From a virus, in IMG/VR virus record IMGVR_UViG_3300018432_000013, positions 48,927 to 112,926 of that record: DNA of 64,000 nucleotides; one strand, 5' to 3'. The notes beneath the pieces were generated by a model. That model saw nothing but the letters and a program-made list of their open reading frames with translations. It was not told where the DNA came from and did not search any database. Made by a program: the position numbers and the translations under genes. Of the stretch, positions 1 through 64,000 are shown piece after piece (position 1 is the first letter of the stretch; each line of letters opens with the position of its first letter).

Positions 1-668
1 TCGACGTTCTCTCCGAGCTTGATGACGATGCCGTCCGGCCGCTGAAAGAGCTCTCCCTCCTGCACGACCAAGCGCGGATCACTACGCACCTTGATGGCCT
101 CGGCGTAGAGCGCCTGCTCGTCGTTCTTGATCGGCATGTCGCGCCTCTCAAGCTCCTCGTGAACGAGCGCGGCGGCCTCGACGATGCGCTCACGGGAAAT
201 GCCCGTCACGCTCATCACCTGCATGTTCTTGGCGAAGTTCACCTCGAACAGATGCGCGAGCCGGCGATTGAGGTGAATGAGCGCAGTCGTGTCGCTCTTG
301 CGAACATCGGCGCGGGTGACGCCGTCGACGATCTGCTTTTGGAGTGCGTGGATACGCTCCTCTGCGTCGCAGAGCTCCTGCCAGGCGTCGACACGCGTCG
401 ACTTACGCAACGGATGCTCTGCAGGCAGCAAGTCCACGTCTGGGGTAGTGCCCTGATCATCGAGCGCCTTGAGAAACTGCTCGACGCGCGTGACCATCCA
501 CGGCTTCGGGTCCGCGCCTGGATAGGCAGCAGACTTCCAGTCCGCCAGCGCCCGCTCTGCGACCTTCCGCAAGCCAAGCACCGAGACCCGAAACTTCGGG
601 TCCTTGGTCTGATGCAGGTCAGCGTAGTACTTGCTGACCTGCAGCGTCAGCGTCTCGGGTTTGGCCAC
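1..668 (-). CDS. Head-morphogenesis region protein, truncated at window edge (possibly prohead protease/scaffold fusion)
   Basis: Open frame from GTG at 668 (GGAGG RBS upstream) to the window start, translated by hand (VAKPETLTL...WMVTRVEQFL...DLLPAEHPLR). Lies downstream of portal and minor head genes. Confidence 0.5.
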   Translation of the reverse strand, partial: MAKPETLTLQVSKYYADLHQTKDPKFRVSVLGLRKVAERALADWKSAAYPGADPKPWMVTRVEQFLKALDDQGTTPDVDLLPAEHPLRKSTRVDAWQELCDAEERIHALQKQIVDGVTRADVRKSDTTALIHLNRRLAHLFEVNFAKNMQVMSVTGISRERIVEAAALVHEELERRDMPIKNDEQALYAEAIKVRSDPRLVVQEGELFQRPDGIVIKLGENV

Positions 669-695
669 CAGCGCACCTCCAGAAGAGCCGAAGGC

Positions 696-1313
696 TCAGC
701 GCGGGTCAGAGCCCCACTGATAGTCCGTGTCCTTGTCGGCGCGCGAAGGCTTGATGCACTTGGCGAGGTCCGTCGGCCATTCCGGCACCGCAGCATCTCC
801 ACCTTCCGCACCCGCCTCCGCGCCGGCTGCCGCTGTGCTGCTGGCGGCCGCGCCGGGCTTGTCCTGCGGACGATTGGAGCCGAGCTCCTTGATCATCTGC
901 TCGAGGTAGTTACCGAACGAGGCGCTCTTGGCCGTCCAGTTCGTCTTGCCGTCGGCTTGCTGGTACGTGGGCGACACCTCGGTCTCGGTGGTGTCAAGCT
1001 GCTCCTCGTCCTTGTAGATCACGACGTTCGGGAGCTCGCCGGGCTTGAACTCGAACTTCGTGATCTTGTCGACCTCTGCCTTGAGCGCGCCGAGGCGCTT
1101 TTTGGCAACCTCAGGCTTTTTGGCCGCTGCGTCCTTGCGGGCCTTTTCGACCTGCTCCTTGGCGTAGACGCCGAACTCCTTCGCCGTCATCTTCTTCTCG
1201 GCGGGCTCGGCCGCGGGCTGCTCGGTAGCAGCTTCCTCGCTCAGGCACGCATCGAGTTCCTTCGAGAGCTTGTCGAAATCCATAGAGGTCTCCTTCGTCA
1301 GGTCGGCAGCCAA
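696..1313 (-). CDS. Hypothetical acidic/Lys-rich phage protein (head module)
   Basis: 205-aa ORF with good codon bias, in the head operon. Confidence 0.6.
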   Translation of the reverse strand: MAADLTKETSMDFDKLSKELDACLSEEAATEQPAAEPAEKKMTAKEFGVYAKEQVEKARKDAAAKKPEVAKKRLGALKAEVDKITKFEFKPGELPNVVIYKDEEQLDTTETEVSPTYQQADGKTNWTAKSASFGNYLEQMIKELGSNRPQDKPGAAASSTAAAGAEAGAEGGDAAVPEWPTDLAKCIKPSRADKDTDYQWGSDPR

Positions 1314-1696
1314 ATCAGATCGCGCCCGTTGTCAGCGCACCAGGTATCCTTGCCCTCGCGCGACGGCGCGTACGGAATGCCGTCGAGCTCGCAGCGAAGC
1401 GCTTTCGGAAGCTCGTCGAGCGCGCGCTGCACGGCCCAACCCACCTCATTGCGCAACACGAGCAGCCACTTCGACGCGATCTGCGTGCGCCGCTTGAACT
1501 CGTCGCGCGTCATGGTGGAGCCGTCCGCGAGGAACGACCCACCAACCACCTCAGCCAAAGACTCGACGACCTCGCGGAGCTTCTGAGGCTCCTCGCGAAA
1601 CGCGAGATACAGGTGCGTGAGCGTATCCACCGTTCTCTTCCCCCAAAGAGATAGGCCAACTGGCCTGGATGGTATCAGGGATGATCCGCGTCGCAA
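1298..1696 (-). CDS. Hypothetical protein
   Basis: Fills the operon gap; true start probably near 1630. Confidence 0.45.
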   Translation of the reverse strand: MRRGSSLIPSRPVGLSLWGKRTVDTLTHLYLAFREEPQKLREVVESLAEVVGGSFLADGSTMTRDEFKRRTQIASKWLLVLRNEVGWAVQRALDELPKALRCELDGIPYAPSREGKDTWCADNGRDLIWLPT

Positions 1697-1716
1697 AAGC
1701 TATCCGTGTGTCCCCG

Positions 1717-2769
1717 TCACACGTTGGCCACGGGGGTGCAGCGACAGCGCCCATGAATGGGCGGGATACACGCCCCTACAGCCTCAAGCTTCTCGGTCGT
1801 GTACGTGGTCCGGTATTCGCCGACGTCGTCTCGCTCCCCGACTCCCGAACGCAGCACGGTCGCGATCTCGCGCCGATGCCCGAACGCCTTCGTATAGAGC
1901 ACTTTTTCGCCGAACTCGTTGCGCCCCACCCGGATCCACGGCGCCGCCTCTTTGCTGCTGTCGAGGTTTCCGGCCATGCGCTCGAACACCCCGAGCGCGC
2001 CCGCAGTCGTGAAGGTCTGCCCGTGCAAGAACCTGCAGACGTCGCAAGTGACCTCGTCGAGCACAGCGTCGTATGTCCAGGTTGGGATCTCCGCGTCCCG
2101 GAACGCCGTCATCTGTCCATACGTGCGGGCGTAGCCGACGAAAGCCCCCGCCACGATGTCGAGGTAGTTCGCCTGGCGAGCGAGCACGACCTCTGGTGAG
2201 AGCAGGGCTTCGAGCTGGCGTACGAGGTACTTACGCGTCCAGCCCTCCGCGAGCGCCTGCCCGACAAGCGCGCGCATCTCCTGGTTGAGCGCGGTGTTGC
2301 GCGCCTGCATGGCGGCCGCCACGTAGAAGGCCTGCCCGTCTGCGAGGTGCTGCACCACCGCATCGTTGACGAGGTCGAGCTCGGGCAGCGCAACATCCTT
2401 GAGCGCGCGCAGACGCGCAAGCGCGACGAGCGCCTCTGCCTCCTCCGCGAATACGGGCGCCGTGACCTTGGCGTAAAGGGCAGGGCGGGGCAGGGCGAGC
2501 TCTGCGCGCTGCAGAAAGTCCTCGCGCTCCGCCGCCGTGAGATCCTGAAAGTCCACGCCGAGCGCGCGCAGCACCCGCGCTGCAAACGACTCGTCAAGCT
2601 TCTCGGTCGCCGCCATGAGCTCGCGCTGAATCCGCGCAACGATCCGATCGAAGCCCCTTCGCTTAGTTGGGTCGTCCGCCTTCTCGAGCACCTCGTACCC
2701 GAGCGAGAACAAGATCTCGTCCGTTGCGCGCAGCCCGCGAATCAGCGCGTGATCGTCGCAGCAGCTCAC
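1717..2769 (-). CDS. Phage minor head protein (Mu gpF / SPP1 gp7 family)
   Basis: AVLDEVTCDVCRFLHGQTF and C-terminal PPIHGRCRC motifs; downstream of portal. Confidence 0.88.
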   Translation of the reverse strand: MSCCDDHALIRGLRATDEILFSLGYEVLEKADDPTKRRGFDRIVARIQRELMAATEKLDESFAARVLRALGVDFQDLTAAEREDFLQRAELALPRPALYAKVTAPVFAEEAEALVALARLRALKDVALPELDLVNDAVVQHLADGQAFYVAAAMQARNTALNQEMRALVGQALAEGWTRKYLVRQLEALLSPEVVLARQANYLDIVAGAFVGYARTYGQMTAFRDAEIPTWTYDAVLDEVTCDVCRFLHGQTFTTAGALGVFERMAGNLDSSKEAAPWIRVGRNEFGEKVLYTKAFGHRREIATVLRSGVGERDDVGEYRTTYTTEKLEAVGACIPPIHGRCRCTPVANV

Positions 2770-3092
2770 TGGAAATCTACCTCGACCTCTGCGTGCGCTT
2801 GCGATGAATCAATGACGCTGAGCCAGTGGCGAATGCGCACCTCGAGTGCGAAGCGGGCGTAGGGCCCAATCATCCATCGCCAGCGCTGGTACCAATCCAG
2901 CTTCACCACCACGTGAAGACGCGGCCAACCGCCGCCCTCGCCAAACACCAGTGTTCCGTCAATGCAGACGTTGCGATAGCCCAAGCTGTGCGCGGCAAGC
3001 ACCGCGGCATCGATCACGCGCTGCTTTTCAATGCGACGGTCGTGGCAGCGAACCTCGACCTCCACATGATAGGGCGAAGACGCCGCCGTCAC
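2766..3092 (-). CDS. Hypothetical protein
   Basis: 4-bp overlaps with both neighbours. Confidence 0.6.
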   Translation of the reverse strand: MTAASSPYHVEVEVRCHDRRIEKQRVIDAAVLAAHSLGYRNVCIDGTLVFGEGGGWPRLHVVVKLDWYQRWRWMIGPYARFALEVRIRHWLSVIDSSQAHAEVEVDFQ

Positions 3093-5062
3093 GGCTCGAC
3101 CTCACCCGCAGGCGCCCGCGCGCGCTCCGCTTCCGTCCGCGTGACGAGCTTTCGCGTCACGACACGCGCCATCTTGTTTCGAAGCGCGACGAGCACGCTC
3201 GCAATCTCGTCGAGGTCCTCCTCGTCGACCTCGACCTCGAACTGCTTGCGCGCAGGCGTCACGCGCTGCTTGGGCGGCTTGGGCGGCTTGTTGCCACCGA
3301 ACTGCCCGTTCGGCGTGCGTCCCTGGCCATCTGCGGGCGCCTGGTTGTCGCCCGTCTCAGTTGTCGACGACTCGGGCTCGGAGTTCGGCGCCTGGTTGTC
3401 CGGGTTGGTGTCTTCTGCTTCCGGCGTGGAGGCGCCGAGCCCGTCTGACTGGTTGACGCTCGCCAGGGTGAGCTTGAGCGGCATGTCAGCCCAGGGCGCG
3501 TCGATGCGCGGGAAGTTGCGGTTGAAGACCCCCTGCGAGAGCTCCATCAGGATGTTGGGCGGGATGAAGTCCTGCAGATCGTGAATCATCTTGGCGAGCG
3601 ACTCTGGATCGCGCTGCGTTGGGCCGTTCGACTTGAGCTTCCAACGCTTGACGTTGAGCGCCGGCAGGATGTCGCGGTTCATGCGGTAGTCGAACGTCTG
3701 GCGCTCCGGCTCGAACACCTGCCGCTCTGCGAAATCCAGGGCGGCCATCGCTGTACTGCGGTTGAAGTCGCGCGTGTCGCCACGCAGCATCCTGGGCAGT
3801 CGAAACGACATGCCCACCTTGTCGATATTACGCTCGTCGTAGTTCTGAAAGAGCCCGTCCGAGTTCTGCGCTTCCGTGAGCGGCTTGAGCTCGATCTTCA
3901 TGCGGCCCGAGTTCTCAAACGCCTGCGACTCACCACCCTCCGCCTCGATGACGAGAATCTTGTGGTAGTTCTGCTTGCCGCGGATGTTGTTGGTGATGAA
4001 GCTCTCGAGCCGCTCGGTCGAGTCCTTCGTCAACCTGCCTCCCGAGACGAGCACCGCGAGTGGCGGCACGCTCTTGTTCTCGAAGTAGCTGAAGTTGACC
4101 TCTTCGGACTGGCGCGAGCCGAAGACGCTGAGCAGGTTTCCGATCCAACGCGGCACGCCGTACGCCGTACGCGAAGAGGGCACCTTGAAGTGCATCATCT
4201 CGGTAGCCGCAGTGCTGTGCTTCTCGTCGAGCTGCATCGCGTCGACGTCCGCAAACGCCTTGCCCGAGCGCGAGCTCACAACGCGTGGATCTCCAAACTC
4301 CTTGAAGAAGACCGCTTGCCCGGCGACCTTCTGAATGTAGCGGCGAAACCGGCGCTTGCGTGTGACGTCCTCGAAGTCCTGGGTGGGCGTGCGCCGCTTG
4401 GTTTTGTACTCGGTCATCTCGACGTCGAGCTTCGTCAGGCGCACGGTGAAGGCTTCGACGTAGTTGAACTGGGAAATCCCGCCCACTCGATTGCGAACGA
4501 CCTCCCAGTACCCGTTGCCGGTAATCTCGACGTCCTCTCGCGTGCGGCGGCGCAAGTCGACGAAGCTCATCTCTGAGCAGTCGTCGAAGAACGCCGCCAG
4601 CTTCAGCGTCTCGGCGCGCTGCTCGTTGGCGAGCTGCTTGATACGCTGCTGCACCTCTTCGTCGGTCGGCTCTTCCACCTGCACGTTGTCGCTGTCGCCC
4701 TGGCGCTCCATGGCGATCAGTGCGCGCACGTCATCTTCGGTAGAGTCAGCCTCGAGATCGGTCACCGCAGTGAACGCATGGCCGAAGCCGTCGATGTTCG
4801 TCGCGTACGCGTCGACATTCTGGCGCAGCGCATTGCTGTGCTCGAACAGCAGCACGAGCACGCGTGGGTCGTAGGGCGGCTCAAGCGCCCCGCGCTCGCT
4901 GAAGAACTGCTCATCCTCTTCGATGTTCTGAATCGCGCGTGTCTCGAGCACGCCTTCGTCACGCAGCTTGATGATGCGTGCGCGCACCTCGCCGATGCGC
5001 GGGTCTCGCCCAAACCCATTTTCATCGACCGGCGCAGCCGTCGTTTCAGTCTCATCTGCCAC
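3089..5062 (-). CDS. Phage portal protein (PBSX family)
   Basis: LEPPYDP, TGNGYWEVVRN, EMMHFK...YGVPRW, NFSYFENKSVPP, FRLPRMLRG motifs; follows terminase. Confidence 0.92.
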   Translation of the reverse strand: MADETETTAAPVDENGFGRDPRIGEVRARIIKLRDEGVLETRAIQNIEEDEQFFSERGALEPPYDPRVLVLLFEHSNALRQNVDAYATNIDGFGHAFTAVTDLEADSTEDDVRALIAMERQGDSDNVQVEEPTDEEVQQRIKQLANEQRAETLKLAAFFDDCSEMSFVDLRRRTREDVEITGNGYWEVVRNRVGGISQFNYVEAFTVRLTKLDVEMTEYKTKRRTPTQDFEDVTRKRRFRRYIQKVAGQAVFFKEFGDPRVVSSRSGKAFADVDAMQLDEKHSTAATEMMHFKVPSSRTAYGVPRWIGNLLSVFGSRQSEEVNFSYFENKSVPPLAVLVSGGRLTKDSTERLESFITNNIRGKQNYHKILVIEAEGGESQAFENSGRMKIELKPLTEAQNSDGLFQNYDERNIDKVGMSFRLPRMLRGDTRDFNRSTAMAALDFAERQVFEPERQTFDYRMNRDILPALNVKRWKLKSNGPTQRDPESLAKMIHDLQDFIPPNILMELSQGVFNRNFPRIDAPWADMPLKLTLASVNQSDGLGASTPEAEDTNPDNQAPNSEPESSTTETGDNQAPADGQGRTPNGQFGGNKPPKPPKQRVTPARKQFEVEVDEEDLDEIASVLVALRNKMARVVTRKLVTRTEAERARAPAGEVEP

Positions 5063-5070
5063 AGCGAACC

Positions 5071-5358
5071 TCAGCTTTGCTGCACACCTGCAATCAGCAT
5101 GGTGGCGCTACCCGCGGCCACGCACTTCACACGAACCGAGAACGCATAGAAGTTGATGCCCAAAAAACCAGGCGCGGTAAACGTGCCGCCGTAGTCCTGG
5201 TAGTGGGCGCCGTCGGCGGAGATCTGCACCTGGTACTCCCCCGACGGAAGGTCGTAAATCTGCACGACCTTCTCTTTGAGGTGGTAGACAGTCAGCGGCG
5301 TACCGACGGCATCAAGCGTGGTCGGCACATCGAGTGCCAGCGAATACGGTCGCGACAT
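5071..5358 (-). CDS. Hypothetical protein
   Basis: 95-aa ORF in packaging operon. Confidence 0.6.
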   Translation of the reverse strand: MSRPYSLALDVPTTLDAVGTPLTVYHLKEKVVQIYDLPSGEYQVQISADGAHYQDYGGTFTAPGFLGINFYAFSVRVKCVAAGSATMLIAGVQQS

Positions 5359-5362
5359 GGGC

Positions 5363-5599
5363 TCACCCTTCTTTCACGTAGACGATGATCGCTTCGATTG
5401 CGCGGCCCGACCTGCTCGCGCGGAAGTTCACACTCTGCACCTGCCGCCCATCTCGCTCAGCGCGACCTCTGGCACGTGCAAGCGCATCGTCGTGGCTCTT
5501 CACGTCGGTCAGCACGAACCGAAGCAAGAGTGCGCGCTTGCCGTCCTTGCCCGGCTGGTCACCGAACACCTCGATGGGCAGCTTCTTTGGGAGCTCCAT
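5363..5599 (-). CDS. Hypothetical protein
   Basis: 78-aa ORF in packaging operon. Confidence 0.6.
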   Translation of the reverse strand: MELPKKLPIEVFGDQPGKDGKRALLLRFVLTDVKSHDDALARARGRAERDGRQVQSVNFRASRSGRAIEAIIVYVKEG

Positions 5600-5606
5600 G
5601 GTCCGC

Positions 5607-6224
5607 TCACTTGCTCGCGTAGAGCGAGCGCAACCGCGCCCGATCCTGGTCAGACAGCAGATACGTGCGTCCGCCCTCGAGCGACTTGTCCGTCATCAAA
5701 CTCGACGCATTCGCATCGTGCGCGAGCCCAAGCACATGCCCGAGCTCATGCCGAACAACCGCATGCGCGATGTCCTCAAGCGCCAGATTCGAGAGGTAGA
5801 CGGTGCAGACCACGACCTTGCTCGTCGTCAGGTCCGCAACATGACGCACGCGACCGGCTGGGTTGAAACCGCCCTGCTCGAACGGCACATCAAAGTCTGC
5901 GATCACGTCCGCCTGCGCACTCTGGCTCGCAGCGAGCTGCTCAAGTATGTCCAGGCCAAGCTCAGCCTCGAGCGACTCCACCGCTTCATAGAACATCTCG
6001 TGCTGCCAGGGAGATCCGCCGACCACGTGCGTCTTGAGCGGCATCGGCTTCTGCCACACCACCTCGGTGCAGTCCCCGACATAGTCGAATGAGCCGTCCG
6101 CGCGCACGCAGCCACGCAAGAGGTCCGCCTCTTCGTGCGTCCGAACGCCGTAGATCAGCAGGCCGATCATCGCCGCCGCGAACGCTACAAAGCCGACTAA
6201 CGCCCATCGTTCCTTCATCGTCAT
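5607..6224 (-). CDS. Membrane-anchored matrixin-like (metzincin) zinc metalloprotease
   Basis: N-terminal hydrophobic helix; HELGHVLGLAH (HExxHxxGxxH) followed by Met-turn SLM. Confidence 0.85.
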   Translation of the reverse strand: MTMKERWALVGFVAFAAAMIGLLIYGVRTHEEADLLRGCVRADGSFDYVGDCTEVVWQKPMPLKTHVVGGSPWQHEMFYEAVESLEAELGLDILEQLAASQSAQADVIADFDVPFEQGGFNPAGRVRHVADLTTSKVVVCTVYLSNLALEDIAHAVVRHELGHVLGLAHDANASSLMTDKSLEGGRTYLLSDQDRARLRSLYASK

Positions 6225-6260
6225 AGGCCCCTCAACTTGGTGTTGGTGCCCGATCGCGGC

Positions 6261-7841
6261 TCACCCGAGCACACGAACTTCACCGCCCCGATGTTTCGCC
6301 GCGTACGCACGCGCAGCCTCACGCCCGATCCACTGCGCCATGAGGCAATCGCCGGTGTGCCCGTCTGGGGAGTAGTAGCGAGTCTCTTGCTCCCAAACTT
6401 GGACGTTCGGCTCGGTCACGAGCTGCGTCTCCCCGTTCACCACGCCAAGCTCACAAGGGATGAGCCAGCTTGCCGCCTCGAGCTCTCCAGCGAGCGATTC
6501 GACGCCGTACGCTCGCGAGTGCTTGTTCATGCCCGTGCGAAAGCCGCGCACAAGAATCTCCGGATAGTCTTCGGCGAGCCACTCAAGCAGGTACTGCTGC
6601 GCAGAGTTGTTCTCGACGAACATCCAGCTCCGATAGCGCGTCCAAACATCGACCACCTGCGCGATGATCTCCGGGCTCTTCCAGCGGCCGCGGCGAATGT
6701 TCAGAAGCTGCCGCGTCTGATCTGGCCAGAGCAGGAACGTGAAGAGCACGGTGTGATCGGCGGAGTCCTGCTTCGAGACGCCGAGGTCGATGCCCGTGAA
6801 CGTGCGAAAGCCGGGCGCGAAGCGAAACGACTTCGGCCGCAGGTCCCAACTGAGCCCCTTTCTGCGCCAGTACTCAGGGCCTATCCAATGCACGAAGTCG
6901 CGCAGGCTCTTGAACATCGGATAGCCGAGCCCGCGCTGTTTGCACTTGTCGATCCACGCCTGTTGAAACCGCGCATCCTCATCCGCATGCGCCTCGCACA
7001 TCATCATGCGTGCGAACTCGGTCGGGCCGTACTCCTCCGTGCGCACCTTGTTGATGCGCTCCTTGGGCCAGCGCTGCGGAGACGCGAGGTTGCCCGCCGC
7101 ATCCATCACCGGGTACTTCTTGGCAAGCCACCCTTGCCGCGCGAGCTCGTGCGCGAAGTCGTCCGGATGAAACGCGTTGGCGAGCACGATGACTTGCGAC
7201 CGCTTCGAGAGGCGTGAGAACACCGAGGCGCGGATCCACGTCCCCGTCTTGTTGCGCTGGTACGCCGTGCGCGTGTTCTCTTCGACCAGCACGTCGTCGA
7301 TGATGACCACGTCGAGACGCGCGCCCTGCACTGCGCCGTTCGGCGAGACCGCCTGCACCGACGGATCCTTGATGATGCCGGGACGCGCGATGGTGATCGC
7401 GTGGTCGGTCCACATCACACCCCGGCGCAAGTCCGGAAAGATGTGATGCAGGGTCGCGTTCGTCTCGATGTGCCGGCGCAACGAGGCGATGATCTTCTTC
7501 ACCTGCTTCTCAGCCGCCGCGAGGATGGCGATACGCAGGCGAGGATTACGGCCGAGCAGCCAGAGCACCCGGCCGACCGAGAACTGCTGGCTCTTGCCCG
7601 ACTCGGGGAACGCCCAGATGACCATGTTGCGGCCCGTGTCCGCCGTCCCATGCCACTCGTAGTGCATGGGCAGCATCTCGATCGGGTCGCCGGTCTCCTC
7701 GTCCTTGAGCGTGAGCTCGCAGAACAGCGCGCAGTCCTCGCGCGCAAGCTCCAGCAGGCTCGCGTACGCCGCCTGCGCCTGCTTTACCTCAGCGGCCCGA
7801 TCGTAGGTCGGATCGCCGCTCTGCATGCTCCTGGCCCCCAC
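6261..7841 (-). CDS. terL: Terminase large subunit
   Basis: Walker A-like PESGKS, GARLDVVIIDD Walker B, C-terminal nuclease GIDLG...DHT...GDCLMA; upstream of portal. Confidence 0.9.
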   Translation of the reverse strand: MGARSMQSGDPTYDRAAEVKQAQAAYASLLELAREDCALFCELTLKDEETGDPIEMLPMHYEWHGTADTGRNMVIWAFPESGKSQQFSVGRVLWLLGRNPRLRIAILAAAEKQVKKIIASLRRHIETNATLHHIFPDLRRGVMWTDHAITIARPGIIKDPSVQAVSPNGAVQGARLDVVIIDDVLVEENTRTAYQRNKTGTWIRASVFSRLSKRSQVIVLANAFHPDDFAHELARQGWLAKKYPVMDAAGNLASPQRWPKERINKVRTEEYGPTEFARMMMCEAHADEDARFQQAWIDKCKQRGLGYPMFKSLRDFVHWIGPEYWRRKGLSWDLRPKSFRFAPGFRTFTGIDLGVSKQDSADHTVLFTFLLWPDQTRQLLNIRRGRWKSPEIIAQVVDVWTRYRSWMFVENNSAQQYLLEWLAEDYPEILVRGFRTGMNKHSRAYGVESLAGELEAASWLIPCELGVVNGETQLVTEPNVQVWEQETRYYSPDGHTGDCLMAQWIGREAARAYAAKHRGGEVRVLG

Positions 7842-7897
7842 GGGGCCGAGAGTATCACGAACGACTCCGCTGGCCGCAACGGGCTAGGTGAGCCGGC

Positions 7898-8248
7898 TCA
7901 GTGCACCGAATCGTCGTCTGGAGGCTGGGCCGGGGCCAGCTCAGGCGCGACCAGTCCGAGCGCAACCATGTTCTCGTGCATGCCTCGGACCATCTCCTCG
8001 TTCTCTGCCACCCGCAGGACCTCCTCGCAGATCTCCTCAAACGAATAGTCGGTGTGGTGCACCAACAGGCCTCCGAGCAGCCCGTGCACGTGCAGCAGCA
8101 CGTTGGGCGTGATGCCCTTCTGCGGATCGGCCATCAACCGAAGGATCTCCTCAAACGCGATGGCCGCCCGCGCAGCCGCTTCCACGTGATCTTCGCCGCA
8201 GTCTTTACACGCTGCCATGGACCTGCGCCTCCTCCGGGTAACAAACAA
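7898..8248 (-). CDS. Hypothetical protein
   Basis: ORF upstream of terL; likely start MAACKDCG. Confidence 0.55.
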   Translation of the reverse strand: MFVTRRRRRSMAACKDCGEDHVEAAARAAIAFEEILRLMADPQKGITPNVLLHVHGLLGGLLVHHTDYSFEEICEEVLRVAENEEMVRGMHENMVALGLVAPELAPAQPPDDDSVH

Positions 8249-8915
8249 TGAGATGAGAGCAGGGCCTCTTTTCGCCGTACATCAAACACGCACTCTTGGT
8301 CGGTGGTAGGTCAAGCACGGGCCTTCGTTCTTCCTTCACGAGCGCCATGTAATCGATGAGCTGCGAGCGCGCGCGTAGCACGCGTGTCGCATCGTCCATG
8401 GAGATCTCCGTCTCCACCGGCCGCAGATCGATGGGCTCTGTGCGCTTGTAATAAAGCCACTGCGCCGTGCAGGTCGTCGTCCCGTAGTGCCTCATCGCGA
8501 AGAACGCGTAGATGCAGGCCTGCAGGTTCGTGCGCAGGCGTGGTGCAGTCAGCGCGAATCGATAGTGATCCACCGTCTTGTGATCGACCACGATGGGCCC
8601 GCAGGGAGCAATCCACATCAAGTCGGGCTTCAACCGAAAGCCATGCGCTCCGTACGTGACCACCTCGTCCTGCTCGATACAGGGGGCGTCCGCAAGCGTC
8701 GGGAAGTAGTCGCGCGCGAGCGCAGCAAGCCGCCCCATGGGCTTGGTCAAATCAAACTCGATGCCGTAGCGCACGTAGTTCTCGACGTGCGCATGAAGAT
8801 CGTCGCCATCCTCTTGCGGCTTGCCGCGCGTCTCGTGCCGCCCGCCGTACGCGCTCCACGCCCACTTCCGAACGCACTCCTCGGCTGTCTTGACCTGGCT
8901 GTAGGAGGTAATCAC
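8205..8915 (-). CDS. PD-(D/E)XK exonuclease, Cas4/AddB-like
   Basis: SYSQ...CVRKW, KPDL...VVDHKT, QACIYA and a C-terminal C-x8-C-x5-C cluster; start placed at GTG 8915. Confidence 0.8.
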   Translation of the reverse strand: MITSYSQVKTAEECVRKWAWSAYGGRHETRGKPQEDGDDLHAHVENYVRYGIEFDLTKPMGRLAALARDYFPTLADAPCIEQDEVVTYGAHGFRLKPDLMWIAPCGPIVVDHKTVDHYRFALTAPRLRTNLQACIYAFFAMRHYGTTTCTAQWLYYKRTEPIDLRPVETEISMDDATRVLRARSQLIDYMALVKEERRPVLDLPPTKSACLMYGEKRPCSHLIVCYPEEAQVHGSV

Positions 8916-9257
8916 GCGTGTTGCCTCAGCTGTGCTCGGTGGAGACCCGTATCCAACGCAGCCCCGTCTTGCGGCAGGACGGCGTATGACACGAGGCACT
9001 GCGTTATCTGCCGTGGCACTTGCAGTCCAGCCCGCACAACGCGAACCCGTGATTTCCGCAGCCCGCATTCGCGTCGGTGAGCAACTATCCACAGATACTG
9101 ATTGGGAAACGGCCATGCTGACAAGCATTCCGCATCTAACCAACGCAACTTAGGTGCGCGAGAGCACACCCATCCAGCAGGTCGGTACCCTCGATCGATC
9201 GCCACGTTCACAATCTAGGTTGGTGCCTCGTTACACGTCTGCTTGACGGCTGTCAGC

Positions 9258-9578
9258 TCACAAACCTTGACGTACGTGGGCCAAAAGCTCGTTCGAGCGC
9301 ACGATCCCGAGCTGCGCCGCGACCGCGACGAACTCCCGCGCGGTGAGGCGCGGACGCGCGCGCAGCGGCGGGTTTTGGGATGCGAAACCCGACGAAACGG
9401 GAGCTGCAACAGCCTTCGACGCCTTTCGAACGGCTGATGCCGCCTCAGAACGAACGACGTACACGTAATTCTGTGACAACAAAACCCCGCGCGCTAAAGC
9501 ACGGTCAACGATCTCCCGCGCGGAGAGTTTCTTCGGGCAGCTGAGAATGAACTGCCTCTTCGAGAGGGTACTTTTCAT
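9258..9578 (-). CDS. Hypothetical basic, probable DNA-binding protein
   Basis: LSAREIVDRA...LSQNYVYVVRS HTH-like segment. Confidence 0.5.
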   Translation of the reverse strand: MKSTLSKRQFILSCPKKLSAREIVDRALARGVLLSQNYVYVVRSEAASAVRKASKAVAAPVSSGFASQNPPLRARPRLTAREFVAVAAQLGIVRSNELLAHVRQGL

Positions 9579-9593
9579 AGGGCGGCACTCTAC

Positions 9594-9803
9594 CTAGAGC
9601 CGCGACTCGCCCCCACCGTTTTGTGCACGTTGCGCGCAGAGCGCTTCGATTCGTACCGCTGCGTCTTCCTTAGCGCGCGCCGCCTCAATCTGCGCCGCAC
9701 TCTGAAACGCGACGAACATCAGGTGCTGCGCCTCCTGACGCAAATCCGCAGCGAGCTTCGTAAACGGATCTCCACTCTCCAGCCCGATCAACATGGCTCT
9801 CAA
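9594..9803 (-). CDS. Hypothetical protein
   Basis: Coupled to neighbouring ORFs. Confidence 0.5.
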   Translation of the reverse strand: MRAMLIGLESGDPFTKLAADLRQEAQHLMFVAFQSAAQIEAARAKEDAAVRIEALCAQRAQNGGGESRL

Positions 9804-10072
9804 CCTCCCTCTTCGTCAGGCTCATCAGGCAACTCGCGCAGAAACACGAGGAGCTTGGCCGCGTTCACCGGCCCAAGCCCCACCTCGAACCGAAAGAGAT
9901 ACTGATCGGTGTCTTCCTCGACCAGGGCGTGGCCCTCAGGTGTCGTGACAACGTCACCGAGCTGCAGGTCAAATCGAACGACCTCGAACGCCAGACGCTC
10001 TGCGTCACCGGCGACAACGAGCTCGTCGAGCTGCTTTCTCATGGCCTGATGCTGATCGCTGTAGAAGGGCAT
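9800..10072 (-). CDS. Hypothetical acidic protein
   Basis: 90-aa ORF. Confidence 0.55.
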   Translation of the reverse strand: MPFYSDQHQAMRKQLDELVVAGDAERLAFEVVRFDLQLGDVVTTPEGHALVEEDTDQYLFRFEVGLGPVNAAKLLVFLRELPDEPDEEGG

Positions 10073-10109
10073 TACTGCAGGTTGGTGCCCGAGATCACGG
10101 CCGACTGAG

Positions 10110-10159
10110 AAAAAAAAGAGAGGGCGATGCGGAGCGCCGACAGCCGCATCACCCTCTCT
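10110..10159 (-). terminator. Intrinsic terminator
   Basis: agagagggcgatgcgg / ccgcatcaccctctct stem followed by T8 on the minus strand. Confidence 0.7.
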
Positions 10160-10229
10160 CCCTCAGGGAAATGAGGCAGGCAAACTCTACCACCTACCAC
10201 CTACCAAGCACCCCGCACCTGAGCCCCCA

Positions 10230-10811
10230 TCAAACCTTCGGCTCGTACGGCTCCCAGCGATCCGTATCGAGCAGCGGTTCGATTTCGATGTGACTCACGG
10301 CCGGAAAGCCTAGCGTCTCCGGCGAGGCCAAGGATCGCACCTCTCCAAGCGGACCGTAGGTTCCGTCTTCAAGCCGCGTGAGCAGAACATGGTCGTTGGG
10401 ATAGGCCCATTCGAGTCTCCGCACCGCCACCACGTCACGCGCCATCAACTCCCGAAGCGTCATGCCTGCCTCCTCTCGATCGAGCTCTGCGATCACCTCT
10501 GCACCCGGCATCACGAAGCGCGGCGCAGCAACGAGCCCAGACTGCGCTCGATACGTCGCAAGCGTGCGAAGGCGCGCAAGCTTCAAACGCGCACGTTCAA
10601 GCTGCTGACGCGCCGCCGCAAGCTCTTCGAGCAGCTCAAGAACATCATCGGCCAGGTCGAGGCGAAAGAAGTCTTCAAGGTCGGTAACCAGGCGCTCCAG
10701 ATCGACCTCGCTGCGGGTGGCAGAGACGGTGATCTCCGGATCGATACGGCTATACGCGTAGCGCGCCGCCTCCGCGCGCTGCCGCAAAGCAACCAGTAGG
10801 CTCTGCTTCAT
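10230..10811 (-). CDS. Hypothetical protein
   Basis: 193-aa ORF with coiled coil. Confidence 0.6.
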   Translation of the reverse strand: MKQSLLVALRQRAEAARYAYSRIDPEITVSATRSEVDLERLVTDLEDFFRLDLADDVLELLEELAAARQQLERARLKLARLRTLATYRAQSGLVAAPRFVMPGAEVIAELDREEAGMTLRELMARDVVAVRRLEWAYPNDHVLLTRLEDGTYGPLGEVRSLASPETLGFPAVSHIEIEPLLDTDRWEPYEPKV

Positions 10812-11074
10812 CAGCCCTCCTGCCTGGCCTGCCGCATCCTGCGCAGCTCCTGCACGGCCTCATCCGCGGCATCCTGGGCGCCGTACGCCGCGAGCGACGT
10901 CGCTGCCTCCGACTCACCGCCCCGCTGCTCACGATACTTGAGCTTGAGCGCCACGAACGCAGTCGCGTACGCGCATTCCCAGACTCGTTCCTCGTTGTCG
11001 CACCGCAACTCGGGCAGCATGCGAAAGGTTAGTGCCCGATCTCGTTCCGAGTCGGCTCTTGCTTTCCAAAGCAC
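10811..11074 (-). CDS. Hypothetical protein
   Basis: Coupled ORF. Confidence 0.55.
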   Translation of the reverse strand: MLWKARADSERDRALTFRMLPELRCDNEERVWECAYATAFVALKLKYREQRGGESEAATSLAAYGAQDAADEAVQELRRMRQARQEG

Positions 11075-11077
11075 CGT

Positions 11078-11755
11078 TCAGCCGCGGATGTCGATCACCC
11101 GACTTGCCTTGTTTTGCAGGCTCAAACGCTCACGCGCCGGCCCTGTCTCGATCGCCTCCATTTGGGGACGTTCACTGCGGTGCCGCTCCGTCTCACTCTG
11201 CACGGCTTTGATGTACCGGCTAAGCCGGGTGCGCACATCAGGGTGGTGGGTGATCTGCTCATTCTCGAGCGCCGACTCCGGCAAGAACGTCACGAGCTTG
11301 CTGTCGGTCGGGTCGGTGACCGCGAGCGCCACGCGCCCAAAGAAGTGCACAGCCCAAACGTGTCCATTGTCACGCGCGAACAGGAACTCTGCCCGGCCGT
11401 AGCTAATCAAGCCCATCACATGCTGCAGGGTCCGATAGGCTATCGACTCGCTCACGTGATGGCGCTCGACAAGCATCTGGTAGGCGTGCGCGGTGAACCA
11501 GGTCCGCTCCTGCGGCGCGTGATCGGCAAAGTTATAGCGCCCGACCTGGAAACCTTCCGGAATCTTCACCACCCCCGTCGCAGACGGCGACGCAGGTGCA
11601 GCAGCTACCTCCACCACCGCAACCGGCGCGGTCACCGCGCTCGCCGTCACCGCAGGCGCGGCCGCCACAGACGCGCTCTTCAACAACAGACGTTCAGCCA
11701 CTTTGCCGGCCTGAACCAACAATCCGAGCAGCTCGCGCGTATCGTCATCGAGCAT
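11078..11755 (-). CDS. Hypothetical protein
   Basis: 225-aa ORF with GGGAGG RBS. Confidence 0.65.
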   Translation of the reverse strand: MLDDDTRELLGLLVQAGKVAERLLLKSASVAAAPAVTASAVTAPVAVVEVAAAPASPSATGVVKIPEGFQVGRYNFADHAPQERTWFTAHAYQMLVERHHVSESIAYRTLQHVMGLISYGRAEFLFARDNGHVWAVHFFGRVALAVTDPTDSKLVTFLPESALENEQITHHPDVRTRLSRYIKAVQSETERHRSERPQMEAIETGPARERLSLQNKASRVIDIRG

Positions 11756-11834
11756 CGGCGCCTCCCTCTTCTTTCACGCACTAGCCTGCGACAGGCTTGC
11801 GCCAGAGCTCAATAGAAGAGCGCCCTACCTACCC

Positions 11835-12203
11835 TCAGCGCCCTTCCGCTTCCCGCGAAGCCGCCTCGTACACGAGCTCAAGCACCACGTCCGCCTTCAG
11901 CCCGAGCACGTGCGAGACCCCAAACACGTGCGCCAGGAGCCGCTCGCGCTCCGCAGCATCAGGCGCGAGCGCCTTCGCCCGCTCCCACACCCCGTCGACG
12001 ATGCGCGGGCCGTGTCCGAGCTCGTAGAAGCGCTTGGGCGGCTTCGGTTCGTCGAGCGCTGCGAACACAGCGTCGATAAGGCGGCCCCAGTACTCCTGCA
12101 CGGGCTCGCCAAGGGGCTGATCGGCCACGTAGGCGGGGTAGGTCCGCGCAGCCCTCTCCGCGGCCGCACAGGCCCGCTCACGCTGCGCGGCCGGAAACTT
12201 CAC
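11835..12203 (-). CDS. Hypothetical protein
   Basis: 122-aa ORF with AGGAG RBS. Confidence 0.55.
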   Translation of the reverse strand: MKFPAAQRERACAAAERAARTYPAYVADQPLGEPVQEYWGRLIDAVFAALDEPKPPKRFYELGHGPRIVDGVWERAKALAPDAAERERLLAHVFGVSHVLGLKADVVLELVYEAASREAEGR

Positions 12204-12533
12204 GACTTCTCCTGCGTCTGTGCCAACGAAACGAGCATGCCAGCAATCCGCAGAGGCCTACAAGATGCGGCACCCATGCCGGCACCCAGCCAAACGCCCA
12301 CGCAAACAGCGACGTCCAGGCGACGTACGAGCCAACGCGGATGGCTCGATCAAGCACGATGCCCGGTCTCCTTCCGGATGAGCGCAGCAAGCACCCGAGC
12401 GCGCGCTTCTGCCTCTTCATCGGTTGCGAACGGGCCGTACTCCGCCGAGCGCTCACCGTTGATGTCCACAATGACAAACACCTGCGAGCCACGCCGCTCA
12501 AACCCGGTCTGCACCCGCAGCCGGATGACCCCT

Positions 12534-13466
12534 TCATTCATGCGGCCGCTCCTTTCCAAAGCCGAGCTTCGTGGGCCGTACGACCTGCGGCCCCTCGCCG
12601 CGATAGAACGGCAAGATCCAGCGCTCGCGATGCTGGCTCCACTTCGGGCCGTACGCCTGGTTGCGCCAGTGGCCGCGCACGAGCACCTGCACGTTCTGCG
12701 GTCCCCGTGTCGTCTCGCCGCGCACGAAGTCTCGCACCGATGCCCGGCAGTCGATGCGGAGCGGATGCCCGAGCTGCGCTGTGTTGGGTCGCATGGCGCC
12801 GTGCTTCTCCCGACCGGCACGAAGCGGAAAGGCATCGCGCTTCTCAGAGCGCGCACCAGCAATCGCGAGCACGACCCCTGCAACCAAGCGCGTGATCATC
12901 GCCCAGAGCCGCTGCTCTTGATCGCCGCTGTAGAGCGACTCGAGCTCGGGTGTCAGGTTGACGTGATCAAGCCCTTGCCCAACACGCGCCTGCTCTTCTG
13001 CGCTGAACATCCCGACCAAACTCTCGAACGTGTTGACACCCCACGACTGACCGTCGAGATACCCGAAGCTCAACGTGTGATGCTGGTACTTCCCAATGCG
13101 TGTCGCATACGCGGGGATCTTGGTGACGAACACGCGCGTCACTTCGCCGTGCGACGAATAGAGCACCTTCGGCGGCACGCAAATCTCGAACGCAGGCCAA
13201 GGAAGATCCTGCCCTTCGAGCGCGCCGTGCACGTCTGACGCCATCAACGCGGCTGCGTACGTATCCGGCATGACGACGCTCTGCGCACCCCAGACCGCCC
13301 ACTGCTGCATCAACATCAGCGTGTTGCGATCAACCGCCTGGGACGTCACCTGGTAAGCCTCGTAGAAGTTGTCCTCGGACGCAGCCAACCAGTGGGCGAA
13401 CTTGAGAAAGTTCGGGCGCGTCACCTGCGCGACAGAAACCTGTTCAGCGTGCAGCACGCGACTCAT
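12534..13466 (-). CDS. Conserved phage hypothetical protein (VRGHWRNQ-motif family)
   Basis: C-terminal VRGHWRNQAYGP...RWILPFYRG motif; start taken at MSRVLH. Confidence 0.65.
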   Translation of the reverse strand: MSRVLHAEQVSVAQVTRPNFLKFAHWLAASEDNFYEAYQVTSQAVDRNTLMLMQQWAVWGAQSVVMPDTYAAALMASDVHGALEGQDLPWPAFEICVPPKVLYSSHGEVTRVFVTKIPAYATRIGKYQHHTLSFGYLDGQSWGVNTFESLVGMFSAEEQARVGQGLDHVNLTPELESLYSGDQEQRLWAMITRLVAGVVLAIAGARSEKRDAFPLRAGREKHGAMRPNTAQLGHPLRIDCRASVRDFVRGETTRGPQNVQVLVRGHWRNQAYGPKWSQHRERWILPFYRGEGPQVVRPTKLGFGKERPHE

Positions 13467-13764
13467 CCCTGAAAGCCGCGCAACGGCGTCGCAGCATCCG
13501 CCTCGCAATGACAAGTGCGCAGCGACTCACCGAGGTTTTCAAAGAAATCGGCGGCAAGCAGCTCTGCCTCGAGAAACATCGCCTGGCCGCGCGACATGAT
13601 CCGGGTGGTCCCATAGTTACCGGAGTCGGTAGAAACTTCAAACCACGGCTCGTCCTTCACGAGGTACACGCGGATGGAAATCCCCGCGAGCACGTCGAGC
13701 GTCCAGAACGGTTCCTCACTAGGCTCAAACGGATCGCAACGCACCCACTTCTCTCCGATGATCT

Positions 13765-14103
13765 TCATGATGAGCGCCCCTTTTTCCAGGCTTCGATGTG
13801 CGCTCGACGCGCGGCCTTCTCTGCAGCCGTTGGCGGCTTCCATTTCCCGCAATCACACGCGACCAACTGCTCTGGATCTTGACCGAATGTTGCGATGCCA
13901 GCACGGCTCGTTCCACTGCCGTGCGCAAGCGTCACCGTAACGAGATCGAGCTCCACCACGTGCGCGTAGTCGATGATGCAGTAGTGAAACTCCGGATCCT
14001 CTGTGGAGCGCCAGCACCTGTAAGCCGGATACTTGCGCGCAACAGTCTTCACTGCCTCCGGGTACGCTGCGATCTCCACTTCCCACTCGCTGTCGTCCGT
14101 CAC
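13765..14103 (-). CDS. Hypothetical protein
   Basis: 112-aa ORF with GGAGG RBS. Confidence 0.55.
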   Translation of the reverse strand: MTDDSEWEVEIAAYPEAVKTVARKYPAYRCWRSTEDPEFHYCIIDYAHVVELDLVTVTLAHGSGTSRAGIATFGQDPEQLVACDCGKWKPPTAAEKAARRAHIEAWKKGRSS

Positions 14104-14130
14104 AGTCGCCTCCCCGGGTGAGCTCAGCGT

Positions 14131-14571
14131 TTATAACGACTCCGGATCTCGCGGCAAACCAGCAGCAAACTCCTGGATCGCGCGCAGCAGGTTCTCCGCA
14201 GACACCGCGCGCTTCTCCATCGCGACCAGCTTCCGCCGCAACGTCGCATTCTCCAGCGCGTCGGGTGCGTCAAGCCTGGACCGGCGCTCCCCAGGGACGA
14301 TCCCCATTTGGTGCTCAAGTGCGCCTGAAAGCTGGCGCAGCACATGAACCGCGTGCTTGAGCGATGCGAGCTGCGCGTCCTCAAGCGAAGGCTGGCTCAT
14401 CGAGCACGTCGTCGACGCCTCGGTCGCCTGTTTGCCGAACCAAAGCTCGACGCGATGCGTCGTCTCACGCCCCGAGATCGCCCCCGGGTACTCGTACAGC
14501 TCAAGCCGCACGAGGTTGCCGTATCGGTAGACCCAGCGCTGCTCCGGGCCATCCTGCTTCATCCACGCCAT
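14131..14571 (-). CDS. Hypothetical protein
   Basis: 146-aa ORF. Confidence 0.55.
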   Translation of the reverse strand: MAWMKQDGPEQRWVYRYGNLVRLELYEYPGAISGRETTHRVELWFGKQATEASTTCSMSQPSLEDAQLASLKHAVHVLRQLSGALEHQMGIVPGERRSRLDAPDALENATLRRKLVAMEKRAVSAENLLRAIQEFAAGLPRDPESL

Positions 14572-14778
14572 GCTCAGCGCACCTTCGTGGCTTGGTCGAT
14601 CAGCCCGTGAAACGTGCCTGCGCAGAGCGGGCAGAGGTCCACGGTGGGCAGCACACCCGGCGCAAACAAACCCTCAACCAGCGCCTTCAGCTCGACACGC
14701 ACCACGGCGGACGCGTCGCCCGAGAGCACATGCGCGCACGGCCGCACGCCTAGATTCGAAGGCTTGGTCATGGATCCT

Positions 14779-15402
14779 TCAGCCTTTCGTATCAGAGAAG
14801 CGCGCAACATCGTCCTCAGTCAGGAGCGACGCCCACAGCTCATCCACATTGAGCATCAACCCGATCAAAACCTCGGTGATGCCCTGCTCCATGCTCGGCC
14901 GGATGAACCACGCCGAGGTCTTCAACCGAACGTGCTGTCGAACGACTCGGTTCTCCGGATCGACCACGAGATACTCCACGAGCGAGGGAATGGTCGCGTA
15001 GGCGTTGAGCTTGGGGCCGAGGTCCACCGCACGCGTCGAGGGCGAGAGCACTTCCGCAATGAAGGTCGGATTCAGGATCGTCTTGGGTGCTTTTTTGTCA
15101 GCAGGGTCCAGCTCGATTTTGCCGCAGACGATGCTGAAGTCTGCGTAGTAGCAGTCACCGCTCGGCACGCGAATCCGGAGGTTACTGTCAAAAGGGCGGC
15201 AGGTCTTTTTGCCGCGTAGCTGCGAAGCGAGCTGCACGGTGAGGTTCGCAATGAGCCCTGAGTGATCCACGCTCCCGCCTGTCATCGCGTACGCGACACC
15301 ATCGACAAACTCGAACCGCGTGTGCTCCGACTCCTGGTCCAGCTCCAGGTATTCCTCGAAGGTCATGCGCTTATAAGCCGGTACGTTCATCAGTGACTCC
15401 AA
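14779..15402 (-). CDS. Uma2 family (restriction-like) endonuclease
   Basis: MTFEEYL...FEFVDG...MTGGS..H...YYAD...NPTFIAEVLSPST...K..AY..IPSLVEYLVVD. Confidence 0.9.
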   Translation of the reverse strand: MESLMNVPAYKRMTFEEYLELDQESEHTRFEFVDGVAYAMTGGSVDHSGLIANLTVQLASQLRGKKTCRPFDSNLRIRVPSGDCYYADFSIVCGKIELDPADKKAPKTILNPTFIAEVLSPSTRAVDLGPKLNAYATIPSLVEYLVVDPENRVVRQHVRLKTSAWFIRPSMEQGITEVLIGLMLNVDELWASLLTEDDVARFSDTKG

Positions 15403-15935
15403 AGGTGCGCGAGCTCCAGCACGACTTGCTCGAACGGCCAGAGCCGGCCGCCGTCGTCACCACCCATCGTCTCGCGCCAGACGTACTGGCCATTTTCGAG
15501 CGCGTACACCTCGACCACGCGCTCCACCGGATCGACCTCCCAGAGCGCGCCGATGCCGTTGCGCAAGTACTTCGCGCGCTTGTCGTCGGAGTCGTATTTG
15601 CGCGTCGAGGGCGAGAGCACTTCGCAGACCCAGTCCGGCGCGACCTTGTAGCCGGCGACCTCGAGCCCCTCCGTCGCGCGCTCCACGCGCCAGCCCGAGA
15701 TATCTGGCGTGAGCACGTCACCACCAAGGTGCAGCTCGACCTCCGGCAGAAAAACCCAGCCCATTTCCCGCGCCGCCGCGTCGAGCCGGCTGAACAACCT
15801 GCCTGCGGCGAGCTGGTGGTTTCCACGCGGCCGCGCCTGCAAATAGAGCCGCCCGTCCAAGAGCTCGGCGCGCATGTTTTCCGGCGCGTCCAATACGTCT
15901 TGGTAGGTGGCGTTGAGCTTGGCGGGCGTGAGCAT
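15390..15935 (-). CDS. Uma2 family endonuclease
   Basis: ATYQDVLDAPE...AELLDG...PDISGWR...APDWVCEVLSPST...KRAKY...WEVDP. Confidence 0.9.
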   Translation of the reverse strand: MLTPAKLNATYQDVLDAPENMRAELLDGRLYLQARPRGNHQLAAGRLFSRLDAAAREMGWVFLPEVELHLGGDVLTPDISGWRVERATEGLEVAGYKVAPDWVCEVLSPSTRKYDSDDKRAKYLRNGIGALWEVDPVERVVEVYALENGQYVWRETMGGDDGGRLWPFEQVVLELAHLWSH

Positions 15936-16501
15936 CAGAGCTCCTCAAGGTTATGCACGTCCTGAAACAGCAGCGTGACGTCAATCTGTGCGCCCAACCC
16001 GAGCGTGATGGTGGCTTCGCGCAGCGAAGCGTGCCCCCACCCAACCTCCGTGCGCCAAAAGCGCTCGAACAAACCGTGCCGCGGGTCGACGAGCAGGTAC
16101 TCCGCGAGAGACGGGATGGACTTGTAGTGTTCGAACTTCTCGCCCCGGTCGTAGTCCTCCGTGCTTGGGCTCAGCACCTCGGCGATCAGCACCGGGTTGA
16201 GCACCGTGTTGGTGGCCTTCGGGTGATACTCGACAGGCGCACAAACCACGGTCACATCCGGATACGTGATGAGCCCGCTCGGCGTCGCGATGCGCAGGTC
16301 TGAAGTGTGCGCGCCGCACCGCTTGCCACGAAGCTGCGGACCGAGCTGCGTAATCAGGGCTGCTGCGCCTGCCGCGTGCTCACGCGTTCCGCCCGTCATC
16401 GCGTAGACGGTGCCGTAGAGCCACTCGTGCTTTTCACGGCTCTGCTCCTCGAAGGCGATGTATTCGTCCAGCGTGAATCGCGTGTGTGCGGGCGTGAGCA
16501 T
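15935..16501 (-). CDS. Uma2 family endonuclease
   Basis: KHEWLYG..YAMTGGT..H...YPDVTVVC...NPVLIAEVLSPSTEDYDRGEKFEHYKSIPSL. Confidence 0.92.
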   Translation of the reverse strand: MLTPAHTRFTLDEYIAFEEQSREKHEWLYGTVYAMTGGTREHAAGAAALITQLGPQLRGKRCGAHTSDLRIATPSGLITYPDVTVVCAPVEYHPKATNTVLNPVLIAEVLSPSTEDYDRGEKFEHYKSIPSLAEYLLVDPRHGLFERFWRTEVGWGHASLREATITLGLGAQIDVTLLFQDVHNLEEL

Positions 16502-16561
16502 CAGGACTCCTAACGTGGCTTGGTTTCTGCGAGGCGCCGGCAGGCGCCGAGGGTGGGGTGT

Positions 16562-17014
16562 TCAGGAGACCGCGCGCAGCGCATCGCGAATGAGCTTATC
16601 GAGTCGTACCGAAAGAGCGTCCGCGAGGGCAAGCGCATAGGGGAGGGTGGGGGTTGCACCGTTCTCGATGGCGCAGATTCCCTCCTTGCCGCGATAGCCG
16701 GAGCGCAGCGCGAGCTCCGCTTGGCTGAGCCCGAGCTCTAGCCGGCGCTCCTTCACCAGCTTGGCGAACGCCAGGGCGAAGTCCCGTCCAATCCGCGGAG
16801 GCGTCTTCTGGCCTGGTGGACGACCACGGCCACGCTTGCTTGCTGGGAGCTGGGGCACGGGGAGAGCGACCTCTGGGGAGCGGGGAGCGGGGAAGTGGGG
16901 AGCGGGGGAGTCAGGCAGGCGGAAGCGCTGCCTTCGCTTTGATGCATTCAGGGCACTTGTGGCGATAACCGAACACCTGATTGCCGTACGTGCGCCACCC
17001 CTCTGCTTTTGCAC
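16562..17014 (-). CDS. XRE-family HTH regulator with AT-hook; true start probably near 16858
   Basis: VKERRLELGLSQAELALRSG...ICAIENG..PTL; RGRGRPP. Confidence 0.8.
   Translation of the reverse strand: MQKQRGGARTAIRCSVIATSALNASKRRQRFRLPDSPAPHFPAPRSPEVALPVPQLPASKRGRGRPPGQKTPPRIGRDFALAFAKLVKERRLELGLSQAELALRSGYRGKEGICAIENGATPTLPYALALADALSVRLDKLIRDALRAVS
16874..16910 (+). repeat. G-run repeat (G4-N3-G4-N3-G4-N4-G4-N3-G5), G-quadruplex-capable
   Basis: tggggagcggggagcggggaagtggggagcgggggag. Confidence 0.6.
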
Positions 17015-17123
17015 GCTCTAGTGCAATCGCGGGCGTCTCACTGTCGTACGCCGCCGCGAACATGCAGCGCGGACTGAAGGCGTCACATCGCACCTCGAAC
17101 ACCTCGCATGTCTTGACGCTCAT
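16911..17123 (-). CDS. Small Cys-containing (Zn-binding) hypothetical protein
   Basis: VRCD....C ... GW ... HKCPEC. Confidence 0.6.
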   Translation of the reverse strand: MSVKTCEVFEVRCDAFSPRCMFAAAYDSETPAIALERAKAEGWRTYGNQVFGYRHKCPECIKAKAALPPA

Positions 17124-17526
17124 AGGAACAGCTCCTCAAGGGACCGCTGCTTATCCGATAGCACAAGAGCTGCAGATTTTTCTAACAAAAGTGCAGCCCT
17201 TATTTTTTGATACAGGTGATAGCAAATTTTGCGTAGACAGGCGCTGGGGTGGGCCCCCTACGGGGGCCTCAGCGGCCCCGAAAACGAGGGCGAGATGTAG
17301 GTGGAGGGGGTTGCCTACCTGTGCGCGGCCCCCCGCACACACGCTGCCTACACCCTCTCTGTGTCCCGCCTCGCTCGTTTCCGATTCCCCATACTGTAAA
17401 GATACGCGTTAGCGTCCCTCGCGTCAAGCATGCGCACGCTGGCGCCCCTGCTTTTCTCGCTCGCCTGACTCTGCTTTGCGTGTCTCACGTCTAAGTTATC
17501 GGCCACGTGGCGCGAGACTTGAGAGA

Positions 17527-17550
17527 GAAAGAGCAGGGCCCTGCTCTTTC
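17527..17550. repeat. Perfect 24-bp palindrome
   Basis: gaaagagcagggccctgctctttc. Confidence 0.85.
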
Positions 17551-17628
17551 GTATCACGCAAAGGGCGCTTGCCTCCCGTGCTTTTCTCGTATCTACTAAG
17601 AACACCTCAGACACGGGAGCACGAAACC

Positions 17629-18153
17629 ATGGATCTAATCTCGACCACATTCGCACTTCTCTCATTGGCCAGCCTAGCCGTTTATACCCTGGCCTGTACA
17701 TGGGCCCTATTCGCGACCTTCCCGCTAGCTGAGACGCTGGCTGTGGCGCAAGAGAAGGCATTCCGCGGTAGCGCCTCCCGTAGCCTGCTCGCTCCCGTGC
17801 CTGCTCTTCTCTCGGTTGGCCCCCATTCTGAGAAAAGAGCAGATCCGATTGCCGCGCTAGCGCGGCAATCGAGCCTTGCCGCGCTAGCGGCGCTGGCTCC
17901 CAAGTGCGAGCGCCCTAGCGCCCGCACTTCTCTCGGCCTCAGGATGCGCCGCCCACTGTCGGCGCGCCTTCCCGCATGGCTGGCCGATGATTCGGCCAGC
18001 GCCTCAGAGCCAGCCGAACGGGTTATCACCATGGGCCCATGCGTCGCATTGCTCGTTCCGCTTTCTCTTTCTCAGAGGGGCGCTCAGACTCTGAAAAGCA
18101 GCCACGGGAAGCGCCGCAGATCGGCACCTGCAATGCTGAGGCTCGCAGCGTAA
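17629..18153 (+). CDS. Cassette ORF, hypothetical membrane protein
   Basis: ATG preceded by acgggagcac and TTGCCT-17-TCTACT; hydrophobic N-terminus. Confidence 0.5.
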   Translation: MDLISTTFALLSLASLAVYTLACTWALFATFPLAETLAVAQEKAFRGSASRSLLAPVPALLSVGPHSEKRADPIAALARQSSLAALAALAPKCERPSARTSLGLRMRRPLSARLPAWLADDSASASEPAERVITMGPCVALLVPLSLSQRGAQTLKSSHGKRRRSAPAMLRLAA

Positions 18154-18649
18154 GCAGATACGAGAAAGCGAACCTACGCAGCCTTGACGTGCAAACGTCA
18201 AGGCTTTCACGCGTTTATGGTGGAAAGGTCGGCGCGGAGAAAGCGGCCCGCAAGGGCTGCGGTGTAGCTCGGCTGGCGCCTCGCATGGGAAGCACGCCAG
18301 CCAAAGTGCGAAAAAGCGTGTGATTTCGCTAGGCGGAATCGTGCGCTCGGGAAGCGCCAGCGTGCAACGCTCGGGAAGGCCGGGATAGCCGGGCAGTCGC
18401 ACGGGTAGCCGGTCGGCGCTTGCCAGGCTTGCGAGCCTGAGAAGGTCGGGAAGGCATCGGATAGGTGGTCGGCGCTTGCATAGCTCGGGAGGCGGTAGCG
18501 TGGCGCATGGGAGGCGCTAGCTAAGCTTGCCCGGGTAACCTTGGCTCCCATACCGCTAGCGCTAGCCGGGCCCCTCTTTTGAGCCACGGGAAGCGCCAGC
18601 GCCTTCCCGAGCGGCTGAAAGAGAAAAGCACCGATCGCTCTTTTTCGAT

Positions 18650-18676
18650 TCAAGTTAGGCGCGGCAGTGCCGATAA
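18650..18676 (+). promoter_or_regulatory. Sigma28/FliA-type promoter, copy 1
   Basis: TCAA-N15-GCCGATAA. Confidence 0.75.
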
Positions 18677-18709
18677 CTAGGGCAGCAGCCCAGCAAAGGA
18701 ATTCCGAAC

Positions 18710-18904
18710 ATGAAGCGCCGCAATCGGATTGTTTCGTTCCTGCCCACCAGCAGCAGGCATTGTTTTTACCTCGCAGCTACCGGCAGACTCACTCAACTTC
18801 GCTTAGAGGCTCAACTGTTTACGTCGAAAGAGGCACACGAGGCGCAGGCCAGCAGCAAAGATAGATACGGGCCCGGGCAATGGGGCATCGAGGCCGTTGG
18901 CTGA
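18710..18904 (+). CDS. Cassette ORF, hypothetical
   Basis: Lies between promoter copies 1 and 2; AAGGA RBS. Confidence 0.55.
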   Translation: MKRRNRIVSFLPTSSRHCFYLAATGRLTQLRLEAQLFTSKEAHEAQASSKDRYGPGQWGIEAVG

Positions 18905-18931
18905 AATCGAACGGACCTACTCTTTTTCGAT

Positions 18932-18958
18932 TCAAGTTAAGCGCGGCAGTGCCGATAA
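18932..18958 (+). promoter_or_regulatory. Sigma28-type promoter, copy 2 (leaderless transcript)
   Basis: TCAA-N15-GCCGATAA, with ATG 7 nt after the -10 box. Confidence 0.75.
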
Positions 18959-18965
18959 CTAGGGC

Positions 18966-19181
18966 ATGAGCCGAATGGAACAGATTGATGCGCGATGGGA
19001 ACTCATGAGCGACGCGATTCGCGCGCTTCGCAGCTTGGGCGTCTCGCTCGAAACGCGCGAACGCCTCAGCAAGCTCCTCGATGCCGCTTGGACGCATGAG
19101 CGGACACTCGAGTGCGACCGGCTAGTCCGCGCCAGCACCGACAAAGGCGCGCGCGAGATGGTCGCCCGCTGGATCGGCTGA
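18966..19181 (+). CDS. Cassette ORF, hypothetical
   Basis: Fills the interval between promoter repeats. Confidence 0.6.
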   Translation: MSRMEQIDARWELMSDAIRALRSLGVSLETRERLSKLLDAAWTHERTLECDRLVRASTDKGAREMVARWIG

Positions 19182-19208
19182 AATCGAACGGGCCCGCTCT
19201 TTTTCGAT

Positions 19209-19235
19209 TCAAGTTAGGCGCGGCAGTGCCGATAA
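19209..19235 (+). promoter_or_regulatory. Sigma28-type promoter, copy 3
   Basis: TCAA-N15-GCCGATAA, followed by hairpin tgaggcgc..gcgcctca and acgggagcac. Confidence 0.75.
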
Positions 19236-19276
19236 TACTTATGAGGCGCACGCAAGCGCCTCACGGGAGCACGACA

Positions 19277-19699
19277 ATGGTTACCACGCTTGAAAAGATC
19301 GCGGCGCTTGAAACACTCGAGCAACTTCACGCCAGCGGTACGGCTCCCATCTCGCAAGATGCCTTGACGGATCTGATCAATGGCATCCGTGGCGAGCTGC
19401 ATGCCGCAGAAGAGCGCGCCGGATACGATGCCGCGCAATCTGAGCTTGCCGCGTTTCAAGCGGCTCACATCTACATGAGCCGCGGTCTCAAATATGCGGC
19501 CGATTGCGCTTGCTGCGGCGCACACATTGCGCGCGCGCTGAAATACTCGGGAGGCCTCCCGGCGTACTGGCGCAAGTCAGACAAAGCGATCGTTTGCGTC
19601 GATTGCTACAGCGCCAGCGAGTTGAGCCAGCGGGCCGTTGCGTACGGCTGGGCGAGCAAGCTTGACGGGAGCCGCATCTTGCGCGATTGCGAGAAATAA
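19277..19699 (+). CDS. Cassette ORF with zinc finger
   Basis: CACCG...CVDC; ATG after acgggagcac. Confidence 0.65.
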   Translation: MVTTLEKIAALETLEQLHASGTAPISQDALTDLINGIRGELHAAEERAGYDAAQSELAAFQAAHIYMSRGLKYAADCACCGAHIARALKYSGGLPAYWRKSDKAIVCVDCYSASELSQRAVAYGWASKLDGSRILRDCEK

Positions 19700-19721
19700 C
19701 CGGGCCCGCTCTTTTTTCGAT

Positions 19722-19748
19722 TCAAGTTAGCGCGGCAAGCGCCGATAA
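19722..19748 (+). promoter_or_regulatory. Sigma28-type promoter, copy 4
   Basis: TCAA-N15-GCCGATAA. Confidence 0.75.
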
Positions 19749-19791
19749 CAATGGTGAGGCGCAAGCAAGCGCCCGAACGGGAGCACGGGAA

Positions 19792-19962
19792 ATGACTTTT
19801 GACGAGTGCGACGGCGCCACGGTTACGCGGAAGCAAGCTCTCCGGGAGATCAAGCGCCACGCTTACAAGGCGCTTGACGAAATGATTGCCGAGTTCGACG
19901 CCGAGGTAGGCGTGTGTGAGCAATACGATGCCATGGCTGTCTTGATCTGGCTTGGCTACTGA
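19792..19962 (+). CDS. Cassette ORF, small acidic protein
   Basis: ATG after acgggagcac; ends VLIWLGY. Confidence 0.65.
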   Translation: MTFDECDGATVTRKQALREIKRHAYKALDEMIAEFDAEVGVCEQYDAMAVLIWLGY

Positions 19963-20062
19963 CATGCGCCGATTCGTTGCCGAAACCATCGCGGCAATCG
20001 GCTGGATCCGCTTTCACGTGGCGCACTTAGCCGCATACAAGCGCCAGCGCCGCAACAGAGAC

Positions 20063-20094
20063 TTGCGCGGATCGCGTTAGTCGTATCTAATAAT
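20063..20094 (+). promoter_or_regulatory. Sigma70-like promoter (related copies at 17569, 20979, 23036, 27596)
   Basis: TTGCGC-N17-TCTAAT; cgtatctaataatc shared with the 20979 copy. Confidence 0.55.
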
Positions 20095-20133
20095 CAAAGG
20101 TCGCAATCGAGCGACCGAACGGGAGCACGGAAC

Positions 20134-20391
20134 ATGCAGCATAAGCACGAAGTACGTTTGGTGTGCGGCAATCGCTACGATGCCGGTTTCACGGTTGTTT
20201 ATAGCAAGCGCGTCCGCTCTGAGGCATGCGCACTGCGGATTGCTCGCAAGCTTCGCGACCGCCATTGCGAGGAAACCCGAAGCGGCCGCAAGTGTCGCGA
20301 TTTTGTCGAAGTGGCGAATCGCGGTAGTGGTGAATGCCTGACGTTGGACGCAAACCTAGTCCCGAGTGTGGGCGAGCTCGGTTACTGGTGA
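20134..20391 (+). CDS. Cassette ORF, hypothetical
   Basis: ATG after acgggagcac. Confidence 0.6.
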   Translation: MQHKHEVRLVCGNRYDAGFTVVYSKRVRSEACALRIARKLRDRHCEETRSGRKCRDFVEVANRGSGECLTLDANLVPSVGELGYW

Positions 20392-20477
20392 TAGCGGCGC
20401 CTGCTGGCGCTGGTCTCGCGTAAGCGCGTTTGCCTCGCAAGCGCCTTTACTCGAGTCAAGCAACGGGAGCACGGAAC

Positions 20478-20954
20478 ATGGCCAAACAAACGAAAATCGA
20501 ATCTCACGAGCTTACCGCCCCTGCAAGTTGGGCAAGCTACTTGATCAATGGCGATGCCTCAGGATTCGATTACTACAATACGCCCAACGATGCCGCAGGC
20601 GATCGCGATCGGGAGGCTTGCGAAGCATGGATTGCGGCGCTTGCGGCCAATAACGCGCACGTAGTGAGCGCCAATGGTGAGCCGTTTTTCGCGCGCTATT
20701 GCGATGCCGATCGGGTAGTTTCCGGATTGCTTGCGGGCGACATGCTCACTTACCAGATCTTGCGGCATGCGCCGATCTACTACTCGCTGTCTATCCCGCA
20801 CTCGAGCACTCCCACGGAATGGCATCCAACCGAAGCAACGGGCCCGTTTGCCGTGCTTAGTCGCGGTGCATTTGCCACGGAAGCGGAAGCCCACGAATGG
20901 GCCCGCACTCATCTTGCGGGCCAGCCGTATAGCGTCCGGGAGTTTGCCGGCTAA
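20478..20954 (+). CDS. Cassette ORF, conserved phage early-type protein (WASYLINGDASG motif)
   Basis: ATG after acgggagcac; motif recalled from phage hypothetical proteins. Confidence 0.65.
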   Translation: MAKQTKIESHELTAPASWASYLINGDASGFDYYNTPNDAAGDRDREACEAWIAALAANNAHVVSANGEPFFARYCDADRVVSGLLAGDMLTYQILRHAPIYYSLSIPHSSTPTEWHPTEATGPFAVLSRGAFATEAEAHEWARTHLAGQPYSVREFAG

Positions 20955-21054
20955 TCTCTCGCGTATCGCGAAAGAGTGTTGACCGGGCCCGGCTATCTCG
21001 TATCTAATAATCTCATAGGCGCGCAAGTGAGCGAGCCGAACGGGAGCACGGGAA

Positions 21055-21252
21055 ATGGCCAGCCGCAAAATTGAGACTCTGATCGTGGAAACGCTAGCCG
21101 CACTTGAAATCGAACGCATGATCGCGGAAGCGATTGCGGAAGCGACGATCGGCGCCGCTATCGCGGAATGTCTAGCCCTCACCGATTTCGATTGCGAGCG
21201 CTCTTATGTGGGCCCGATCGTGGCTTGCTCAGATATCGCACTTGCCGCATAA
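21055..21252 (+). CDS. Cassette ORF, hypothetical
   Basis: ATG after acgggagcac. Confidence 0.55.
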   Translation: MASRKIETLIVETLAALEIERMIAEAIAEATIGAAIAECLALTDFDCERSYVGPIVACSDIALAA

Positions 21253-21261
21253 AGAAACCGC

Positions 21262-21288
21262 TAAAGCGATACGCGATAGTGCCGATAA
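21262..21288 (+). promoter_or_regulatory. Sigma28-type promoter, copy 5 (exact consensus)
   Basis: TAAA-N15-GCCGATAA. Confidence 0.8.
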
Positions 21289-21332
21289 CTAAGTGTGAGG
21301 CGCAAGCAAGCGCCCGAACGGGAGCACGCAAC

Positions 21333-21773
21333 ATGGCAACGAAGTACAAGCTAGTCTCTGGTGATGTGTCCGGCGCGCCCGCACTGTATGCGGCGCGAAT
21401 CGACGAAACCACGTTCGCGGTTTACGAGATCAATGAATGGGAGGATCTCGATTCCTCCGCGGTCGAGACTCACGGGAAATACAACGTTCAGGCGGGAATC
21501 GTCGATGTGCGCGGTTTCGACAGCCACACACAGATTCCCGGCTATTTTTCGGATAGCGTGCGGAGCGCGCTGCAATCGTGCGGCTGGGAAATCGACGGCA
21601 GCGGCAATATCTGGTGTCCTTACAGTGGTGACATTGTCGTCCAAGCTGGCTCGCCCGCATTCGAACTGTGTCTAGTCGAATGCCTGTGGCAGTACGGGGC
21701 AAAAGATGTTGCGGCCGATGTGTCCGGCGATAACTTGCGCAAGCTCGTGCGGGAAGCGCGCGCGGCAGTCTGA
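21333..21773 (+). CDS. Cassette ORF, acidic hypothetical
   Basis: ATG after acgggagcac. Confidence 0.65.
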   Translation: MATKYKLVSGDVSGAPALYAARIDETTFAVYEINEWEDLDSSAVETHGKYNVQAGIVDVRGFDSHTQIPGYFSDSVRSALQSCGWEIDGSGNIWCPYSGDIVVQAGSPAFELCLVECLWQYGAKDVAADVSGDNLRKLVREARAAV

Positions 21774-21797
21774 TACCGGCTAGTGGCGCTAGCGCCT

Positions 21798-21859
21798 TTA
21801 CTTGAATCGAACGGGCCCGCTCTTTTTCGATTCAAGTAAGCGCGGCAAGCGGACGATAA
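21798..21859 (+). promoter_or_regulatory. Sigma28-type promoter, copy 6, inside a 14-bp inverted repeat
   Basis: ttacttgaatcgaa...ttcgattcaagtaa; TCAA-N16-GACGATAA. Confidence 0.65.
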
Positions 21860-21902
21860 CAATGGTGAGGCGCAAGCAAGCGCCCGAACGGGAGCACGCA
21901 AC

Positions 21903-22367
21903 ATGGCAACGATTACGTGGAACATGGGCAGCAACGTGGAAGCGGTCTCAATCAAAACGGCTAGCGCGCTCGAAATCGCGATCGCAACCATCGTTGCAGA
22001 GCACGCCGATAGCTACCCGGACACGGGAGCCGTTGGATTCCTTAAGGATCTCGCGTACGGCGGTTGCGAGTCCGGCATGGTGGGCGAGCTTGTCTACTAC
22101 CGCGATACGTGCGCCTTTTATGAGACACATCGGCGCGAGATCGCCACGCTATTGAGCGAGATGCTTGCCGATGTAGGCGCAGACTCACCTCAAGGCCTGT
22201 TCGGTGAAAAGTGGGATCGCGAAGATCCGCTCGCATTGGAGGAAACGAATCAAAACTTGCTTGCGTGGTTCGCTTGCGAGGAAACGGCGCGCCGGTTGAC
22301 GCAACTTGCGCGTGAGAGCTTGCCGGATGCGAGCGCTGGCGCGCGCGCGCTTGAAACACTCCTCTAG
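21903..22367 (+). CDS. Cassette ORF, acidic conserved phage protein
   Basis: GCESGMVGELVYYRDTCAFY...NLLAWFACEETAR motif. Confidence 0.7.
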   Translation: MATITWNMGSNVEAVSIKTASALEIAIATIVAEHADSYPDTGAVGFLKDLAYGGCESGMVGELVYYRDTCAFYETHRREIATLLSEMLADVGADSPQGLFGEKWDREDPLALEETNQNLLAWFACEETARRLTQLARESLPDASAGARALETLL

Positions 22368-22390
22368 TCGCTACTTGCTCCCGTGGCGCA

Positions 22391-22440
22391 GCGAATCGGG
22401 CCCGCACTCTGCAAAACGAGTGCGGGCCCGATTCGCGTTT
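22391..22440 (+). terminator. 19-bp stem hairpin, possible terminator
   Basis: gcgaatcgggcccgcactc / gagtgcgggcccgattcgc, then gttt. Confidence 0.55.
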
Positions 22441-22454
22441 GCGGTTCGTTTGCG

Positions 22455-22930
22455 GCCGCTGGCGCTGGCTCCCGTGGCAACGCTGGCTCCCGTGCTCCCG
22501 TGGCGGCGCTGGCTTCCCGAGCGGCGCTGGCGCTGGCTTGCCGTGCTCCCGTGCTCCCGAGCGGCGCTGGCGCTGACCTTGCTCCCGTGGCGTGCTCCCG
22601 AGCGGCGCTGGCTTGCCGTGGCGCTGGCTTGCCGTGCTTCCCGAACGGCGCTGGCGTTCAAACTAGCCTCCCATGCGCCTCGGGAAGGCGCGCCAGCGCC
22701 AGCGGCTAGCCGGACATAGCCGCACGCTACGCTGGCGCCGCTTGCGAGCAGCTAGCGCGCTTCCCGTGCTTCCCGTGCTTCCCGTGGCGCTGGCTCCCGT
22801 GCTCCCATGCTCCCGTGCGGCGCTGGCTCCCGTGGCTGGCTCCCGTGGCTGGCTCCCGTGGCTGGCTCCCGTGGCGCTGGCGCTGGCACTGGCTTGCCGT
22901 GTTCCCGAGCGGCGCTGGCTTCCCGTGGCA
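22455..22930. repeat. Low-complexity repeat tract of gctcccgtg / ggcgctggc units
   Basis: Includes about four tandem copies of the 13-mer gctggctcccgtg (around 22822-22873). Confidence 0.8.
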
Positions 22931-22964
22931 TTGCCGCGACTTGCGAGAATCTTTCTTTTTCGAT

Positions 22965-22992
22965 TCAAGTAAACGCGGCAAGCGGCCGATAA
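22965..22992 (+). promoter_or_regulatory. Sigma28-type promoter, copy 7
   Basis: TCAA-N16-GCCGATAA. Confidence 0.65.
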
Positions 22993-23086
22993 CTTAGGTG
23001 AGGCCAGCGAGACGCTAGCCGGATGCGGAAAAAGATTGACGGCAAACGAGCAGACCGGCTAATCTGATACTAGAAAGAGCGAGCAG

Positions 23087-23269
23087 ATGAAAAAGCCAAC
23101 CAAGTATGTGTACGAATACATCGTACAGGGCCACTACGGTCAGGGATGGGAAGACCTGACCGCGCACGACACGCGCAAAGCGGCACGCGACGAGCGGCGC
23201 GTGTACGCGGCAAACGAGCCGGGCCCGCATCGGGTCATCTTCAGGCGCTCTCTCCGGCACACGGTTTGA
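23087..23269 (+). CDS. Cassette ORF, conserved small phage protein (VQGxYGxGWED motif)
   Basis: 60-aa ORF after a sigma70-like promoter. Confidence 0.65.
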   Translation: MKKPTKYVYEYIVQGHYGQGWEDLTAHDTRKAARDERRVYAANEPGPHRVIFRRSLRHTV

Positions 23270-23390
23270 GCACACGGGATCTCGCACACGGGATCTGCAC
23301 ACGGGTTGAGCCCTGCACACGAGCACACGGTCTCGCGCACACGGCTCAGAACGCGAGCACGCGGTCTGACAGCACACGGGAGCACGAATC

Positions 23391-23702
23391 ATGGCAATGA
23401 ACGCTGACATCGAACACGCGCGCACACGGCTTCTCGCGGTCCTCTCGGAGGGCTCAAAAGTCTACTGCGTACTTCGCACACGGTCTAAGTCGGGAATGTC
23501 GCGCACGGTGTCTTTCTTCACCTACCACGACGGGCACATGGTTTGGCTTGACGGCTACATGCACACGGTTTGCGGCTTCGCCCGCAAAGGCGATTCGCTG
23601 GTCATCAAGGGTGTTGGGCAGGACGCGGGGTTGCACGCGGTTTCGACGCTAGCCGCGAAGCTCTTCGGCCGCTCCGATGCGCTAGGCCACGAGTGGCTCT
23701 GA
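23391..23702 (+). CDS. Cassette ORF, conserved phage protein (VY..LR..S.SGMSR motif)
   Basis: ATG after acgggagcac. Confidence 0.7.
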   Translation: MAMNADIEHARTRLLAVLSEGSKVYCVLRTRSKSGMSRTVSFFTYHDGHMVWLDGYMHTVCGFARKGDSLVIKGVGQDAGLHAVSTLAAKLFGRSDALGHEWL

Positions 23703-23810
23703 ACTGAACATGCACGCGGGATCGCGCGCTGAGGTTCTCTCGCAATCCGCACACGGGATCGCGCTCGAATCTGAGCACACGGGCTCAACTTTCACGGGAG
23801 CACACGGCAC

Positions 23811-24074
23811 ATGGAAAAACATTACAGCTACGGTTCAGGCTCAACGGGCTGCATGTACGATTCAGGCCCGCACACGGCTTCGACTCTCGAAGACGCAATC
23901 GAAGGCGCGCTGTGTATCTTCGACGACCTTAGCGACGGCGCGCTCGCTTGTGCACGCGCGGATCTACTCGCACACGGGATCCACTACTTCCCTGAACTAG
24001 TACGCGGATACGCTGGCGCCGATTACGTCGAAGTGGTCGAGCAAGCCGGTCCCTGCCCTGAGTCCGACGACTGA
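23811..24074 (+). CDS. Cassette ORF, hypothetical
   Basis: Flanked by repeats. Confidence 0.7.
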   Translation: MEKHYSYGSGSTGCMYDSGPHTASTLEDAIEGALCIFDDLSDGALACARADLLAHGIHYFPELVRGYAGADYVEVVEQAGPCPESDD

Positions 24075-24185
24075 ACGCACACGGGATCGCACGCGAGGAT
24101 CGCGCGCTGAGATTCTTCCGCCAGCCTGCACACGGCTTGCGCTCGAATCTGAGCACACGGGCTCAACTTTCACGGGAGCACGAAC

Positions 24186-24377
24186 ATGGGAAACATGAAG
24201 CACTACACGCTACAGATTCGCAAGCCTGGCCGCGCATATCGCACGGTCGAGACTTCGACCGACGCCGCATCGATTCGCTGGGCTTTCGACCAGCACTTGG
24301 TGCCTTACGGTGAGAGCAGCGTGCGAATCTTGGACACGAACGGCGCAGTCATCATGCGCGCCACGCCAAAGCAGTAA
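24186..24377 (+). CDS. Cassette ORF, hypothetical
   Basis: Flanked by repeats. Confidence 0.65.
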   Translation: MGNMKHYTLQIRKPGRAYRTVETSTDAASIRWAFDQHLVPYGESSVRILDTNGAVIMRATPKQ

Positions 24378-24480
24378 CGCACACGGGATCGCACGCGGGA
24401 TCGCGCGCTGAGATTCTCTCGCAATCCGCACACGGGATCGCGCTCGAATCTGAGCACACGGGCTCTAAGGAGTAAGACAC

Positions 24481-24849
24481 ATGGCAAGGCAGCGCAAACT
24501 TGGTTCACGGCAGAAGGCAAACGCGGACGCTGCATTCCTGGCCGCATTCGAGCGCGCAATGGTACTACTCGGCGCCACGAAGCGCGCGGACTGGACGTGG
24601 ACAGCACATGAGTACGAAATCGAAACGCGTGCAGGTCGACTCGGCATCACGGGTTATCCCACGTCGCTCTCGGAGCCAGGCGGTTGGGTGGCGATGCGCT
24701 TCGACGACACCGAGCGCGCGAACACACTCGGACTCGGACAGCTCCTCAACAGGAATAGCGGCAAGTACAACGTAGATAGCCTGTACGGCTGCTCAGACGC
24801 GACCGAAGTTACCGACACGATCATGCGCCACGTACAGCGCGCGCTCTGA
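24481..24849 (+). CDS. Cassette ORF, hypothetical
   Basis: TAAGGAG RBS; flanked by repeats. Confidence 0.7.
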   Translation: MARQRKLGSRQKANADAAFLAAFERAMVLLGATKRADWTWTAHEYEIETRAGRLGITGYPTSLSEPGGWVAMRFDDTERANTLGLGQLLNRNSGKYNVDSLYGCSDATEVTDTIMRHVQRAL

Positions 24850-24956
24850 AAGATTGCGCACGCGGGATCGCGCGCTGAAATCTGCACACGGGCTTGCCTC
24901 GCACGCGGTCTGCAGATTTGAGCACACGGGCTCAACTTTCACGGGAGCACACGGTC

Positions 24957-25142
24957 ATGAAATACATCCTGAAGCAAGAGACGAACGACGGGATTTGGAC
25001 TAGCGAAGCGTTCGAGGCGCCGCACGAGCACGCGGTAAAGCAAGCGGTCGTCGCCGGCTACCTGAACGGCTCGGCACGCTGGGCAGAGACGCTCGACGGC
25101 ACGCGCATCTACGGCCTAGACAAAAAAGGAAAGCAGCTCTGA
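24957..25142 (+). CDS. Cassette ORF, hypothetical
   Basis: ATG after acgggagcac; flanked by repeats. Confidence 0.65.
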   Translation: MKYILKQETNDGIWTSEAFEAPHEHAVKQAVVAGYLNGSARWAETLDGTRIYGLDKKGKQL

Positions 25143-25255
25143 GTCGCACACGGGATCGCACGCGGGATCGCGCGCTGAGATTCTTTCGCCAGCCTTGCAC
25201 ACGGCTTGCGCTCGAATCTGAGCACACGGGCTCAACTTTCACGGGAGCACGGAAC

Positions 25256-25480
25256 ATGGAAAAAGACACAAGCCACCTAGGCGCGCTACAGGTTCGCCTC
25301 TCGCACGAACGAAACCGCCTGAACGCAGCGAAGACGGAAGGCGAGCGCGAACTTCGCCAAGTCTGGGTCGCTCAGATTGAAAAGGAAATCGCAGGCGAGA
25401 AGGCTTTCCTCGGGATGGTTGACGAATCTCCTACGACTGAGATGAGCGCTGACGACCTTCTCGCTGAACTTCTCGCCTGA
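25256..25480 (+). CDS. Cassette ORF, hypothetical coiled-coil protein
   Basis: Flanked by repeats. Confidence 0.7.
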   Translation: MEKDTSHLGALQVRLSHERNRLNAAKTEGERELRQVWVAQIEKEIAGEKAFLGMVDESPTTEMSADDLLAELLA

Positions 25481-25584
25481 ACCTGCACGCGGGATCGCGC
25501 GCTGAGATTCAACCGCCAGCCTGCACACGGCTTGCGCTCGAATCTGAGCACACGGGGCTCAACGCACACGGGAGTTTACGAAAC

Positions 25585-25800
25585 ATGGAAACGAAAAAGC
25601 AGCACACGGCGCCAGTTCTTAGGCTCGCTTCGGTTCGGCGGACGCGCACACTCTTCGTGCTGCGCTACGAAGAGGGACAGGGCGAGAGGCGCAAAGGTGA
25701 TTATCTCTACCTGCTCACGCGGGATCGCGCAGACAAGGTCATCGACCGCGCGCGCCGCCTTGGAATCCGCGTCTTTCGGATCCCCTACCGCATTCGCTGA
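25585..25800 (+). CDS. Cassette ORF, basic hypothetical
   Basis: Flanked by repeats. Confidence 0.6.
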   Translation: METKKQHTAPVLRLASVRRTRTLFVLRYEEGQGERRKGDYLYLLTRDRADKVIDRARRLGIRVFRIPYRIR

Positions 25801-26203
25801 CTCGCACACGGGATCTCGCACACGGTTTCGTGCATAGCAGACTGCGCTTCGGGTTTGGGGCCTCCATCGTGCTCCCACACTCGCCCAAACTACGAAGCGC
25901 TCTCTGCTGCACACGAACTCCGCACACGGCACGCACCTCGCACACACGGATTTCCAATTAAGTTCTACGCCACGTACGAATACGTCACACGCATGCACGC
26001 GGTAGTCACGCTAACGGACGAGCAAAAACAACTTTGCCGGTGCTTACCGCGTCGAGTACCGACCCGGCCACAACATCTACGAAACAAGCTTCAAACACGC
26101 CGAGCAAGCCGCAGCCCTCAAAGGCGGTCGGCTTGAGCGGTTCACCCGGGTCTGAAGCACACGGCACGCACCTCGCACACGGCATTCAAGGAGGAACACG
26201 GCA

Positions 26204-26461
26204 ATGGCACACGGATTCACACGCGACTGCCTCGTCTCAATCATCTACGACGTGCTCGACAAGCGCTGGGACGGCGACATGAGCCCATACAAAATCTCAG
26301 AAGTCGCAGCCGACGCACTCATCACAGCCGGCATCGAGGTCGCTACAGAACCGAGCGAAGAAGAGCGCGAGATTGCCGCATGCGAAGCGCGCGCCGAGCT
26401 CGATGAGTACCTGCTCGATCTTCACAACGATCAACTCGCTGACGAGGCGATGGGCAAATGA
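26204..26461 (+). CDS. Acidic hypothetical protein
   Basis: AAGGAGG RBS. Confidence 0.65.
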   Translation: MAHGFTRDCLVSIIYDVLDKRWDGDMSPYKISEVAADALITAGIEVATEPSEEEREIAACEARAELDEYLLDLHNDQLADEAMGK

Positions 26462-26649
26462 ACGACGAAGAACGCAAGAAACTACTGCGCTCGGCTATGC
26501 TTGCCTGCCGCAGTCCGATGTACACGATGCACATCGAGACGCGCGAGCAACTTCTCGCGGGCCTCGAACACGCGAACATCAGCGCAGCCGATCTCGTTCG
26601 TTTTGCCATCGACACGCACCGCAAAAACAGCTGAAGGAAACCCGCCACC

Positions 26650-26940
26650 ATGCCAACGCCCACCCCCATCAAGCTCACGCTCGTACGCGCAGGCCTCGAA
26701 GCCATCGAGCGGCACGTAGAGAAGATTCCCTATCACGCAAACCTCATCCGCTCCGACCTCGAAGCGAGCTACCTGGAGCGCGAGCGCGCGCTCTTCATCT
26801 CGCAGCAGTGCGTCAGCATCCGCGATGCGCTCGCGAGCGCTCTGCGCGCAATCAACGCGATCGACAAGGACGCGCAGCAATACCTTGCCGAGACCGATCC
26901 GAACCCTTCATCTCACGCCCGACTCCCGAATAAAGATTGA
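26650..26940 (+). CDS. Hypothetical protein
   Basis: AAGGA RBS. Confidence 0.6.
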   Translation: MPTPTPIKLTLVRAGLEAIERHVEKIPYHANLIRSDLEASYLERERALFISQQCVSIRDALASALRAINAIDKDAQQYLAETDPNPSSHARLPNKD

Positions 26941-26971
26941 CGGTGCTACCGGCGGTGCTACCATGGCTGCT

Positions 26972-27193
26972 ATGGCTACCGTCCACAAGATCAGCATCTC
27001 GCTCGGCTCTGAAGACCTCGAATGGGCACGCAAAAAGGCCGAAGAAACTGCGAGTAGTGTCTCCGCAGTGATGAGCGGCGCACTGCGCCGGGAGCAACAA
27101 CACGAAGCGCGACTAAAGCTTCTCGAGTGGCTCGGTACGGACGACATCACCGAAGCAGACCGTGAAGCCATACGCCTAGAACTACGCTCGTGA
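26972..27193 (+). CDS. vapB: Ribbon-helix-helix antitoxin (VapB-like)
   Basis: KISISL...LEWARKKA...SVSAVM; overlaps the PIN gene by 4 bp; promoter TTGACG..TACCAT with direct repeats cggtgctacc. Confidence 0.75.
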   Translation: MATVHKISISLGSEDLEWARKKAEETASSVSAVMSGALRREQQHEARLKLLEWLGTDDITEADREAIRLELRS

Positions 27194-27567
27194 CACGCGG
27201 CATTACGTTCGACACGGGCGCACTGATCGCGCTTGAACGCCGCCAAAAACGCATGCGCAGCATCGTGACTGAAGCCACCCTTCAAGGTCTCACGATCACC
27301 ATTCCAGCTCCTGTGCTCACCGAGTGGTGGCGCAAACCAAGCGCAGCCCAGACGAATATTCTCCGCGCGTTCGAGGTGGAGCCGCTCACAGAACGCCTCG
27401 CAAAGCTCGCTGGTGAGGCCATCGAAAGCGTCGCACACGCAACACCCATCGACGCCATCGTGATGGCCAGCGCAGCATCACGAGGAGACATCGTGTTCAC
27501 GAGCGACTTCGACGATCTTGATCGCTTGCGCGCCTATTTTCCCAACGTCCGAGTCTTACGCACATGA
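27190..27567 (+). CDS. vapC: PIN-domain toxin
   Basis: FDTGALIALE...VLTEW...IDAIVMASA...TSDFDDL. Confidence 0.88.
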   Translation: MTRGITFDTGALIALERRQKRMRSIVTEATLQGLTITIPAPVLTEWWRKPSAAQTNILRAFEVEPLTERLAKLAGEAIESVAHATPIDAIVMASAASRGDIVFTSDFDDLDRLRAYFPNVRVLRT

Positions 27568-27659
27568 CCTATCCGCTAATCAGAATCGAATAAGCTTGAC
27601 GGCCGCTCCGTTTATCAGATACGATTCAGAGGTCCAGTAACGAAAGCAGTACCCACCCC

Positions 27660-27860
27660 ATGAAGTCCAAAGTCGTCGTCGTGCTCGTGTTTCTCGGCTC
27701 GCTCAGCATCGGCTGGGCGACGGCTCCCGCACCCGCAGAGTGCCGCATGTGCCAGTCCAAGGCCTGCTCAAGCGATCGCAGCTGCGGCGACGCCTGCACG
27801 TGCGTGTGGCCTGACGGCAAGGACTACAAGCGCGGCGTCTGCGTGCGGATGGGGAGCTGA
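27660..27860 (+). CDS. Small secreted Cys-rich protein
   Basis: Signal peptide; CRMC..CSSDRSCGDACTC..C. Confidence 0.6.
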   Translation: MKSKVVVVLVFLGSLSIGWATAPAPAECRMCQSKACSSDRSCGDACTCVWPDGKDYKRGVCVRMGS

Positions 27861-27862
27861 AC

Positions 27863-28339
27863 GTGACCCAACACGAAGAGCGCGACCGACGCACGGGACG
27901 CTACGCACAGGGCGCGCTCTGCGACTACTGCGGCAAGCCCACCGGCGTCGAGTACTGCACCGACGACGAAGTATGCGGCGCAAGCGACGGGCCTGGTTTT
28001 CTGCTCTGCAGCCGCAAAGGCTGCATCAAGGCTCGCATCCAGCTGAACGTGAAAGCGCGCGACGCGATCTACACGGCGCAACGTGCGCTGAACGAGGGCA
28101 GGGCTGCGCCTGCACTCACGCTGGCGGTGCACAGCGTGCTCGCAGCCGCGTATCCAGGCGGCAAGCGCGCCGACCCGAAGGTCATGCTCACGCACGTGGC
28201 CCAAGATCACGACTTCGATACGGCGCTCTGCGGGCGCGTGCGTGCAGGTGCGCTCTGCGACGTCGAAGAGGAGGGCCCGCCAACCTGCACCACCTGCGCA
28301 CAAATCATGGCGCGCCTGCAAAGCACCTCGACGACGTAA
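27863..28339 (+). CDS. Cys-rich (Zn-finger) hypothetical protein
   Basis: CDYC...C..CxxC motifs. Confidence 0.6.
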   Translation: MTQHEERDRRTGRYAQGALCDYCGKPTGVEYCTDDEVCGASDGPGFLLCSRKGCIKARIQLNVKARDAIYTAQRALNEGRAAPALTLAVHSVLAAAYPGGKRADPKVMLTHVAQDHDFDTALCGRVRAGALCDVEEEGPPTCTTCAQIMARLQSTSTT

Positions 28340-28422
28340 GCCACCACCCTGAGCAGCGCGATAGTGCTCAAGCTCCACCCGCTCTTATCCGATACTAAGA
28401 AGTAAGAGGTCCCCGAAGTCCA

Positions 28423-29457
28423 ATGTTCAGCCCCCGCAAGTTCCTGATCGCCGCCGCCCTGATCGCTTCCGCCTGCGCAGACGCCGAGTCGCCTGAGATG
28501 GTCGACCTCATGCCTGAGGACGACGCCGCCGCCGCCGAACAGGACGGGGCCGTCACCGACGAGGACGGCGGCGCGGCGCCCACGCAGGGCGACGCGCAAG
28601 GAAACGACGCGGACGTGGCACAGGGCGACAGTGGATCCGAAGCGGATCCATCGAGCGATGCTGGATCCGCTTCGGATCCGACAAGCGATGCCGGGACCTC
28701 CGACGGGTCGAGCTCGCAGGATGCCGAGACCGACGCCTCCAGCCCGCGCGACGCAGGGCAGATCGTCGACGCCAGCGCGCACGACGCGGACGATGCGGCT
28801 GCGGCTGCGCGCGTAGACGGGTCCGCGGGCCCACTGACGCCGGACGCCAGCACGCCTGACGCCTCCAGCCCGGTCCACACGCCCGACGCCAGCGAGCCAC
28901 CCGCCTGCCTTGCAGGCTGCCTCTCCGCGTTCACGGCAAGCGAGCCGAGCCCAAGCGAGCCTCTCTACGATCCGAATGCAACCGGCCAGGCGCGCTTTCT
29001 CGGCATCGAGCGCGCGATCGACCTCGGGCGCATCACGGCACCAAACGGCACGGTGCGCATCTCGGCGCACGCGGACAGCTACCAGGATTCGGACTGGTTC
29101 AAGTTCAAGATTGACAGCGTTTACCGCTACTTCGACTTCTTCTGGGGCACGCGCACGGGCGCCCACGTCACACGCCAGTTCTACATCTCCTGCGCGCCTG
29201 AAGCCGCAGGGTGCGCGCCCATGCAGACCTCCGTGATGCTGTTCGGTAAAGAGGCGTGCTCGCTTTACAACTCTACAGCCCCAGCGGAAGAGTTCGGTGA
29301 ATACGCCTACTGCGAGGATCCCACGGTCTACATCCGCGTGGTCAGCTTCGCGGACGCGCCTGCGTCGTATACGATCAACCTCGACATTCGCCCCCTCGCC
29401 AACCCGCGCAACATCAACACGCGCGATTACCCCCAGCGAAATGGCTACGTACCCTGA
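28423..29457 (+). CDS. Lipoprotein with Asp/Ala-rich linker and C-terminal beta domain
   Basis: Lipobox IASAC; DAG/DAS repeats; DSDWFKF motif. Confidence 0.75.
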   Translation: MFSPRKFLIAAALIASACADAESPEMVDLMPEDDAAAAEQDGAVTDEDGGAAPTQGDAQGNDADVAQGDSGSEADPSSDAGSASDPTSDAGTSDGSSSQDAETDASSPRDAGQIVDASAHDADDAAAAARVDGSAGPLTPDASTPDASSPVHTPDASEPPACLAGCLSAFTASEPSPSEPLYDPNATGQARFLGIERAIDLGRITAPNGTVRISAHADSYQDSDWFKFKIDSVYRYFDFFWGTRTGAHVTRQFYISCAPEAAGCAPMQTSVMLFGKEACSLYNSTAPAEEFGEYAYCEDPTVYIRVVSFADAPASYTINLDIRPLANPRNINTRDYPQRNGYVP

Positions 29458-30045
29458 GTCAGTAGACTCAAAATGGCTGGTATCATCTGCGCTATCAGCT
29501 TATTGATGCATACTGCTTGTTGGGGGAAGGCTATGGCGACGTACGTACTGGTGGTAGAAGCGCCGGGGCGCACGGACGAGCTCAGCGCGGAAGCGCAGCG
29601 CCGTGCGCGCAGCGCGCGCCAAGCCGCCCGCAAGCGCCTGCGTGCCGCCGAGCTGATCGTCCGCGCTCGCGTCGCTGAAAAGCCCGTCATCGAGGCCTAA
29701 GCGCACGGGGTGCCCATGCGCACAGTCGACATCGACGGCGTGGCATGGGTCCGCCACGCAGAACGACGCTGTGCACGCTGCGGCGCGCGAACCTACCGCG
29801 TCAGCCGGCGCGTGGGCCCTGAGCTCCTGCTGCGCCCAATGCCAGGCAGACGCGGCAGTCACACCTTCACACGGTCAGCCGGCCCAAAGCGGCTGCTGAC
29901 CGTGTGCACGGGCTGCCTGCACGACCACTTCAGGGGCGCCGAGGACGCGGTGCAGGCATGGGCCGCGCAGCAGCTCGATCGCGACAAGGCGCCTTAGTCG
30001 ATATCACTTGCTGCCGGGTCGCTCTATCGCGTATCTTATTAATTA

Positions 30046-30431
30046 TGGAACCAAGACGCCGTGATACTACGATACCGGGCCAGCGCGACGCATCGGCACC
30101 GAAGACGCTTGCGCCTCTGAACGCACGCATGCTCGAGACTTCAGGGCTTTACGACTTCGATGTCGTGGATTTCGACACGGCCGTCACGGACGACGGCGCG
30201 ATCGAGTTCTGGGCGGACGTGTACGACCGGGTCCGCGAGCACACGGTCATCGTGACCGGCCGCTGGGACAGGGCACACGCGGCATTCGAGCGCGTGTGGC
30301 TCGACGAGGCCGAGCTCGGGCCCCAGCACCCGCTGCGCCGCACCATCGAGAGCGACAACTACATCGCGCGCGAGTGCGGCCGCGCCGCCGACCACGCCGC
30401 CCAGAGCGCACTCGAAGCGGCGCGTTGGTGA
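30046..30431 (+). CDS. Hypothetical protein
   Basis: ATG after an AT-rich promoter-like segment. Confidence 0.55.
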
Positions 30432-30742
30432 TGGGCATGCTCAGCCTACGCAAAGCCACCGAAGTCCGCTGGGGGCGCCGCCTTGAGCTCGGAACCGTCT
30501 ACCGGATCGTGGGCCAGTTCCACGTGCAGACCGAGGCGAAGGGCACCTTGCACGCGTGTCTCGTGCCCGTCGTCGCCGGCATGTACCAGGGCCAGCTCTC
30601 AGGCGACCCGACGCGCCACGTATTCACCGACACCGATGGCCTGCGCTACGTCGTCTCGAGCCCGGCGCACACGTGCGGACTGACCACCGCGCGCGTCTAC
30701 CGCTTCCCCAAAAAGCGCGTGTCCGCGGCGCGCGCGGCGTAG
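30431..30742 (+). CDS. Hypothetical protein
   Basis: Coupled to the previous ORF. Confidence 0.5.
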   Translation: MGMLSLRKATEVRWGRRLELGTVYRIVGQFHVQTEAKGTLHACLVPVVAGMYQGQLSGDPTRHVFTDTDGLRYVVSSPAHTCGLTTARVYRFPKKRVSAARAA

Positions 30743-30957
30743 TATTCATGCCGGCGTGATTGATGCGTGCGCCCGGCAATAGTGCCGCTCCTCGCCTCGC
30801 TGCACAGCACACGCCTCGCAGAGTGGGCGGCTACAGGCTTGGCCTTCCTTGCGGCCACGCAGCGAAAAGTCGCACACAAACGTGCTCAACTTGCCGCACC
30901 CCACACAAGGTGGCCGCGTCCGCATCCGGCCGCAGACCCACAGCGTCACGCCGCTCG

Positions 30958-31365
30958 TCACGGCGCTACCTCTACAGGCTCCAACAACGCAAGGCACACC
31001 GTGCGCACCGCGATGACGAGCTCAAGCCCGCGCTTGCGCAACGCGTCGTTGTCCATGTTCAGGTTCGCATAGCAGTACGCGCGACCGAGATATTCGCCCG
31101 CGCCGAAAGCATCGAGTCCGCTGCGAGCGCGCTCCAGCGCCGTGCACAGCTCGCTCGTCAGGTGATCGCAGCGATACGCGTCGGACAGCTCCGCAAACCA
31201 CGACTCGTAGACCTTCTGCGCTGCGGTGCGCTCGGCAACTCGGCAGTCGAGCTCGCGGCCCTTGGCGCATACGCAGAACGGCCAGGGCGGCCGGCTGTCG
31301 TCGACGACGTAGCCGCGGCCACTGCACTTCAGGCACGACTCGGTTACTGCTGACACCCGGCTCAT
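30958..31365 (-). CDS. Hypothetical protein with DnaJ-like CxxCxGxG zinc finger
   Basis: CLKCSGRG...FCVCAKG. Confidence 0.55.
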   Translation of the reverse strand: MSRVSAVTESCLKCSGRGYVVDDSRPPWPFCVCAKGRELDCRVAERTAAQKVYESWFAELSDAYRCDHLTSELCTALERARSGLDAFGAGEYLGRAYCYANLNMDNDALRKRGLELVIAVRTVCLALLEPVEVAP

Positions 31366-31599
31366 CGAGGCTCCTCAAAACCCACTGTAGCTGCGGATCC
31401 CAAAGCCAAGGCAGCGCGAGCACCCGCCGCCACACCCGCAGTCATCCCACGCCACGTCGTAGTCGTCGTCTTCGACGTCGTCCTCATCCTGCTCGTCGTC
31501 GCGCGCGTCCGCATGCTTCTCGCTTGGATTGCCCACCCAAGCGTTGGTGCCCCGCGCGCAGACTCAGCCATGCGGCCGCGCTCACCATCCGCGACGTTT

Positions 31600-31863
31600 T
31601 CAGCCATTGGCGGCTTTCTTCTCGGCGCCCTCGTTCCTGTTGAGAAACCCGCGCATGTGATTCGCACGCGAGATCTTGGCCTCTTTCACCTGCCGCTCGA
31701 CCCGGGCAAGCAGTGCGGGCTTGCCACACACATTCGCCATCACCCGGCGCACGAGCAAGGGGAGGGTCACGTCCGGCCCCATGGCATCTGCCAGCTTCTG
31801 CCACTCTTCGCGCTCTTCATCCGATATCCGCACGAGCACTTGATTCGTCAAAATCCCAGGCAT
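31600..31863 (-). CDS. Ribbon-helix-helix regulator
   Basis: VLVRISDEEREEWQKLADA...LVRR; AGGAG RBS. Confidence 0.65.
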   Translation of the reverse strand: MPGILTNQVLVRISDEEREEWQKLADAMGPDVTLPLLVRRVMANVCGKPALLARVERQVKEAKISRANHMRGFLNRNEGAEKKAANG

Positions 31864-32433
31864 TTGTTTACTCCTCTGGCTGGGCGCCGGACTTCAGCGC
31901 CTCACCAAAGAGAGCATAGCATGCCCGTATCGAATAAGGGCAAGTTCAAAGCACACGCGCCCGGAGGACTACCGCAGCGCTCAAAGGCCGGGCCTTCCCA
32001 GCCAAACACCGAGATGTCACGCGCCGCACGGCCTTCACCCCGCGCGTGTGGCTCGGTGTTCTGCCTCGCAACACTCAGGTCCGCTACCTTACCCATCGCC
32101 CTCCACACGCGGATTTGCCCAAACTTCGCTTGAAATCACTTATCCGATATCGCACCATGTACAGACGGATCGACAGGCTCAAACCCTCAGATTCGATCCG
32201 AAAGACAACTTGCGGATCACCTCGGCCTACTCATATCCACGAGACCATCGATTGGATCTTGCGTTGGTTCGACGCCGCTGTTGAAGTTCTCTGGCCATTC
32301 CGGGTCGCCGCGTCACCCAACGTTCGTCATTTCCTGCGTCTCATCATCTCTCCGTCGCCTCGTCTCTCCGTCTCCGCTGCCCTCCCGACCTTCGTCTTCA
32401 GGGGCTTTTCCGCAAATTCTAGGAGCCAACCCC

Positions 32434-33075
32434 ATGCGCGCTGACGTGCAGTCTCCAGCCGACGTGATCACCGATGAGATTGAGCGGATCATTGCGAAGC
32501 TAGCGCGGGACGTGGCAGAGCGTCTTCGCTCCTGCGACCGCTACCAAGCCAGACAAGACATCGCACAGGCCTTGCGCCTGGTCGCGCTGCAAGAAGCGCC
32601 CAAGTATCGCGGCGACAACGGCGCGACCCTAGCGACATTCCTCTACCGAGCGCTGCGTGTCAAAGCCTGGTCGGTCGGCTTCTGGCTCGACCTGCCCACG
32701 CATGTCGCAAAGAACAAGCGCACGGGCGTTTGGACCACGCGCACGGCTGCGCAGACCGACAAGCGCGCTACGGATGCACGCGCACCGAGAGACGACTTAC
32801 CGCCTGCCGAGGCCATGGACCTGATCCGCGACCCCGAAGACCTCGAGAGCCGCCTCGCAGACCGCGAGATCGCCGCGCGTGTCGAGGCCGTTCTGCACGA
32901 GGATCCACAGCACGAGGCGATTGCTCGTGTGCTGTTCGACGGCGAGAAGGCACCCGACGTGGCACGCGACACGGGGGTACCCATCGGCGACCTTCGCAAG
33001 TGCATCGTACGCACACGCGCACGGCTTCGACGCGACCCGACGCTGCAAGAGCTCTACTTCCGCTGCCTGGCGTGA
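32434..33075 (+). CDS. Phage-encoded sigma70-family (alternative) sigma factor
   Basis: Region 2-like QDIAQ...KYRGDNGATLATFLYRALR; region 4 HTH LFDGEKAPDVARDTGVP...RARLR; AGGAG RBS. Confidence 0.75.
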   Translation: MRADVQSPADVITDEIERIIAKLARDVAERLRSCDRYQARQDIAQALRLVALQEAPKYRGDNGATLATFLYRALRVKAWSVGFWLDLPTHVAKNKRTGVWTTRTAAQTDKRATDARAPRDDLPPAEAMDLIRDPEDLESRLADREIAARVEAVLHEDPQHEAIARVLFDGEKAPDVARDTGVPIGDLRKCIVRTRARLRRDPTLQELYFRCLA

Positions 33076-33092
33076 GGCGAAGCGAGCGCACC

Positions 33093-34523
33093 CTAGTAGG
33101 AAGGCTCGCTCGCCTCAAGCGCAAGCGAGCTCGTCTCGGTGACGATGGCGTGCCCCTCCTTCTTGTACGCCCGTTTGCGATCACGGTAGTGGTTCTCGAG
33201 GATGCGGTTGTGGGTGTCCTCGAAGTCCCACACCTCGAATGTATCCTTGGCACCCGCCACACGCCGCATGCCGCGCCCGATGCGCTGCAAGAGCGCTATC
33301 ACGCTCTTGCCACCTGCCGCGAGCACCACGCTTTCGAGCGAAGGGACGTCGATGCCTTCGTTGAAAATCTGACTCGTCACGAGCACGTCAATCTCTCCGC
33401 GCACAAGGCGCTGCAGCGCGCGCTCTCGCTCTTTCGTGGCACTGGCGCCAAACACGAACTCGGCGTTGATACCCATGCGGCGAATCCCCTTCAACAGAAA
33501 CTCGCCGTGTTCGAGCAGGTCGACGAACACCATGGCGGGCTTTTTGGCGCGCTGCACCGCGCGCAGCACCGCGCGATTGCGCCCGACCGACTGCACGATC
33601 CCGCGCTCGCGAATGACGTTCCAGAGCGAGCTGTAGACCTCCTCGGCATCGTGCCGCACCATGTGCACGCGCGAGCGTGCGAGAAACCCGCGCTGGATGA
33701 GCTCTTCAGCGGGCACCAGGTACGCCACCGGCCCAAGCAGCCCGACCGCCACGCTTGAGCGCTTGTCGCCGCGCGCGAGCGGCGTACCCGACACACCCCA
33801 GCGGTAGTAGGCGTTGACCGCCCGCTGCAGCACACGCACGAAGCGGTCCGCCGCGGCCGTGTGCGCCTCGTCGACGATCAGCGCCTCGGCCGATTCGAGC
33901 TGGCGCTTGACCGCGGGGTTCTTCAGGTTCGCGGCGAGCGAGTCGATGGTGGCGATGGTGATGCGATGGCCGAGCTCCTTGTCCCCGTCGCCGAAGTAGC
34001 CGATGTCTTCTGGGCGGTGACCGTGCAGCTCGGCGCGCAGCTGAATGCGCGCGCCTATCTGCCGCATGAGCCCCTTGCGGTGCACGACGATCAGAAAGCG
34101 CATGGCCGGGAAGATGCGCAAGAGGGCCGCGATGACCTCCGTCTTGCCGCCCCCCGTACCCATCTGCAGAAGCCCGCGCACACGCGCGACGAGCACCTCT
34201 GCGGCTTCGCGCTGATAGTCGTAGAGCCACGCGAGGTCTGCAGACCAGTCGGGCACGGCCGGCACCTTGCGCGCATCCGCCACGGTCAGATCCACACCCT
34301 CCGCGCGCGCCTTGCGCTCGACCATCGTGGTGAAGCCGGCTGGGAACTCACACGTTTCGAAGTCGAAGAAGTGCTCGAAGCGCTCCCCGTCGTACTTGGG
34401 CCGCCCCGTGTAGTCGCGGATGAACTTCGGCGTGCGCAGCACGAGGTAGTTCCACAGCCAGTCGCGCTCCTCCTGCGTTCCATCCGTGACGACTGACCAG
34501 GTGTTGTGCAGTTCGATGCGCAT
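33093..34523 (-). CDS. SF2 DEAD/DEAH-box helicase (UvsW/A18-like)
   Basis: LYDYQ, MGTGGGKT, DEAH, SGTP, FNEGIDVP, QRIGRGMR. Confidence 0.92.
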   Translation of the reverse strand: MRIELHNTWSVVTDGTQEERDWLWNYLVLRTPKFIRDYTGRPKYDGERFEHFFDFETCEFPAGFTTMVERKARAEGVDLTVADARKVPAVPDWSADLAWLYDYQREAAEVLVARVRGLLQMGTGGGKTEVIAALLRIFPAMRFLIVVHRKGLMRQIGARIQLRAELHGHRPEDIGYFGDGDKELGHRITIATIDSLAANLKNPAVKRQLESAEALIVDEAHTAAADRFVRVLQRAVNAYYRWGVSGTPLARGDKRSSVAVGLLGPVAYLVPAEELIQRGFLARSRVHMVRHDAEEVYSSLWNVIRERGIVQSVGRNRAVLRAVQRAKKPAMVFVDLLEHGEFLLKGIRRMGINAEFVFGASATKERERALQRLVRGEIDVLVTSQIFNEGIDVPSLESVVLAAGGKSVIALLQRIGRGMRRVAGAKDTFEVWDFEDTHNRILENHYRDRKRAYKKEGHAIVTETSSLALEASEPSY

Positions 34524-35207
34524 GCTGCTCTCCGTTAGTACCCGGCTTGCTCCGTGCGCTACATGGCCGTGCGCAACAAAAGCTTGCGGCTCTCGCATTG
34601 CTGAATCTTTTCAATAGCTTAGGATGAAGATAAAGCTGCTGTTTGGCTCACATCCAAAACCTCTGTGATCTCCAGCACATCGCAGACTTGGACTAATCAG
34701 ATACGGATGACGATCCAGATCCGCAAGCTTTAAGCACGATTGCGGTTCTGGAGGCCCTGGCCAAACAAACATTGCGGTTCTGAAAACGCGATTTTCTTAC
34801 GCGATTTCAGCGTACTACGAGAGACGGACCAGGACTTGCAAATTGTTCTTATACTCTGAGAGGGATCTGGCTTTCGTTCGTTTCTCTCTTCTTCTTCGAA
34901 GAAAGAGAAACTCTTGCCGCGCTGGCGCGCGGGCTTTCTTTTGGGAAGAGACCCGGAGAGGAGAAGCCACCCCCCCCGACCCATGGGTGTGAAGGGTGCC
35001 CGCGCGAGCAGGAGCGGGGTCAGAAGCGCGCGGCCGCGCCCGACGCGATTGGGATCCGCGCCGCGCGCGCCGGGCCTTGCTGAGGCGCACAGGGCCCGGC
35101 GCGAGGGGATCAGGCGGCCGGGCGCATGTGGGTCTGGGTGTTCGTGCGCGGGCGGCGGGTTAGTGCGTTGACATGGGCCGTAGGCACGCGGCAGCATCTT
35201 CGCTCGT

Positions 35208-35408
35208 ATGCCACCACACGCCATCGACCCAGAAGTGTTCGCGCGGCGCATCGCAGGGGAAGCCCTGTGCCACATCGACACCGCGCGAAAGTTCGTCCGC
35301 GGTGAGCCCGTGCGCGGAATCATGCTCAAGCAGCAGCTAGAGCGTGCCAAGGCAGCGGTTCTGCAAGCGCACGGCCAGAGCGAGCAGCTTCAAGACACCG
35401 GCACCTGA
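35208..35408 (+). CDS. Small putative HTH (Cro-like) protein
   Basis: RRIAGEALCHIDTARKFVRG; first gene of the replication operon. Confidence 0.55.
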   Translation: MPPHAIDPEVFARRIAGEALCHIDTARKFVRGEPVRGIMLKQQLERAKAAVLQAHGQSEQLQDTGT

Positions 35409-35476
35409 ACTCTTCTCACGCGCGCTGACCGAGCGCTCCGGGGGGAGAGCGGCCGGCGCGCAAGATTGCCAAACCC

Positions 35477-36667
35477 ATGAGCACTTCGCCGACACAGCTT
35501 GCGGCTGTTGTGTCGTCTGCGCCTGAGCTTGAACGCGCAGACCCACGCACGCACACCGTCGCCGCCCTTCGCCAAGGCCCGAGCTTACGCAAGCTGCTCG
35601 GCTCGGCCGGCGAGCTCTGGACGCAGCTTCAGGCGCGCACCCGGCGCGTACACGGCAGTGCGATTACGGTCACGGCGAGCGAGCTTGCCAAGACACAGCG
35701 CCCCGCGCGCCCACTGCGCACCATCGAGTGGGGCCTCAAGCGACTGCACGAAGCAGGCCTCATCACGCGCTCGCGCACACGTTACGGCGTCGTCCTGACA
35801 CTCTGCGGCTGGGACATCGACGACAACGGCGTGCGCGAGTACTCCCCGCACTTGCCTCCCGCCACGCTGCGCTGGATGCGTGATCAACGTCCGCGCGGTC
35901 GACCGAAGGGTTACAAGCCGCCAGCGTCCCCTCGTCCGCTCACCTCGGAGAACTTGTTCATGCAGCAACACGAAGTGGCTTCTTCCTCCACGGAAGCTCG
36001 TGCGCGCATCCTCGCGCATCCACTCGTGCCGCCCGATCCACACGTGCCGCACTTGAGCCTGCCGCGTCTGCCTTTGCCCGCGCTGCTCAGCAAGGACGCG
36101 CGCCCGAGTGAGAACCGCGAGTTTCTGATCGAGGCGTACGTGAGCGCCGTGCGCGTGTTTTACCCGCGGCTCGCAGTGGCCAGCGCGTGCAAGTACATGC
36201 GCTCGCAGGATGGGCGACGGCTGCTCGACGCGGCCGCTGAGATATTTTTGGCGGAGGCCATCGCGCCGCAAGCCTGGATCGGTCTCGCGCTCGCACGCGA
36301 CAAGCCGCGGCGAAAACAGCCGCAGCGCCCTGAGATTCTCTACGAGCCGACGCTTATTGAAAAAGCGGCCGGCTCTTTTCACACACGCGCCGAGAAGTCC
36401 AACCTCTACACACGCGCGCCCGCCAACGACGCGCGGCACGCCCTCTACACGCAGGGCATTCGCGATCTGCGGGCGCTCTGGATACGGACCATGATCGACC
36501 TGAAGCAGCTCGATCACTACGACGAGGCCGCCATCCGCAACATCTGCATGCGCTACTGGCCGCAGGGGTACAGCGGCGTGTATCGCAGCGCGGAAGAGAA
36601 GATGCGCACGATCCAAAACGAGCTCGATGCGCGCTGCGCTCGTGGCGAATACCTTTGGGGCGAGTAG
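35477..36667 (+). CDS. Putative replication initiator (winged-HTH N-terminus)
   Basis: ASELAK...LRTIEWGLKRLHEAGLITR; directly upstream of DnaB. Confidence 0.55.
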   Translation: MSTSPTQLAAVVSSAPELERADPRTHTVAALRQGPSLRKLLGSAGELWTQLQARTRRVHGSAITVTASELAKTQRPARPLRTIEWGLKRLHEAGLITRSRTRYGVVLTLCGWDIDDNGVREYSPHLPPATLRWMRDQRPRGRPKGYKPPASPRPLTSENLFMQQHEVASSSTEARARILAHPLVPPDPHVPHLSLPRLPLPALLSKDARPSENREFLIEAYVSAVRVFYPRLAVASACKYMRSQDGRRLLDAAAEIFLAEAIAPQAWIGLALARDKPRRKQPQRPEILYEPTLIEKAAGSFHTRAEKSNLYTRAPANDARHALYTQGIRDLRALWIRTMIDLKQLDHYDEAAIRNICMRYWPQGYSGVYRSAEEKMRTIQNELDARCARGEYLWGE

Positions 36668-36671
36668 GGCG

Positions 36672-38045
36672 ATGTCGAGCAAGACGAAGCGTCTGCCTCT
36701 CGCCAAGCAACTCGAACGCGACGTCGTGCACTACCTGGTGAAGGAGCCGCGCTTTTACACGCGCGTCGCTCACGCGCTCGACCCGGAGCTACTGACCAAC
36801 GAACACGCGCGCCTCGTCGCCGAACTTGCGCTCGTGTTCTATCGCGAGACACAAGGCCAGTGCGCGATGGGACTTGCGATTGTAGCGCAGCGTCTGCGCA
36901 GCCTGCGCGAAGTCGGACGCCTGACCAAAGAGGATGCAGACGACACACTCGACTGGCTCGAGGAGGTCTGGAACGAGCCGCATGCTGATCGCGAGGCGGT
37001 CGTGCGTGAGCTCGCCAGAGAGCTCCGCCGTCACCTTGAAAACGTGGCCATCCTGCGCGGCATGGAGATGCACGGAAAGCATGGATCGCTGACCGAGGTG
37101 AGCGAGCTGCTCGCCAAAGCGGAGCGCCTCGGCAAGCAAGAGGAGAGCTTGGGCAGCGCATGGAATGATGACGACGACGAGAACGCGGCGCCTATCATCC
37201 GCGTCGAGCGGCTCGCGACGGGCATCACCGAGCTCGATATGTTCATGCGCGGCGGGCTTGCGCGCGGAGAGTTCGGCTTCGCGATGGGCGACTCGGGCTC
37301 TGGCAAGTCGGTGTTCTTGTCGCAGGTGGCAGCGACCGCCCTGCACACCGGGCACAACCCATTCATCGCCACGCTCGAAGTCTCAGAGCGCATCTGGAAG
37401 AGCCGGCTCAAGGCGGCCGCAAGTGACATCCCCTCGGACCTCATCCTCGAAGGGGAGCTCACACCGCGAGACAGAGAGCAGATCAAGCGCTCACGCAGCG
37501 GCCAGCTCGCGCACATCGTCCAGCTGCCGCCAAAGATCACCACGGCGACAGATGTTTGGCGCGCCTTCGACGCGGCCAACCGTGAGCTTGAGCTCAAAGG
37601 TGAAGAGCGTCGCTACGACGTGCTGATCATCGATTACGCGGACAAGCTCGGCTGGCCGAAAGAGTGCAAAGGCGCGTACGAAGGCCAGGACCACGTCTAC
37701 GAGACGCTGCTCTACGGGGGCCGTGAGCGCAACGTGTGGACGTGGACCGCGAGCGCAGCCAAGCGTCGCGACCAAGCGAAGAAAAAGAGCAAGGATGGCT
37801 TGCTGCGCATGGAGGACGTCGGTGACAGCATCCACAAGGTGCGAAACGCTGACGTAATCCTGACCATCAACCCGAGCGCGGATCATCAATACGTGCGCAT
37901 CCTGCTCGACAAAAACCGCACGGGTGAATGCGGCTTTCTCAGCGAGTACATGCAGACCGACTACGCGTTTGGACGCCTCGTACAAATCGAGGTCGAGCGC
38001 GCGCAGCCACTTCCGGACAGTGCACTCACGCTCCCGTTTCAGTGA
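36672..38045 (+). CDS. dnaB: Replicative DNA helicase (DnaB/gp41-like)
   Basis: TGITELD...GGL, GDSGSGKS, TLEVS, LIIDYAD, DKNR. Confidence 0.9.
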   Translation: MSSKTKRLPLAKQLERDVVHYLVKEPRFYTRVAHALDPELLTNEHARLVAELALVFYRETQGQCAMGLAIVAQRLRSLREVGRLTKEDADDTLDWLEEVWNEPHADREAVVRELARELRRHLENVAILRGMEMHGKHGSLTEVSELLAKAERLGKQEESLGSAWNDDDDENAAPIIRVERLATGITELDMFMRGGLARGEFGFAMGDSGSGKSVFLSQVAATALHTGHNPFIATLEVSERIWKSRLKAAASDIPSDLILEGELTPRDREQIKRSRSGQLAHIVQLPPKITTATDVWRAFDAANRELELKGEERRYDVLIIDYADKLGWPKECKGAYEGQDHVYETLLYGGRERNVWTWTASAAKRRDQAKKKSKDGLLRMEDVGDSIHKVRNADVILTINPSADHQYVRILLDKNRTGECGFLSEYMQTDYAFGRLVQIEVERAQPLPDSALTLPFQ

Positions 38046-38137
38046 GTGGAAGGGAAACAACCATGTTGCGAGTTCTTTCGATGCGCTCGTGAGCCGCGCT
38101 ACATCCGTCTGCCGCATCACGAGGCACTAACGTTTTC

Positions 38138-38908
38138 ATGTGCGCTCACCGCGTCCGGCGACTTGCCGAAGCAGATGAGGTTCGTGATTTCATCGTCGAA
38201 GCTAGGTTGAATAAGAAGGACTACGAAGTGGCACGGCTGCAGCGCGCTGATGTCAACACGACGATGTACCCGTCCACCGTCCATTTTCGACGGCACTACG
38301 GACACACGTTCAACACGCTTTTGGGCAGGAGACGCCCTGGCAGTGGGCTGGTATCCACGAAACAGGTATGTCGCTTCGCAGCAAATCTAACGCAGCGCGA
38401 ATATGACTTGGCGATTCGCAGTGCGAATAGCGGGCGATCGCGAATCTATCCAGCGAGCTGGCGGTTTCCAAAGGTGTACGGCAGCACGTTTGGCGAACTG
38501 CTCGAGAGGCATCAGCAAACGTCGACGAGAGAGCGACGCGAGCACACACGCCTTTGCCAACAGCTTGCTTCCCGAAGGGCAAAGGGTCGGCTACGTGCAC
38601 GCGGACGTTCGCTCGCTGAACGTGAAACCATCTACTACCGAGAGATACTTCGACGTTACCGGCTGACTCGCGAAGGGCTAGGCGTTTTTTTGGCAGCACA
38701 GAACGGGTGCTGTGGTGCCTGTAATCAGCCACCGCTGAAAGGCAAAAGGTTGGTTGTAGACCACTGCCACCGTACGGGCTTGGTTCGTGGGTTGCTTTGC
38801 CGTACCTGCAACGTGGCGCTGGGCCTCCTTGAAGAGGACCCGCAACGTATCTACAGCCTTGCGGACTACCTGCTGAGAGCGAGGGTGACCCATGTCAGTG
38901 CGGGATGA
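38138..38908 (+). CDS. Endonuclease VII-family homing endonuclease
   Basis: QNGCCGAC...LVVDHCHRTGLVRGLLCRTCNVALG; lower GC than neighbours. Confidence 0.85.
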   Translation: MCAHRVRRLAEADEVRDFIVEARLNKKDYEVARLQRADVNTTMYPSTVHFRRHYGHTFNTLLGRRRPGSGLVSTKQVCRFAANLTQREYDLAIRSANSGRSRIYPASWRFPKVYGSTFGELLERHQQTSTRERREHTRLCQQLASRRAKGRLRARGRSLAERETIYYREILRRYRLTREGLGVFLAAQNGCCGACNQPPLKGKRLVVDHCHRTGLVRGLLCRTCNVALGLLEEDPQRIYSLADYLLRARVTHVSAG

Positions 38909-39812
38909 GCTGGCGACAGAAGCAGCTTCGCGCGTCCGTGGTTCAGGCAGGTGGCAACGCTGCTCGTGCCCTTTCTGCCCCTTGCGCGGACTTGGACCCG
39001 ACCATCGAGGCAACTGGTGTCTCGACACGACGCGCGGCTACTACCACTGCTTCCGCTGCAACGTGAAGGGCTTTCTGCCGGGCTGTGGTCCGGACGAAGA
39101 GCAGGAGGAGCAGCCACTTCGATGTTTGCCTGTGCGGATGTTGCCGGGCGAGCTTGACGACAGCCTTGGTGCGCCGGAAGGCTTTCGCCGGCTCATCGAG
39201 CGTGATGAGGATCTGCGCGGCGCGGTGCGCTACGTGCGGCGCCGCGGCATCACGCGCGAGATTGCAGAAGCTGCGCACCTTGGCGCGTGCCTTGATGGGC
39301 CGCTGCGCGGGCGCATCGTGGTGCCCATCTTCGCCGCGGACGGGCGCACGTGGGCGGGGTGGTCGGCGCGCCTGTACGTGCCCGCCAAGAGCCACCACAC
39401 GCCGAAGTACCGAACGCCGGAAGGCATGGTCAAGCGCAAGGCCGTCTACAACCAGGCGGCGCTCTACCGCGAGACCGACGAGCCGCTGCTTGTGGTGGAG
39501 GGCGCGTTCGATGCACTTCCCTACTACCCGAACGCACTCGCACTCCTCGGCAAACCCACGTCAGACCAGGTAGATCTGTTATTCGATACGAAAAGGCCGC
39601 TCGTGATCTGCTTGGACGGGGATGCGTGGCTGGAGGGGCAGATGCTCGCGTTACGGTTGGCATTCATGGGACTTTCTCGGGTAGGATCGGTGCGTCTGCC
39701 CCCCAATACCGACCCCAATTCGGTAAATCCGGACTGGTTGCGAAAAAAAGCGAGCACCGCTTGGCAAAAAGATCTTCTCGCCGAGGCGTACCCGGGCACC
39801 AACACGGGTTGA
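38892..39812 (+). CDS. DNA primase (Zn finger + TOPRIM)
   Basis: CPFC...YHCFRC; GRIVVPI; VVEGAFDA; CLDGDA. Confidence 0.9.
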   Translation: MSVRDELATEAASRVRGSGRWQRCSCPFCPLRGLGPDHRGNWCLDTTRGYYHCFRCNVKGFLPGCGPDEEQEEQPLRCLPVRMLPGELDDSLGAPEGFRRLIERDEDLRGAVRYVRRRGITREIAEAAHLGACLDGPLRGRIVVPIFAADGRTWAGWSARLYVPAKSHHTPKYRTPEGMVKRKAVYNQAALYRETDEPLLVVEGAFDALPYYPNALALLGKPTSDQVDLLFDTKRPLVICLDGDAWLEGQMLALRLAFMGLSRVGSVRLPPNTDPNSVNPDWLRKKASTAWQKDLLAEAYPGTNTG

Positions 39813-39862
39813 ATCACTCGGCTCCCACCTCTCCCGGGGCCGGCACGACGCGAGGCACCCGA

Positions 39863-40999
<1,137 letters not shown>

Positions 41000-41015
41000 G
41001 CCGGAGGGCGCCGCC

Positions 41016-43652
41016 GTGCGAACACTCCCGCTGTTCGAGGCTCCGCTCCCCACACCCATCGCCACCGGCCCGCGGCTCATCCGCGAGGACAAGTGCCGAC
41101 GCTGTGAGCTCGGAGGCTTCGGCCACACGACCTGCATCCCGGCCGAAGGCGTTGAGGGGAAAGACTCGGCTCAAGGACTTGTGCTGGTGATTGGCGACTC
41201 ACCGACCTTGGAAGAAGACCGGCAAGGCCGCCCGATGATTGGCGTCAACGGGCGCTCGGTCCGGCGCGTGATCGAAAAGCACTGGGCCGGCGACTACGTG
41301 CTCGACTACGCCGTGCGCTGCCACGTCACGCGCCGCGACACAAAGGTCGTGCCGGAAGCGCAGAAGCAGTGCGCGCCCTATCTGCGCGAGACGTTCACGC
41401 AGACGATGCCCGATCGCGTACTCGTGATCGGGGGGCCCGCTGCGCGCGCTGTGCTTGGGCGTAGCGTCAAGCCATTCGACACGCGCAAGAACTACACCTG
41501 GGTCGAGCACATGAGCGGGAAGAAAGTCCCCGTGTTCGTGCTGATGGCAGTCGCAGGCTCCGTGCGAAACAGGCACCTGCTGCGCATGCTCGAAGAAGAC
41601 TTCGCGTGGGCACTCACCGTCGATCTGGCCACGCTCATGCCGCCGCTCGACCTCGATCCGAACGCCGTGTTTCACATCGTGGAAAACGAGGCCGATGCGC
41701 GCGTCGCATCCGACGCGCTGCGTGAGCACGACTGGGTAGCGTACGACTGCGAGACGGGAGGCCGGCAGTTCTCAAGCTTCTTTCGCAACGTGTGCGTGGG
41801 CGTAGCGCCCGCCGAGGGCGACACCGCGTACGTCTGGGGCCGTCAAGCCCTCGCTGACGCAGGCGCCCTCGGCGTGCTCCGAGAGCTTATGGAAGATCCC
41901 GCCGTCGGCAAGGTCGGGCACAACGAGAAATACGACAAGCTGTCGCTGCGCGCCGGCAGTGAGACCCTCGTCCAAGGCCACGTGCTCGATACGCAGCTCG
42001 CGCGTCACCTCGAGCTCCCGGGCTGCGATGCGCAGCTGAACACGGTGAGCGAGCTCGTCGGCATGGGCGGCTACTGGGAGAGCTTCTTGCCGCATCTGAA
42101 GCGCGCGCAGGAGCTCGTCAAAAAAGCGCGCACGAAGTCGAACAAGGGGCGCCAGCTCCGGCTGCTCGACGAGGACGAGGTGCTTGTCGCGGCCATCGAG
42201 CATCCCAAGGAAGACGTCGACGCGTACGCGTACGCGCTCGTGAAGTCGCCACTGCTCGAACGCTACAACGCGTGTGACTGCATCGCGACGGCGCGCGCGG
42301 CGCGCTCACGCTCGGGCTTTGAGCTCGTGACCAAGTTCCCGCCCGCGCGCAACATCTGGCGTAGCGTCGTCCGCCACACCACCAACGCGATCGAACAGAT
42401 CGAAGCGTGGGGCATCGCTGTGGACGACGGCGCGATGGAGCAGTTCAACCGCTACATCGCAGGCGAAGTAGAAAAGGTCGAGCGCCGACTCAGCCTCTAC
42501 AAGATCAACCCAGCGTCCCCAGACCAAGTTGCCGAGCTCCTCTTCGACAAACTCAAGCTGCGCAACCCGCAAAATCCGAAGTCGCGCTCGACCGACAAGA
42601 AGGCGCTCAAGGCGATGCTGGGCCAGCACCCGGTCATCGAAGACCTGCGCGAGCACAGACGGCTTGGCAAACTCGACAGCGCCTACGGCTCGCTCGGCGC
42701 GTTCGTGCGCGCGGACGGGCGCATTCATCCGAGCTTCAAGATTGACGGCGCTGAAACGGGACGCCTCTCAGTCGTCGACCCGGCCCTGCATACGCTTCCG
42801 CGCAGCAAGGACGCGGAAGGTCACGAGGAGGGCGGGCTCGTCAAGAGCATGTTCTGCGCGCGCTTAGGTTACAGACTCCTCGAGCTCGACCAGTCGCAGA
42901 TCGAGCTGCGCGCTGCCTGCATTCTTTCTGGCGACCCGGTGATGCGGCAAATCTTCACTTCAGGCGAAGACTTTCACCTCACCTCGGCCAAGCTCATCGC
43001 CCCGACGATGTGGAACATGGCACCGGAAGACGTGGGCGATGCGCAGCGCAGCGTCACGAAGAGCTTCGTGTTCGGGCTGCTCTACGGCATGACCGACTAC
43101 GGCATGGCCGCGCGCATGAACTGCTCACTCGACGAGGCTGCGCGACTGCGCGCGGCCATCATGGGCAAGTTCACGCGCCTCGCTGACTGGATCACGGAGT
43201 GCGTGCGGGAGGCGCGCAAAACAGGCCTCGTGGTGACTCCTTGGATGGGCGCGCCCGGACGCATCCGCGATCTGCACCAGATTGTGAACTTCGACGCGGG
43301 CGACTACAGCCCTGAGAACACCAAGGCGATGGCCGCCAAGCGCACGGCAGAAAACGGCGCCGTCAACACGCCCTGCCAGACACTCGCGAGTGACTTTGTG
43401 CTGCATGCGCTCTGCACGCGCATCGTGCCTTGGCTGCAGCAGGACCACTCAGTCGACGCCAAGGTCGTGATGACCGTGCACGACTCCATCCTCTTCGAGG
43501 TCCGAGAAGACCAGCTGCGGCTTGTCTCACGCACCGCGCGCCAGATGATGGCCGACTACGAGACCGGGGGGTTGCCGCTCGTGGTCGACGAGAAGGAGGG
43601 CGCGAACTGGGGTAACCTCGACAAGGTGCCAAAGCTTCAAGCAGCAGCCTAA
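41016..43652 (+). CDS. polA: Family A DNA polymerase with N-terminal family-4 uracil-DNA glycosylase-like domain
   Basis: CRRCEL...IGDSP..EEDRQGRPMIG...AVRC; Exo motifs YDCET, HNEKYD, YNACD; Pol motifs TGRLS, DQSQIELR, KSFVFGLLYG, VHDS. Confidence 0.93.
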   Translation: MRTLPLFEAPLPTPIATGPRLIREDKCRRCELGGFGHTTCIPAEGVEGKDSAQGLVLVIGDSPTLEEDRQGRPMIGVNGRSVRRVIEKHWAGDYVLDYAVRCHVTRRDTKVVPEAQKQCAPYLRETFTQTMPDRVLVIGGPAARAVLGRSVKPFDTRKNYTWVEHMSGKKVPVFVLMAVAGSVRNRHLLRMLEEDFAWALTVDLATLMPPLDLDPNAVFHIVENEADARVASDALREHDWVAYDCETGGRQFSSFFRNVCVGVAPAEGDTAYVWGRQALADAGALGVLRELMEDPAVGKVGHNEKYDKLSLRAGSETLVQGHVLDTQLARHLELPGCDAQLNTVSELVGMGGYWESFLPHLKRAQELVKKARTKSNKGRQLRLLDEDEVLVAAIEHPKEDVDAYAYALVKSPLLERYNACDCIATARAARSRSGFELVTKFPPARNIWRSVVRHTTNAIEQIEAWGIAVDDGAMEQFNRYIAGEVEKVERRLSLYKINPASPDQVAELLFDKLKLRNPQNPKSRSTDKKALKAMLGQHPVIEDLREHRRLGKLDSAYGSLGAFVRADGRIHPSFKIDGAETGRLSVVDPALHTLPRSKDAEGHEEGGLVKSMFCARLGYRLLELDQSQIELRAACILSGDPVMRQIFTSGEDFHLTSAKLIAPTMWNMAPEDVGDAQRSVTKSFVFGLLYGMTDYGMAARMNCSLDEAARLRAAIMGKFTRLADWITECVREARKTGLVVTPWMGAPGRIRDLHQIVNFDAGDYSPENTKAMAAKRTAENGAVNTPCQTLASDFVLHALCTRIVPWLQQDHSVDAKVVMTVHDSILFEVREDQLRLVSRTARQMMADYETGGLPLVVDEKEGANWGNLDKVPKLQAAA

Positions 43653-43979
43653 GAGATGAGGCGCCACCCCAAGCGCGTAGCGTAACGCACCTGCCAGCCT
43701 CTTTGTCCGCGCGCGCTCGCATGCGCGGGCACTAACCCTTCTTGTGATCCGCGTGCCGGAACAAGAAGGGAACCAAGCCATGGCCACAGGCAACCTGCAC
43801 GAACTAGCGCGCATCAGGAACGCAGGCGTCCTTGCGCATGTGACGTCGCCTACCGAGCGCTACGTTTTTCCGCGCTGCTCGCGCCAATCGGCGAGGGGCA
43901 GGGCACCAACGTCAGAGTCTGGCATCAGACCTACGTCTTCCCTCTCTTCCTCTCTCCCTCTCTTCAGTGAGCCGTACCC

Positions 43980-44456
43980 ATGACCCGAGCGCTGCGACAG
44001 GCCGATCCCTTAGAGGCACGCGACGAGTTTTTGAGGCAGTGCCTCGAGATCTCCATCACCGACCTCAACGCTGAGTTCATCAAGGTCCCCGGCGAGATCG
44101 CCTACTGGGGCGAGCAGCTCTCCTCGGCCACGTTCGCCCACGCGTCCGCCAAGCTTGCGTACGAGCGCGAGCGCGGGCGCATGTTCACGTTGCTGCGCAA
44201 CCGCCACGTAGAGGGCAAGAAGCCTCTGCCCGTTGATGCGATCGAAGCTGTCATCGCAGAAGACGACGAGCTCTACGAGCTGCAGCTTGAGGTCCTGCAA
44301 AAGGACGCGGCACGGATGCACATCAAGAGCATCTACGACGCGGTCTCCCGCAAGGCCGACATGCTCCAAAGCCTGGGCGCCAAGATCCGCGAAGAGCGGC
44401 GCGGCGAGCCGGCTCTGCGTCAACGCGACGCTGAACGTCACCTCACCGGCGAGTAA
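43980..44456 (+). CDS. UvsY-like recombination mediator
   Basis: Helical protein, LNAEFIKVPGEIAYW...RKADMLQSLGA; sits before SSB and RecA. Confidence 0.6.
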   Translation: MTRALRQADPLEARDEFLRQCLEISITDLNAEFIKVPGEIAYWGEQLSSATFAHASAKLAYERERGRMFTLLRNRHVEGKKPLPVDAIEAVIAEDDELYELQLEVLQKDAARMHIKSIYDAVSRKADMLQSLGAKIREERRGEPALRQRDAERHLTGE

Positions 44457-44509
44457 GTCGTGATCGCCGGCCTGCGTCTGCACACACCCTTCGACAAGGA
44501 ACATTCGCC

Positions 44510-45376
44510 ATGGCCGCTGGTACGCACATTCAGAAGTGGGGCTCGTACGACACCGATGAAGCCGAGAAGGACAAGAAAGCCGTAGAGCGTAAGGGCATCT
44601 ACTTCAAGATCAAGAATAACAAGACGCAGCTCCGCTTCCTGCCGCCCAAGCGTGGTCAAAAAAACCCCTTCATCAAGACATGGCAGCACTTCGTGGCGCT
44701 CGTGCCCGGAGATGACCGCACGACCGTCATCTTCAACTGCCCCAAGCGCATGATGCAAAAGCCTTGCGCACTCTGCGCGCAGGCAGAGAAGAAGTTCGCA
44801 ACGGGCAAGAAGGCTGACCAGGACCGCGCCTACGATCTACGCGCCAAGCTCCGCGTCTACGCCGCCATCGTCGACCGCGACGACGAAGACAAAGGCGTGC
44901 AGACCTTCGCATTCGGACAGACCATCTTCGAGCAGCTGATCAACATCCGAGACGACATCGATTTCACGCACCCGATTGACGGCTGCGACATCACGATTCT
45001 TCGCAAGGGCACGGGCAAGCGCGACACCGAGTACAACGTGAAGGCAGTTCGCAACAACTCCGCGCTGCACGAGGATGCGGCGAAGATGGACGAGTGGTTC
45101 GATGCCCTGCCTGACCTCGTGCAGAACGCCTACGTGCCGACCCCGGAAGAGGTCAACGCGAAGATGGACGAGGCCTTGAACAAAGCGGACGAAGACAACA
45201 GCGAAGAGCGTAAGCCACGCCGTGGCTCCATCGACAACGAGGCGCGCCGCCCCGCTGCTGCACGTGCGCCAGTCGCCAACGACAACGGAGGCACCATCGA
45301 CACTGATGGTGAAGCGGTCGATCCCGGCACTGAACTCGAGCCCGAGGCCGAGGAAGACGATCTGTGGCGGCGCTGA
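44510..45376 (+). CDS. ssb: Single-stranded DNA-binding protein (gp32-like)
   Basis: LRFLPP, QHF, C..C..C Zn site, DFTHPIDGCDITI, DTEY, acidic tail. Confidence 0.85.
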   Translation: MAAGTHIQKWGSYDTDEAEKDKKAVERKGIYFKIKNNKTQLRFLPPKRGQKNPFIKTWQHFVALVPGDDRTTVIFNCPKRMMQKPCALCAQAEKKFATGKKADQDRAYDLRAKLRVYAAIVDRDDEDKGVQTFAFGQTIFEQLINIRDDIDFTHPIDGCDITILRKGTGKRDTEYNVKAVRNNSALHEDAAKMDEWFDALPDLVQNAYVPTPEEVNAKMDEALNKADEDNSEERKPRRGSIDNEARRPAAARAPVANDNGGTIDTDGEAVDPGTELEPEAEEDDLWRR

Positions 45377-45406
45377 GCGCGACCTCCTCCGCTCGGCTCC
45401 TTCTGG

Positions 45407-45446
45407 CCCGCCTTCTGTGATGCCACACGGAAGGCGGGTTTTTTCT
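45407..45446 (+). terminator. Intrinsic terminator
   Basis: cccgccttctgtg / cacggaaggcggg followed by T6. Confidence 0.8.
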
Positions 45447-45455
45447 TGAGGCCGC

Positions 45456-47471
45456 ATGACCACCAAAAAGAAAATCACCGAGGCTGTCGCAGACAGCGCA
45501 AGCGACCAGCGCAAGCTCGACGCGGCCAAGAAAGTGCTCGACGGTGTATTCGGTAAGCGCATGGCTGTCGGCAGCAACTCCGAAGTCGACGAGGTGATCC
45601 CCACAGGTCTCGAGGTGGTCGACCGCTATGTGCTTGGCATCGGTGGCTGGCCCGTGCGGCGCGTCTGCGAACTCTTCTCTGACCCTTCGGCGGGTAAGGC
45701 GCAGCCCATCTCGACTCTGCTGCCGACCCCGAACGGGTGGCGGCGGTTGGGTGATCTGCGGCCAGGAGATCTCGTATTTGGATCTGACGGTAAGCCAACA
45801 CAGGTCTTGGGTGTCTTTCCCCAAGGCCGCAAACGAACTTATCGCGTGCACTTCCGCGACGGCGCTTCAACGCGCTGCTGCGGCCAGCACCTCTGGGCGG
45901 TAAATACCAAAGCACGCCTACGTCGAGGCCATGCAGTGCTGGTGCGCAGCACGAAGGAGCTACTCAACGACCTACATTGGAAGGGACCGCACGGCATCAA
46001 GGAAGCCAAGTGGCGGGTGCAGCTTGCTGCACCCGTACAGTTCCCCGAAGCCGATTTACCCGTCGACCCATACGTTATGGGTGCACTGCTTGGGGACGGG
46101 TGCCTCACGCGAGGCGCGTGCATCTCCATGCACAACCCTGAACTAGCCGCGCGTGTGCTCGCGCGACTCCCAACGGGTGACAGTGGCGTCTTCGACGGTA
46201 AATGGCTACGCATTCGGCGAGCCGTACGTGGACACGACCATCGTGGTGTGATGCTGCAGTCAACTACGCTCGCAACGCTCAGTCACTATGGCTTGCGACA
46301 TCGAGCGGAGGCCAAGTTCGTTCCCGCGCCGTACTTACTCGGATCCGTCGAGCAGCGACTGGAGCTGCTCCGAGGGATTTTCGATACGGATGGGCACGCT
46401 GACAAAGGGTATGTCGACTTTGGTACAGTGAGCGCCCAGCTTGCCGAGGACGTAGTAACACTGGTGCGCTCCCTGGGTGGTGTCGCCCAGGTACGCGTGA
46501 AAGGGCAATCTACGTACGAATACCGTGGTGAAACGCGCCAAGGACAGATCGTCTACCGCGTTTGTGCGCGGCTTGATGATCTCATTCCCGTCACGCTCTC
46601 GAAGCATCTTGCGCGGTACAAACGCACTGAGCGCATTCCGCGCACGCTCACTCGAATCGAGCGGGATCGAATCGAGGAGTCCGTGTGCATCAAGGTTGCC
46701 GCACAGAACGGCCTCTACGTGACCGAGGACTTCATCGTTACACACAACACAAGCCTCGGCTTTGCAGCGCTCGCGAGCGCGCAGCGCGAAGGTGGACTTG
46801 CGATCCTGATCGAAACCGAGGATGCGCTCCAGGTGGCGCGTGCCACGATCTTCGGGGTGAACCTGAGCGAAGTGTTTCTCTCTGAGCCCGTTTCGATCGA
46901 AGACGTGCTCGAAGGGATTCGCCTTGGACTTGCTGCCATCCCCGAGGGTGTTGGCCCAAACCTCATCGTATGGGATTCCATCGCCATGTCCGCGCTCGCT
47001 GCGACCAACGAAAAAGGGCAGGGCGCCAAAGGCGTCGGGCGTAAAGCTGCGCTGATGAGCGAGCAGTGGCCAAGCCTCACACGCGCCGCGGCGGACAAGC
47101 GCACGGCGATGCTGCTCATCAATCAGTCCCGCACGAAGATCGGGCTTGTGTTTGGCAACCCCACCACGACCCCGGGCGGAGACACGCACAAGTTCACGGC
47201 CAGCATACGCTTGCAGATGTGGGCGAGCAGCTCGCCCGTGAAGCAGGGCGACAAAGAGATCGGCGTCGACACGACCATCAAGGCCGTCAAGAACAAGCTC
47301 GCCATTCCGTTTCGCAAGACCAAGATTCGGCTCTTGTTCGAGTCCGGCTGGGACGACCGCTGGTCGACGGTGACGCACGCAAAGGACCAGGGCGTAATCA
47401 AAGACAGCGTCAAGATGAGCGACGCCGCGCATGCAGAAGCGCGCCGGGCGCTCGGGTGGAGCACCGAATGA
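45456..47471 (+). CDS. recA: RecA/UvsX recombinase interrupted by an intein
   Basis: IPTG..VD..LGIGGWP..R..ELF, P-loop AGK|T, VWDSIA, INQSR, TTPGG. Confidence 0.93.
   Translation: MTTKKKITEAVADSASDQRKLDAAKKVLDGVFGKRMAVGSNSEVDEVIPTGLEVVDRYVLGIGGWPVRRVCELFSDPSAGKAQPISTLLPTPNGWRRLGDLRPGDLVFGSDGKPTQVLGVFPQGRKRTYRVHFRDGASTRCCGQHLWAVNTKARLRRGHAVLVRSTKELLNDLHWKGPHGIKEAKWRVQLAAPVQFPEADLPVDPYVMGALLGDGCLTRGACISMHNPELAARVLARLPTGDSGVFDGKWLRIRRAVRGHDHRGVMLQSTTLATLSHYGLRHRAEAKFVPAPYLLGSVEQRLELLRGIFDTDGHADKGYVDFGTVSAQLAEDVVTLVRSLGGVAQVRVKGQSTYEYRGETRQGQIVYRVCARLDDLIPVTLSKHLARYKRTERIPRTLTRIERDRIEESVCIKVAAQNGLYVTEDFIVTHNTSLGFAALASAQREGGLAILIETEDALQVARATIFGVNLSEVFLSEPVSIEDVLEGIRLGLAAIPEGVGPNLIVWDSIAMSALAATNEKGQGAKGVGRKAALMSEQWPSLTRAAADKRTAMLLINQSRTKIGLVFGNPTTTPGGDTHKFTASIRLQMWASSSPVKQGDKEIGVDTTIKAVKNKLAIPFRKTKIRLLFESGWDDRWSTVTHAKDQGVIKDSVKMSDAAHAEARRALGWSTE
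45699..46748 (+). mobile_element. Class 3 intein (350 aa) with LAGLIDADG homing endonuclease
   Basis: Starts AQP, ends THN with Thr at +1; HLW, VCIKV and YVT (WCT triad); MGALLGDG and LRGIFDTDG. Confidence 0.88.
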
Positions 47472-48037
47472 TCAAACACGACTGCAGAGTATCCGAGATG
47501 TCCCCGCCATCACCACCGTGCGAGACCGTACGCGACATCATGGAAGAGCGTGATTGGACCGTTGGACGACTCGCACAACACATGAACTGGCCGGTCATCC
47601 AAGCCTTCGCATTTTTACGCAACGAGCTGCCCATCGGGCTCGACCTGGCAAAAGAACTCGCTGCTGCCTTTCCGCCAGCACCTGTCACGTTCTGGCTGCG
47701 ACGTCAGGCGCTGTACTTGCTCACCTTGGCGGAGCAGGAGCGCGGGTCGCATTTGCGCGAAACGTCGTCAGAGAGTCCTGATTGGCAGGAAGAGTTTGCG
47801 CATTTCGACGCGCGTGTGCAGCTGTGTGATCCGAAGATCACCGCAGGCCTTGCCGTACACGTCGACCAAGAGGGTTTCATCCTGCTGGGCCCTGAGGATC
47901 CGGAGGAGGCGCTTCAGATGCTGATGGAGGTTACAGCTACGCACGCTGCCGCTATACACGAGAGGCCCGTCCAACTTATGATCGTAGGCGCTCGGGACGA
48001 GTCCCGGTCTGACACCACCCCCGTGGCCAAAGCATGA
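47468..48037 (+). CDS. HigA-like HTH protein with extra C-terminal domain
   Basis: SPPCETVRDIMEERDWT...LAKELAAAF...FWLRRQALY. Confidence 0.7.
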   Translation: MIKHDCRVSEMSPPSPPCETVRDIMEERDWTVGRLAQHMNWPVIQAFAFLRNELPIGLDLAKELAAAFPPAPVTFWLRRQALYLLTLAEQERGSHLRETSSESPDWQEEFAHFDARVQLCDPKITAGLAVHVDQEGFILLGPEDPEEALQMLMEVTATHAAAIHERPVQLMIVGARDESRSDTTPVAKA

Positions 48038-49179
48038 CCAAATATGCCCTGATCGGCGACCCCCACGTCGGCAACTTCTCGCGCTTCGGAGGCGTGAAGA
48101 AGCTCGGCATGAACCGGCGTTGTGAGCTCACCGTCAAAGCGTTGCGCGATGCGCTCCTGCGCGCTGTCGCTGAGAAGGCCGACTACGCTGTGATCCTCGG
48201 TGACCTCTTCGACTCGATGAAGCCCGAGCCGCAGCTCATCGACACGCTACGGCAGACGTTTCGTGCGTTCGCCAAAGATCTGCAAATCATCCTTCTCAAA
48301 GGCAACCACGATTCAGCAAGCGACGAGCCGCGCGACACAGCGCTCTATGCCGTGATCGAAAAGCACGTCATCGTGGTCGACCAGCCACGCATCCTGCGCG
48401 AAGCCGATCCGTACCAAGCAACCCAAGGGCCCTGGAAGTCGTGCAACCCGCCGCTCGTTCTGGTGCCCTTCCGATCGGGGCCTGTGATCGAGTGGCTCCC
48501 CGGCTTGCTGGAAGAGCTCCACGTGCCAACAGGTGCCATCCTGTGCCTGCATGCCGGCATCAAGGACGAGGAGACGGCGCCGTGGCTGCTGGGCGCCCCA
48601 GACGCCATCGAGATGAGCGAGCTCGATGCGCTGATGGACAAGCACGGTATTGACCTCGTGTTCGCCGGCAACTGGCACGAGCAGCGAAACTGGCCGCACG
48701 AGGGCATCTTCCAAGTCGGTGCGCTCTGTCCGACAGGCTTTTCCAACCTCGGCACAGACGAGTACGGGCACGTCAAGGTGGTCAGCCTAGAGGCGGGCGA
48801 CAACCAAGCGTTCGTGCAGGATCACTACATCGCAGGCCCGCGCTTCCTGAAGCTTGGGCCGGACGACATGCCGACCTCGTACCTGCCTGAGGAGCACAAC
48901 GACCGCCTGTTCATCGAGTGGAAGGTGAACGCGGAGAGCCTTCACGCAGCGCGCGCCGAGCTCGACCAGTTGACCGAGCAGGGGCTCATCGAGGGCGGCA
49001 TCGCGCTCCCTGACACCTCTCAGGCGACCGAAGGTCTCAGGCAGGCCGCACTCGCCGCCAAGCACACCGTGGGGATTGCCGAGGCGGTGGGCGCGTTCGT
49101 GGCCAAGCTGCAGATGCCGCCGCTCGCCGATCGCGAGTCAGTGCACGCGCGAATCCGCGCATACACAGGCCTCGAGTAG
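48034..49179 (+). CDS. SbcD/Mre11-like metallophosphoesterase nuclease
   Basis: GDPH, LGDLFD, GNHD, GNWH. Confidence 0.85.
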   Translation: MTKYALIGDPHVGNFSRFGGVKKLGMNRRCELTVKALRDALLRAVAEKADYAVILGDLFDSMKPEPQLIDTLRQTFRAFAKDLQIILLKGNHDSASDEPRDTALYAVIEKHVIVVDQPRILREADPYQATQGPWKSCNPPLVLVPFRSGPVIEWLPGLLEELHVPTGAILCLHAGIKDEETAPWLLGAPDAIEMSELDALMDKHGIDLVFAGNWHEQRNWPHEGIFQVGALCPTGFSNLGTDEYGHVKVVSLEAGDNQAFVQDHYIAGPRFLKLGPDDMPTSYLPEEHNDRLFIEWKVNAESLHAARAELDQLTEQGLIEGGIALPDTSQATEGLRQAALAAKHTVGIAEAVGAFVAKLQMPPLADRESVHARIRAYTGLE

Positions 49180-49219
49180 CCGCCTCGCTGGGCACTAACT
49201 CCGATCAGGAGGGCGTGCC

Positions 49220-50071
49220 GTGCAACCAGTCAGCGCTGAGGCCGCGCAACCACGCGCGGCGAGACCGTTCGTAAAATGGGCTGGAGGCAAAGCGCGCCTC
49301 GTGCCTGTTTTGCTCGCGCATCTGCCGCCGCACGCAGACGAGCTTCGACACGTGGAGCCTTTCGTCGGTGGCGGGGCGCTCTTCTTTGCGCGCCGGCCCG
49401 CGCGCGCGCTGCTCGCCGACTCCAACCGCCGACTCATGGACGCGTACCAAGCCATCCAGCAGGCAGTCGACGGCGTGATTGGCGGGCTTGAGGTTCTTGC
49501 CACCGGGCACAGCGTGATGCGCTTTGAAGAGGTCCGCGAGCTCTTCAACAGCGCAGAGCTGCCACGTGAGACGCGTGCTGCGATGCTGATCTACCTGAAC
49601 AAGACCTGCTTCAACGGGATCTATCGCGTGAACCGCAAGGGCGCGTTCAACGTGCCACCCGGCGTATTCAGCAAGCCTCCGCGTGTGCTCGACCGCGAGA
49701 ACTTGCTGCTCGTGCATGAAGCGCTCAGGAGCGCGGAGCTACGTGCGTCGGATTTTACCGTCACGCTTGAGCGGTGCGGCAAAGGCGACTTCGTTTACAT
49801 CGACCCGCCCTACATCCCGACCAGCAAAACATCCAACTTCACGTCCTACACAGAGGACGGCTTCGATGACAACGTGCAGTATCAGCTCGCGCGCGAAGTC
49901 GTCAAAGCGGACAAGCGCGGCGCCAAGATTTTGGTTTCGCAAAGCGAGACCGAGCTCGCACGCAGGCTCTACCAGCACTTTCATGTCCACAGCGTGAACA
50001 ACACCCGGAGTCTATCGAGCGATACGACCACGCGCGGCCAAGTCGCCGAGCTATTGATCTCCAACTACTGA
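49220..50071 (+). CDS. dam: Dam-family DNA adenine methyltransferase
   Basis: KWAGGK, EPFVGGG, FNGIYRVN, YIDPPY, ELLISNY. Confidence 0.93.
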   Translation: MQPVSAEAAQPRAARPFVKWAGGKARLVPVLLAHLPPHADELRHVEPFVGGGALFFARRPARALLADSNRRLMDAYQAIQQAVDGVIGGLEVLATGHSVMRFEEVRELFNSAELPRETRAAMLIYLNKTCFNGIYRVNRKGAFNVPPGVFSKPPRVLDRENLLLVHEALRSAELRASDFTVTLERCGKGDFVYIDPPYIPTSKTSNFTSYTEDGFDDNVQYQLAREVVKADKRGAKILVSQSETELARRLYQHFHVHSVNNTRSLSSDTTTRGQVAELLISNY

Positions 50072-50074
50072 GGT

Positions 50075-50323
50075 TTGCCCATGACACCGACGCCAGAGAT
50101 GAAAGCGACGGACTACCTGGTCGACGTCGTTCACCCTGGGGCGCTCGACGCGACGCTCACACTCCTGCCTGGCTGCGTGGCACGCGTGGTCGGAATGCCC
50201 GAGCCGAAGGTGGTCGACGGGCACTACGTGGTGCGCGTGTTCGGCAACCCGGACTTCTTCCTCTTTGCGATGGGGCAGCAGGGCTACTGCAAGGTAGTCC
50301 GCGCGCTCGAATCGCTCGTGTAA
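50075..50323 (+). CDS. Hypothetical protein
   Basis: GAGG RBS. Confidence 0.55.
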   Translation: MPMTPTPEMKATDYLVDVVHPGALDATLTLLPGCVARVVGMPEPKVVDGHYVVRVFGNPDFFLFAMGQQGYCKVVRALESLV

Positions 50324-50339
50324 CCAAGGAGCGCTGACA

Positions 50340-50672
50340 ATGCGTCAACCACGTGATACGCCCTGCGTCATGCCCTCTCTGTCGAAGAAGGAGCGGCTGG
50401 TCGCAGACCTGCTGAATCAGCACGGCAGCCTATGTGGCGCAGACCTTGTGAAGCACTCGGGTGGCAGCTTGGTTCGCGGCACGGTGTACGTGATGCTCGA
50501 CCGGCTGGAGGACAAGCTGGTGGTGGAGAGTCGCATCGAGGAGCGCAGCACAGTGCGCGCAGGCATCGCACCGCGCCGCTTCTACAAGCTCACGACGCGG
50601 GGCCAGCGCCTGCTCGATGCACTCGTTTTGGCCGAGCAACGGTTCGCGCGTGCGATGGGCGGCAAGCTTTGA
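50340..50672 (+). CDS. PadR-family winged-helix regulator
   Basis: GTVYVMLDRLEDKLVVES...PRRFYKLTTRG. Confidence 0.85.
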   Translation: MRQPRDTPCVMPSLSKKERLVADLLNQHGSLCGADLVKHSGGSLVRGTVYVMLDRLEDKLVVESRIEERSTVRAGIAPRRFYKLTTRGQRLLDALVLAEQRFARAMGGKL

Positions 50673-51637
50673 ACCGTGTTGCGCAGGAAGGGCTCGTTGA
50701 CGTCGAGCTGTACTTGCCGGCACCCGGCGAAGTGGTGCGCCACTACAAAGGCAGCCTCTACACCGTGATCTGCGTGGGCCGCTTGAGTGAGGCGCGCGAT
50801 CAGCTGCACGTCGTGTATTGGTCGCACGAGCGTAAGACGGTGTGGATCCGGCCGCTCGGCATGTTCGTGGAGCTCGTCGACTGGCCGGACGGCACGCACC
50901 GGCCGCGCTTTGAACGTGCCAACACACTCGCAGCAGCGGGGCGGGCAACCTGTGAAACGTGCGGCGTCCAGTACTACGGTCTTCGACACTGCGCAGCACC
51001 GAAGCAGCCCGCGCGTGATTCACGTGGCGTGGATATCCACTACGACACTGCGGGAGAGCCGGAGCCGTTCTACGGCAAGGCGTACGCGCAATTCGTGAAC
51101 GCTAGCGCTGCTGACGCGCTGCGTCCGCACGATAGGCACGGGCAAGTGCCCGCGCAGCCGGCCGAGGATGTGCTGACGAGCGAGGAGCGGAACTTTCTGG
51201 ATCACGCTCGCGCACAGACACAGAACATGACTTCACTCGGAATGGGCTTGCTCGCCATCATCGACCGCCTCACCGCCACCCCGGCCCGTGACTCGGAGCG
51301 TGTCGAAGAGCTGGAGGCGAGCCTGCAAACGTTCTGTGAGGGTAATGCGGAGCTGCGTGACCAGCTGCAGGAGGTGCGGGAGGTGACTGCGGAGATGCGC
51401 GCCAGTGGCCGCGGGCGGGACATCTACTGGGCCGACAAGCTTGAAGCCGCGCTGAACCACCAACCCGCGCAGCCAGACAAGATCGCCGAGCTCCAGCAAC
51501 GTGTCGACGAGCTAGAAAGCCGTATCAGTCGCGCCACCCACCATTACCGGACGGTCGCTGGCGATGCTGCTTCTTTTTCGGGCCTTCTGGCGATCCTTGA
51601 AGGAAGATGCGGCCCTCAAGGGGGCTCATCGCCATGA
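50669..51637 (+). CDS. DUF1653-domain protein with coiled-coil tail
   Basis: RHYKGSLYTV...VVY...VWIRPLGMF...PRF. Confidence 0.7.
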   Translation: MNRVAQEGLVDVELYLPAPGEVVRHYKGSLYTVICVGRLSEARDQLHVVYWSHERKTVWIRPLGMFVELVDWPDGTHRPRFERANTLAAAGRATCETCGVQYYGLRHCAAPKQPARDSRGVDIHYDTAGEPEPFYGKAYAQFVNASAADALRPHDRHGQVPAQPAEDVLTSEERNFLDHARAQTQNMTSLGMGLLAIIDRLTATPARDSERVEELEASLQTFCEGNAELRDQLQEVREVTAEMRASGRGRDIYWADKLEAALNHQPAQPDKIAELQQRVDELESRISRATHHYRTVAGDAASFSGLLAILEGRCGPQGGSSP

Positions 51638-51849
51638 ACATTACCAGTTTTCCTTCTGTGCCGTCGCCGCCGCATCACATCGATCTAGCCGCGGAGATCT
51701 GCTTGCTCTGCGAGGCTCGGCTCACGTCGGATGTCTGCAGCAAATGCGGCGCGTATTTCTGCGTGCGCTGCGGGACGTCCGTACTCTCGACGCGAGGTGA
51801 TGGTATTTTCTGCGACGAGCACGCCGCGACTGAACGCTGAGCCATCGCC

Positions 51850-52326
51850 ATGCGCACCGAATACATCTGGACCGCAGAGAAGAAGCGCGAGATGTGGGGA
51901 GAGGGCACGTGGGTCGACGAGCCTGATCTTGTCGAGTGGGAGCCAGAAGAGGCTCCCGAGCTCGTTGGCCTGATTCGTCGTCATGATGAGCTCGGCATGC
52001 TCTGCGGCTACGTGGGTGTGCCGCCTGCCCATCCTTGGCACGGTCAATCCAAAGAGCGCATTGGTGACGACGACCAAGGCTGGGATGTGGGGCTCACGTA
52101 TGTGGGGCTGTTCGCGGTCGAGGATGGTCCGAGCGCCATCAACACGAAGCGTTGGTGGGTGGGCTTTGACTGCGCGCACTGGCTCGATGTGATCCCGTTC
52201 ATGGAGCGGCTTCGTTCTGGTTTCAGACGAAGCTTGAGACCGTCTTCTGGTCTCCCGGAGCCGACCTACAAGCACTTTCGCTGGGTGCGTACGGAAGTCG
52301 AAAAAGCTTGCGCGCACAGCGACTGA
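51850..52326 (+). CDS. Conserved phage hypothetical protein
   Basis: CGYVGVPPAHPW...GLTY...WWVGFDCAH. Confidence 0.7.
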   Translation: MRTEYIWTAEKKREMWGEGTWVDEPDLVEWEPEEAPELVGLIRRHDELGMLCGYVGVPPAHPWHGQSKERIGDDDQGWDVGLTYVGLFAVEDGPSAINTKRWWVGFDCAHWLDVIPFMERLRSGFRRSLRPSSGLPEPTYKHFRWVRTEVEKACAHSD

Positions 52327-52381
52327 GATTCAACGACGCGCTGTGCGCGAGTCGCGTGCGACACTGAACTGAGGAAGGCAA

Positions 52382-52723
52382 ATGGAAGCCGCTGATTTCA
52401 CAATCACCCGCAATCCCGTCCCTGACGAACGAAGCCCTGAGGAGCAAATGCTTGCGGACACGACGAGCGAGCATCTCGGCCGTCGTGTGCTCGGTGTCGT
52501 CATTGGATCAGAGCCGCCTGGTGTGCCGAGGCGGCAGGTTGTGATTGGTGTCGCTGTCACGCCCTGGAACCTCTGGCACTTCAACAAGCGGCGCGAGGCG
52601 GCACTGGCTGCACTGCACGCCAAGGTACAGCCGGATGCGCGTGTTCAGCTGGTACGTTTCCCCATGGCGACGACCTTCAAGCTGTATCTCGAGAGTCTTA
52701 GATATCGAGGCTCGGTCGAGTAG
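52382..52723 (+). CDS. Hypothetical protein
   Basis: GAGGA RBS. Confidence 0.5.
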   Translation: MEAADFTITRNPVPDERSPEEQMLADTTSEHLGRRVLGVVIGSEPPGVPRRQVVIGVAVTPWNLWHFNKRREAALAALHAKVQPDARVQLVRFPMATTFKLYLESLRYRGSVE

Positions 52724-52880
52724 ATCACACCACTGGTTCACGAACATCGCGCCTGCCGCAGGCGATGTCGATGCCGACCTGAAGTGGAATCAGTTGCACA
52801 ACACAGGACGCGCTCACCAGAAGGCGTCGTCAGGATGTAATGCTCCTTCTCGTACTCGCCGTCCCATACGCGTGCCGCGC

Positions 52881-53234
52881 TCATAGGGGCTCTTCTCGAC
52901 GTAGCAGCTTGAGCATCTCCTCGTACGTCGGCATGGTCTCGAGGATGGTTGCGATGGTGTTGAGCGCGTACTCGCCTTCTTGGGTGTCGTCTTCGATCAC
53001 ATCTTGGATGAGCTTGAGCGTTCGCATGAAGCGCTCGCGATCGACGCGGGCGCTTTCGAGTTGTCGCGCAAACTGCTCGCACCGCCACACGCAGGCCGTG
53101 TGCTGATCTCGCTGGTCTTGCTCGTCGTGTAGCGCTTGGTCAAGCTGCTCTTCCAGCTCCGCTACCCGCGCCTCGACTGTGCCTTCATGAGCCTGCTCAA
53201 CAGGCACGAGGACCGCTCCGTGGGGTCCCCGCAC
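52881..53234 (-). CDS. Hypothetical coiled-coil protein
   Basis: 117-aa ORF. Confidence 0.5.
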   Translation of the reverse strand: MRGPHGAVLVPVEQAHEGTVEARVAELEEQLDQALHDEQDQRDQHTACVWRCEQFARQLESARVDRERFMRTLKLIQDVIEDDTQEGEYALNTIATILETMPTYEEMLKLLRREEPL

Positions 53235-53775
53235 GCCCGCTCACCTTTTCCTTGATCCAAGGGCCAGGCGGGTCGCCGGTACCGTCCCACGCCTGCAGCG
53301 CGCGGAGTGCCTCGCGCTCGTTGGGGTAGCAGTAGCGCGCCGTGTAGTCGTTTTCCATCTCATAGAACTTCAGGTCAGTCAGCAAACCGCAGGTGAAGAT
53401 GAATCGCTGAATACCGCAAAGGCCACGGCCAGGCACCCTTCGAACGACACGGAACTCTGAACGCCAGTGCTCGGGGACTTCGTCAGCTGTCGACTCTTCA
53501 GGAGTGCGACTCAGCTGCGCGAAAAGCACGCACAGCGCATCGACAGCGAGAATCTCCTGATAGACACGGTACCCCGGGCGCGACTCGACAGGCACCCAGC
53601 AGTTCGCACGCGCAAGCTTCAAAACGCGATGCCAGCACACAGGGATGGGTGCGCGTTTTTCCGCCATCCAGCTGCGCATGTCCATGCGGAGTGCCCAGCT
53701 CATCTGATGATCGAGCAGTTCTTCGTAGGTCGCGTCGGGGCGCGGCGGCTCGTATTCGAGGACGTGTGGCTCCAT
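53197..53775 (-). CDS. Hypothetical protein
   Basis: 192-aa ORF; RYCY...WDG.GDPPGPWIK motif. Confidence 0.6.
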   Translation of the reverse strand: MEPHVLEYEPPRPDATYEELLDHQMSWALRMDMRSWMAEKRAPIPVCWHRVLKLARANCWVPVESRPGYRVYQEILAVDALCVLFAQLSRTPEESTADEVPEHWRSEFRVVRRVPGRGLCGIQRFIFTCGLLTDLKFYEMENDYTARYCYPNEREALRALQAWDGTGDPPGPWIKEKVSGRAGTPRSGPRAC

Positions 53776-53799
53776 GAGTCCGACGATAAGACTTGCCGT

Positions 53800-54225
53800 C
53801 TATGATCGCAGCCAGTTTTCTACGTGCAAGTTCGGCACGCGCCCAAAGTCTTTCACGTTGTCTGTGACCACTACACACTCGAGAGCGATGGCGTGGCCGG
53901 CAATCCAGAGGTCATTGACGCCGATCAAGTTGCCCGTCTTCTCAAGATACGCGCGCAGTTGGCCGTACCTGAAACTGGCACGGCCGTCGAGACCGTGGAC
54001 CACAAGCCGCGAGAACACGCGATCGAAGTGATGCGTAAGTTGCCCAGCCCGCTCAGGGTTGGTTTCGCGCTTCTTATCGATGCCGAAGTGCAGCTCTCCT
54101 CGGACAATCTCGCTTGTGCAGAGCTGGTCTTCCGGTACCTCAAGCACGCGCCGCGCACACACGCCTCTGGGGTCAAGCATCAGCGCCGAGATGATGTTCG
54201 TGTCGAGCATGTAGCGCGGCATCAA
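53800..54225 (-). CDS. vapC: PIN-domain toxin
   Basis: YMLDTNIIS...ELHFG...IGVNDLWIAGHA...VTDNVKDFGRVPNL.VENW. Confidence 0.93.
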   Translation of the reverse strand: MMPRYMLDTNIISALMLDPRGVCARRVLEVPEDQLCTSEIVRGELHFGIDKKRETNPERAGQLTHHFDRVFSRLVVHGLDGRASFRYGQLRAYLEKTGNLIGVNDLWIAGHAIALECVVVTDNVKDFGRVPNLHVENWLRS

Positions 54226-54467
54226 AAGAAGTCCTCGGGCGCAGTCAGCGGGTCCTCGCCCACATCGAGCGTGTCATCGATGGGCTCAAGCGAAGCGAGC
54301 ACTTGCGCGAGCGTCTCCTGGACGATGGGCTCGATAATCAAGCGCGTGCCCTCCCGACGTACCGAGACCTCTTCCAAGTCGAACTCGAACTCGCGAGGGA
54401 TGCGCAGCGCCTGGTTGCCGCCGTTCCTGAACAAGCGCACTTGCTTGGTATTGCTGGAGCTTTCCAT
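54222..54467 (-). CDS. vapB: AbrB/SpoVT-fold antitoxin
   Basis: VRLFRNGGNQALRIPREFEF. Confidence 0.92.
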   Translation of the reverse strand: MESSSNTKQVRLFRNGGNQALRIPREFEFDLEEVSVRREGTRLIIEPIVQETLAQVLASLEPIDDTLDVGEDPLTAPEDFF

Positions 54468-54837
54468 CAGACAACGAGCATATGCTCAAGCATCGGATAT
54501 GTCCAGACATAGCTCTTCAAACTACCTGAGCCAAGCCCTCGCGACTGAAAGCTCGACACGCGGCAGCTCGCGCACTAACGCTCGTTGATGGCCCTCAGCG
54601 GAGAACATCGACCGTACGTCGCGGCACAGCTCGCGCTCCGAGAGATTACAGAAACGCCGGGCTCTGTCTTACGCCGTCTGGCATCTGACATCCTACGTAT
54701 CCCCAACACAGCCGAGCCGGGCTCCGCTGTACCAGCGGAGCAGTTACGGCTGCGTGTCCTCGTGCATGAACTGCTCGGCTCGATCGCGGACGACAACGAT
54801 CGCATCGAGAGAGCGGTACGGTGATAGGCACGTCGTC

Positions 54838-55218
54838 TTATGCGAGTCGCAGGGGGATTCCGGCGTCGTGCATGTGCTGGTAATCAGTATCTGCAGCGAC
54901 CAAATCGCACCCGTGGGTAAGCGCGTAGGAAGCAATCAGCAAGTCGATTGTCTTGGCGGTGACGCCTTTGGTGCGCAGATGCTGGCCGAGGTTCCCGGCA
55001 TAGGTCCATAGCGCGTGCGGCTGCCGCAGGTGGTGACATTGGGCAAAGAGGCCCATGACGTGTTGCCGCTCGGACTCACGCAAGCCGCGGCTAATCTCCG
55101 TGAGCACCGGCCCACAGAGCGCTGCCTCGCCGTCGCGAAGCGCCAACTCGACGCTGTCAGCCACTTCGCCAGGCCCGCGGAAGAATGCGATCCAAGCAGA
55201 TGTATCGACGAGCTTCAC
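54838..55218 (-). CDS. vapC: PIN-domain toxin
   Basis: LVDTSAWIAFFRG...VLTE...TIDLLIA...D.DY. Confidence 0.9.
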   Translation of the reverse strand: MKLVDTSAWIAFFRGPGEVADSVELALRDGEAALCGPVLTEISRGLRESERQHVMGLFAQCHHLRQPHALWTYAGNLGQHLRTKGVTAKTIDLLIASYALTHGCDLVAADTDYQHMHDAGIPLRLA

Positions 55219-55418
55219 GAGCGTGTGTATTCGAGGTCGAGGTCAAAGTCGATCTTGCCGCGCAGACTCGCAAGCTCGCGTAGCTTCTCACGCCGATCAA
55301 ACTCTTCGAGCGAGGCTACCAGCGTCTCCGTGATGCCTTTGCCGGTGGCCTGTTGCACACGCTCAAGCAATGCGGCAGGCAGGTTGACGGTGACCTTCTT
55401 GATGTCGGCTTGGTCCAT
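55215..55418 (-). CDS. vapB: RHH antitoxin
   Basis: KVTVNLP..LL...TGKGITET...LRGKIDFDLDL; overlaps vapC. Confidence 0.85.
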   Translation of the reverse strand: MDQADIKKVTVNLPAALLERVQQATGKGITETLVASLEEFDRREKLRELASLRGKIDFDLDLEYTRS

Positions 55419-55544
55419 GGCCGAGTATGGCAAAAACCATGGTTCGCGCCAGCTCCTTTCATGTATCAGGGAGGGCAGTGACGAGTTCGCAGAAGGAAGG
55501 TTATGTAAACTAAGGTGGGATAGGGTGCGACTGACCAGTGCGTG

Positions 55545-55628
55545 GTCCCAGCTTCAAAGGTGCTGAGCTGCCTCTGTTTCAATGACCTGCTACGAGTCTC
55601 AGCTTCGAAGGTGCTGAGCTACCTTTGC
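55545..55628 (-). CRISPR. Detached CRISPR mini-array (2 degenerate repeats, about 23-nt spacer)
   Basis: gtcccagcttcaaaggtgctgagctgcc and gtctcagcttcgaaggtgctgagctacc match the main array repeat. Confidence 0.75.
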
Positions 55629-55876
55629 CGATCAGGGTCTTCGACGTGAACGTGCAGCCAGACTTTCCCGTCCGCGTCCGGTACGAGCTTGTTGAGATCA
55701 GTGCCGCCTTGTAGCGGTGGCAGTTTGGGCATCAGCTCCCGGCACGCTTTACAGATGACCATGAGCGGCGGGATGTACGTGAAGCCGCCGCTCGGGTACT
55801 CCGTATAGGAGCCCGGCCTTGCTTTCACGCCTGTGGGCTTGCCGCATTTCATGCATGCGATCGTCTCATCGCTCAT
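55619..55876 (-). CDS. Small Zn-finger protein; stop codon lies inside the mini-array repeat
   Basis: CMKC...CKAC. Confidence 0.6.
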   Translation of the reverse strand: MSDETIACMKCGKPTGVKARPGSYTEYPSGGFTYIPPLMVICKACRELMPKLPPLQGGTDLNKLVPDADGKVWLHVHVEDPDRQR

Positions 55877-55910
55877 GACCCCCCCCCCTATGCCGCTCCG
55901 CAGGTGATCG

Positions 55911-56288
55911 TTACTCGATACGCACGGGCACACCCTTGCTGTCGATGACCCGGCCCTCGGCCAGCTCGACGAGCGTGCGTTTCACGCTGTCCCGTAGTTG
56001 GTCCTGTGCGGCGTCTACGATGGGCTTGGGTGCATTCTTCAAGCCGTACATCTTGGCAGCGATTGAATCGGCGAGCGTGTCCACCAAGCCCGGTGTGTTG
56101 AGCACGAGCGCTGCAATCGCGGCGGGATCGGTGGCCGTCTGCAGGAGTTCACGTCGGTACTCGGCGATGGTCTCAGCGGCTGAGAGACGATCAGGCGTTC
56201 CCTTGATCGCACCGATGGTTGCCCATTCGATCACTTCGTCAGCGACTTCCCAATCGCGCGTAGCGATTCGTTCCTGGTGGACGCTCAT
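55911..56288 (-). CDS. Hypothetical protein
   Basis: MSVHQER..., GAGG RBS. Confidence 0.6.
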   Translation of the reverse strand: MSVHQERIATRDWEVADEVIEWATIGAIKGTPDRLSAAETIAEYRRELLQTATDPAAIAALVLNTPGLVDTLADSIAAKMYGLKNAPKPIVDAAQDQLRDSVKRTLVELAEGRVIDSKGVPVRIE

Positions 56289-56421
56289 GGCTTGCCTCGT
56301 CCGAGCAGTTTGAGTAGCCGGTCGTAGCAAGCGCGGCACATCCAAAACGCGCCGTCCGCACCATGCACGCACATCACGGAAGGTTGGCCGCAGCCGCATG
56401 GACTCTGCTTTGGAGGCTCTT

Positions 56422-56634
56422 TCATGGTTCACCCGGGATCCAAATCCCCTCACTCGCGAGTTCAGCGGATGCGAGTCGTGTTGCCTCGCGCAGCGAGAGC
56501 CCGCCATCAATGTGCGCGATGGCGATGCGTTCGAGGTAGCGATAGGGCACCACGCCATCGGACAGGCGGATGTGCTCATCGCTGGGGTTTACGCCGTGCA
56601 CCGGGACGCGCTCAGTTTTTTCGAGTGCTGTCAT
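56422..56634 (-). CDS. Hypothetical protein
   Basis: ERIAI..IDGGLS..EA motif. Confidence 0.55.
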   Translation of the reverse strand: MTALEKTERVPVHGVNPSDEHIRLSDGVVPYRYLERIAIAHIDGGLSLREATRLASAELASEGIWIPGEP

Positions 56635-56705
56635 CGCTACCGATCTTGCTTATACCAGCCGCAGTGGCCATGGCAGCAAGTCCGGCCGTCGTCCCGCGCG
56701 GCAAA

Positions 56706-56954
56706 TCACTCGCCGAGCTTCGCATCAGGCTGGTTGAACCAGTCCGCTGGCACCTCTGAACGCAGTTGCGATTCAAGCGCGCGCATCGCTGTCGCGGTAT
56801 TGCGCGCGAGTGCCGCACTCTTCGGCGAGTGCTCAGCGCTGAACTCGGCCATCTCGTCGAGCGACGGATAGAGCTTCGCGAGCTCATCGGCCACCTGGAG
56901 CTTGGCCTGGTGGACTTTACCCTCAGACGTTTCGAAAATCCGCGCGTCGACCAT
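56706..56954 (-). CDS. Hypothetical protein
   Basis: GGAG RBS; coupled to the upstream ORF. Confidence 0.55.
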   Translation of the reverse strand: MVDARIFETSEGKVHQAKLQVADELAKLYPSLDEMAEFSAEHSPKSAALARNTATAMRALESQLRSEVPADWFNQPDAKLGE

Positions 56955-56956
56955 GA

Positions 56957-57157
56957 TCACTCTCCACTTGGGTAGCTGTACCAATCGTCACCATCGTCCT
57001 CATCTGAGAGCGCGCACGCTTGTCCTGCAGGTGTGTGGGTCTGCATGTGCTTGCGCTTTTCGGCGAGGCAATCGCCGCAGATGACGTGCCGTGCTTTCGA
57101 GCTCGGAAGCCGGAGGACCCGGCCACACCCCATGCACCGTGCAACATCCACGCGCAT
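56957..57157 (-). CDS. Small Zn-finger protein
   Basis: CMGC...CGDC; GGAGG RBS about 50 nt after the last array repeat. Confidence 0.55.
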   Translation of the reverse strand: MRVDVARCMGCGRVLRLPSSKARHVICGDCLAEKRKHMQTHTPAGQACALSDEDDGDDWYSYPSGE

Positions 57158-57213
57158 CCCGCCCTCCGCGTCCAATGTGAGCCCATCCAGGCTACACCGC
57201 GTGAGTGCCTGTT

Positions 57214-59589
57214 GTCTCAGCTTCTTGAGCGCTGAAGCAGCCATTGCTTTGCACCTGTACACGATGTCTCAGCTTCTCAGGCACTGAGCGGCCGTTGCCG
57301 CTGCGACAGGCGACAAGTCTCAGCTTCTTGGGGCGCTGAGCAGTCGATAGCGTTACACCAAACTCGGTACCGTCTCAGCTTGAAAAGCGCTGAGCAGCCT
57401 TGGGTGGAAAACATGGTGAAGTTGTCCCAATGGTCTCAGTTTTGAAGGCACTGAGCTACCGCACGAAACATGCTGCGAGAAGTTGTCACGGTGGTCTCAG
57501 CTTCAAGGGCGCTGAGCAGCCGTTGCTTTACGCAGGGCCTGAGTCACCTGTTGTCTCAGCTTCCCAAAGGCGCTGAGCAGCCGTTGCCGTTTGCAGTTTT
57601 CGATCACTTCCCTGTCGCTTTTCTCATCCACGGCTCAGCTTTAGAGGCGCTGAGCAGCCGTTGCCGATCTAAGCTGCGCAATTTACAGGCAGTCTCAGCT
57701 TTGAAGGCGCTGAGCAACACCTATCGCGACTTGACAGCCCCTCATCTTCTGAATCTCAGCTTTAAAGGCACTGAGCAGCCATTGCAGCAGGAGATCGCCG
57801 CGTTGTCTCAGCTTCAAAGGCGCTGAGCGGCCCAGACGCTTTGATTCCGTGCGGTGGAGTCACTCACATCTCAGCTTGGAGGGCGCTGAGCAGCCGCTGC
57901 CAAAGGGGTTCGTTGTTGCGGTCTCAGGCTTCAAGGGCGCTGAGCAGCCGCTGATTCGTAAAGAAAGCCCCCGGCTCTCTCAGCTTCGAAGGCGCTGAGC
58001 AGCCCATTGTCGAGCTTCGCCACTTGTTGTCTCAGCCTCGCAGGGCGCTGAGCGGCCATTACCGTATGCCGTCACATGGAAGCGTCTCAGCTTCAAGGGC
58101 GCTGAGCAGCCGCTGCCAGAGGTGGGTTCGTTGGTTCGGTCTCAGCATTGAAAAAGCGCTGAGCAGCCATCGCCACTGGCAACTATCTAGTCTCAGCTTC
58201 AAAAGGCGCTGAGCAGCCATTGTGAGTTCGATGGCTGCAAGTCTCAGCTTCAAGGGCGCTGAGCAGCCTTTGCGAACTTCTTCATGGACGCGTTTCAGCT
58301 TCAAAGGCGCTGAACAACCATTTGCGTCTGGTCGTCTCAGCTTCCAGGGCGCTGAGCAGCCGTTGTTGCACGTGCAGCACGGTGCGCATATGAGTTCCGA
58401 CGTCTCAGCTTCGCGGGCGCTGAGCAGCCATTGTTGCAACCTGGGACGAACAGTGGTCTCGGCTTCAAAGGCGCTGAGCAGCCATCGCAACTACGCGCGA
58501 CGGTGCCGTACGTCTCAGTTTCAAAAGGCACTGAGCAGCCAGCAGTCCCCAGTCTCAGCTTCAAGGGCGCTGAGCAACCGTTGCTGCCATCGGTCTACCT
58601 TGGGCCATCTCGTGCGCCAGGTTGTCTCAGCTTCAAGGGCGCTGAACAGCCATCGCAACTACGCGCGACGGCTGCGGTGGCCGCGATTCGACGCATGTCT
58701 CAGCTTCAAAGGCGCTGAGCAGCCGCCACTCGGTTCGCCATCTCAGCTTCAAGGGCGCTGAGCAGCCGTCGCTACCCTCAGGGAAGGGGGCTCATGTTCT
58801 GAAGATCTCAGCTTCAATGGGGCGCTGAGCAGCCGTTGTTCTTTACCCGTGGCACTTCTTGTCTCAGCTTCAAAGGCGCTGAGCAGCAGATCAACTCACC
58901 TTCAATCTGTCTCAGCTTCAATGGGCGCTGAGCAGCCGTTGCTACAGCCAAGGCACCAGGCGAGCATCTCTGAACGCTCGGTCTCAGCTTCAAGGGCGCT
59001 GAGCAGCCATTGCTGCCGTGACCGCACCAGCCTGATGACTGCGTCTCAGCTTCAAGGACGCTGAGCAACCGTTGCTACCTGGACAACTTAAGCTCGACGA
59101 CGACGCTAGAGGTCTCAGCTTCTAGGGCGCTGAGCAACCGTTGCTACGCTCTGAGAACACGGCCAACCTCGTCGCGGAACTGACCGTCTCAGCTTCTAGG
59201 GCGCTGAGCAGCCGTTGCTACGATATGCGGCGAAACTGCGTGACCGTGTTCTACCAGTCTCAGCTTCAAGGGCGCTGAGCAACCATTATTTGCTGCTCAT
59301 GCACAAGCCGCCCGGGGAACCATATGGATGTCTGTCTCAGCTTCAAGGGGCGCTGAGCAACCGTTGCAGCGCATCCTTCCTGCGGAACCTCGCAGCGTCC
59401 ACTTCGAGGTCTCAGCTTCAAGGGCGCTGAGCAGCCACTGCAGCAACGTGGCGCTAGTCGGCCGCGGCGTCATGTTCGAGGTCTCAGCTTCAAGGGCGCT
59501 GAGCAGCCATTGCAGCCACCGCATCCATCGCTCGCCGAGACTTGGCCGCTGTCGTCTCAGCTTCAAGGGCGCTGAGCAACCATTGCAGC
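57214..59589 (-). CRISPR. CRISPR array, about 40 repeats; 36-nt repeat GCTGCAAYGGYTGCTCAGCGCCCTTGAAGCTGAGAC; leader at 59590-59666
   Basis: Counted 40 copies of gtctcagc-N9/10-gctgagc with largely unique spacers. Period is about 72 nt near the cas gene and 40-65 nt for most distal units. Confidence 0.95.
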
Positions 59590-59666
59590 AGCTCCGCCAC
59601 AAGGCGAATCATCATATGAAGTTGTCAACAGTGCTGCGAGCGGCCCCGAGATCCGCGCGCTTCACC

Positions 59667-61484
59667 TTACTCCGCAACGTCCGTAGCAGCAGGCTGCGCA
59701 TGGCGCTTCCGAAACCGCTCCGCGCGCTTGCTGGGCTTGCGAGCGGGTGCGGGGTTTGTCGCGTCACCGGAGTGATCACGTGTGAACCGACGCAGCAGAT
59801 TGATGGCTGCGTTATGATCCTGATCCCACAGCTCACCGCAGTACTCGCAACGATGCCAGAGCTCTTCGCCCTGCTCCCACGAGCAAACGCCTCCGCACGC
59901 ATGGCAATGGCTCGTGGTGCCGCTCGCATCGACGCTGATGACGAGCCCGCCTTCGCGTTGCACTGCCTGCGTGAGGCACTGCCGAAACTCGCCGGGTGCG
60001 CTCGCATGCAGCTGCGCGCGCTGCGCGAGCGGCGCATCCTCGCCTTGCTCCGGGGCCTTCAAGCGCTTGGCCGTCGCCAGATCGAACTGCTCAATCACCA
60101 CACGCCCATAGGCGCGCGCGATCTGCGCAGCGGTGCAGCGGTAGAGCTCGCGCCGCGCAAGCAGTGCCTTACGCTGCGCATCGACCTCCCACTGATACAG
60201 GTGCCGCGAACGATGCAGCCAGCGCTCCATGGCCGCGAAGATGCGCTCGTCTCCTACGAAGCGCGTACGCCGCCAGTCGAGCACGAGACGCCGTAGCCGC
60301 CCGTGTGAGCGCCACTGCCCGAGGTGCGGGCGCTCCCGTGCAAGCCACTCCGGGGCCTTTCCCGCATCGAGCCAGCGAGCGAGCCAGCGGACGGCGCGGT
60401 TGAAGTGCAGATCTTGAATCTCCCTCAAGTCTCGTGCCTTGCGCAGACGCATCCGCACTGACTCCGGCATCACCACCTCACGGTGATTTCCTTGGTCGTC
60501 AGCGCAGTAGGCCACGCGCAAGCTCCCGTCAGGGCGCTGTCGCCAGCCGAGATCGAGTGCCACGATTCCCGGGCGCTCAGGCATCACTGCCGGCTCGCGC
60601 GCGTACGTGACGCTGACCGTCCACTGCTCACGAAAACCGAGGACACGAAGGCGCACCACCGCGCCTTTGATGCGCGCATCGTCAGGGATCGGGCGGTGAA
60701 GGATCAAAGGGAACACCGCCCAGACAGGCGAACGCCCTGCACTCTCCACGCGCATCCACAAGCGCGTGCGTGAACAGCGACGACGCACCCCTCGCGACGA
60801 CGCATGCCACGCATCAGGCGATACGGGCTCGATGCGCAGCCGCGTGTCCTCGCAGCCGTAGAGCTCGGCGACAGTCATGCCGCCTTGGACCTGCACACCG
60901 ATGCGCCCTTCTGCACTGCCTTCGCCGGCCGCAGAGATGCGCTCACGACCGCGCGCACGGCGAAACGACGGATCGATGGTCGCCTTACGGGCCTGCTCGG
61001 CCGAGGCTTCTTCAAGCAGGTACGTTCCCCACCACGGCGCGCGCATCGCACGCAGCGCCTTGCTCCAAATCTTCGCGCGCTCGTCGAGCTGTTCGACGGC
61101 TGCACGCAGCTCAGCATTATCGCGCGCTGCCTGGCGGGCGTCTTTCAATGCGACGCGTGCGACTCGCAAGGCACTCTGCACGTCCTTGGCACGCTGATCG
61201 AGGTCCGCCGTATCGACGCGGCGACGCGCTTCCTTGCGTACGCCCTTGATGGCTTCGCGCAGGCTCATCAGCTCCGCAGCAAGCTCCTCGACCCGCGCCT
61301 CGACTGACTCGAGATCCACGTACTTTCGCCGCAGGTCGCGATAGACCGCGCGTCGGCAACGCTCCAGCGCGATGAGCTCATTGTAATACCGGGCGCCAAG
61401 GCGCATCTGCTGACGCACGACATCTGCGTTTTCGATCGGCGCAAGGCAACCGTACTGCGCAACGCGTGCTTCGAGTGTGGTCAT
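59667..61484 (-). CDS. cas12m: Compact type V CRISPR effector, Cas12m (V-M / V-U1)-like, TnpB-derived RuvC protein
   Basis: 605 aa; long N-terminal coiled coil, IGVQVQ, LHRPIP.DA.I, RuvC-I VALDLGWR, QWRS, RuvC-II VVIE, APG, Zn finger CHAC/CEYC, RuvC-III WDQDHNAA; abuts the array. Confidence 0.82.
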   Translation of the reverse strand: MTTLEARVAQYGCLAPIENADVVRQQMRLGARYYNELIALERCRRAVYRDLRRKYVDLESVEARVEELAAELMSLREAIKGVRKEARRRVDTADLDQRAKDVQSALRVARVALKDARQAARDNAELRAAVEQLDERAKIWSKALRAMRAPWWGTYLLEEASAEQARKATIDPSFRRARGRERISAAGEGSAEGRIGVQVQGGMTVAELYGCEDTRLRIEPVSPDAWHASSRGVRRRCSRTRLWMRVESAGRSPVWAVFPLILHRPIPDDARIKGAVVRLRVLGFREQWTVSVTYAREPAVMPERPGIVALDLGWRQRPDGSLRVAYCADDQGNHREVVMPESVRMRLRKARDLREIQDLHFNRAVRWLARWLDAGKAPEWLARERPHLGQWRSHGRLRRLVLDWRRTRFVGDERIFAAMERWLHRSRHLYQWEVDAQRKALLARRELYRCTAAQIARAYGRVVIEQFDLATAKRLKAPEQGEDAPLAQRAQLHASAPGEFRQCLTQAVQREGGLVISVDASGTTSHCHACGGVCSWEQGEELWHRCEYCGELWDQDHNAAINLLRRFTRDHSGDATNPAPARKPSKRAERFRKRHAQPAATDVAE

Positions 61485-61491
61485 GGGTCCC

Positions 61492-61995
61492 CTACCCTTT
61501 CGGCCCCGTGCCGAGCATCAACGCCGGCATCTCACCGCTGTCGTACGCCAGCTGCAACTTCGGTTTGACTGCTTCTGCCATGGTCGAGCCGTCAGGCAAA
61601 AGGATGTCGCCCAAAAACGTGGCCTCGAAGTCGGCGTCGCCCGAAGCGACCGCCTCGAGCCGCGCCTTCAGGATGAGAACAGCAGCGCGCCAGCGACGCC
61701 GCCACTCCTTCTCCTGCAGCGGTTTGATCTGCGCCGCTGTTCGCTTCCGCCAAGGCGCCTTCGGATCGAAAAGCACGTACGGCTCTGCCTCAGGAAAGCG
61801 GACGAACTGCTTCAACATGCGCCCGCGCATGCGATACATGACCGTCCAGCCGGCGTCGGCCATGTGAAGCCCGATCTCCGCGGCGCCGTGCTTTCTCAGC
61901 AGGTCCTCAAGCTCAGCACGCGAGCGCTCAACGGGCACATCGGTGCCCTCTGCGAACCGACGCGTCCTGGGAGGCGCTTCCACCCTCCCCTTCAT
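61492..61995 (-). CDS. Conserved phage hypothetical protein
   Basis: T.VPVERSRAELEDLLRKHGA...RWR...LKARLEAV.SG...FL..ILLPDG.T. Confidence 0.75.
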   Translation of the reverse strand: MKGRVEAPPRTRRFAEGTDVPVERSRAELEDLLRKHGAAEIGLHMADAGWTVMYRMRGRMLKQFVRFPEAEPYVLFDPKAPWRKRTAAQIKPLQEKEWRRRWRAAVLILKARLEAVASGDADFEATFLGDILLPDGSTMAEAVKPKLQLAYDSGEMPALMLGTGPKG

Positions 61996-62582
61996 GACCG
62001 CGCCTCCTTGATGCGCTTCACCTGATCGGGATGCGGAATGCCGCTCTTAGCGAGCCACTCCGTCACCGCCTTCTCGACGACGTGGCTGAGCGTGACCCGC
62101 TCAAGCGCTGCGGCGAGGTCGAGCCAGTCGAGCAGGCCGGTCTCGAAGTGGATGGTGGTCACGCGCGTTTGCCTCGTGCCGCCCCGCAGCGTGCGCGGGT
62201 TGCGCTTGGTGCCGGGCTTGGTCTCCGGCAGTGATATCACGGTTTCACGACGTTTCGACGCCTTGGGCTTTGGCTTCTTCGCTGGCTTGGCTGCTTGAGA
62301 CTCGACCACCGTGGTTACTTGTTGGTCTGCAGGTTTGACCGCTTGGCGCTCCGGAGGCGTAGAGGCTTGCGACTCCACCGCAACAACAGCCTGCTCGCTT
62401 GCCGGCGCGTCCGGAGACTGCTCTTCCGGAGCAATCGTATCTTTCCCAGCAGCGCCCTTCCCTGCCGCGGCAACGCGTGCGCGAAACGCCGCGCGCGTCT
62501 CGGCAGTTGGCGTGATGCGGCGCATCGATTGCACCGCGAGTCCAGCAGCGAGCTGCGCTGCCTCCTCATCCCTGCGTGACAT
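61992..62582 (-). CDS. ParA partner (ParG-like centromere-binding protein, C-terminal RHH)
   Basis: Disordered N-terminus; TTIHFETGLLDWLDLAAALERVTLSHVVEKAVTEWL; overlaps the parA end. Confidence 0.7.
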   Translation of the reverse strand: MSRRDEEAAQLAAGLAVQSMRRITPTAETRAAFRARVAAAGKGAAGKDTIAPEEQSPDAPASEQAVVAVESQASTPPERQAVKPADQQVTTVVESQAAKPAKKPKPKASKRRETVISLPETKPGTKRNPRTLRGGTRQTRVTTIHFETGLLDWLDLAAALERVTLSHVVEKAVTEWLAKSGIPHPDQVKRIKEARS

Positions 62583-63267
62583 GCTCACTCCCCTCAACCT
62601 CTCTCTGGCGACGCGCACGCATCCCGGGCAACAGCTCTTCAAGCTCGTCGACGAGCGCTCGGAACTCCTGCGCCGCAGGTGACTTGGGCTTGTGCGACGT
62701 GATCCCGCGGCCCAGCACGGTGGCCGTGTTGTAGTCGTTGCTGTGCTTGAGCTCCGTTCGAAGCTTCGGCATCGAGTGCTTTCCGAGCGCGATGCGCGCG
62801 GCCTCGCTGATCTTGGTGCTGGTCTTTCCGGTGATCGCGATGAAGGCCTGAAGCTCTGGCCGTAGCTCCCGTTGCGCATCAGCGACCACCGCAAGCGTGT
62901 CGGCGAGGCCCCAGATATCCTCCGGCTTCGTCGGGTTGACCGGAATGAGCGCCAGGTCGGCGAGCTCAAGCGCGGTCGCCAGCCGGTCGTTGAGCGCGCC
63001 CTGGGTGTCGACGATGAGCACATCGCACTGCGCTGCGTAGTGCCGGATCCGCTCCTCCATGTTGTTGTCGTCGACCCCGTACACGGGAGGCACGAGGGTG
63101 TGAAAGGCGGCTGCGAGCCCCGCCCAATGCGTCGCTGTCCCCTGTGGATCCGCGTCGATCACAATCACGCGCTGGCCACGCAGCGCCCACTCGACCGAGC
63201 AGTGACGCGCGAAGAAGGTCTTCCCGGAGCCACCCTTTTGCACACAAGCCACCACGATGTCGCCCAT
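62566..63267 (-). CDS. parA: ParA-family partition ATPase (short plasmid type Ib)
   Basis: QKGGSGKT, IDADPQG, IVDT, ADLALIP, SPAAQE. Confidence 0.9.
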   Translation of the reverse strand: MGDIVVACVQKGGSGKTFFARHCSVEWALRGQRVIVIDADPQGTATHWAGLAAAFHTLVPPVYGVDDNNMEERIRHYAAQCDVLIVDTQGALNDRLATALELADLALIPVNPTKPEDIWGLADTLAVVADAQRELRPELQAFIAITGKTSTKISEAARIALGKHSMPKLRTELKHSNDYNTATVLGRGITSHKPKSPAAQEFRALVDELEELLPGMRARRQREVEGSEHVTQG

Positions 63268-63762
63268 GCAAGCGACTATGCTGTTGTGGTTCGGGAACGG
63301 TCAAGAACCGGGCCGACAAAACGTCAGCGTATCAAGTAAGCTAAAGCCCTAAAGCGCGAGGTATCGAGGCGGTTCCAACTCAAAAGGCTTTGGCGATACG
63401 AACTCGCGGGCCCGAACCATCGTGATATCACGACACCGCAGTGGCTTGCTTTTTCGAGTCTCTGGTTTCTCGAAGCTGTGCGCTCACGATTCTGAAGCGC
63501 CCTGGCCTCGCGCCCCTTTGGCGCCGCGAGAGCACGCCTTCATGGCCGTCCGCTTGTAAAGCTGTTCATCAGTACGTGTTCGAAGTGGTACTCCGCTTTA
63601 GGCTTGAGCCGCTATGGTGCCTCGCAGCTCTGTTGCTTGGGCACCGCAGTGGTTGAGCTGTAAAGTGCGACGGCTTCAAAGCGCTGCGATGGTATGGTTG
63701 CGCGGGTGTTCGGCGTTGTGGTGCGTGGGGAGATCCCACGACAGCCTTCCGGGAAGTGGCCC

Positions 63763-64000
63763 ATGAATCAGAGCCGACCATTCCTCAAGACGAGCGTGCC
63801 GGCGCAGCGGCCCCAGGAGACCATCGTCACGCTCTGCGGCGACACGGTGAAGACGTTCCGGCCACTGAGTCCGGAGCATCGCCTGCGCGGGCGCCTGTTG
63901 CGCGAGGAGCGGGTAGGGCGGGGGCTCTATCTAGGAGACGCGGCCCAGCTACTGGGTGTGACGCTCTGTGAGCTCAGCGAGTGCGAGGCCGGCGTGCGTG
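63763..64000 (+). CDS. XRE-family HTH protein, truncated at window end
   Basis: Translated by hand: LLREERVGRGLYLGDAAQLLGVTLCELSECEAG. Confidence 0.6.
   Translation, partial: MNQSRPFLKTSVPAQRPQETIVTLCGDTVKTFRPLSPEHRLRGRLLREERVGRGLYLGDAAQLLGVTLCELSECEAGVR

Follow-up and report, generated by a model that had tools for sequence, protein, structure and literature searches.

Organisation of the locus

The window analysed here, the 64,000 nucleotides from position 48,927 to 112,926 of the genome of the uncultured phage IMGVR_UViG_3300018432_000013 (112,926 bp), contains a run of single small genes in which eight copies of one promoter-like motif, T(C/A)AA-N15/16-G(C/A)CGATAA, are packed into 5.5 kb (Table 1). 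All eight are intergenic and share the orientation of the ORF that follows. A sequence-only reading of this DNA had listed seven copies on the plus strand, and each was recovered where it had been placed; the eighth, on the minus strand and pointing leftwards, had been missed and repeats the 22965 promoter in inverted orientation (I3). The spacing is N15 in six copies and N16 in two. The two outermost copies point outwards, each with a TTGACG sigma-70-like promoter as its downstream partner. Three further sigma-70-like promoters, of the form TTGnnn-N17/18-TCTA(A/C)T, lie within the block, much as the sequence-only reading had described them.

About half of the small, presumably early, accessory genes of the block are preceded by the sigma-28-type motif. 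The sequence-only reading supposed that these ORFs may act in host takeover or anti-defence. Homologues were found for just two of them, in the families DUF7222 and phrog_25588, neither with a known function; these homologues sit in early or terminal regions of other phages, and no ORF of the block could be assigned a function from Pfam, PHROGs or the ESM Atlas. The region is hypervariable, with none of 20 ORFs in common with a syntenic relative. No tRNAs were found in the window, and no known RNA was matched in Rfam between positions 16000 and 27000.

Table 1. Predicted promoters and associated features (window coordinates)
Feature	Position	Strand	Details
Sigma-28-type promoter	17496..17522	-	TCAAGT-N13-GCCGATAA (N15); 28.5 bits; leftward; flanks unlike other copies
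Sigma-28-type promoter	18650..18676	+	TCAAGTTA-N11-GCCGATAA (N15); precedes ORF 18710-18904 (64 aa)
Sigma-28-type promoter	18932..18958	+	N15; ORF 18966-19181 (71 aa), ATG 8 nt past -10 octamer
Sigma-28-type promoter	19209..19235	+	N15; hairpin 19243-19262, ribosome site 19262-19272, ORF 19277-19699 (140 aa)
Sigma-28-type promoter	19722..19748	+	N15; hairpin 19755-19775, ribosome site, ORF 19792-19962 (56 aa, phrog_25588)
Sigma-28-type promoter	21262..21288	+	N15; TAAAG in -35 box; unrelated flanks; hairpin 21296-21316, ORF 21333-21773 (146 aa)
Sigma-28-type promoter	21832..21859	+	N16; -10 GACGATAA, as in fliC; hairpin 21866-21886, ORF 21903-22367 (154 aa, DUF7222)
Sigma-28-type promoter	22965..22992	+	N16; right edge; tandem with sigma-70-like 23036-23065; precedes ORF 23087-23269 and a long rightward block of small genes
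Sigma-70-like promoter	17399..17427	-	TTGACG-N17-TATCTT; downstream partner of 17522(-) copy; ahead of ORFs 17123..16911 (70 aa, CxxC pairs) and 16858..16562 (XRE-type HTH)
Sigma-70-like promoter	17569..17597	+	TTGCCT-N17-TCTACT; carries shared TCGTATCTA core
Sigma-70-like promoter	20063..20091	+	TTGCGC-N17-TCTAAT; hairpin 20099-20116, ribosome site, ORFs 20134-20391 and 20478-20954
Sigma-70-like promoter	20979..21008	+	TTGACC-N18-TCTAAT; palindrome CCGGGCCCGG inside spacer; hairpin 21018-21037, ORF 21055-21252
Sigma-70-like promoter	23036..23065	+	TTGACG-N18-TAATCT; downstream partner of 22965 copy
Terminator-like hairpin, strong	22391..22436	+	Perfect 19-bp arms (I10); -50.4 kcal/mol, z = -7.0; closes cassette array
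Sigma-factor gene, sole one detected in phage	32434..33075	+	ECF-like; sigma-2 and sigma-4, no sigma-3

Exclusivity and anatomy of the motif

The motif is confined to this block. Dinucleotide-preserving shuffles of the window predict 0.01 copies at N15 and 0.00 at N16, where six and two were found. A motif scan of the whole genome, which the sequence-only reading had proposed, scored the eight sites at 23.4-28.5 bits with a position weight matrix; the runner-up reached 14.9 bits, within the range of the maxima of 20 Markov-random genomes (12.6-19.1 bits), and no further copy rose above that background in the 113 kb.

Three groups of columns never vary among the eight copies, namely T.AAG in the upstream box, G.CGATAA in the downstream box and CGC in the spacer, and two copies have nothing beyond these columns in common with the others. 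The -10 octamer is GCCGATAA in seven and GACGATAA in one, and the -35 box TCAAGT in seven and TAAAGC in one, with T, A, A and G invariant; both boxes agree with what defines a sigma-28 promoter, as does the spacing, for which a gap of 11 nt between the octamers, equivalent to 15 nt between TAAA and GCCGATAA, is characteristic. The sequence is TCAAGTTA-N11-GCCGATAA in three copies, compared with an E. coli sigma-28 consensus of TAAAGTTT-n11-GCCGATAA, although a sigma-28 of the phage's host, if it has one, may prefer another sequence. The departures from consensus have natural precedents: TCAAG is present in E. coli flgKL and fliL, flgKL reads TCAAGT-N13-GCCGATAA and is bound by FliA in vivo, and the fliC -10 box is GACGATAA (PMC2859248, PMC4183435). 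For pseudomonads, the literature searched contained no paper on a TCAAG variant of this consensus. In the E. coli aer promoter, T1, A3 and G5 of the -35 box are positions at which mutation is crippling (PMC2859248, PMC4183435), and all three are invariant among the phage copies. The aer transcript starts 6 bp past the octamer (PMC2859248); in the phage a hairpin or, in one copy, an ATG begins 7-8 nt downstream of the -10 octamer, where the predicted transcript would start. Two-box anatomy, spacing and position all fit sigma-28 promoters, in agreement with the likeness first proposed by the sequence-only reading.

Other elements had been described as common to the copies, and these hold in part. 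The shared TTTTTCGATTCAAGT context surrounds six of the eight, while 21262 and 17522(-) have unrelated flanks. A hairpin followed by the CACGGGAGCAC ribosome site follows four of the seven plus-strand copies (19209, 19722, 21262 and 21832); the copy at 22965 has the hairpin without the ribosome site, 18650 has neither, and at 18932 the ATG lies so close to the -10 octamer that the mRNA is probably leaderless. Upstream GC-rich palindromes were considered as intrinsic terminators, but most copies have folds too weak for this role (z from -0.1 to -1.3), and strong folds occur only at 21832 and 17522(-).

The same hairpin and ribosome-site module lies downstream of both sigma-28-type and sigma-70-like promoters, and the two kinds of element would therefore act as interchangeable promoters. 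Since they alternate before one 5'UTR module, the sequence-only description of a region served by two promoter classes is a fair one.

The phage sigma factor and its likely promoters

The one sigma factor detected in the phage had been put forward as a possible sigma-28-type factor, an assignment that its domains do not bear out. The product of 32434-33075 finds its best matches among ECF sigmas in both sequence and fold; its sigma-4 domain is confident, and a disordered linker replaces region 3. FliA/WhiG (TIGR02479) had no match in the genome, even at E <= 10, and neither sigma region 3, FlgM nor a T7-type RNA polymerase was found there. A third promoter-like class, GGGCACYAAC, occurs in 18 copies on replication and virion genes, with none between 17.5 and 31.5 kb and no -35 partner seen. 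As GGGCACYAAC resembles no host promoter, these boxes appear to be the natural client of the phage sigma, which fits better with them than with the elements of the block.

Relatives and host

A single relative was retrieved, a syntenic genome (G001) whose DNA polymerase is 44% identical; GCCGATAA is absent throughout it, and its early region uses other repeats. A closer polymerase (P0017, 65% identical) lies on a 117-kb JGI contig that is absent from the viral and metagenome collections. A DNA search of the phage collection returned no relatives, a 16-mer scan of IMG/VR gave single chance matches only, the polymerase as a lone query found no relatives, and alignments of the phage sigma family against the viral and metagenome collections yielded no loci. 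With the terminase, tail sheath and fibre as queries, the only matches were at 22-30%, and these came from phages that infect unrelated hosts. A genome scan with the polymerase alignment matched contigs of Myxococcales, Thermoleophilaceae and Bacillota metagenome-assembled genomes; these were rejected as host clues because they share the polymerase domain only, with no other gene or synteny.

Who reads the eight elements

We consider it probable, by a modest measure, that the eight elements are promoters of the sigma-28 (FliA/SigD/WhiG) class, read most likely by host polymerase carrying host sigma-28, given that no factor of this kind is encoded by the phage itself. The block is a 5.5-kb hypervariable run of single small genes built from a probably swappable unit comprising, in order, the end of the upstream ORF, a T-run, a promoter, a 5'-terminal hairpin, a GGGAG ribosome site and an ATG, with a sigma-70-like promoter in the slot of the sigma-28-type one in some units. 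Under this reading, early accessory genes driven by sigma-28 would be on only, or more strongly, in cells with free sigma-28, meaning motile ones or those in a matching developmental state, and the remaining early accessory genes would be on in any cell. Free sigma-28 is scarce in most cells and is therefore an odd choice for early genes; the literature searched contained no case of early phage genes relying in this way on a second host sigma. More tentatively, and with chances that we would place a little short of even, a subset of the early accessory genes, together with both outward entry promoters, may be wired to the host's flagellar or developmental sigma-28, so that the tailed phage senses motility on entry, for example upon flagellar adsorption, and picks its takeover or counter-defence genes to suit.

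The main rival, which we hold to be unlikely, is that the ECF-like sigma encoded by the phage uses the elements as middle promoters, their resemblance to sigma-28 promoters being convergent; where sigma-70-like and sigma-28-like promoters stand in tandem or alternate, the genes would on this view be early-plus-middle genes like those of T4 or SPO1. Tandem early and middle promoters before the same genes are normal in such phages, and the tandems at both edges of the block resemble them. Possessing sigma-2 and sigma-4, the factor would be capable of reading a two-box promoter, and its family profile also touches the FliA sigma-2 domain (E = 0.018); its confident sigma-4 domain together with GGGCACYAAC boxes that have no -35 element leaves room for it on two-box promoters. 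Against this, both sequence and fold place the protein with ECF sigmas, and it lacks a sigma-3 domain and any FliA/WhiG match. The two boxes of the promoters, their spacing and their natural variants all match a host-type consensus, which convergence would not need. If this sigma served the block, there would also be no detected reader for the 18 copies of GGGCACYAAC that lie on replication and virion genes.

Some other form of polymerase is less probable still, whether one carrying another alternative sigma of the host whose consensus is similar, or a host sigma-70 polymerase re-aimed by an unrecognised phage protein. The many small ORFs without an assigned function give such ideas some scope, as does a weak overlapping sigma-70 reading, TTCAAG-N17-GATAAC, with 7 of 12 matches; that reading, however, lacks the key T at the final position of the -10 hexamer and does not account for the G in TCAAG or for the invariance of GCC, and no other characterised sigma class is known to have this consensus. 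It would be most surprising if the repeats were not promoters at all, and instead recombination or protein-binding sites that only resemble a sigma-28 promoter. Although the repeated unit takes in the stop codon of the upstream ORF, in a hypervariable region, and palindromes adjoin several copies, the two boxes are asymmetric and invariant while spacer and flanks vary (apart from the spacer CGC), the orientation is always that of the downstream gene, the 5' hairpin or ATG starts at the expected transcript start, and sigma-70-like promoters substitute in the same slot.

If a host alternative sigma does read some of the early genes, the motility or developmental state of the host would be tied to phage gene expression from the first step. 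This would bear on which cell types are productively infected, on the deployment of accessory and possibly counter-defence genes, and on promoter prediction for uncultured phages.

Comparison with known systems

The closest likeness is to the class 3 flagellar promoters of E. coli FliA, exemplified by flgKL, fliC and aer (PMC2859248, PMC4183435), with which the phage copies share the octamers, the 11-nt gap, the TCAAG and GACGATAA variants and the invariant key -35 positions; unlike them, these predicted promoters lie in a phage, front small accessory genes and not motility genes, and are crowded together, all eight within 5.5 kb. In layout the block recalls the PeSL (promoter-early stem-loop) cassettes of T4-type phages, which combine a sigma-70 early promoter with a terminator stem-loop (PMC2839356, PMC4122927). 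In both, short repeated regulatory units separate single small genes of a hyperplastic region and extend into the 3' end of the preceding ORF, and the units of this phage may be points of recombination. They are not PeSLs in the strict sense of a terminator stem-loop and sigma-70 early promoter between ORFs: eight units are of sigma-28 type, as are most in the block, the upstream folds are mostly weak, and the stable hairpin lies past the promoter, at what would be the 5' end of the message.

A functional parallel may be found in the experimentally supported clusters of CtrA-binding sites in pilus- and flagellum-binding phages of Alphaproteobacteria (PMC9437464), where, as is proposed here, sites for a motility-linked host regulator are concentrated in one promoter-rich part of the genome, from which the state of the host could be read. 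CtrA is a response regulator acting on sigma-70-type promoters, whereas the host factor proposed here would be the sigma subunit itself.

Textbook phage programmes use the host housekeeping sigma first and phage factors next, and phages such as SPO1 (gp28, gp33/34) and T4 (gp55) have sigma programmes of their own. The present phage resembles these in pairing one divergent phage sigma with a distinct promoter class, here GGGCACYAAC, on later genes; SPO1 and T4, in contrast, begin on the housekeeping sigma alone, with no second host sigma for their early genes, which is the role that host sigma-28 would play in this phage.

Probable promoter character of the repeated copies

Seven plus-strand copies of T(C/A)AA-N15/16-G(C/A)CGATAA had been claimed in a sequence-only reading, and all seven are exact where it placed them; an eighth was found on the minus strand (17522(-), spanning 17522..17496). 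Searches with the gap fixed found 6 and 2 matches, where 0.01 and 0.00 were expected. The whole-genome motif scan proposed in that reading, run on both strands with a two-box position-weight model and with 20 random genomes as control, returned eight sites only, at 23.4-28.5 bits, the next site scoring 14.9 and the best site per random genome 12.6-19.1 bits (n=20). Because all eight outscore both the next-best site and the random genomes, the set is sharply bounded, and it lies wholly within 5.5 kb of the 113-kb genome.

Each of the eight copies is intergenic and faces the ORF that follows it. Their alignment has invariant columns T.AAG, G.CGATAA and a spacer CGC, beyond which copies 21262 and 17522(-) have nothing in common with the others. 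Three of the eight read TCAAGTTA-N11-GCCGATAA, where the E. coli sigma-28 consensus is TAAAGTTT-n11-GCCGATAA (PMC2859248). FliA ChIP-seq in E. coli lists flgKL as TCAAGT-N13-GCCGATAA, fliLMNOPQR as starting TCAAG and fliC as carrying GACGATAA (PMC4183435), so that both phage departures from consensus are natural variants bound by FliA in E. coli. The first, third and fifth -35 positions, whose mutation cripples the aer promoter (PMC2859248), are invariant in the phage copies, and the second varies in both systems. Five copies are followed by a stable hairpin starting 7-8 nt past the octamer, with compensatory changes in the stems (GAGGCGC/GCGCCTC, GGCGC/GCGCC, GGC.AGCG/CGCT.GCC), and copy 18932 has the ATG of its 71-aa ORF at the eighth position past the octamer. 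Given that the aer transcript starts 6 bp past the octamer (PMC2859248), the hairpins would be 5'-terminal and the 18932 message essentially leaderless.

As an internal control, three sigma-70-like promoters, TTGnnn-N17/18-TCTA(A/C)T with a common TCGTATCTA, occupy the same slot, and two of the three are followed by a hairpin of the type described above and by the shared CACGGGAGCAC ribosome site. That a single slot of the module can take either of two different two-box elements is what would be expected of interchangeable promoters; a recombination site or operator would not be expected to show this. The case for the eight elements as promoters is strong, and they very probably act as such.

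Genome setting and relatives

The record is a complete phage of 112,926 bp (G+C 62.9%) with 123-bp direct terminal repeats, the window being its right-hand 64 kb. It encodes contractile-tail proteins (sheath, baseplate J, gpD hub, tape measure), terminase and portal, a family-A DNA polymerase fused to a uracil-DNA glycosylase domain, a DnaB-like helicase, ThyX, ligase, an intein-bearing RecA, an M15 endolysin and a Cas12-type gene. Structural genes run leftward on the minus strand as far as ~16.5 kb of the window; from ~17.6 kb a plus-strand block of small genes runs rightward into the replication genes. The RecA gene (45456-47471) is split by a LAGLIDADG-type intein-like insert, and relative P0019 has an intein in its polymerase too.

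DNA and protein searches found no close cultured phage (protein-level similarity <=30%). The closest relative seen is P0017, on a 117-kb contig, with a 65% identical polymerase; G001 (IMG/VR, 116 kb), at 44% polymerase identity, is syntenic across virion and replication genes. With zero occurrences of GCCGATAA in G001, the one relative compared, where other repeats serve the early block, the motif is not ancient in this clade. The G001 block (~4500-9200, minus strand, of L077, which is G001:1-20000) carries a separate set of cassette signals, namely GTTAGCGYGTAAC repeats plus a AAGGAAGGTGGCAACGATGGCAAC ribosome-site/start unit; two cassettes of this phage share its start, ATGGCAAC, and the two blocks have no ORFs in common. 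The window contains no tRNAs, and MAG contigs from the polymerase-alignment search were rejected as a host clue, the polymerase domain alone being common with the phage.

Anatomy of the early block

Layout of the early block and sites of a third promoter-like class (window coordinates)
Feature	Position and elements	Strand	Content
Leftward unit	sigma-28-type copy 17522..17496, then TTGACG-N17-TATCTT 17427..17399	-	70-aa CxxC protein, 98-aa XRE-type HTH protein
First rightward unit	sigma-70-like 17569	+	repeat-rich tract to ~18.6 kb
Cassette	18650, sigma-28-type	+	64-aa ORF
Cassette	18932, sigma-28-type	+	71-aa ORF, predicted leaderless
Cassette	19209, sigma-28-type	+	140-aa ORF
Cassette	19722, sigma-28-type	+	56-aa ORF
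Cassette	20063, sigma-70-like	+	85- and 158-aa ORFs
Cassette	20979, sigma-70-like	+	65-aa ORF
Cassette	21262, sigma-28-type	+	146-aa ORF
Cassette	21832, sigma-28-type	+	154-aa ORF, DUF7222
Very strong terminator hairpin (predicted)	22391-22436	+	then tract antisense to cassette 5'UTR
Right edge	copy 22965, then TTGACG-N18-TAATCT 23036-23065	+	long small-gene block
(A/G)GGCACYAAC sites	6242, 9219, 10081, 11028, 31543, 38122, 39794, 43727, 43901, 49190

The outermost two sigma-28-type copies form an inverted pair (I3), and the conserved unit takes in the last part of the ORF before it, GGC TGA AATCGAAC being seen twice. Within 17629-18620, the first sigma-70-like promoter and a ribosome site open a 174-codon low-complexity frame that enters the repeat-rich tract, whose GGGAAGCGCC-type units are related, in sense orientation, to the ribosome-site motif; that it codes for protein is doubtful. 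Non-coding 22480-22900, after the terminator, contains many units (I1, I2, I4-I8, I11) that are 76-90% complementary to a 25-29-nt stretch of the cassette 5'UTR, over the hairpin 3' arm and ribosome site; a plus-strand RNA from this tract would run antisense to the leaders of the cassettes. The leftward unit (16562-17123, minus strand), in which the smaller protein bears two CxxC pairs and which a CCCCGCT-type repeat run precedes, looks like a small regulatory operon where virion and early genes diverge. GGGCCC is rare genome-wide (41 copies vs ~109 expected from base composition), and 16 of the 41 fall within the 6 kb of 17251-23221. CCGGGCCCGG, in the spacer of the sigma-70-like promoter at 20979-21008, may be the operator of a dimeric regulator.

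None of 20 small ORFs has a homologue in G001, and no paralogy was found among them. Two ORFs match genes of unknown function elsewhere, in Enterococcus myophages close to the genome ends and in Pectobacterium podophages within the first kilobase, positions that fit an early accessory region without showing function. The takeover or anti-defence role proposed for the ORFs from sequence alone is putative.

Which sigma factor reads the copies

The FliA/WhiG model has no match in the genome even at E <= 10; sigma region 3, FlgM and T7-type RNA polymerase are likewise absent, as is region 4 by Pfam. A single gene, 32434-33075, encodes a divergent sigma with weak region-2 and ECF-family matches and 14 relatives (full HMMER search, 1.8 billion representatives). 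Its family profile aligns with both domains of solved ECF sigmas (E about 1e-3) and, more weakly, with the sigma-2 domain of FliA (E = 0.018). In the AlphaFold model of this protein the sigma-4 domain is confident, the sigma-2 domain moderately so, and a 50-residue linker is disordered; the best structural matches are sigma-E, sigma-L, sigma-H and AlgU. Genome-wide, 18 copies of a third promoter-like class, (A/G)GGCACYAAC, precede replication and virion genes, often <=10 nt from the start codon; the class is absent from the 17.5-31.5 kb early block, and no conserved upstream or -35-like partner was found.

On these features we lean toward a host sigma-28 as reader of the copies. Most economical would be a programme in two steps: host polymerase with host sigma-70 and sigma-28 would transcribe the early block, and the phage sigma would then read all else. 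Its main rival, that the phage ECF-like sigma reads the sigma-28-like copies as middle promoters, draws on that protein's possession of a sigma-4 domain, yet under it no reader would have been detected for the 18 (A/G)GGCACYAAC late boxes, and the host consensus would have to be matched by convergence in both boxes, spacing and variants; we consider this rival rather unlikely. A host sigma-28 remains the favoured reader.

Comparison with known systems

No report of a phage starting its early genes from sigma-28 promoters was found in the literature searched. Related ideas are already known: phages that bind flagella and pili concentrate CtrA sites in their promoter regions (PMC9437464), T4-type phages carry PeSL promoter cassettes (PMC4122927), and a FliA-dependent promoter lies inside an invertible segment adjoining prophage flagellin-control loci (PMC13418256).

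Follow-up and report, generated by a model that had tools for sequence, protein, structure and literature searches.

Folded spacers and a strand-polar octamer in a predicted early operon of an uncultured phage

Ten small co-oriented genes (A to J) lie on the + strand at 23.0-26.5 kb of a 64,000-nt stretch (hereafter the window, to which all coordinates refer) of an uncultured phage with a complete genome of 112,926 bp. Six of the gaps between these genes are filled by near-identical spacers that share one predicted fold, and the array carries the word GCAC(A/G)CGG on its sense strand. We give an even chance to the reading that each of these spacers is a standard intercistronic mRNA unit, in which a processing or stabilizing hairpin is followed by a 5′ hairpin and a ribosome-binding site. 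As predicted from the sequence, the 23.0-26.5 kb region would form one early transcription unit.

Layout of the array

The array and its head comprise the following features, with the strand in parentheses.

22965..22992 (+), sigma28 (FliA)-type promoter-like site at the array head: TCAAGTAA, 12 nt, GCCGATAA
23036..23065 (+), sigma70-like promoter-like site: TTGACG, 18 nt, TAATCT, read by eye
23087..23269 (+), gene A, 60 aa, first gene of the operon; open reading frame (ORF) with a weak match to phrog_34889 (E 2e-4)
23270..23390 (+), spacer IG0; seven exact octamers and one GCACGCGG variant
23391..23702 (+), gene B, 103 aa, four internal word copies; phrog_12365 (E 1.4e-8)
23703..23810 (+), structured spacer copy 1; alignment A1, model R1 122 bits
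23811..24074 (+), gene C, 87 aa; ORF list, word scan
24075..24185 (+), structured spacer copy 2; alignment A1, model R1 119 bits
24186..24377 (+), gene D, 63 aa; ORF list, word scan
24378..24480 (+), structured spacer copy 3; alignment A1, model R1 103 bits
24481..24849 (+), gene E, 122 aa; ORF
24850..24956 (+), structured spacer copy 4; alignment A1, model R1 109 bits
24957..25142 (+), gene F, 61 aa; sequence reading, word scan
25143..25255 (+), structured spacer copy 5; alignment A1, model R1 128 bits
25256..25480 (+), gene G, 74 aa; ORF list, word scan
25481..25584 (+), structured spacer copy 6; alignment A1, model R1 111 bits
25585..25800 (+), gene H, 71 aa, very basic; ORF list, word scan
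25801..25992 (+), spacer IG7; octamers, a ~30-bp hairpin (25823-25915) and a short octamer-pair leader, fold z -3.3
25993..26155 (+), gene I, ~54 aa; needs a +1 shift at the A5 run 26024-26028 to be read
26156..26203 (+), spacer IG8; two octamers, then AAGGAGG
26204..26461 (+), gene J, 85 aa; last octamer in codons 2-4

The first promoter-like site is a member of the repeat family D6/D12, which is found 5′ of the genes of the first array (18.6-22.4 kb), where each gene has one sigma28-like promoter; its sequence suggests that it may act as a promoter here as well. The second is a candidate promoter that falls under the threshold of our consensus scan. A hairpin with a T-run terminator (22398-22441) sits just 5′ of the second array, and the promoter repeat is likewise upstream. 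By consensus scan, no internal sigma70-type promoter or intrinsic terminator was found in 23.2-26.2 kb, and a reading of alignment A1 revealed no promoter inside the six spacers. An earlier sequence-only reading had described the spacers as lacking any recognizable promoter; the array does have promoter-like sites, at its head only.

The same reading held that the spacers flank unrelated small ORFs, and the nine ORFs that we compared (A-H and J) indeed show no mutual relationship. In the protein atlas, gene A matches unnamed viral clusters only; gene B has homologues at 74% and 51% identity, and gene E is without a homologue anywhere we searched. The genes 3′ of gene J are tightly packed and do not carry the word.

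Sequence and predicted fold of the spacers

The six structured spacers (103-113 nt, 80% mean column identity in alignment A1) each correspond to exactly one stop-to-ATG gap, in agreement with the initial description of near-identical spacers. Three further spacers (23270-23390, 25801-25992 and 26156-26203) are of other types and consist mostly of octamer copies; in IG0, several of these are spaced 13-14 nt apart, and its 3′ end is the standard ribosome-binding box. Each structured spacer starts, right after the stop codon, with a small GAUC-palindrome hairpin that contains one or two copies of the word. The second element is a predicted composite hairpin of ~21 base-pair steps, in which an outer stem (3+6 bp, conserved G.G mismatch) leads through a 3x3 internal loop to an inner stem (3+4 bp, conserved 1x1 mismatch), capped by a 7-8-nt loop that displays GCACAC. 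Both pairings first picked out by eye are present: the small hairpin UGAGC-ACACGG-GCUCA, which shares its 5′ arm with the outer stem of the composite hairpin and has a stem of only 4 bp in copy 3, and the long pairing GCUGAGAUUC/GAAUCUGAGC, which carries the conserved G.G mismatch. The spacer ends in the standard early ribosome-binding box of the phage, CACGGGAGCAC, located 3-7 nt 5′ of the AUG; copy 3 has a canonical AAGGAG site in place of this usual 3′ end.

The same fold is predicted in all six copies. Changes on both sides occur in 7 of 24 pairs, counted over six copies in one genome and stemming mostly from copy 4, a variant whose outer stem is longer. Paired cells amount to 97.9%, compared to 14-46% with the partners slid, and none of 500 shuffles matched the observed values. 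Three G.U cells become A.C mismatches if read on the opposite strand, and model R1 scores 103-128 bits on the + strand versus at most 29 bits on the - strand. Compensatory changes and G.U pairs in the alignment speak for a fold of the single strand; an ssDNA hairpin would give identical covariation and G.T pairs. Taken singly, the copies have unremarkable folding energies (z -0.9 to -1.9), and Rfam gave no match to known RNA families at E <= 1 across 18-27 kb.

We propose that transcription of the ten-gene unit would start at the sigma28-like and sigma70-like sites (22965-23065) and that the six ~110-nt repeats would act in the + strand mRNA. The composite hairpin may serve as a processing or stability signal, for example as a substrate of host RNase III. 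After cutting, the upstream cistron would retain a protective 3′ hairpin, and the downstream cistron would gain a 5′ hairpin and a ribosome-binding site, as in the first array, where the promoter-driven genes are laid out in this way. No gene for an RNA-binding protein was found in the phage genome and none for RNase III either, so that cleavage by RNase III would need a host enzyme. Of the functions first suggested for the repeats, RNA processing or antitermination fits best with a unit that is strand-specific, ends in a ribosome-binding site, has a compensated fold and lies behind head-only promoters; the cleavage itself we infer, as we do the binding factor and the single transcript. We do not claim a ribosome-binding-site switch: cutting the outer stem in silico raised Shine-Dalgarno (SD) accessibility in 5/6 copies, only modestly.

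Phage T7 early genes carry a set of RNase III signals (R0.3, R0.5, R1, R1.1 and R1.3). These are likewise irregular hairpins of about two turns with an internal loop, placed between the cistrons of a head-promoted polycistronic early RNA, and here too the 3′ hairpin would stay on the upstream message. An intercistronic irregular hairpin of ~20 bp with an internal loop is predicted in 6/6 of the phage spacers, on a single transcript that is itself conjectural. Unlike the phage spacers, the T7 sites are not near-identical copies and come with no operon-wide word; their sequences are unrelated to those of the spacers, in which cleavage is putative.

A polar word across the operon

An mRNA function of the spacers does not by itself explain the large number of word copies. 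In the window, the octamer GCACACGG occurs 42 times. The + strand of 23257-26214 accounts for 37 copies, the - strand there for none and the rest of the window for 5; dinucleotide shuffles gave 4.4 +/- 1.9 copies (maximum 10) versus the 37 observed. The octamers of the array are thus strictly on the + strand, as had been noted, and the count over all 112,926 bp is 38 (+) and 4 (-), with 37 of the 38 + strand copies within 3 kb. For the looser word CAC(A/G)CGG, the domain contains 49 copies on the + strand and 0 on the - strand. The domain extends from the last codons of gene A (23257) to the first codons of gene J (26214), and the first array, with its one promoter per gene, contains zero copies.

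Eleven word copies lie inside ORFs, in all three frames. Synonymous-codon shuffles yielded 3.7 +/- 1.5 copies, and 11 was reached in 0/2000, which suggests, as a new finding here, that the word is under selection within ORFs too. In the structured spacers, the loop word and the word of the 3′ hairpin lie 25-26 nt apart, start to start, in 6/6 copies, with the latter ~30 nt 5′ of the AUG. The central ACA has a predicted unpaired probability of 0.72-0.83 versus a mean of 0.44; we do not read this as loop display of the word, as A-rich positions in a U-poor RNA would give the same signal. A search for the three-octamer pattern returned 51 viral loci and at least 120 genome loci, and those examined were simple tandem repeats or unrelated tracts.

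The word cluster recurs in a distant relative (G001, PolA 44% identical), where GCAC(A/G)CG occurs 23 times in sense and once in antisense within 4.6 kb at the syntenic early position, against a Markov expectation of 5.3 (maximum 13). The covariance-model search of other phages that had been suggested recovered one spacer of this relative (19.5 bits, E 0.0015 in 92 kb) and no other copy in the phage's own genome or in ~860 kb of relatives. The look-alike spacer (fold z -3.9) has no evident promoter and shares the layout of a hairpin plus a composite hairpin, with CACAC in the loops. Both the cluster and this spacer are new findings here. The cluster is absent from eight other family members (G002-G005, G011-G015), and none of the cassette genes is present in G001, G002, G004 or G005, with synteny resuming only from 30.3 kb. 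Close relatives were not found among INPHARED phages, in IMG/VR (by repeat pattern or protein) or in JGI metagenomes; a PolA 65% identical to that of the phage is encoded on a 117,050-bp JGI contig.

In our model, GCAC(A/G)CGG would mark the sense strand of the entire operon, ORFs included, and would most likely be the site of a putative factor that reads nascent RNA or the non-template strand and serves processivity, stability or translational control. We advance tentatively, at well below an even chance, the stronger claim that the word is a new kind of operon-wide polar mark, read by a dedicated factor common to the phage and G001. Such a factor would control the processivity, silencing or turnover of a promoterless host-takeover operon, with the folded spacers as its high-affinity display sites. 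An ECF-like sigma factor (~32.4-33.1 kb) and a 148-aa protein (30296-30742) are conserved in just these two phages and are candidates for the word factor.

The word may instead be read in DNA, and polar protein loading, one of the functions first suggested, may apply to the octamer. Stoperators are 13-bp sites, present in ~20-35 copies per genome over both arms, that are bound as double-stranded DNA by an immunity repressor. Those of Cluster A mycobacteriophages (the L5 gp71 sites) resemble the word in being short and asymmetric and in always following the direction of transcription (PMC4351075); they too are numerous, and many lie where one gene meets the next. We consider it unlikely that GCAC(A/G)CGG(GATC) is such a polar, asymmetric DNA site of 8-12 bp, to which a putative repressor or roadblock protein of the phage binds and so silences the promoterless early operon or gates it, with the hairpins incidental or otherwise used. 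All 49 copies do point with transcription, many of them right after stop codons; the word is kept in G001 and the flanking sequence is not; and the phage genome carries a VapC-like PIN gene beside a likely antitoxin, a feature of a plasmid-prophage lifestyle, which would need silencing. However, the word is packed at 16 copies per kb, 49 within 3 kb, versus about one stoperator per 1-2 kb genome-wide, its 13-14-bp spacing is out of helical phase, and the compensatory changes and G.U pairs favor a single-stranded fold. No repressor for the word was identified.

Cassette systems, promoters and Chi

The spacers also invite comparison with mobile cassettes. Integron arrays (IntI, attI, attC; chromosomal ones have near-identical ~120-bp attC sites, for example the Vibrio VCRs) likewise consist of co-oriented promoterless small genes, often without an assigned function, behind a head promoter and separated by near-identical imperfect-palindrome repeats of ~110 bp; in silico, the phage array similarly has promoterless co-oriented cassettes with promoter-like sites at its head only. 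The sequence-only reading had called the array integron-like without an integrase. The second half of this description stands: the complete genome (112,926 bp) gave no match to the tyrosine recombinase family PF00589 (control genomes match 14/14), and no serine recombinase was found there either. Membership does not hold up, as the repeat, which starts GCAC(A/G)CGGGATC and ends CACGGGAGCAC-N-ATG, includes the next gene's ribosome-binding site and lacks the RYYYAAC...GTTRRRY ends; a GCTCAAC lies near its 3′ end, with no GTTRRRY partner inside the unit. Without either recombinase and without attC core sites, the integron reading fails.

A closer parallel is offered by the promoter-early stem-loop (PeSL) cassettes of T4-type phages, which are likewise conserved composite units of ~100 bp that contain a stem-loop, terminate in a start codon with its Shine-Dalgarno sequence and recur between small orphan genes (PMC2839356; PMC4122927). 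They too lie in a hyperplastic early region that has no dedicated recombinase and in which homology is able to drive modular shuffling. The phage spacers share the stem-loop, SD sequence and start codon, the length of ~100 bp and the orphan genes on either side. Each PeSL unit carries a strong sigma70-like promoter and a stem-loop that terminates transcription, whereas the six phage spacers have neither promoter nor U-run, lie within one operon and bear a polar 8-mer that extends through the ORFs. The first array of the phage is more PeSL-like than the second, whose spacers resemble PeSL units stripped of their promoter.

We hold it rather improbable that the repeats are mainly recombination substrates, PeSL- or integron-like junctions for swapping small genes, with expression signals secondary. 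Some ~100 nt of near-identical sequence does bracket unrelated genes, including gene E with its lack of homologues, and the cassette genes are missing from the four relatives named above. The six copies show every one of the four combinations of 5′ type (first octamer present or absent) with inner-hairpin type (a or b), which indicates exchange between copies, and T4-type PeSLs shuffle genes without a dedicated recombinase (PMC2839356). Against this, the site-specific recombinase and attC core sites are both absent, and homology alone leaves the conserved mismatches, compensatory changes, strand polarity and in-ORF words unexplained. Given the mosaic subtypes, gene shuffling by homologous recombination between repeats is plausible as a side effect: near-identical units supply the homology, and cassette gain and loss are a likely by-product of the spacers rather than their purpose.

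The 3′ end of the spacer has a counterpart in the start-associated sequences (SAS) of Cluster K mycobacteriophages, a conserved asymmetric box with a ribosome-binding site that lies a few bases 5′ of the start codons of a subset of genes (PMC4351075). In both phage arrays, CACGGGAGCAC is an SAS-like box 5′ of start codons. SAS consist of the start-codon box alone; the phage spacers add a folded unit of ~110 nt and in-gene words.

Conserved one-strand motifs 5′ of each gene might also be promoters of a polymerase redirected by the phage, for instance through the ECF-like sigma factor, with the word or a word pair 25-26 nt apart as recognition element; such motifs are typical of phage promoters. 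The constant spacing of the loop and 3′ words, the latter ~30 nt from the AUG, would suit this idea, as would the sigma-like gene common to the phage (G000) and G001, both with the word domain, and without a match in G002, G004 and G005. We nevertheless regard it as very improbable. The 4-5 copies per spacer, the 13-14-nt tandem runs and the in-ORF copies are not promoter-like, the word is unlike ECF -35/-10 elements, the spacing differs in G001 (19 and 29 nt), and the sigma match is weak (17.5 bits, under the Pfam cut-off). Nor do two other promoter types apply: N4-style hairpin promoters call for a giant virion RNA polymerase, which the genome, with a largest ORF of 977 aa, lacks; the sigma54-like TGCAC-N5-TTGC occurs in inner-hairpin type b only, without the GG.

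Least probable of all, in our estimate, is that a host RecBCD/AddAB-type nuclease responds to the word, or to its complement, as a polar signal of the Chi kind, with the cluster as a barrier that protects injected or replicating linear DNA. A strictly polar 7-8-mer that is densest where coding imposes no constraint, thinner and carried by codon choice within ORFs, and kept in two very divergent phages whose surrounding sequence is not, is what a host-dictated word would look like. Yet we know of no precedent for ~50 Chi-like copies within 3 kb mid-map, which counts against this account; five arbitrary proteobacterial genomes, which may not represent the host, carry the word no more often than background, and its placement in hairpin loops and fusion to the ribosome-binding box would go unexplained. 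The suggestion that the phage Dam could act on the repeats is unsupported, as GATC is as dense here (19 sites in 3.3 kb) as in the genome on average (5.9 per kb). We also discarded the idea that the CRISPR array of the phage targets the phage itself: 0/21 delimited inter-repeat spacers match the second array beyond random 9-14-mers.

Phage early regions show the fastest turnover of host-takeover and anti-defense genes, and the way in which these are expressed as exchangeable modules is, to our knowledge, poorly understood. One phage here has two adjacent solutions: in the first array every gene has its own promoter, and the second is a promoterless operon with standard folded spacers. As they stand side by side, comparing them directly would test the role of the spacer. 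Compact and natural, the spacer could also be placed between cistrons when operons are built for GC-rich bacteria. The 8-mer saturates the promoterless operon only, is maintained within genes through the choice of codons and is found again at that map position in a very distant relative, a pattern that would be the signature of a sequence-specific reader that, as far as we know, nobody has described. If found, such a reader would represent a new control principle.

The array as a probable transcription unit

No cultured phage is closely related to this virus (PolA identity 29% at best), whose 112,926-bp record IMG/VR classes as 100% complete with terminal repeats; the window is the second half of that record. 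Upstream of the array (small genes A-J, 23.0-26.5 kb) lies a first array at 18.6-22.4 kb, where every one of the small genes, all on the plus strand, comes with a promoter repeat of sigma28 type, a short hairpin and a ribosome-binding box of fixed form. The promoter repeat (18650-22992) fits the sigma28 (FliA) consensus TCAAGTTA-N11-GCCGATAA, and each copy precedes one small gene; such promoters ahead of phage early genes are unusual.

Features of the array and its surroundings (window positions)
22398-22441: terminator (hairpin and T-run), end of the first array
22965-22992: sigma28-like promoter repeat copy, shortly upstream of gene A
23036-23065: TTGACG-N18-TAATCT site, shortly upstream of gene A
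23270-23390: spacer IG0, mainly octamer copies, several 13-14 nt apart
41016-43652 and 45456-47471: genes for DNA polymerase A (UDG fusion) and RecA (intein)

A sequence-only reading had reported no recognisable promoter. This holds inside 23.2-26.2 kb, where a consensus scan returned neither promoter nor terminator, but not at the head, with its promoter-like sites at 22965-22992 and 23036-23065. Given promoter sites only at the head, a terminator upstream and none of either inside, we infer on good grounds that a single early transcript covers the array. A rival explanation casts the repeats as promoters for the phage's own ECF-like sigma factor.

Between the arrays, the non-coding tract 22374-22934 contains only 7% A and repeats GCTCCCGTG, in exact and variant form, many times on the plus strand; these copies are complementary to the early ribosome-binding box. 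Relative to shuffled tracts, its RNA is predicted to show stronger pairing to the leaders of B, C, D, F, G and H (z -2.2 to -4.6), with no such excess for the A, E, I, J, K and L leaders. The tract's minus strand has the same CACGG core in the orientation opposite to the array. In composition, that minus strand is resembled by CACGGCGA-like short repeats that form a nearly T-free, ORF-free stretch of >3 kb (L020:5900-9300, minus strand; also L024 and L002) in two related GC-rich viral contigs (IMG/VR 3300014720_003904, 3300013132_000244).

Small genes in tight succession and one with a PIN domain lie downstream of the array, ahead of a replication module that comprises DnaB-like helicase, Toprim primase, a PolA-UDG fusion and intein-containing RecA. 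The uracil-DNA-glycosylase domain is N-terminal on the polymerase, a fusion common to the whole phage family, and the RecA gene is split by a LAGLIDADG intein. The VapC-like PIN gene (27190-27567, E 1.3e-8; within 26960-27567) overlaps the 3′ end of an ORF that resembles a ribbon-helix-helix antitoxin in its C-terminal part (...VHKISISL...); by sequence, the phage would carry a toxin-antitoxin pair here. The ECF-like sigma factor (32431-33075) matches region 2 weakly (17.5 bits) and carries, at its C-terminus, a helix-turn-helix of region 4 type; it is kept at 27% identity in the relative G001, with no match in relatives G002, G004 and G005.

Spacers, genes and a shared fold

Near-identical spacers had been described as running from stop codon to ATG, and six indeed do so, each spanning precisely one such gap (103-113 nt; mean column identity 80%). 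Spacer IG7 combines octamers with a ~30-bp hairpin (z -3.3), and IG8, a short leader, has two octamers. The IG7 hairpin (25823-25915), whose loop holds the anti-Shine-Dalgarno-like sequences CCUCC and GUGCUCCC, could be a small RNA or a further processing site.

The nine ORFs compared (A-H, J) include no paralogues and have no Pfam match; two of the nine have weak PHROG matches. Homologues of gene B reach 74% and 51% identity, and none was found for gene E. Gene I (25993-26155) has an open frame throughout only if a +1 shift is assumed at the A5 run 26024-26028, which reflects either a homopolymer assembly error or programmed frameshifting; joined, the two parts encode a plausible ~54-aa protein.

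All six repeats adopt the same structure by RNAalifold and single-sequence folding. In a small hairpin two GAUC palindromes pair, with a copy of the octamer word in the loop. A composite hairpin follows 3′, its outer stem (GCU-G-AGAUUC / GAAUCU-G-AGC) being the longer pairing of the sequence-only reading, predicted in every copy, with a G.G mismatch retained even in divergent copy 4. Beyond a 3x3 internal loop comes the inner stem, whose 1x1 mismatch is conserved and which is capped by a 7-8-nt loop displaying GCACAC; GCUC then pairs with GGAG of the ribosome-binding site. The small hairpin of the sequence-only reading is also recovered, as an alternative pairing of the outer stem's 3′ arm with GCUCA.

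The structure is conserved, with two-sided, compensatory changes in 7 of 24 pairs, covariation drawn from one genome. Paired cells amount to 97.9%, compared to 14-46% after sliding the partners, and none of 500 shuffles attained the observed values. Three G.U cells become A.C on the opposite strand, and the covariance model of the six spacers scores 103-128 bits on the plus strand and <=29 on the minus. The folding energy of any one copy does not stand out (z -0.9 to -1.9). Single-stranded plus-strand DNA would fit the fold data equally well.

A polar word and a possible processing unit

The octamers had been called strictly plus-strand, and the looser word CAC(A/G)CGG bears this out (49 on plus, 0 on minus in the domain). 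Of 42 GCACACGG matches in the window, 37 fall on the plus strand at 23257-26214 (4.4 +/- 1.9 expected from shuffles), and genome-wide this word is the most clustered 8-mer, level with the phage's CRISPR repeat. ORFs A-H and J contain 11 copies in all three frames and none antisense; synonymous-codon shuffles among array genes gave 3.7 +/- 1.5 and never reached 11 in 2000 trials. The word is under selection for its own sake. The adjacent, co-oriented and equally early first array has no copies, which ties the word to the promoterless operon rather than to early genes generally. Most simply, it is a site for a factor reading the sense strand, which might act in stabilisation, translational control or timed decay, or in antitermination over the nine hairpin-rich gaps that are not translated; rivals are a stoperator-like DNA roadblock and a Chi-like barrier.

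The six repeats are most likely a standard intercistronic mRNA unit. Phage T7 RNase III signals are irregular hairpins between early cistrons, and the composite hairpin is like them in size and irregular shape. A cut there would leave the upstream message a 3′ hairpin and give the downstream one a 5′ hairpin and ribosome-binding box, matching how primary transcripts of the first array are laid out.

Recombination as the primary function of the repeats is a rival to the mRNA unit. Among the copies, each of two 5′ types is found with each of two inner-hairpin types, as expected from exchange or conversion between them, so recombination between repeats is likely, judging by sequence. PeSLs show that homology of this kind can suffice for gene shuffling, with no enzyme dedicated to it (PMC2839356). 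The array had also been called integron-like, a likeness limited to promoterless, co-oriented cassettes after a single promoter; an integron is ruled against by the absence of tyrosine and serine recombinases from the complete genome and of attC core sites from the repeat.

The element in the phage family

PolA homologues define a family of uncultured phages of roughly 85-140 kb. The nearest member examined, G001 (116 kb, PolA 44%), matches the gene order from 30.3 kb on and has none of the array's cassette genes. Its early region, across the circular junction (C1, about 113,550-116,000 and about 20-2,320), holds an 18-nt unit in long tandem runs that seem to be coding, at six residues per unit.

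At the syntenic early position, 4.6 kb of G001 contain 23 sense and 1 antisense GCAC(A/G)CG (Markov expectation 5.3; maximum 13 in 2000). The proposed covariance-model check on other phages, run filter-free over 92 kb, matched one G001 intercistronic spacer without evident promoter end to end (19.5 bits, E 0.0015); this folds (z -3.9) into a hairpin and a long composite hairpin with CACAC-type loops. Eight more distant relatives showed no comparable word cluster. Expansion in the phage under study (G000) has reached six element copies and about 50 words. The G001 word cluster and matching spacer indicate that the element and the polar word are older than the G000/G001 split.

Follow-up and report, generated by a model that had tools for sequence, protein, structure and literature searches.

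The 64,000-nt stretch of DNA analysed here (the window) belongs to a phage genome of 112,926 bp (113-kb) that encodes its own DNA-binding CRISPR protein, Cas12m. The cas12m gene, a long repeat array, a cassette of small ORFs, two stray repeats and two vapBC toxin-antitoxin pairs follow one another on the minus strand (Table 1). The effector was recognised by phmmer matches to PDB chain 23vw_A, 'Cas12m' (E=7.2e-83), and to Cas12m2 (5e-30), and by a Cas12f1-like TNB domain in Pfam. Its homology to characterised Cas12m and the co-oriented ~36-nt repeats with a 3' hairpin, a family that includes the stray repeats, place the locus in type V-M. Cas12m, a CRISPR effector that is 'dead' by nature, is under development as a compact epigenome editor, and to our knowledge its biology on phages and plasmids has barely been described. 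Its orthologues process their own pre-crRNA and act as DNA binders that silence transcription (PMC11013384, PMC10442227); by analogy with these orthologues, from which alone such activities are known, the phage protein may process pre-crRNA and bind DNA without cleaving it.

The main-array consensus is 36 nt long and ends, on the minus strand, in GCTGAGAC. Its core occurs 24 times at no more than three mismatches, against 0 expected, and is absent from every other genome in a 185,579-species collection. The main repeats score 35-58 bits with the covariance model, and their stem and 3-bp pseudoknot are paired in 98.5% of cells. The spacers are irregular (3-41 nt): beside cas12m they measure 33-41 nt except for one of 26 nt, and in the distal part mostly 12-25 nt. 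None matched in phage and plasmid collections. The 'guide' of repeat 40 is the 5' leader of ORF1.

Table 1. Features of the cas12m, array, cassette and vapBC region, with coordinates in the window.
Feature	Coordinates	Strand	Evidence or remark
cas12m effector gene, 605 aa	59667..61484	-	phmmer and Pfam
Main array, ~40 repeats	57214..59589	-	looser scan and covariance model
Repeat 40, last main repeat	57214..57250	-	covariance model 40.6 bits
ORF1, 66 aa, zinc-ribbon-like CxxC..CxxC	56957..57157	-	weak DUF6011 match, E=0.0088
ORF2, 82 aa, orphan	56706..56954	-	start overlaps ORF1 stop
ORF3, 70 aa, orphan	56422..56634	-	
ORF4, 46 aa, Cys-rich zinc-finger-like	56285..56425	-	4-nt overlap with ORF3 and ORF5 each
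ORF5, 125 aa, helical orphan	55911..56288	-	
ORF6, 85 aa, zinc-ribbon-like CxxC..CxxC	55619..55876	-	last three codons and TAG inside stray repeat 41
Stray repeat 41	55596..55631	-	covariance model 45.5 bits, E ~3e-9
Mini-array spacer, 15 nt, guide TCGTAGCAGGTCATT	55581..55595	-	
Stray repeat 42	55545..55580	-	covariance model 41.5 bits
vapB1-like antitoxin, 67 aa from ATG	55215..55418	-	RHH-like N-terminus; directly before VapC1, 4-nt overlap
vapC1 PIN toxin, 126 aa	54838..55218	-	Pfam PIN 1.8e-11
Small 78-aa ORF between the two vapBC pairs, with GCGCACTAAC upstream	54588..54824	+ (opposite strand)	
vapB2 antitoxin, AbrB/MazE fold	54222..54467	-	Pfam MazE_antitoxin 1e-4; NCBIfam VapB 9e-12
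vapC2 PIN toxin, 141 aa	53800..54225	-	Pfam PIN 8.2e-13

Repeat 40 is separated from the first stray repeat by 1,582 nt that hold small, tightly packed ORFs (57157-55619). An earlier note on this DNA had described five co-oriented ORFs with two zinc fingers; the shared orientation stands, and we count six ORFs, three of which (ORF1, ORF4 and ORF6) are zinc-ribbon-like or Cys-rich with paired CxxC motifs. Genes overlap by 4 nt at three junctions (ORF1/2, ORF3/4 and ORF4/5), and a GGAGG lies 7 nt before the ATG of ORF1. ORF2 has no match in Pfam, PHROG or NCBIfam; ORF5 matched only itself among 5.8 billion clusters and has no Atlas relatives; a tblastn search with ORF6 against phages gave no match; and homologues of ORF1-6 are absent from 54 related loci. 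The cassette nevertheless looks native, in that its ORFs share the phage's own composition: five of the six show the GC1/GC3-high, GC2-low pattern, ORF1 and ORF4 least strongly, and GC1 is low in ORF6. Its borders carry no transposase, integrase or flanking duplication. Because the cassette is not foreign-looking and bears no insertion signature, it is from topology only that we infer an 'insertion'.

The two further repeats that the note had placed at 55545 and 55596 are genuine, diverged and intact-looking members of the family, with covariance scores (41.5 and 45.5 bits) inside the range of the main repeats, and the last cassette ORF does stop within one of them: the TAG of ORF6 (55621-55619) forms nt 11-13 of repeat 41. 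All six stem and three pseudoknot pairs are kept in repeat 41, one of them by a compensatory change (GGU/ACC for GGC/GCC); in repeat 42 a single stem pair is a U-G wobble and a single pseudoknot pair is broken. In its compact format the 15-nt spacer between them matches distal units 21-23 and 38-39 of the main array; together with 2-3 nt left by a cut in the next repeat, it would yield the mature guide of 17-18 nt reported for PmCas12m (bioRxiv 10.64898/2026.03.26.714355). Across the 28-nt core, repeats 41 and 42 differ from the main consensus at 5 and 4 positions, respectively, and they are nearer (2-3 core differences, against 4-5) to a variant, GGCAGC..CCTTTGAA. The contig with this variant is a related one, in which a gene bears an in-frame insertion of one 36-nt repeat.

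It is conceivable that the stray repeats are functionless, decaying relics and that the ORFs are phage genes that chance to adjoin a dying array end. The core differences, the broken pair in repeat 42, and the lack of targets in the genome and of spacer matches in the collections would all fit such decay. We nevertheless regard it as improbable, since all nine pairs of repeat 41 survived through a double change, both stray repeats score as high as many main repeats, and relatives repeatedly carry well-conserved ectopic repeats.

The vapBC genes begin close to the mini-array, as the note had said in placing them about 130 bp further on: vapB1 starts at 55418 (ATG) or 55433 (TTG), 111-126 nt past the last repeat, and the 'guide' of repeat 42 is the region upstream of vapB1. 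In each of the two pairs a small antitoxin gene directly precedes a PIN toxin gene and overlaps it by 4 nt, the arrangement of type II VapBC modules, and both toxins are ordinary VapC proteins. VapC1 scores 79 bits with NCBIfam TA_toxin_VapC (cut-off 80), and VapC2 matches the tRNA(fMet)-endonuclease type of VapC in NCBIfam at 5e-28 but under the equivalog cut-off. VapB1 has no family-model match and was called from its position and RHH-like sequence; vapB2 has a sigma70-like promoter of its own in the promoter scan (54505-54477). The small plus-strand ORF between the pairs has no family match. The surrounding accessory region holds ParA and a rep-like gene, and none of the 54 related loci has homologues of these vapBC genes. 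On the best reading, the pairs serve addiction or defence as ordinary cargo of a phage-plasmid accessory region and lie next to the mini-array by coincidence.

A closer connection had been proposed in the note, namely that mini-array RNAs couple Cas12m to toxin-antitoxin control by a logic like that of CreTA. Under such CreTA- or crlRNA-like control, the RNA would guide Cas12m to partly complementary vap, par or cas promoters and repress them, and loss of Cas12m would unleash VapC. The architecture invites the comparison: a short, spacer-like sequence between two degenerate repeats, with toxin and cas genes close by, resembles creA (PMC8501985, PMC9458426), and the effector is one whose orthologues silence transcription by binding DNA (PMC10442227, PMC11013384). 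The stray guides were searched across the whole 112,926-bp genome for a YTN PAM with a seed of at least 7 nt, with shuffled guides as control. The best match of either guide genome-wide was 14/18; its unbroken PAM-proximal run did not exceed 7 bases, and it had neither a T-rich nor a YTN PAM. A YTN PAM with a seed of at least 7 nt was found 0 and 5 times for the two guides, neither count above that of shuffled guides, and in no case in a vap, par or cas promoter region; the guides' own loci are without a PAM. Complementarity to these promoters, or to any other part of the genome, is thus no greater than chance, and PmCas12m tolerates zero mismatches in the first 12 nt (bioRxiv 10.64898/2026.03.26.714355). 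Moreover, the toxins here are VapC proteins with cognate VapB antitoxins, not a small-RNA toxin (CreT) without a protein antitoxin of its own, and the association of Cas12m with vapBC is not conserved in relatives. A link between the stray repeats and the neighbouring toxin-antitoxin genes is not supported, and we consider CreTA-like control of this kind very improbable indeed.

In related mobile elements, too, stray Cas12m repeats are found repeatedly, next to genes or within them. The phage itself has a third lone repeat in the leader region beside its rep-like gene, ~100 kb away from the array in the coordinates of the record. In three relatives (L043, L044 and L056) a lone repeat lies 12-29 nt before the cas12m start codon, and in the first two the Shine-Dalgarno sequence and ATG of cas12m fall within its guide part. 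In Ga0193723_1000293, which has repeats and no recognisable cas12m, two ORFs contain lone repeats in frame. Such placements raise the possibility that ectopic repeats are cis-acting RNA elements through which Cas12m binding or processing controls neighbouring mRNAs, here ORF1-6 and vapBC1 via repeats 40-42; removal of the ORF6 stop, or creation of the vapBC1 mRNA 5' end, would for example tie these genes to Cas12m. Besides the leader and in-frame repeats just described, the ORF6 stop codon within repeat 41, the compensatory change that preserves its scaffold and pre-crRNA self-processing by orthologues (PMC11013384, PMC10442227) speak for this explanation. However, the repeats at the cassette and at vapB1 overlap no ribosome-binding site in the window (56 nt separate the end of repeat 40 from the ORF1 ATG, and 126 nt that of repeat 42 from the vapB1 ATG), vapBC2 has its own promoter and the Cas12m-vapBC link is not conserved, and we consider such control rather unlikely.

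Repeats might also spread as discrete 36-nt units, in which case the stray and rep-side repeats would have been seeded in place and the cassette would not have been inserted into the array. A 190-aa ORF in L014 has homologues (39-40% identity) in which precisely the 12 residues that one full repeat encodes are missing, and this repeat sits after ..TTTC, at the position at which a protospacer adjoins a T-rich Cas12m PAM. Because a single repeat can thus be inserted as a discrete unit, the stray repeats of the phage could be seeded rather than stranded, and lone repeats far from arrays in the phage, L025, L036 and L066 fit this possibility. The route may be RNA-templated or transposition-like. 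On the other side, only this single insertion is resolved to single-base precision, no clear T-rich sequence lies 5' of the other lone repeats, the phage has no Y1 (TnpA-type) transposase and no mechanism is known; seeding therefore seems to us unlikely. A broader proposal, which we advance as doubtful, is that the type V-M 36-nt repeat of phages and plasmids may be a portable RNA handle and not only an array component, one that appears to be placed in mRNA leaders, inside ORFs, beside replication genes and sometimes at the PAM-protospacer junction of a gene. Were this so, Cas12m would bind or cut such mRNAs and thereby regulate its own gene and control cargo such as ORF1-6 and the vapBC leader; flanking native sequence would serve as a guide against alleles without the insertion, while the element's own copy loses its PAM; and the repeat-flanked cassette in the window would be one instance.

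The explanation that we prefer, at a probability of about 0.5, is a split type V-M array with native-looking cargo that is probably co-transcribed, the mRNA of which would be bounded by Cas12m processing. A 1.58-kb block of six small genes would have come to lie inside the degenerate, compact distal part of the array, leaving two repeats and a 15-nt spacer stranded downstream as the old array terminus. Five observations lead us to favour cargo within the array: the shared orientation, the lack of a minus-strand terminator-like site between 59600 and 53000 (from cas12m to the vap genes), the preserved scaffolds, the compact spacer and the existence of related split arrays. Among the latter, L034 has 3 repeats, then 3.1 kb including an IS1-family transposase, then 16 repeats, and in L028 a co-oriented 225-aa ORF lies between stray repeats. 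The array end of Ga0193723_1000293 likewise has a 15-nt spacer between two repeats, and the array terminus of Rctr197k also has short units; no relative near enough to show the uninterrupted array was found. From this anatomy we infer co-transcription, processing and the order of events. Transcription of the minus strand from the cas12m and array side would run through the cassette, and Cas12m would bind each repeat scaffold and cut in the pattern reported for PmCas12m, a few nt into the repeat and ~17-18 nt into the guide (bioRxiv 10.64898/2026.03.26.714355). Such cuts would release crRNA 40, a cassette mRNA with its 5' end ~40 nt before ORF1, crRNA 41 and crRNA 42. Since the cut at repeat 41 would fall 8-10 nt before the ORF6 stop, processed transcripts would be without that stop. 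The stray guides could be ordinary guides against an external target, or relics; the phage itself holds no target for them. Of the two alternatives that the note had offered, cargo in the array is compatible with all our observations and CreTA-like coupling found no support in the guide search. Cargo insertion nevertheless cannot explain the third lone repeat beside the rep-like gene, and the lack of an insertion signature at the cassette borders and the closeness of the stray repeats to the related-contig variant also count against a split array.

An array that encloses an operon, and ectopic repeats by a rep-like gene, in cas12m leaders and inside genes, suggest uses of the repeat beyond a defence array, possibly for self-regulation, for controlling genes after transcription or in the competition of related elements with one another. 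Should this be confirmed, it would offer one way for arrays that lack Cas1-Cas2 to change. Even if the split were a mere insertion accident, the locus would, as its sequence reads, still offer a clean natural example of an mRNA and crRNAs on one transcript.

Several known systems resemble parts of this locus. CRISPR-associated transposons (type V-K, I-F3) use a delocalised or atypical crRNA with a diverged repeat apart from the main array, and TnpB processes its own mRNA into omega RNA; a guide unit apart from the array, or an RNA-guided protein acting on a scaffold-bearing mRNA, is thus shared with the phage, which differs in having no transposon machinery, no homing target that we could find and no Y1 transposase. 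Arrays split by IS elements or cargo have the same succession of array, inserted DNA and remaining repeats, as with the IS1-family transposase of L034, whereas in the phage the intervening DNA is without a mobility gene, co-oriented and packed like an operon. Canonical type V-M loci (Mm, Ms, Go and PmCas12m; Virus Rctr197k) share with the phage a ~600-aa effector, the lack of cas1/cas2, a co-oriented array directly downstream and a 36-nt repeat ending in ..CUGAGAC with stem and pseudoknot; the phage departs from them in its irregular array (spacers of 3-41 nt, where the units of Rctr197k keep regularly to 71-76 nt except at the array end), its 1.58-kb gene interruption and the lone repeat at the rep region. 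Racr and viral solitary repeat units or mini-arrays (PMC10651486) likewise consist of one or a few repeats that a mobile element carries apart from any regular array and that keep the effector-binding hairpin. Because the phage has a matching Cas12m of its own and an array of 40 units, inhibition by mimicry of a host system is not an obvious role here, and it is more plausible for Ga0193723_1000293. Finally, the type I CreTA, crlRNA and CreR systems share with the phage diverged ectopic repeats and a short spacer beside a cas gene and a toxin module, and an effector that, like Cas12m, is a transcription-silencing DNA binder; they differ in that the CreTA toxin is a small RNA, whereas the phage locus is of type V-M, is carried on a phage, has a VapC protein with its own VapB, lacks a PAM and complementarity at local promoters and shows a link that is not conserved. 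Confirmation of a regulatory role would extend 'ectopic repeat' regulation, as known from CreTA, CreR, crlRNA and Racr, to type V-M and to action at the RNA level.

The two further repeats that the earlier note had placed after the main array and before two vapBC pairs were located again by our scans. The repeat core occurs in 24 copies with no more than three mismatches, against none in shuffled sequences, and looser scans together with a covariance model derived from the repeat alignment extended the count to the 40 repeats of the main array and the two stray repeats (41 and 42) of the mini-array, which are co-oriented with it. All relevant features of the window lie on the minus strand, on which the 36-nt repeat has GCUGAGAC as its 3′ end. 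This end agrees with the regular array of Rctr197k, the nearest annotated phage relative (Cas12m 37% identical), and thereby fixes the crRNA direction. The Cas12m ORF carries a Cas12f1-like TNB zinc ribbon. Directly upstream of it lies a gene (61492-61995, minus strand) that matches phrog_17260 (2.7e-33), a family of unknown function; in Rctr197k, too, a 504-bp gene, annotated as conserved hypothetical, lies directly upstream of cas12m, and the two genes show no similarity (tblastn at 1e-3). The IMG/VR record (112,926 bp, with direct terminal repeats), of which the window covers bases 48927-112926, is rated 100% complete, and the genome looks like that of a phage-plasmid since it encodes a ParA-type ATPase and, outside the window, an HTH_36 rep-like protein. 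No TnpA/Y1 transposase was found in the phage.

Coordinates of features in the window, in the remainder of the record and on the related contig
Feature	Position	Strand	Evidence or remark
ParA-type ATPase	62566-63267		same record
cas12m, 605 aa	59667-61484	minus	PDB chain named Cas12m, E=7.2e-83; Cas12m2, 5e-30
Main array, 40 repeats	59589 down to 57214	minus	looser scans and covariance model
ORF1	56957-57157	minus	
ORF2	56706-56954	minus	
ORF3	56422-56634	minus	
ORF4	56285-56425	minus	
ORF5	55911-56288	minus	
ORF6	55619-55876	minus	
Stray repeat 41	55631-55596	minus	covariance model, 45.5 bits
Stray repeat 42	55580-55545	minus	covariance model, 41.5 bits
Lone Cas12m repeat	genome 4150-4186 (L015)	plus	covariance model, 46.9 bits; 44.7 kb before window start
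Regular array, 10 repeats	L013:9333-9988		core almost the same as the window's

Both stray repeats score within the 35-58 bits spanned by the main repeats. Across the 45 repeats aligned, a six-pair stem and a three-pair pseudoknot (5′ GGC with the loop GCC) are formed in 98.5% of cells, far above slid controls. Repeat 41 keeps nine of nine pairs, its third pseudoknot pair being U-A instead of C-G with both sides changed, and in repeat 42 one pair is a U-G wobble and one pseudoknot pair is broken. That the stray repeats are products of pure decay we consider improbable. No Rfam family was found in 53000-61600, and the leader formed by the mini-array and vapB has no special global RNA structure (z = +0.6).

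Spacers nearest cas12m measure 33-41 nt, except one of 26 nt, and most of those in the distal part have 12-25 nt, a few being as short as 3-7 nt. The spacer between repeats 41 and 42 (15 nt) resembles these compact distal units. PmCas12m, a characterised orthologue, cleaves 2-3 nt inside each repeat and again at guide position 17-18 (bioRxiv 10.64898/2026.03.26.714355), so that a 15-nt spacer plus 2-3 nt of repeat amounts to exactly one mature guide length. Distal spacers of 13-19 nt, together with the 2-3 nt left by the cut in the next repeat, would reach the length of mature guides with no need for a separate 3′ trimming step. Spacer duplication was rejected as the cause of the array's irregularity, only one pair (14/17) exceeding the null.

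Repeats 40 and 41 are separated by 1,582 nt holding six ORFs, which we term the cassette. The earlier note had counted five small co-oriented ORFs, two of them with zinc fingers; the common orientation stands, and the counts are corrected to six ORFs and three with paired CxxC motifs. Three of the ORF junctions are 4-nt overlaps. The high GC1 and GC3 and low GC2 typical of the phage's genes are seen in five of the six ORFs, most weakly in ORF1 and ORF4, and are less clear in overlapping alternative frames; ORF6 has a low GC1. The last three codons and the TAG stop of ORF6 lie within the 5′ part of repeat 41, which bears out the claim that the last ORF ends inside a repeat. None of ORF1-6 has a Pfam, PHROG or NCBIfam family or a paralogue within the phage, a search of 5.8 billion clusters gave no homologue of ORF5 and the Atlas no relatives, and ORF6 has no tblastn match in phage genomes; judged by such comparisons, all six are orphans. 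Between the array and the vap genes the minus strand contains no terminator-like site, which makes read-through from the array into the cassette plausible, if unproven. A copy of the RGGCACYAAC motif after repeat 40 (57201-57210, one mismatch) was set aside: it does not have the 5-9 nt that separate exact copies from a start codon, and chance alone yields many copies with one mismatch.

The simplest account, to which we give a probability of about one half, is that of a split array. The cassette would sit inside the compact, degenerate distal part of the array, with repeats 41 and 42 as its last two units, stranded as the former array terminus. One transcript would run across array, cassette and stray repeats, and Cas12m would cleave it at every repeat, with the vapBC pairs as unrelated accessory cargo. 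Several observations weaken this account. First, there is no insertion signature, and the composition of the cassette is native. Second, cargo insertion does not explain the lone repeat near the rep-like gene. This repeat is intergenic: on one side is the HTH_36 rep-like gene, on the minus strand with its start at ~4059-4070, and on the other a VWA gene on the plus strand (4413-5150). Two hairpins and a promoter-like site directly precede the repeat, and nothing else in the genome matches its guide, TGGTGTGTGCGCCCAAAC. Finally, the insertion of a single repeat as one unit is documented in a relative.

This relative is Ga0193723_1000293, a metagenome contig of 19 kb (loci L013 and L014). When viral, metagenome and genome collections were scanned with single proteins and with the repeat pattern, no other contig shared the window's repeat, and all blastn matches of 55400-59620 in phages and plasmids had E >= 0.3. 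The last spacer of its array is 15 nt, as in the mini-array. No cas12m is recognisable on the 19-kb contig, and the array may be an orphan relying on a Cas12m encoded elsewhere, or cas12m may lie off the contig. Phage and contig share no match of at least 16 nt beyond the repeats that would indicate mutual targeting. Besides its array, the contig carries three lone repeats. The intergenic one shortly precedes two small Cys-rich ORFs, to which ORF1-6 show no similarity. The other two (L014:5075-5110 and L013:1829-1864) lie in frame within ORFs, each adding 12 residues (RSGSSAPLKL..). Homologues of the L014 ORF (4801-5373, 190 aa), P0003 and P0004 (39-40% identity), are without exactly the 12 repeat-encoded residues, and hence a full repeat of 36 nt entered this ORF as a unit. 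The inserted copy is flanked by ..TTTC on one side and the downstream sequence on the other, the position of a junction between a T-rich PAM and a protospacer. The L013 ORF has no homologues, so that insertion boundaries cannot be set there, and a PDB profile search with the repeat-bearing ORF family was empty. The 32 nt after the intergenic lone repeat of L014 (L014:4248-4283), a hairpin GTGAGACAAACGTCTCAC with a C/A-rich tail, recur exactly at L013:712-743 and are probably a repeated regulatory element of the contig, not a spacer.

Repeats apart from arrays are not peculiar to this phage. An alignment of 22 Cas12m homologues (48-65% identity) led to 48 viral and 25 genomic loci, and about one quarter of the viral loci with a detectable array have repeats away from it. 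The array of L034 (11717-16098) is split into 3 and 16 repeats by 3.1 kb encoding a proteasome-like ORF, an opposite-strand IS1-family transposase and three further ORFs; in L028, stray repeats enclose a co-oriented ORF of 225 aa, and in L025 and L036 lone repeats occur ~5 kb upstream of cas12m. In three loci (L043:~370-397, L044:~9539-9565 and L056:9382-9416), a lone repeat lies 12-29 nt before the cas12m start codon, and the "guide" part of 17-18 nt extends in L043 and L044 over both the Shine-Dalgarno sequence and the ATG of cas12m, an arrangement that looks like an RNA-level autoregulatory leader. The lone-repeat guides of the relatives have no DNA targets within their own loci. The closest genomic relative, L066, on the Pseudomonadota MAG contig JBEGTL010000213.1 (Cas12m 55% identical), points to a possible host of the phage in the Pseudomonadota. 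It has no array in the 1.8 kb of contig after cas12m and a single lone repeat 1 kb upstream (L066:7786-7821), which carries a compensatory stem change (CTCAAC/GTTGAG) and is preceded by three iteron-like GGGGCGTGAAG copies. Because lone repeats recur in leaders and ORFs, two alternatives to the split array stay alive: an RNA-level regulatory role of the ectopic repeats, which we hold to be possible yet doubtful, and an origin of the stray repeats as seeded repeats, which we rate as slightly less probable still.

The vapBC genes themselves speak against a fifth reading, in which crRNAs of the mini-array would guide Cas12m to control vapBC at the DNA level, as in CreTA. VapC1 and VapC2, encoded downstream of the mini-array, are PIN proteins, and as toxins they are VapC proteins of the ordinary kind, each with a cognate antitoxin; VapB2 is of the AbrB/MazE type, VapB1 has no model match, and vapBC2 has its own sigma70-like promoter. 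Among 54 loci with Cas12m relatives, none has homologues of these vapBC genes or of ORF1-6, and three plasmid-borne relatives have unrelated genes after their arrays. Between the two pairs, a 78-aa ORF for which no family was found lies on the opposite strand (54588-54824, plus); GCGCACTAAC precedes its ATG at a distance of 8 nt, a spacing that fits many exact RGGCACYAAC copies of the genome (5-9 nt to the start codon).

The earlier note had proposed to test the mini-array guides for partial, PAM-adjacent complementarity to the vap, par and cas promoters, and the genome-wide search revealed none beyond that of shuffled guides. When the first 18 nt of guides 40, 41 and 42 (the sequences 3′ of these repeats) and of the rep-side guide were compared with the whole 112,926-bp genome, the best non-self matches reached 13-14 of 18, with at most seven contiguous PAM-proximal bases and no T-rich PAM. 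In PmCas12m, single mismatches in the first 12 nt are reported not to be tolerated (bioRxiv 10.64898/2026.03.26.714355). PAMs reported for Cas12m orthologues are YTN, TTN, TTV and YTTS. A stricter search, requiring a YTN PAM, inferred from other Cas12m proteins, and a seed of at least 7 nt, gave no match for guide 41 and five for guide 42 across the genome; none of the five lies in a vap, par or cas promoter region or is better than those of shuffled guides. Self-targeting matches of all array spacers and of the four special guides were likewise at chance level. We therefore regard CreTA-like control as very unlikely. Spacer-promoter complementarity adjoining a PAM is the defining feature of CreA and crlRNAs (PMC8501985, PMC9458426, bioRxiv 10.1101/2024.12.27.630466), and the genome-wide search showed no such complementarity for the mini-array guides.

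Follow-up and report, generated by a model that had tools for sequence, protein, structure and literature searches.

What kind of effector accompanies the long repeat array in this phage DNA, from where could its guides have come in a genome that encodes no spacer acquisition machinery, and against which DNA are they directed? The original prediction was made on 64,000 nucleotides (positions 48,927 to 112,926 of IMG/VR record IMGVR_UViG_3300018432_000013; hereafter the window). It had placed a 605-aa RuvC/zinc-finger protein, assigned to Cas12m and to be set against Cas12f and the IS605 TnpB, 77 nt from a co-oriented array of 36-nt repeats ending in AGAC, on a phage sequence with terminase and portal genes and without cas1/cas2. 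All of these elements were recovered, and the absence of Cas1, Cas2 and Cas4 was found to extend beyond the 64-kb window to the entire genome.

The source genome (112,926 bp) is complete as judged from its terminal repeats and belongs to a contractile-tailed phage for which the sheath, tape measure, baseplate, portal and TerL genes were all found. The structural and maintenance genes that give the context of the locus are located in the window as follows:

3089-5062, minus strand: portal gene
6261-7841, minus strand: terminase large subunit gene
62566-63267, minus strand: ParA-like partition ATPase gene, upstream of cas12m on the same strand, a plasmid-type maintenance context

Further, the genome encodes two PIN-domain (VapC) toxins, one of them with a MazE-like antitoxin, and a putative Rep recognized by an HTH_36 match only. 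A search for tyrosine integrases detected none in the genome. Judged from its gene content, with ParA, two VapBC pairs and no tyrosine integrase, this phage is probably maintained in the manner of a plasmid as a prophage. With regard to the host, the tail sheath shared at most 33% identity with anything in phages or plasmids, and a protein atlas search returned no clear taxon for the phage.

The effector gene and the open reading frame preceding it occupy the following positions:

59667-61484, minus strand: cas12m, 605 aa, intact, with the RuvC triad D311/E465/D556 and a C-terminal zinc ribbon (target-nucleic-acid-binding, TNB, domain)
61492-61995, minus strand: 167-aa open reading frame whose end is separated by 7 nt from the start of cas12m, matching phrog_17260 (unknown function)

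The protein contained the Cas12m motifs IVALDLGWR, GQWRSH and WDQDHN together with a CxxC...CxxC zinc ribbon, and Pfam assigned residues 498-563 to the Cas12f1-like TNB domain. The best structure-sequence match was PDB 23vw_A, deposited as 'DNA-binding protein Cas12m' (E 7e-83, query residues 9-565), followed by Cas12m2 (8hhl, E 5e-30) and GoCas12m (8pm4, E 2e-17), and the PADLOC Cas12u1 model aligned across residues 6-568 (E 1e-97). The AlphaFold model (pLDDT 89.9) agreed with the Cas12m fold, which is defined by a helical REC lobe, a WED domain and a split RuvC with the zinc-ribbon TNB domain, and Foldseek gave TM scores of 0.78-0.80 to Cas12m2 and 0.79 to GoCas12m. The D-E-D triad is one of the states described for the family (D-E-D, H-D-D, N-D-D) and was kept in 136 of the 155 aligned relatives. 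The closest homologues were 55-66% identical and lay on long contigs of up to 115 kb. Queries with the single protein returned no matches from IMG/VR and metagenomes, whereas alignment-based scans did succeed and recovered 57 IMG/VR loci with a Cas12m and an array. By sequence, profile and fold the effector is a genuine type V-M Cas12m. Cas12f (type V-F; 400-550 aa, with tracrRNA) was rejected, since matches to Cas12f or TnpB chains were confined to the zinc ribbon (E 0.003-0.05), and Cas12f and TnpB folds reached TM scores of 0.38-0.44 by query length. That the gene is the TnpB of an IS200/IS605-type transposon, with repeats unrelated to it, has a vanishingly small probability. The NCBIfam guided_TnpB model did match weakly at the C-terminus (60 bits, below its cut-off of 100, residues 429-566 only) and PHROG labels related proteins as transposases. 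However, sequence and fold agree with Cas12m along the entire protein, no Y1 TnpA was found in the phage genome, and the place downstream where the omega RNA would sit is taken by repeats of the Cas12m type in a co-oriented array; on these grounds the TnpB identity was excluded.

The 167-aa open reading frame is probably co-transcribed with cas12m. It was not conserved beside other cas12m genes, its sole homologue being found at one related locus (L002), and no conserved accessory genes adjoined cas12m among the loci of the relatives. The repeats on the other side of the gene were arranged as listed below:

59590-59666, minus strand: gap between the cas12m stop codon and the array, putative leader, 77 nt
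57214-59589, minus strand: main array, 40 repeats of 36 nt and 39 spacers, first repeat starting at 59589
58946-59589, minus strand: block next to cas12m (cas-proximal), 9 units of repeat and spacer with periods of 62-77 nt and spacers of 26-41 nt
57214-58945, minus strand: distal block, 31 repeats, mostly shortened spacers, periods 40-79 nt with the mode at 51-56
55545-55631, minus strand: satellite mini-array, two repeats (41-46 bits) and one ~15-nt spacer

The putative leader contained a perfect copy of TTGACA at 59622-59627, but a -10 box at the consensus distance was missing, so that no convincing sigma-70 promoter was recognized; a terminator between cas12m and the array was not found either. 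The repeat consensus on the minus strand was GTAGCAACGGCTGCTCAGCGCCCTTGAAGCTGAGAC (36 nt). A covariance model run over the whole genome returned 40 + 2 + 1 repeat copies and nothing else above 15 bits. The two additional copies form the mini-array, 1.6 kb beyond the main array with three small unannotated open reading frames in between, and the last is a lone repeat outside the window, in the rep-proximal intergenic region on the opposite strand, at a distance of 6.7 kb measured across the genome ends. Near the locus the model found no opposite-strand copy of the repeat that could indicate a tracrRNA, and no Rfam family matched in 55000-62000. The prediction of about 40 guides holds as a count of repeats and spacers, but only 12 of the 39 spacers had a canonical length (32-41 nt); 8 were of 23-29 nt, 16 of 12-20 nt and three of 3-7 nt, which is too short to guide. 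The array is thus not the uniform one that had been assumed, as it consists of two tiers with spacers from 3 to 41 nt, the canonical ones mostly adjoining cas12m. Two trivial origins were rejected: an assembly collapse, because mis-joins between repeats delete entire units but do not alter the length of the remaining spacers, and a coding repeat protein, because no long open reading frame with coding-type GC3 spans the array.

The two tiers also differed in their repeats. In the cas-proximal block the repeats were 88% pairwise identical (96% in the hairpin part), whereas the distal repeats had diverged to 74%, with only 53% identity in the 5' 12 nt. Along the array, repeat divergence grew (rho 0.57, P 1.5e-4) and the unit period shrank (rho -0.39, P 0.014) with distance from cas12m. 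The hairpin was kept in every unit and was paired in 99% of cells, and diverged units showed compensatory U-A replacements. Within the array 98.4% of the stem and pseudoknot cells paired, with four compensatory cells in three pairs, an outcome reached by 1-3 of 500 shuffles. The repeats share the architecture of the repeat of MsCas12m from plasmid pMESIL02, and 62 of 67 non-redundant Cas12m-associated repeats likewise had a stem of 5 bp or more that stops 2 nt short of the 3' end. Among the relatives, one array of 36 units (L088) was compact throughout, with periods of 46-50 nt in 32 of 35 cases, and two others (L004 and L039) were likewise all-compact; all three carried compensatory stem variants, which argues for long-term selection on the RNA fold.

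The size of the compact units agrees with that of published mature Cas12m crRNAs. The crRNA of PmCas12m consists of a ~33-nt repeat part and a ~17-nt guide, with an optimum at 17 nt (bioRxiv 10.64898/2026.03.26.714355), GoCas12m reads 18 bp (PMC11013384), and nucleotides -36 to -30 and 16-20 of the Cas12m2 crRNA are disordered (PMC10442227). In the older, distal tier the spacers have probably been trimmed to about the length read by the effector while the repeats diverged, and a few units would have been trimmed past usefulness; the three 3-7-nt spacers and the degenerate 5' parts of the distal repeats indicate that part of the distal array is decaying. Whether this applies to the distal array as a whole was weighed against a functional reading. 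If only the ~12 canonical units worked, the distal three quarters would be a relic eroded by deletions, and the hairpin would have stayed alike through a recent shared origin or through gene conversion, without selection. The spacers too short to guide, the non-uniform scatter of lengths over 12-29 nt and the poorly conserved 5' 12 nt are in line with such erosion. Nevertheless, we consider it unlikely in view of the nearly complete hairpin pairing with compensatory replacements in diverged units, the clustering of 16 spacers around the published 17-18-nt guide length and the many compensatory stem variants in the long all-compact arrays of relatives. A further reading, somewhat less likely than not, is that selection drives Cas12m arrays towards compact units, with a ~30-36-nt handle and a ~13-20-nt guide, wherever the element has no adaptation genes, so that the array would end as a hard-wired minimal library of permanent guides, each as large as the mature crRNA. 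In this end state, such arrays may let their repeats diverge freely while the RNA fold stays, which would also guard them from recombinational loss. The array studied here may then show the transition, with a canonical adaptive front and a fixed compact back, and the mini-array and the lone repeat adjoining rep may provide additional fixed guides. In a stronger version, the short spacers may arise by a route other than Cas1-Cas2.

For the younger, cas-proximal tier, with its 32-41-nt spacers and near-identical repeats, addition by adaptation proteins acting in trans is the most likely origin. Borrowing of the Cas1-Cas2 of the host, as had been proposed, is supported indirectly by these canonical spacers and near-identical repeats next to cas12m, and by the spacer gain of a related 36-kb phage, of which one sample had two extra cas-proximal spacers ahead of the shared series. 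The record of that phage contained no Cas1, and neither did any of the 49 related viral records. On the other hand, an exact search, which misses diverged repeats, recovered the 24-nt core of the repeat neither in IMG/VR nor in any of 185,579 representative genomes, one per species, and consequently no donor of adaptation functions was found.

To the search for targets the phages and plasmids contributed no protospacer and hence neither a PAM nor a target class: the whole array gave best E values of 0.7-9 against GenBank phages and PLSDB plasmids, which is at chance level, and the one plasmid match was due to the similarity of the repeats to the MsCas12m array. Matches of the spacers to 165 Cas12m loci were at chance level as well, and three spacer 20-mers were not found in IMG/VR. 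Three spacer pairs that are in register predict that their targets are homologous and protein-coding. The phage lacks self-targets of the array guides, as no spacer matched its own genome over at least 14 nt above chance or with a PAM-proximal seed of at least 12 nt.

Taken jointly, the observations are best explained, with a probability of roughly three in four, by a type V-M module (cas12m, the 40-repeat two-tier array and the outlying mini-array) on a likely plasmid-like 113-kb phage, with an effector that would bind DNA without cutting it. The array would be transcribed from the minus strand, probably jointly with cas12m or directly following it. As judged from its homologues, Cas12m would cut the precursor inside each repeat to yield a ~33-nt handle, containing the pseudoknot and hairpin, and a ~17-18-nt guide, and the Cas12m-crRNA complex would bind PAM-flanked double-stranded DNA without cleavage. 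Both activities are plausible by extrapolation from characterized Cas12m orthologues, which process their own crRNA and show PAM-dependent dsDNA binding without cleavage (PMC11013384, PMC10442227, bioRxiv 10.64898/2026.03.26.714355). Once bound, the complex would keep its targets from being transcribed or replicated; these would lie outside the phage genome and would most likely be mobile elements that compete with the phage, or genes of the host. That the protein is instead an active RNA-guided nuclease with which the phage cuts rival DNA, like the Cas-phi phages, appears quite unlikely. The canonical D-E-D triad is intact here and in most relatives, and cleavage has likewise been raised as a possibility for a myxophage Cas12m in a preprint. 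Yet the four D-E-D orthologues that were tested bound dsDNA with neither cutting nor collateral activity (PMC11013384), among them MsCas12m, whose repeat resembles that of the array, and the closest solved relative was deposited as a DNA-binding protein. Improbable to a still higher degree is regulation of the phage's own genes, in a lysis-lysogeny or copy-number decision, by self-targeting guides. Cas12m is a natural repressor, and the lone repeat and the mini-array lie near rep and among maintenance genes, respectively, but the best spacer matches in the 113-kb genome were at chance and the sequence downstream of the lone repeat matched nothing in it.

The module resembles several known systems. 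As in MsCas12m of the Allomeiothermus silvanus plasmid pMESIL02 (type V-M, D-E-D; PMC11013384), a single effector of ~540-600 aa is followed by a co-oriented array on a mobile replicon without adaptation genes, and the 36-37-nt repeat has a 5' GTAGCAAC, a pseudoknot arm, a hairpin and a GAGAC end. The two proteins are only ~32% identical (tblastn), however, the replicon here is a tailed phage, and its array is far longer, with most spacers shortened. MvCas12m of myxophage MV-1 (bioRxiv 10.64898/2026.09.14.751636) is phage-encoded too, nearly equal in size (610 aa) and intact in its D/E/D triad; it adjoins an array whose spacers gave no targets, and cas1/cas2/cas4 are missing there too. In contrast to MV-1, which is reported to have 8 spacers and an integrase, the phage described here has 39 spacers in a two-tier array, a ParA and no integrase. 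Cas12m2 (MmCas12m, 8hhl) and GoCas12m (8pm4) share the whole-chain fold and the VALxLGWR, QWxS and xDQD motifs, but have an H-D-D triad and ~21-23% identity. Plasmid type IV-A systems (PMC11656645) are likewise mobile-element-borne, adaptation-less and equipped with a sizeable array, and do not cut, as is presumed here. They silence rival plasmids using type I-E adaptation proteins of the host, a precedent for acquisition in trans (PMC11656645), although their effector is an unrelated multi-subunit class 1 complex and compact spacers have not been described for them. Engineered shortened arrays (PMC10478742) share the idea that natural arrays exceed the needs of interference and that trimmed units still work, but those were laboratory Cas9 constructs, whereas the shortening in this Cas12m array is natural.

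As the effector belongs without peculiarity to a characterized family, the locus is a further example and not a new system. Earlier publications cover type V-M systems of plasmids and prophages as well as one Cas12m of a myxophage; the claim of that preprint to the first phage Cas12m conflicts with the 57 loci from IMG/VR, which together with the lack of Cas1 in related records show that viral contigs commonly carry Cas12m and an array in the absence of adaptation genes. The unusual feature is the shortening of most guides to about the length used by the protein: in this array and in several relatives, natural units are trimmed to nearly the size of the mature crRNA, with compensatory changes that preserve the RNA fold. 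Type V-M is enriched on plasmids, present in some prophages and linked to competition between elements (PMC11656645). The position of the locus within a maintenance region with ParA, toxin-antitoxin and putative rep genes fits this proposed role and makes it testable. If the compact units are active, the locus would illustrate the conversion of an adaptive array to a fixed set of regulatory guides, and it would offer natural templates for dense multiplex arrays in Cas12m repression and in base or epigenome editing.

The minus-strand ORF at window 59667-61484 encodes 605 residues, and its Pfam match is limited to the Cas12f1-like TNB zinc ribbon. Over its full length the protein aligned to the solved Cas12m chain 23vw_A (E 7e-83, residues 9-565), and further solved chains aligned end to end (Cas12m2 8hhl, 5e-30; 23vu; GoCas12m 8pm4). 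The PADLOC Cas12u1 model matched across residues 6-568 (E 1e-97), and Cas12f/TnpB chains aligned on the zinc ribbon only (E 0.003-0.09). An AlphaFold2 model made with 30 homologues (mean pLDDT 89.9) had a predicted fold with a TM score of 0.78-0.80 against Cas12m2 and GoCas12m, and just 0.38-0.44 of the query against Cas12f, TnpB and Fanzor. The RuvC residues are D311 (VALDLGWR), E465 (VVIEQFDL) and D556 (WDQDHN); at the first two positions Cas12m2 carries H and D in place of the D and E of the phage protein. The D-E-D triad was present in 136 of 155 aligned relatives. From the chain and profile matches, the predicted fold and the RuvC residues it follows that this is an intact cas12m gene of D-E-D type rather than TnpB, which supports the original prediction. 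TnpB had been considered as a candidate and was rejected, as the NCBIfam TnpB model scored below its cut-off and matched the C-terminal quarter only.

The phage record, whose right-hand 64 kb form the window, is 112,926 bp long, has 123-bp terminal repeats and is rated 100% complete. It encodes a tail sheath, tape measure, baseplate wedge, portal, head protease and large terminase, which marks the genome, as judged from its genes, as that of a contractile-tailed phage, and it carries its own family-A DNA polymerase, DnaB-type helicase and primase. Profile searches that gave positives in control genomes found no Cas1, Cas2, Cas4, Y1 transposase or tyrosine integrase in the whole genome. The features around the CRISPR locus are as follows.

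Genome 3219-4070: putative rep, HTH_36 domain
Window 53800-55433: two PIN (VapC) toxin genes, one with a MazE-type antitoxin; downstream of the array
Window 55545-55631 (-): two-repeat mini-array, spacer ~15 nt; downstream of the main array
Window 55619-55933, 55911-56579 and 56706-56984 (all -): three small unassigned ORFs between mini-array and main array
Window 57214-59589 (-): main array
Window 57396-57493, 57892-58138 and 59359-59480: similar spacer pairs 35/36, 24/28 and 2/3
Window 59667-61484 (-): cas12m
Stop codon 7 nt before cas12m, same strand, upstream: 167-aa ORF, phrog_17260, function unassigned
Window 62566-63267, same strand as cas12m, upstream: ParA-like ATPase, a plasmid-type maintenance gene

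Plasmid-type maintenance genes (ParA, the two PIN toxins and the putative Rep) thus flank the CRISPR locus. Because a tyrosine integrase is missing and ParA, toxin-antitoxin and rep genes are present, the gene content suggests a plasmid-like prophage, or phage-plasmid.

Hairpin-core anchoring followed by alignment and a covariance model placed 40 repeats in 57214-59589, all on the strand of cas12m and with the first beginning 77 nt past its stop codon. The originally noted arrangement of a co-oriented array of 36-nt repeats 77 nt from a 605-aa gene, on DNA with terminase and portal and without cas1/cas2, was found in every part. Within the 77-nt gap lies a perfect TTGACA (59622-59627, minus strand) with no -10 hexamer at 16-18 nt from it, and no terminator-like site was found between cas12m and the array. 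The minus-strand repeat consensus is GTAGCAACGGCTGCTCAGCGCCCTTGAAGCTGAGAC (36 nt). The array gave a weak plasmid match that pointed to Allomeiothermus silvanus pMESIL02; there, repeats GTAGCAACGCCTAGCTCAGGGGCTCGAAAACTGAGAC, identical in plan to the phage repeat, follow the gene for the characterised MsCas12m. A stem of at least 5 bp ending 2 nt before the repeat 3' end occurs in 62 of 67 non-redundant Cas12m-associated repeats, which came from viral, genomic and metagenomic loci; there are 52 different stem sequences, and the 5' part of the repeat contains a segment that can base-pair with the hairpin loop. Cryo-EM structures of Cas12m show a pseudoknot formed by these two elements (PMC11013384). 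In the 42 aligned repeat copies of the phage, 98.4% of stem and pseudoknot cells were paired, and compensatory double changes occurred in four cells of three pairs, a level reached by 1-3 of 500 shuffles; since the copies are paralogues, this control is indicative only.

The first mini-array repeat adjoins the stop codon of a 104-aa ORF. Only one further repeat copy was detected in the whole genome (L083:4150-4186 of the phage genome; covariance model, 47 bits, E 1e-9). It lies outside the window on the plus strand, opposite to the array, in the intergenic space between the putative rep and a VWA-domain gene, just past a terminator-like hairpin. The sequence following it, a would-be guide, had no match in the phage genome.

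The main array has two tiers. Its start-to-start periods comprise 12 of 68-79 nt, 8 of 59-65, 16 of 48-56 and 3 of 40-43, which with a 36-nt repeat correspond to spacers of 32-41, 23-29, 12-20 and 3-7 nt, respectively. The expected array of about 40 guides was thus present as to its 40 repeats, but its spacers are not uniform, with 12 of 39 being canonical (32-41 nt). Almost all of the nine units adjoining cas12m are canonical, and pairwise identity among their repeats is 88% (96% within the hairpin); in the 30 units beyond, it is 74% (hairpin 84%, 5' twelve bases 53%). With distance from cas12m, divergence from the consensus grows (rho 0.57, P 1.5e-4) and the units become shorter (rho -0.39, P 0.014). 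Neighbours have repeat variants in common, units 1-4 sharing GCTGCA and units 6-10 GTAGCA. This pattern is as expected if new units enter cas-proximally. Assembly collapse was rejected as the source of the short spacers, because collapse deletes whole units.

An alignment-based scan recovered Cas12m relatives at 57 IMG/VR loci (L001-L057, record sizes 6-406 kb), 24 loci in representative genomes and at least 388 metagenome stretches, in most cases with an array directly downstream of the gene. Of the 783 periods in 84 non-redundant arrays, 588 were 66-80 nt and 80 were 40-60 nt. In a maximum-likelihood tree the phage protein fell within a clade of 28 metagenomic sequences (support 1.0). One member of this clade, locus L088 (51% identical), has 36 units up to the contig end (2861-4535), 32 of its 35 periods measuring 46-50 nt, the repeat being cut to ~30 nt and the spacer to ~17 nt. 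Stem sequences differ among these units (CGCGGT/ACCGCG, CGCGGC/GCCGCG, CGCAGC/GCTGCG, CGTGGT/ACCACG) and pairing is nearly always 6/6, so that the RNA fold of all-compact arrays is kept through compensatory change. Two unrelated viral loci, L004 (11831-13104) and L039 (flanking the gene at 9347-9710 and 11852-12393), likewise have arrays that consist nearly throughout of 46-50-nt units (repeat ~30 nt, spacer ~17 nt), again with many stem variants that preserve pairing. Compact units are therefore rare overall but recurrent.

PmCas12m cuts its precursor after repeat nucleotide 2-3 and at guide position 17-18, yielding a crRNA of ~50 nt, and its activity peaks at a 17-nt guide and drops beyond 20 nt (bioRxiv 10.64898/2026.03.26.714355). 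GoCas12m reads a heteroduplex of 18 bp (PMC11013384), and Cas12m2 complexes show disorder at crRNA nucleotides -36 to -30 and 16-20 (PMC10442227). Judged by these measurements, what compact units lack is the stretch that is trimmed off or plays no role in the mature crRNA. Where resident adaptation machinery is lacking, nothing would uphold the full unit length, and units may shrink toward the functional minimum, with some overshooting. The short units could also represent plain decay, as spacers of 3-7 nt are present and one unit pair has the PAM-distal rather than the PAM-proximal spacer end in common. We infer compaction through the lack of resident adaptation machinery.

The proposed comparison of the spacers with phages and plasmids gave no significant match in GenBank phages or PLSDB plasmids, nor in the fetched Cas12m loci; three spacer 20-mers were absent from IMG/VR, and the phage genome contained no self-target with a PAM-proximal seed of at least 12 nt, its best matches being at chance level. 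Three spacer pairs (2/3, 24/28 and 35/36) agree in register at 11-13 of the 15 positions counted from the PAM-proximal end; shuffling predicts 0.08 such pairs, and three were reached in 0 of 2000 shuffles. As their differences resemble synonymous or codon-level variation, the pairs suggest that guides were directed at homologous coding sites of variant targets, as if one site had been sampled twice. A related 36-kb IMG/VR phage was recovered from different samples (L032 versus L024, L026 and L056; array from about 11734), and one copy carries two extra cas12m-proximal spacers ahead of the common series in a record without Cas1. In nature such arrays thus gain units with no Cas1 of their own, and spacer gain is polarised. 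Cas1 was absent from all 49 related viral records, of which 18 are at least 90% complete. The use of host adaptation proteins by plasmid type IV-A systems provides a precedent (PMC11656645); no genome with the exact phage repeat core was found among 185,579 representative genomes. Both the programmable repressor or roadblock and the host Cas1-Cas2 as spacer source, as originally proposed, are plausible but unproven.

Type V-M systems are strongly enriched on plasmids, occur in some prophages and silence rather than cut (PMC11656645), and the D-E-D members assayed did not cut (PMC11013384). A 610-aa D/E/D Cas12m of a myxophage was described as the first in phage in a preprint of September 2026 (bioRxiv 10.64898/2026.09.14.751636); that system has eight spacers and, like the phage studied here, no adaptation genes. 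The claim of priority does not hold in view of the 57 IMG/VR loci and Virus Rctr197k (KX853510.1, 112387-114168), the sole GenBank-phage homologue, which is annotated as similar to transposase. Given these published cases, the phage system adds a further example to the already known type V-M. In the literature searched, no description of a partly compacted array or of all-compact relatives was found, and what stands out is the architecture of the array, not the effector.
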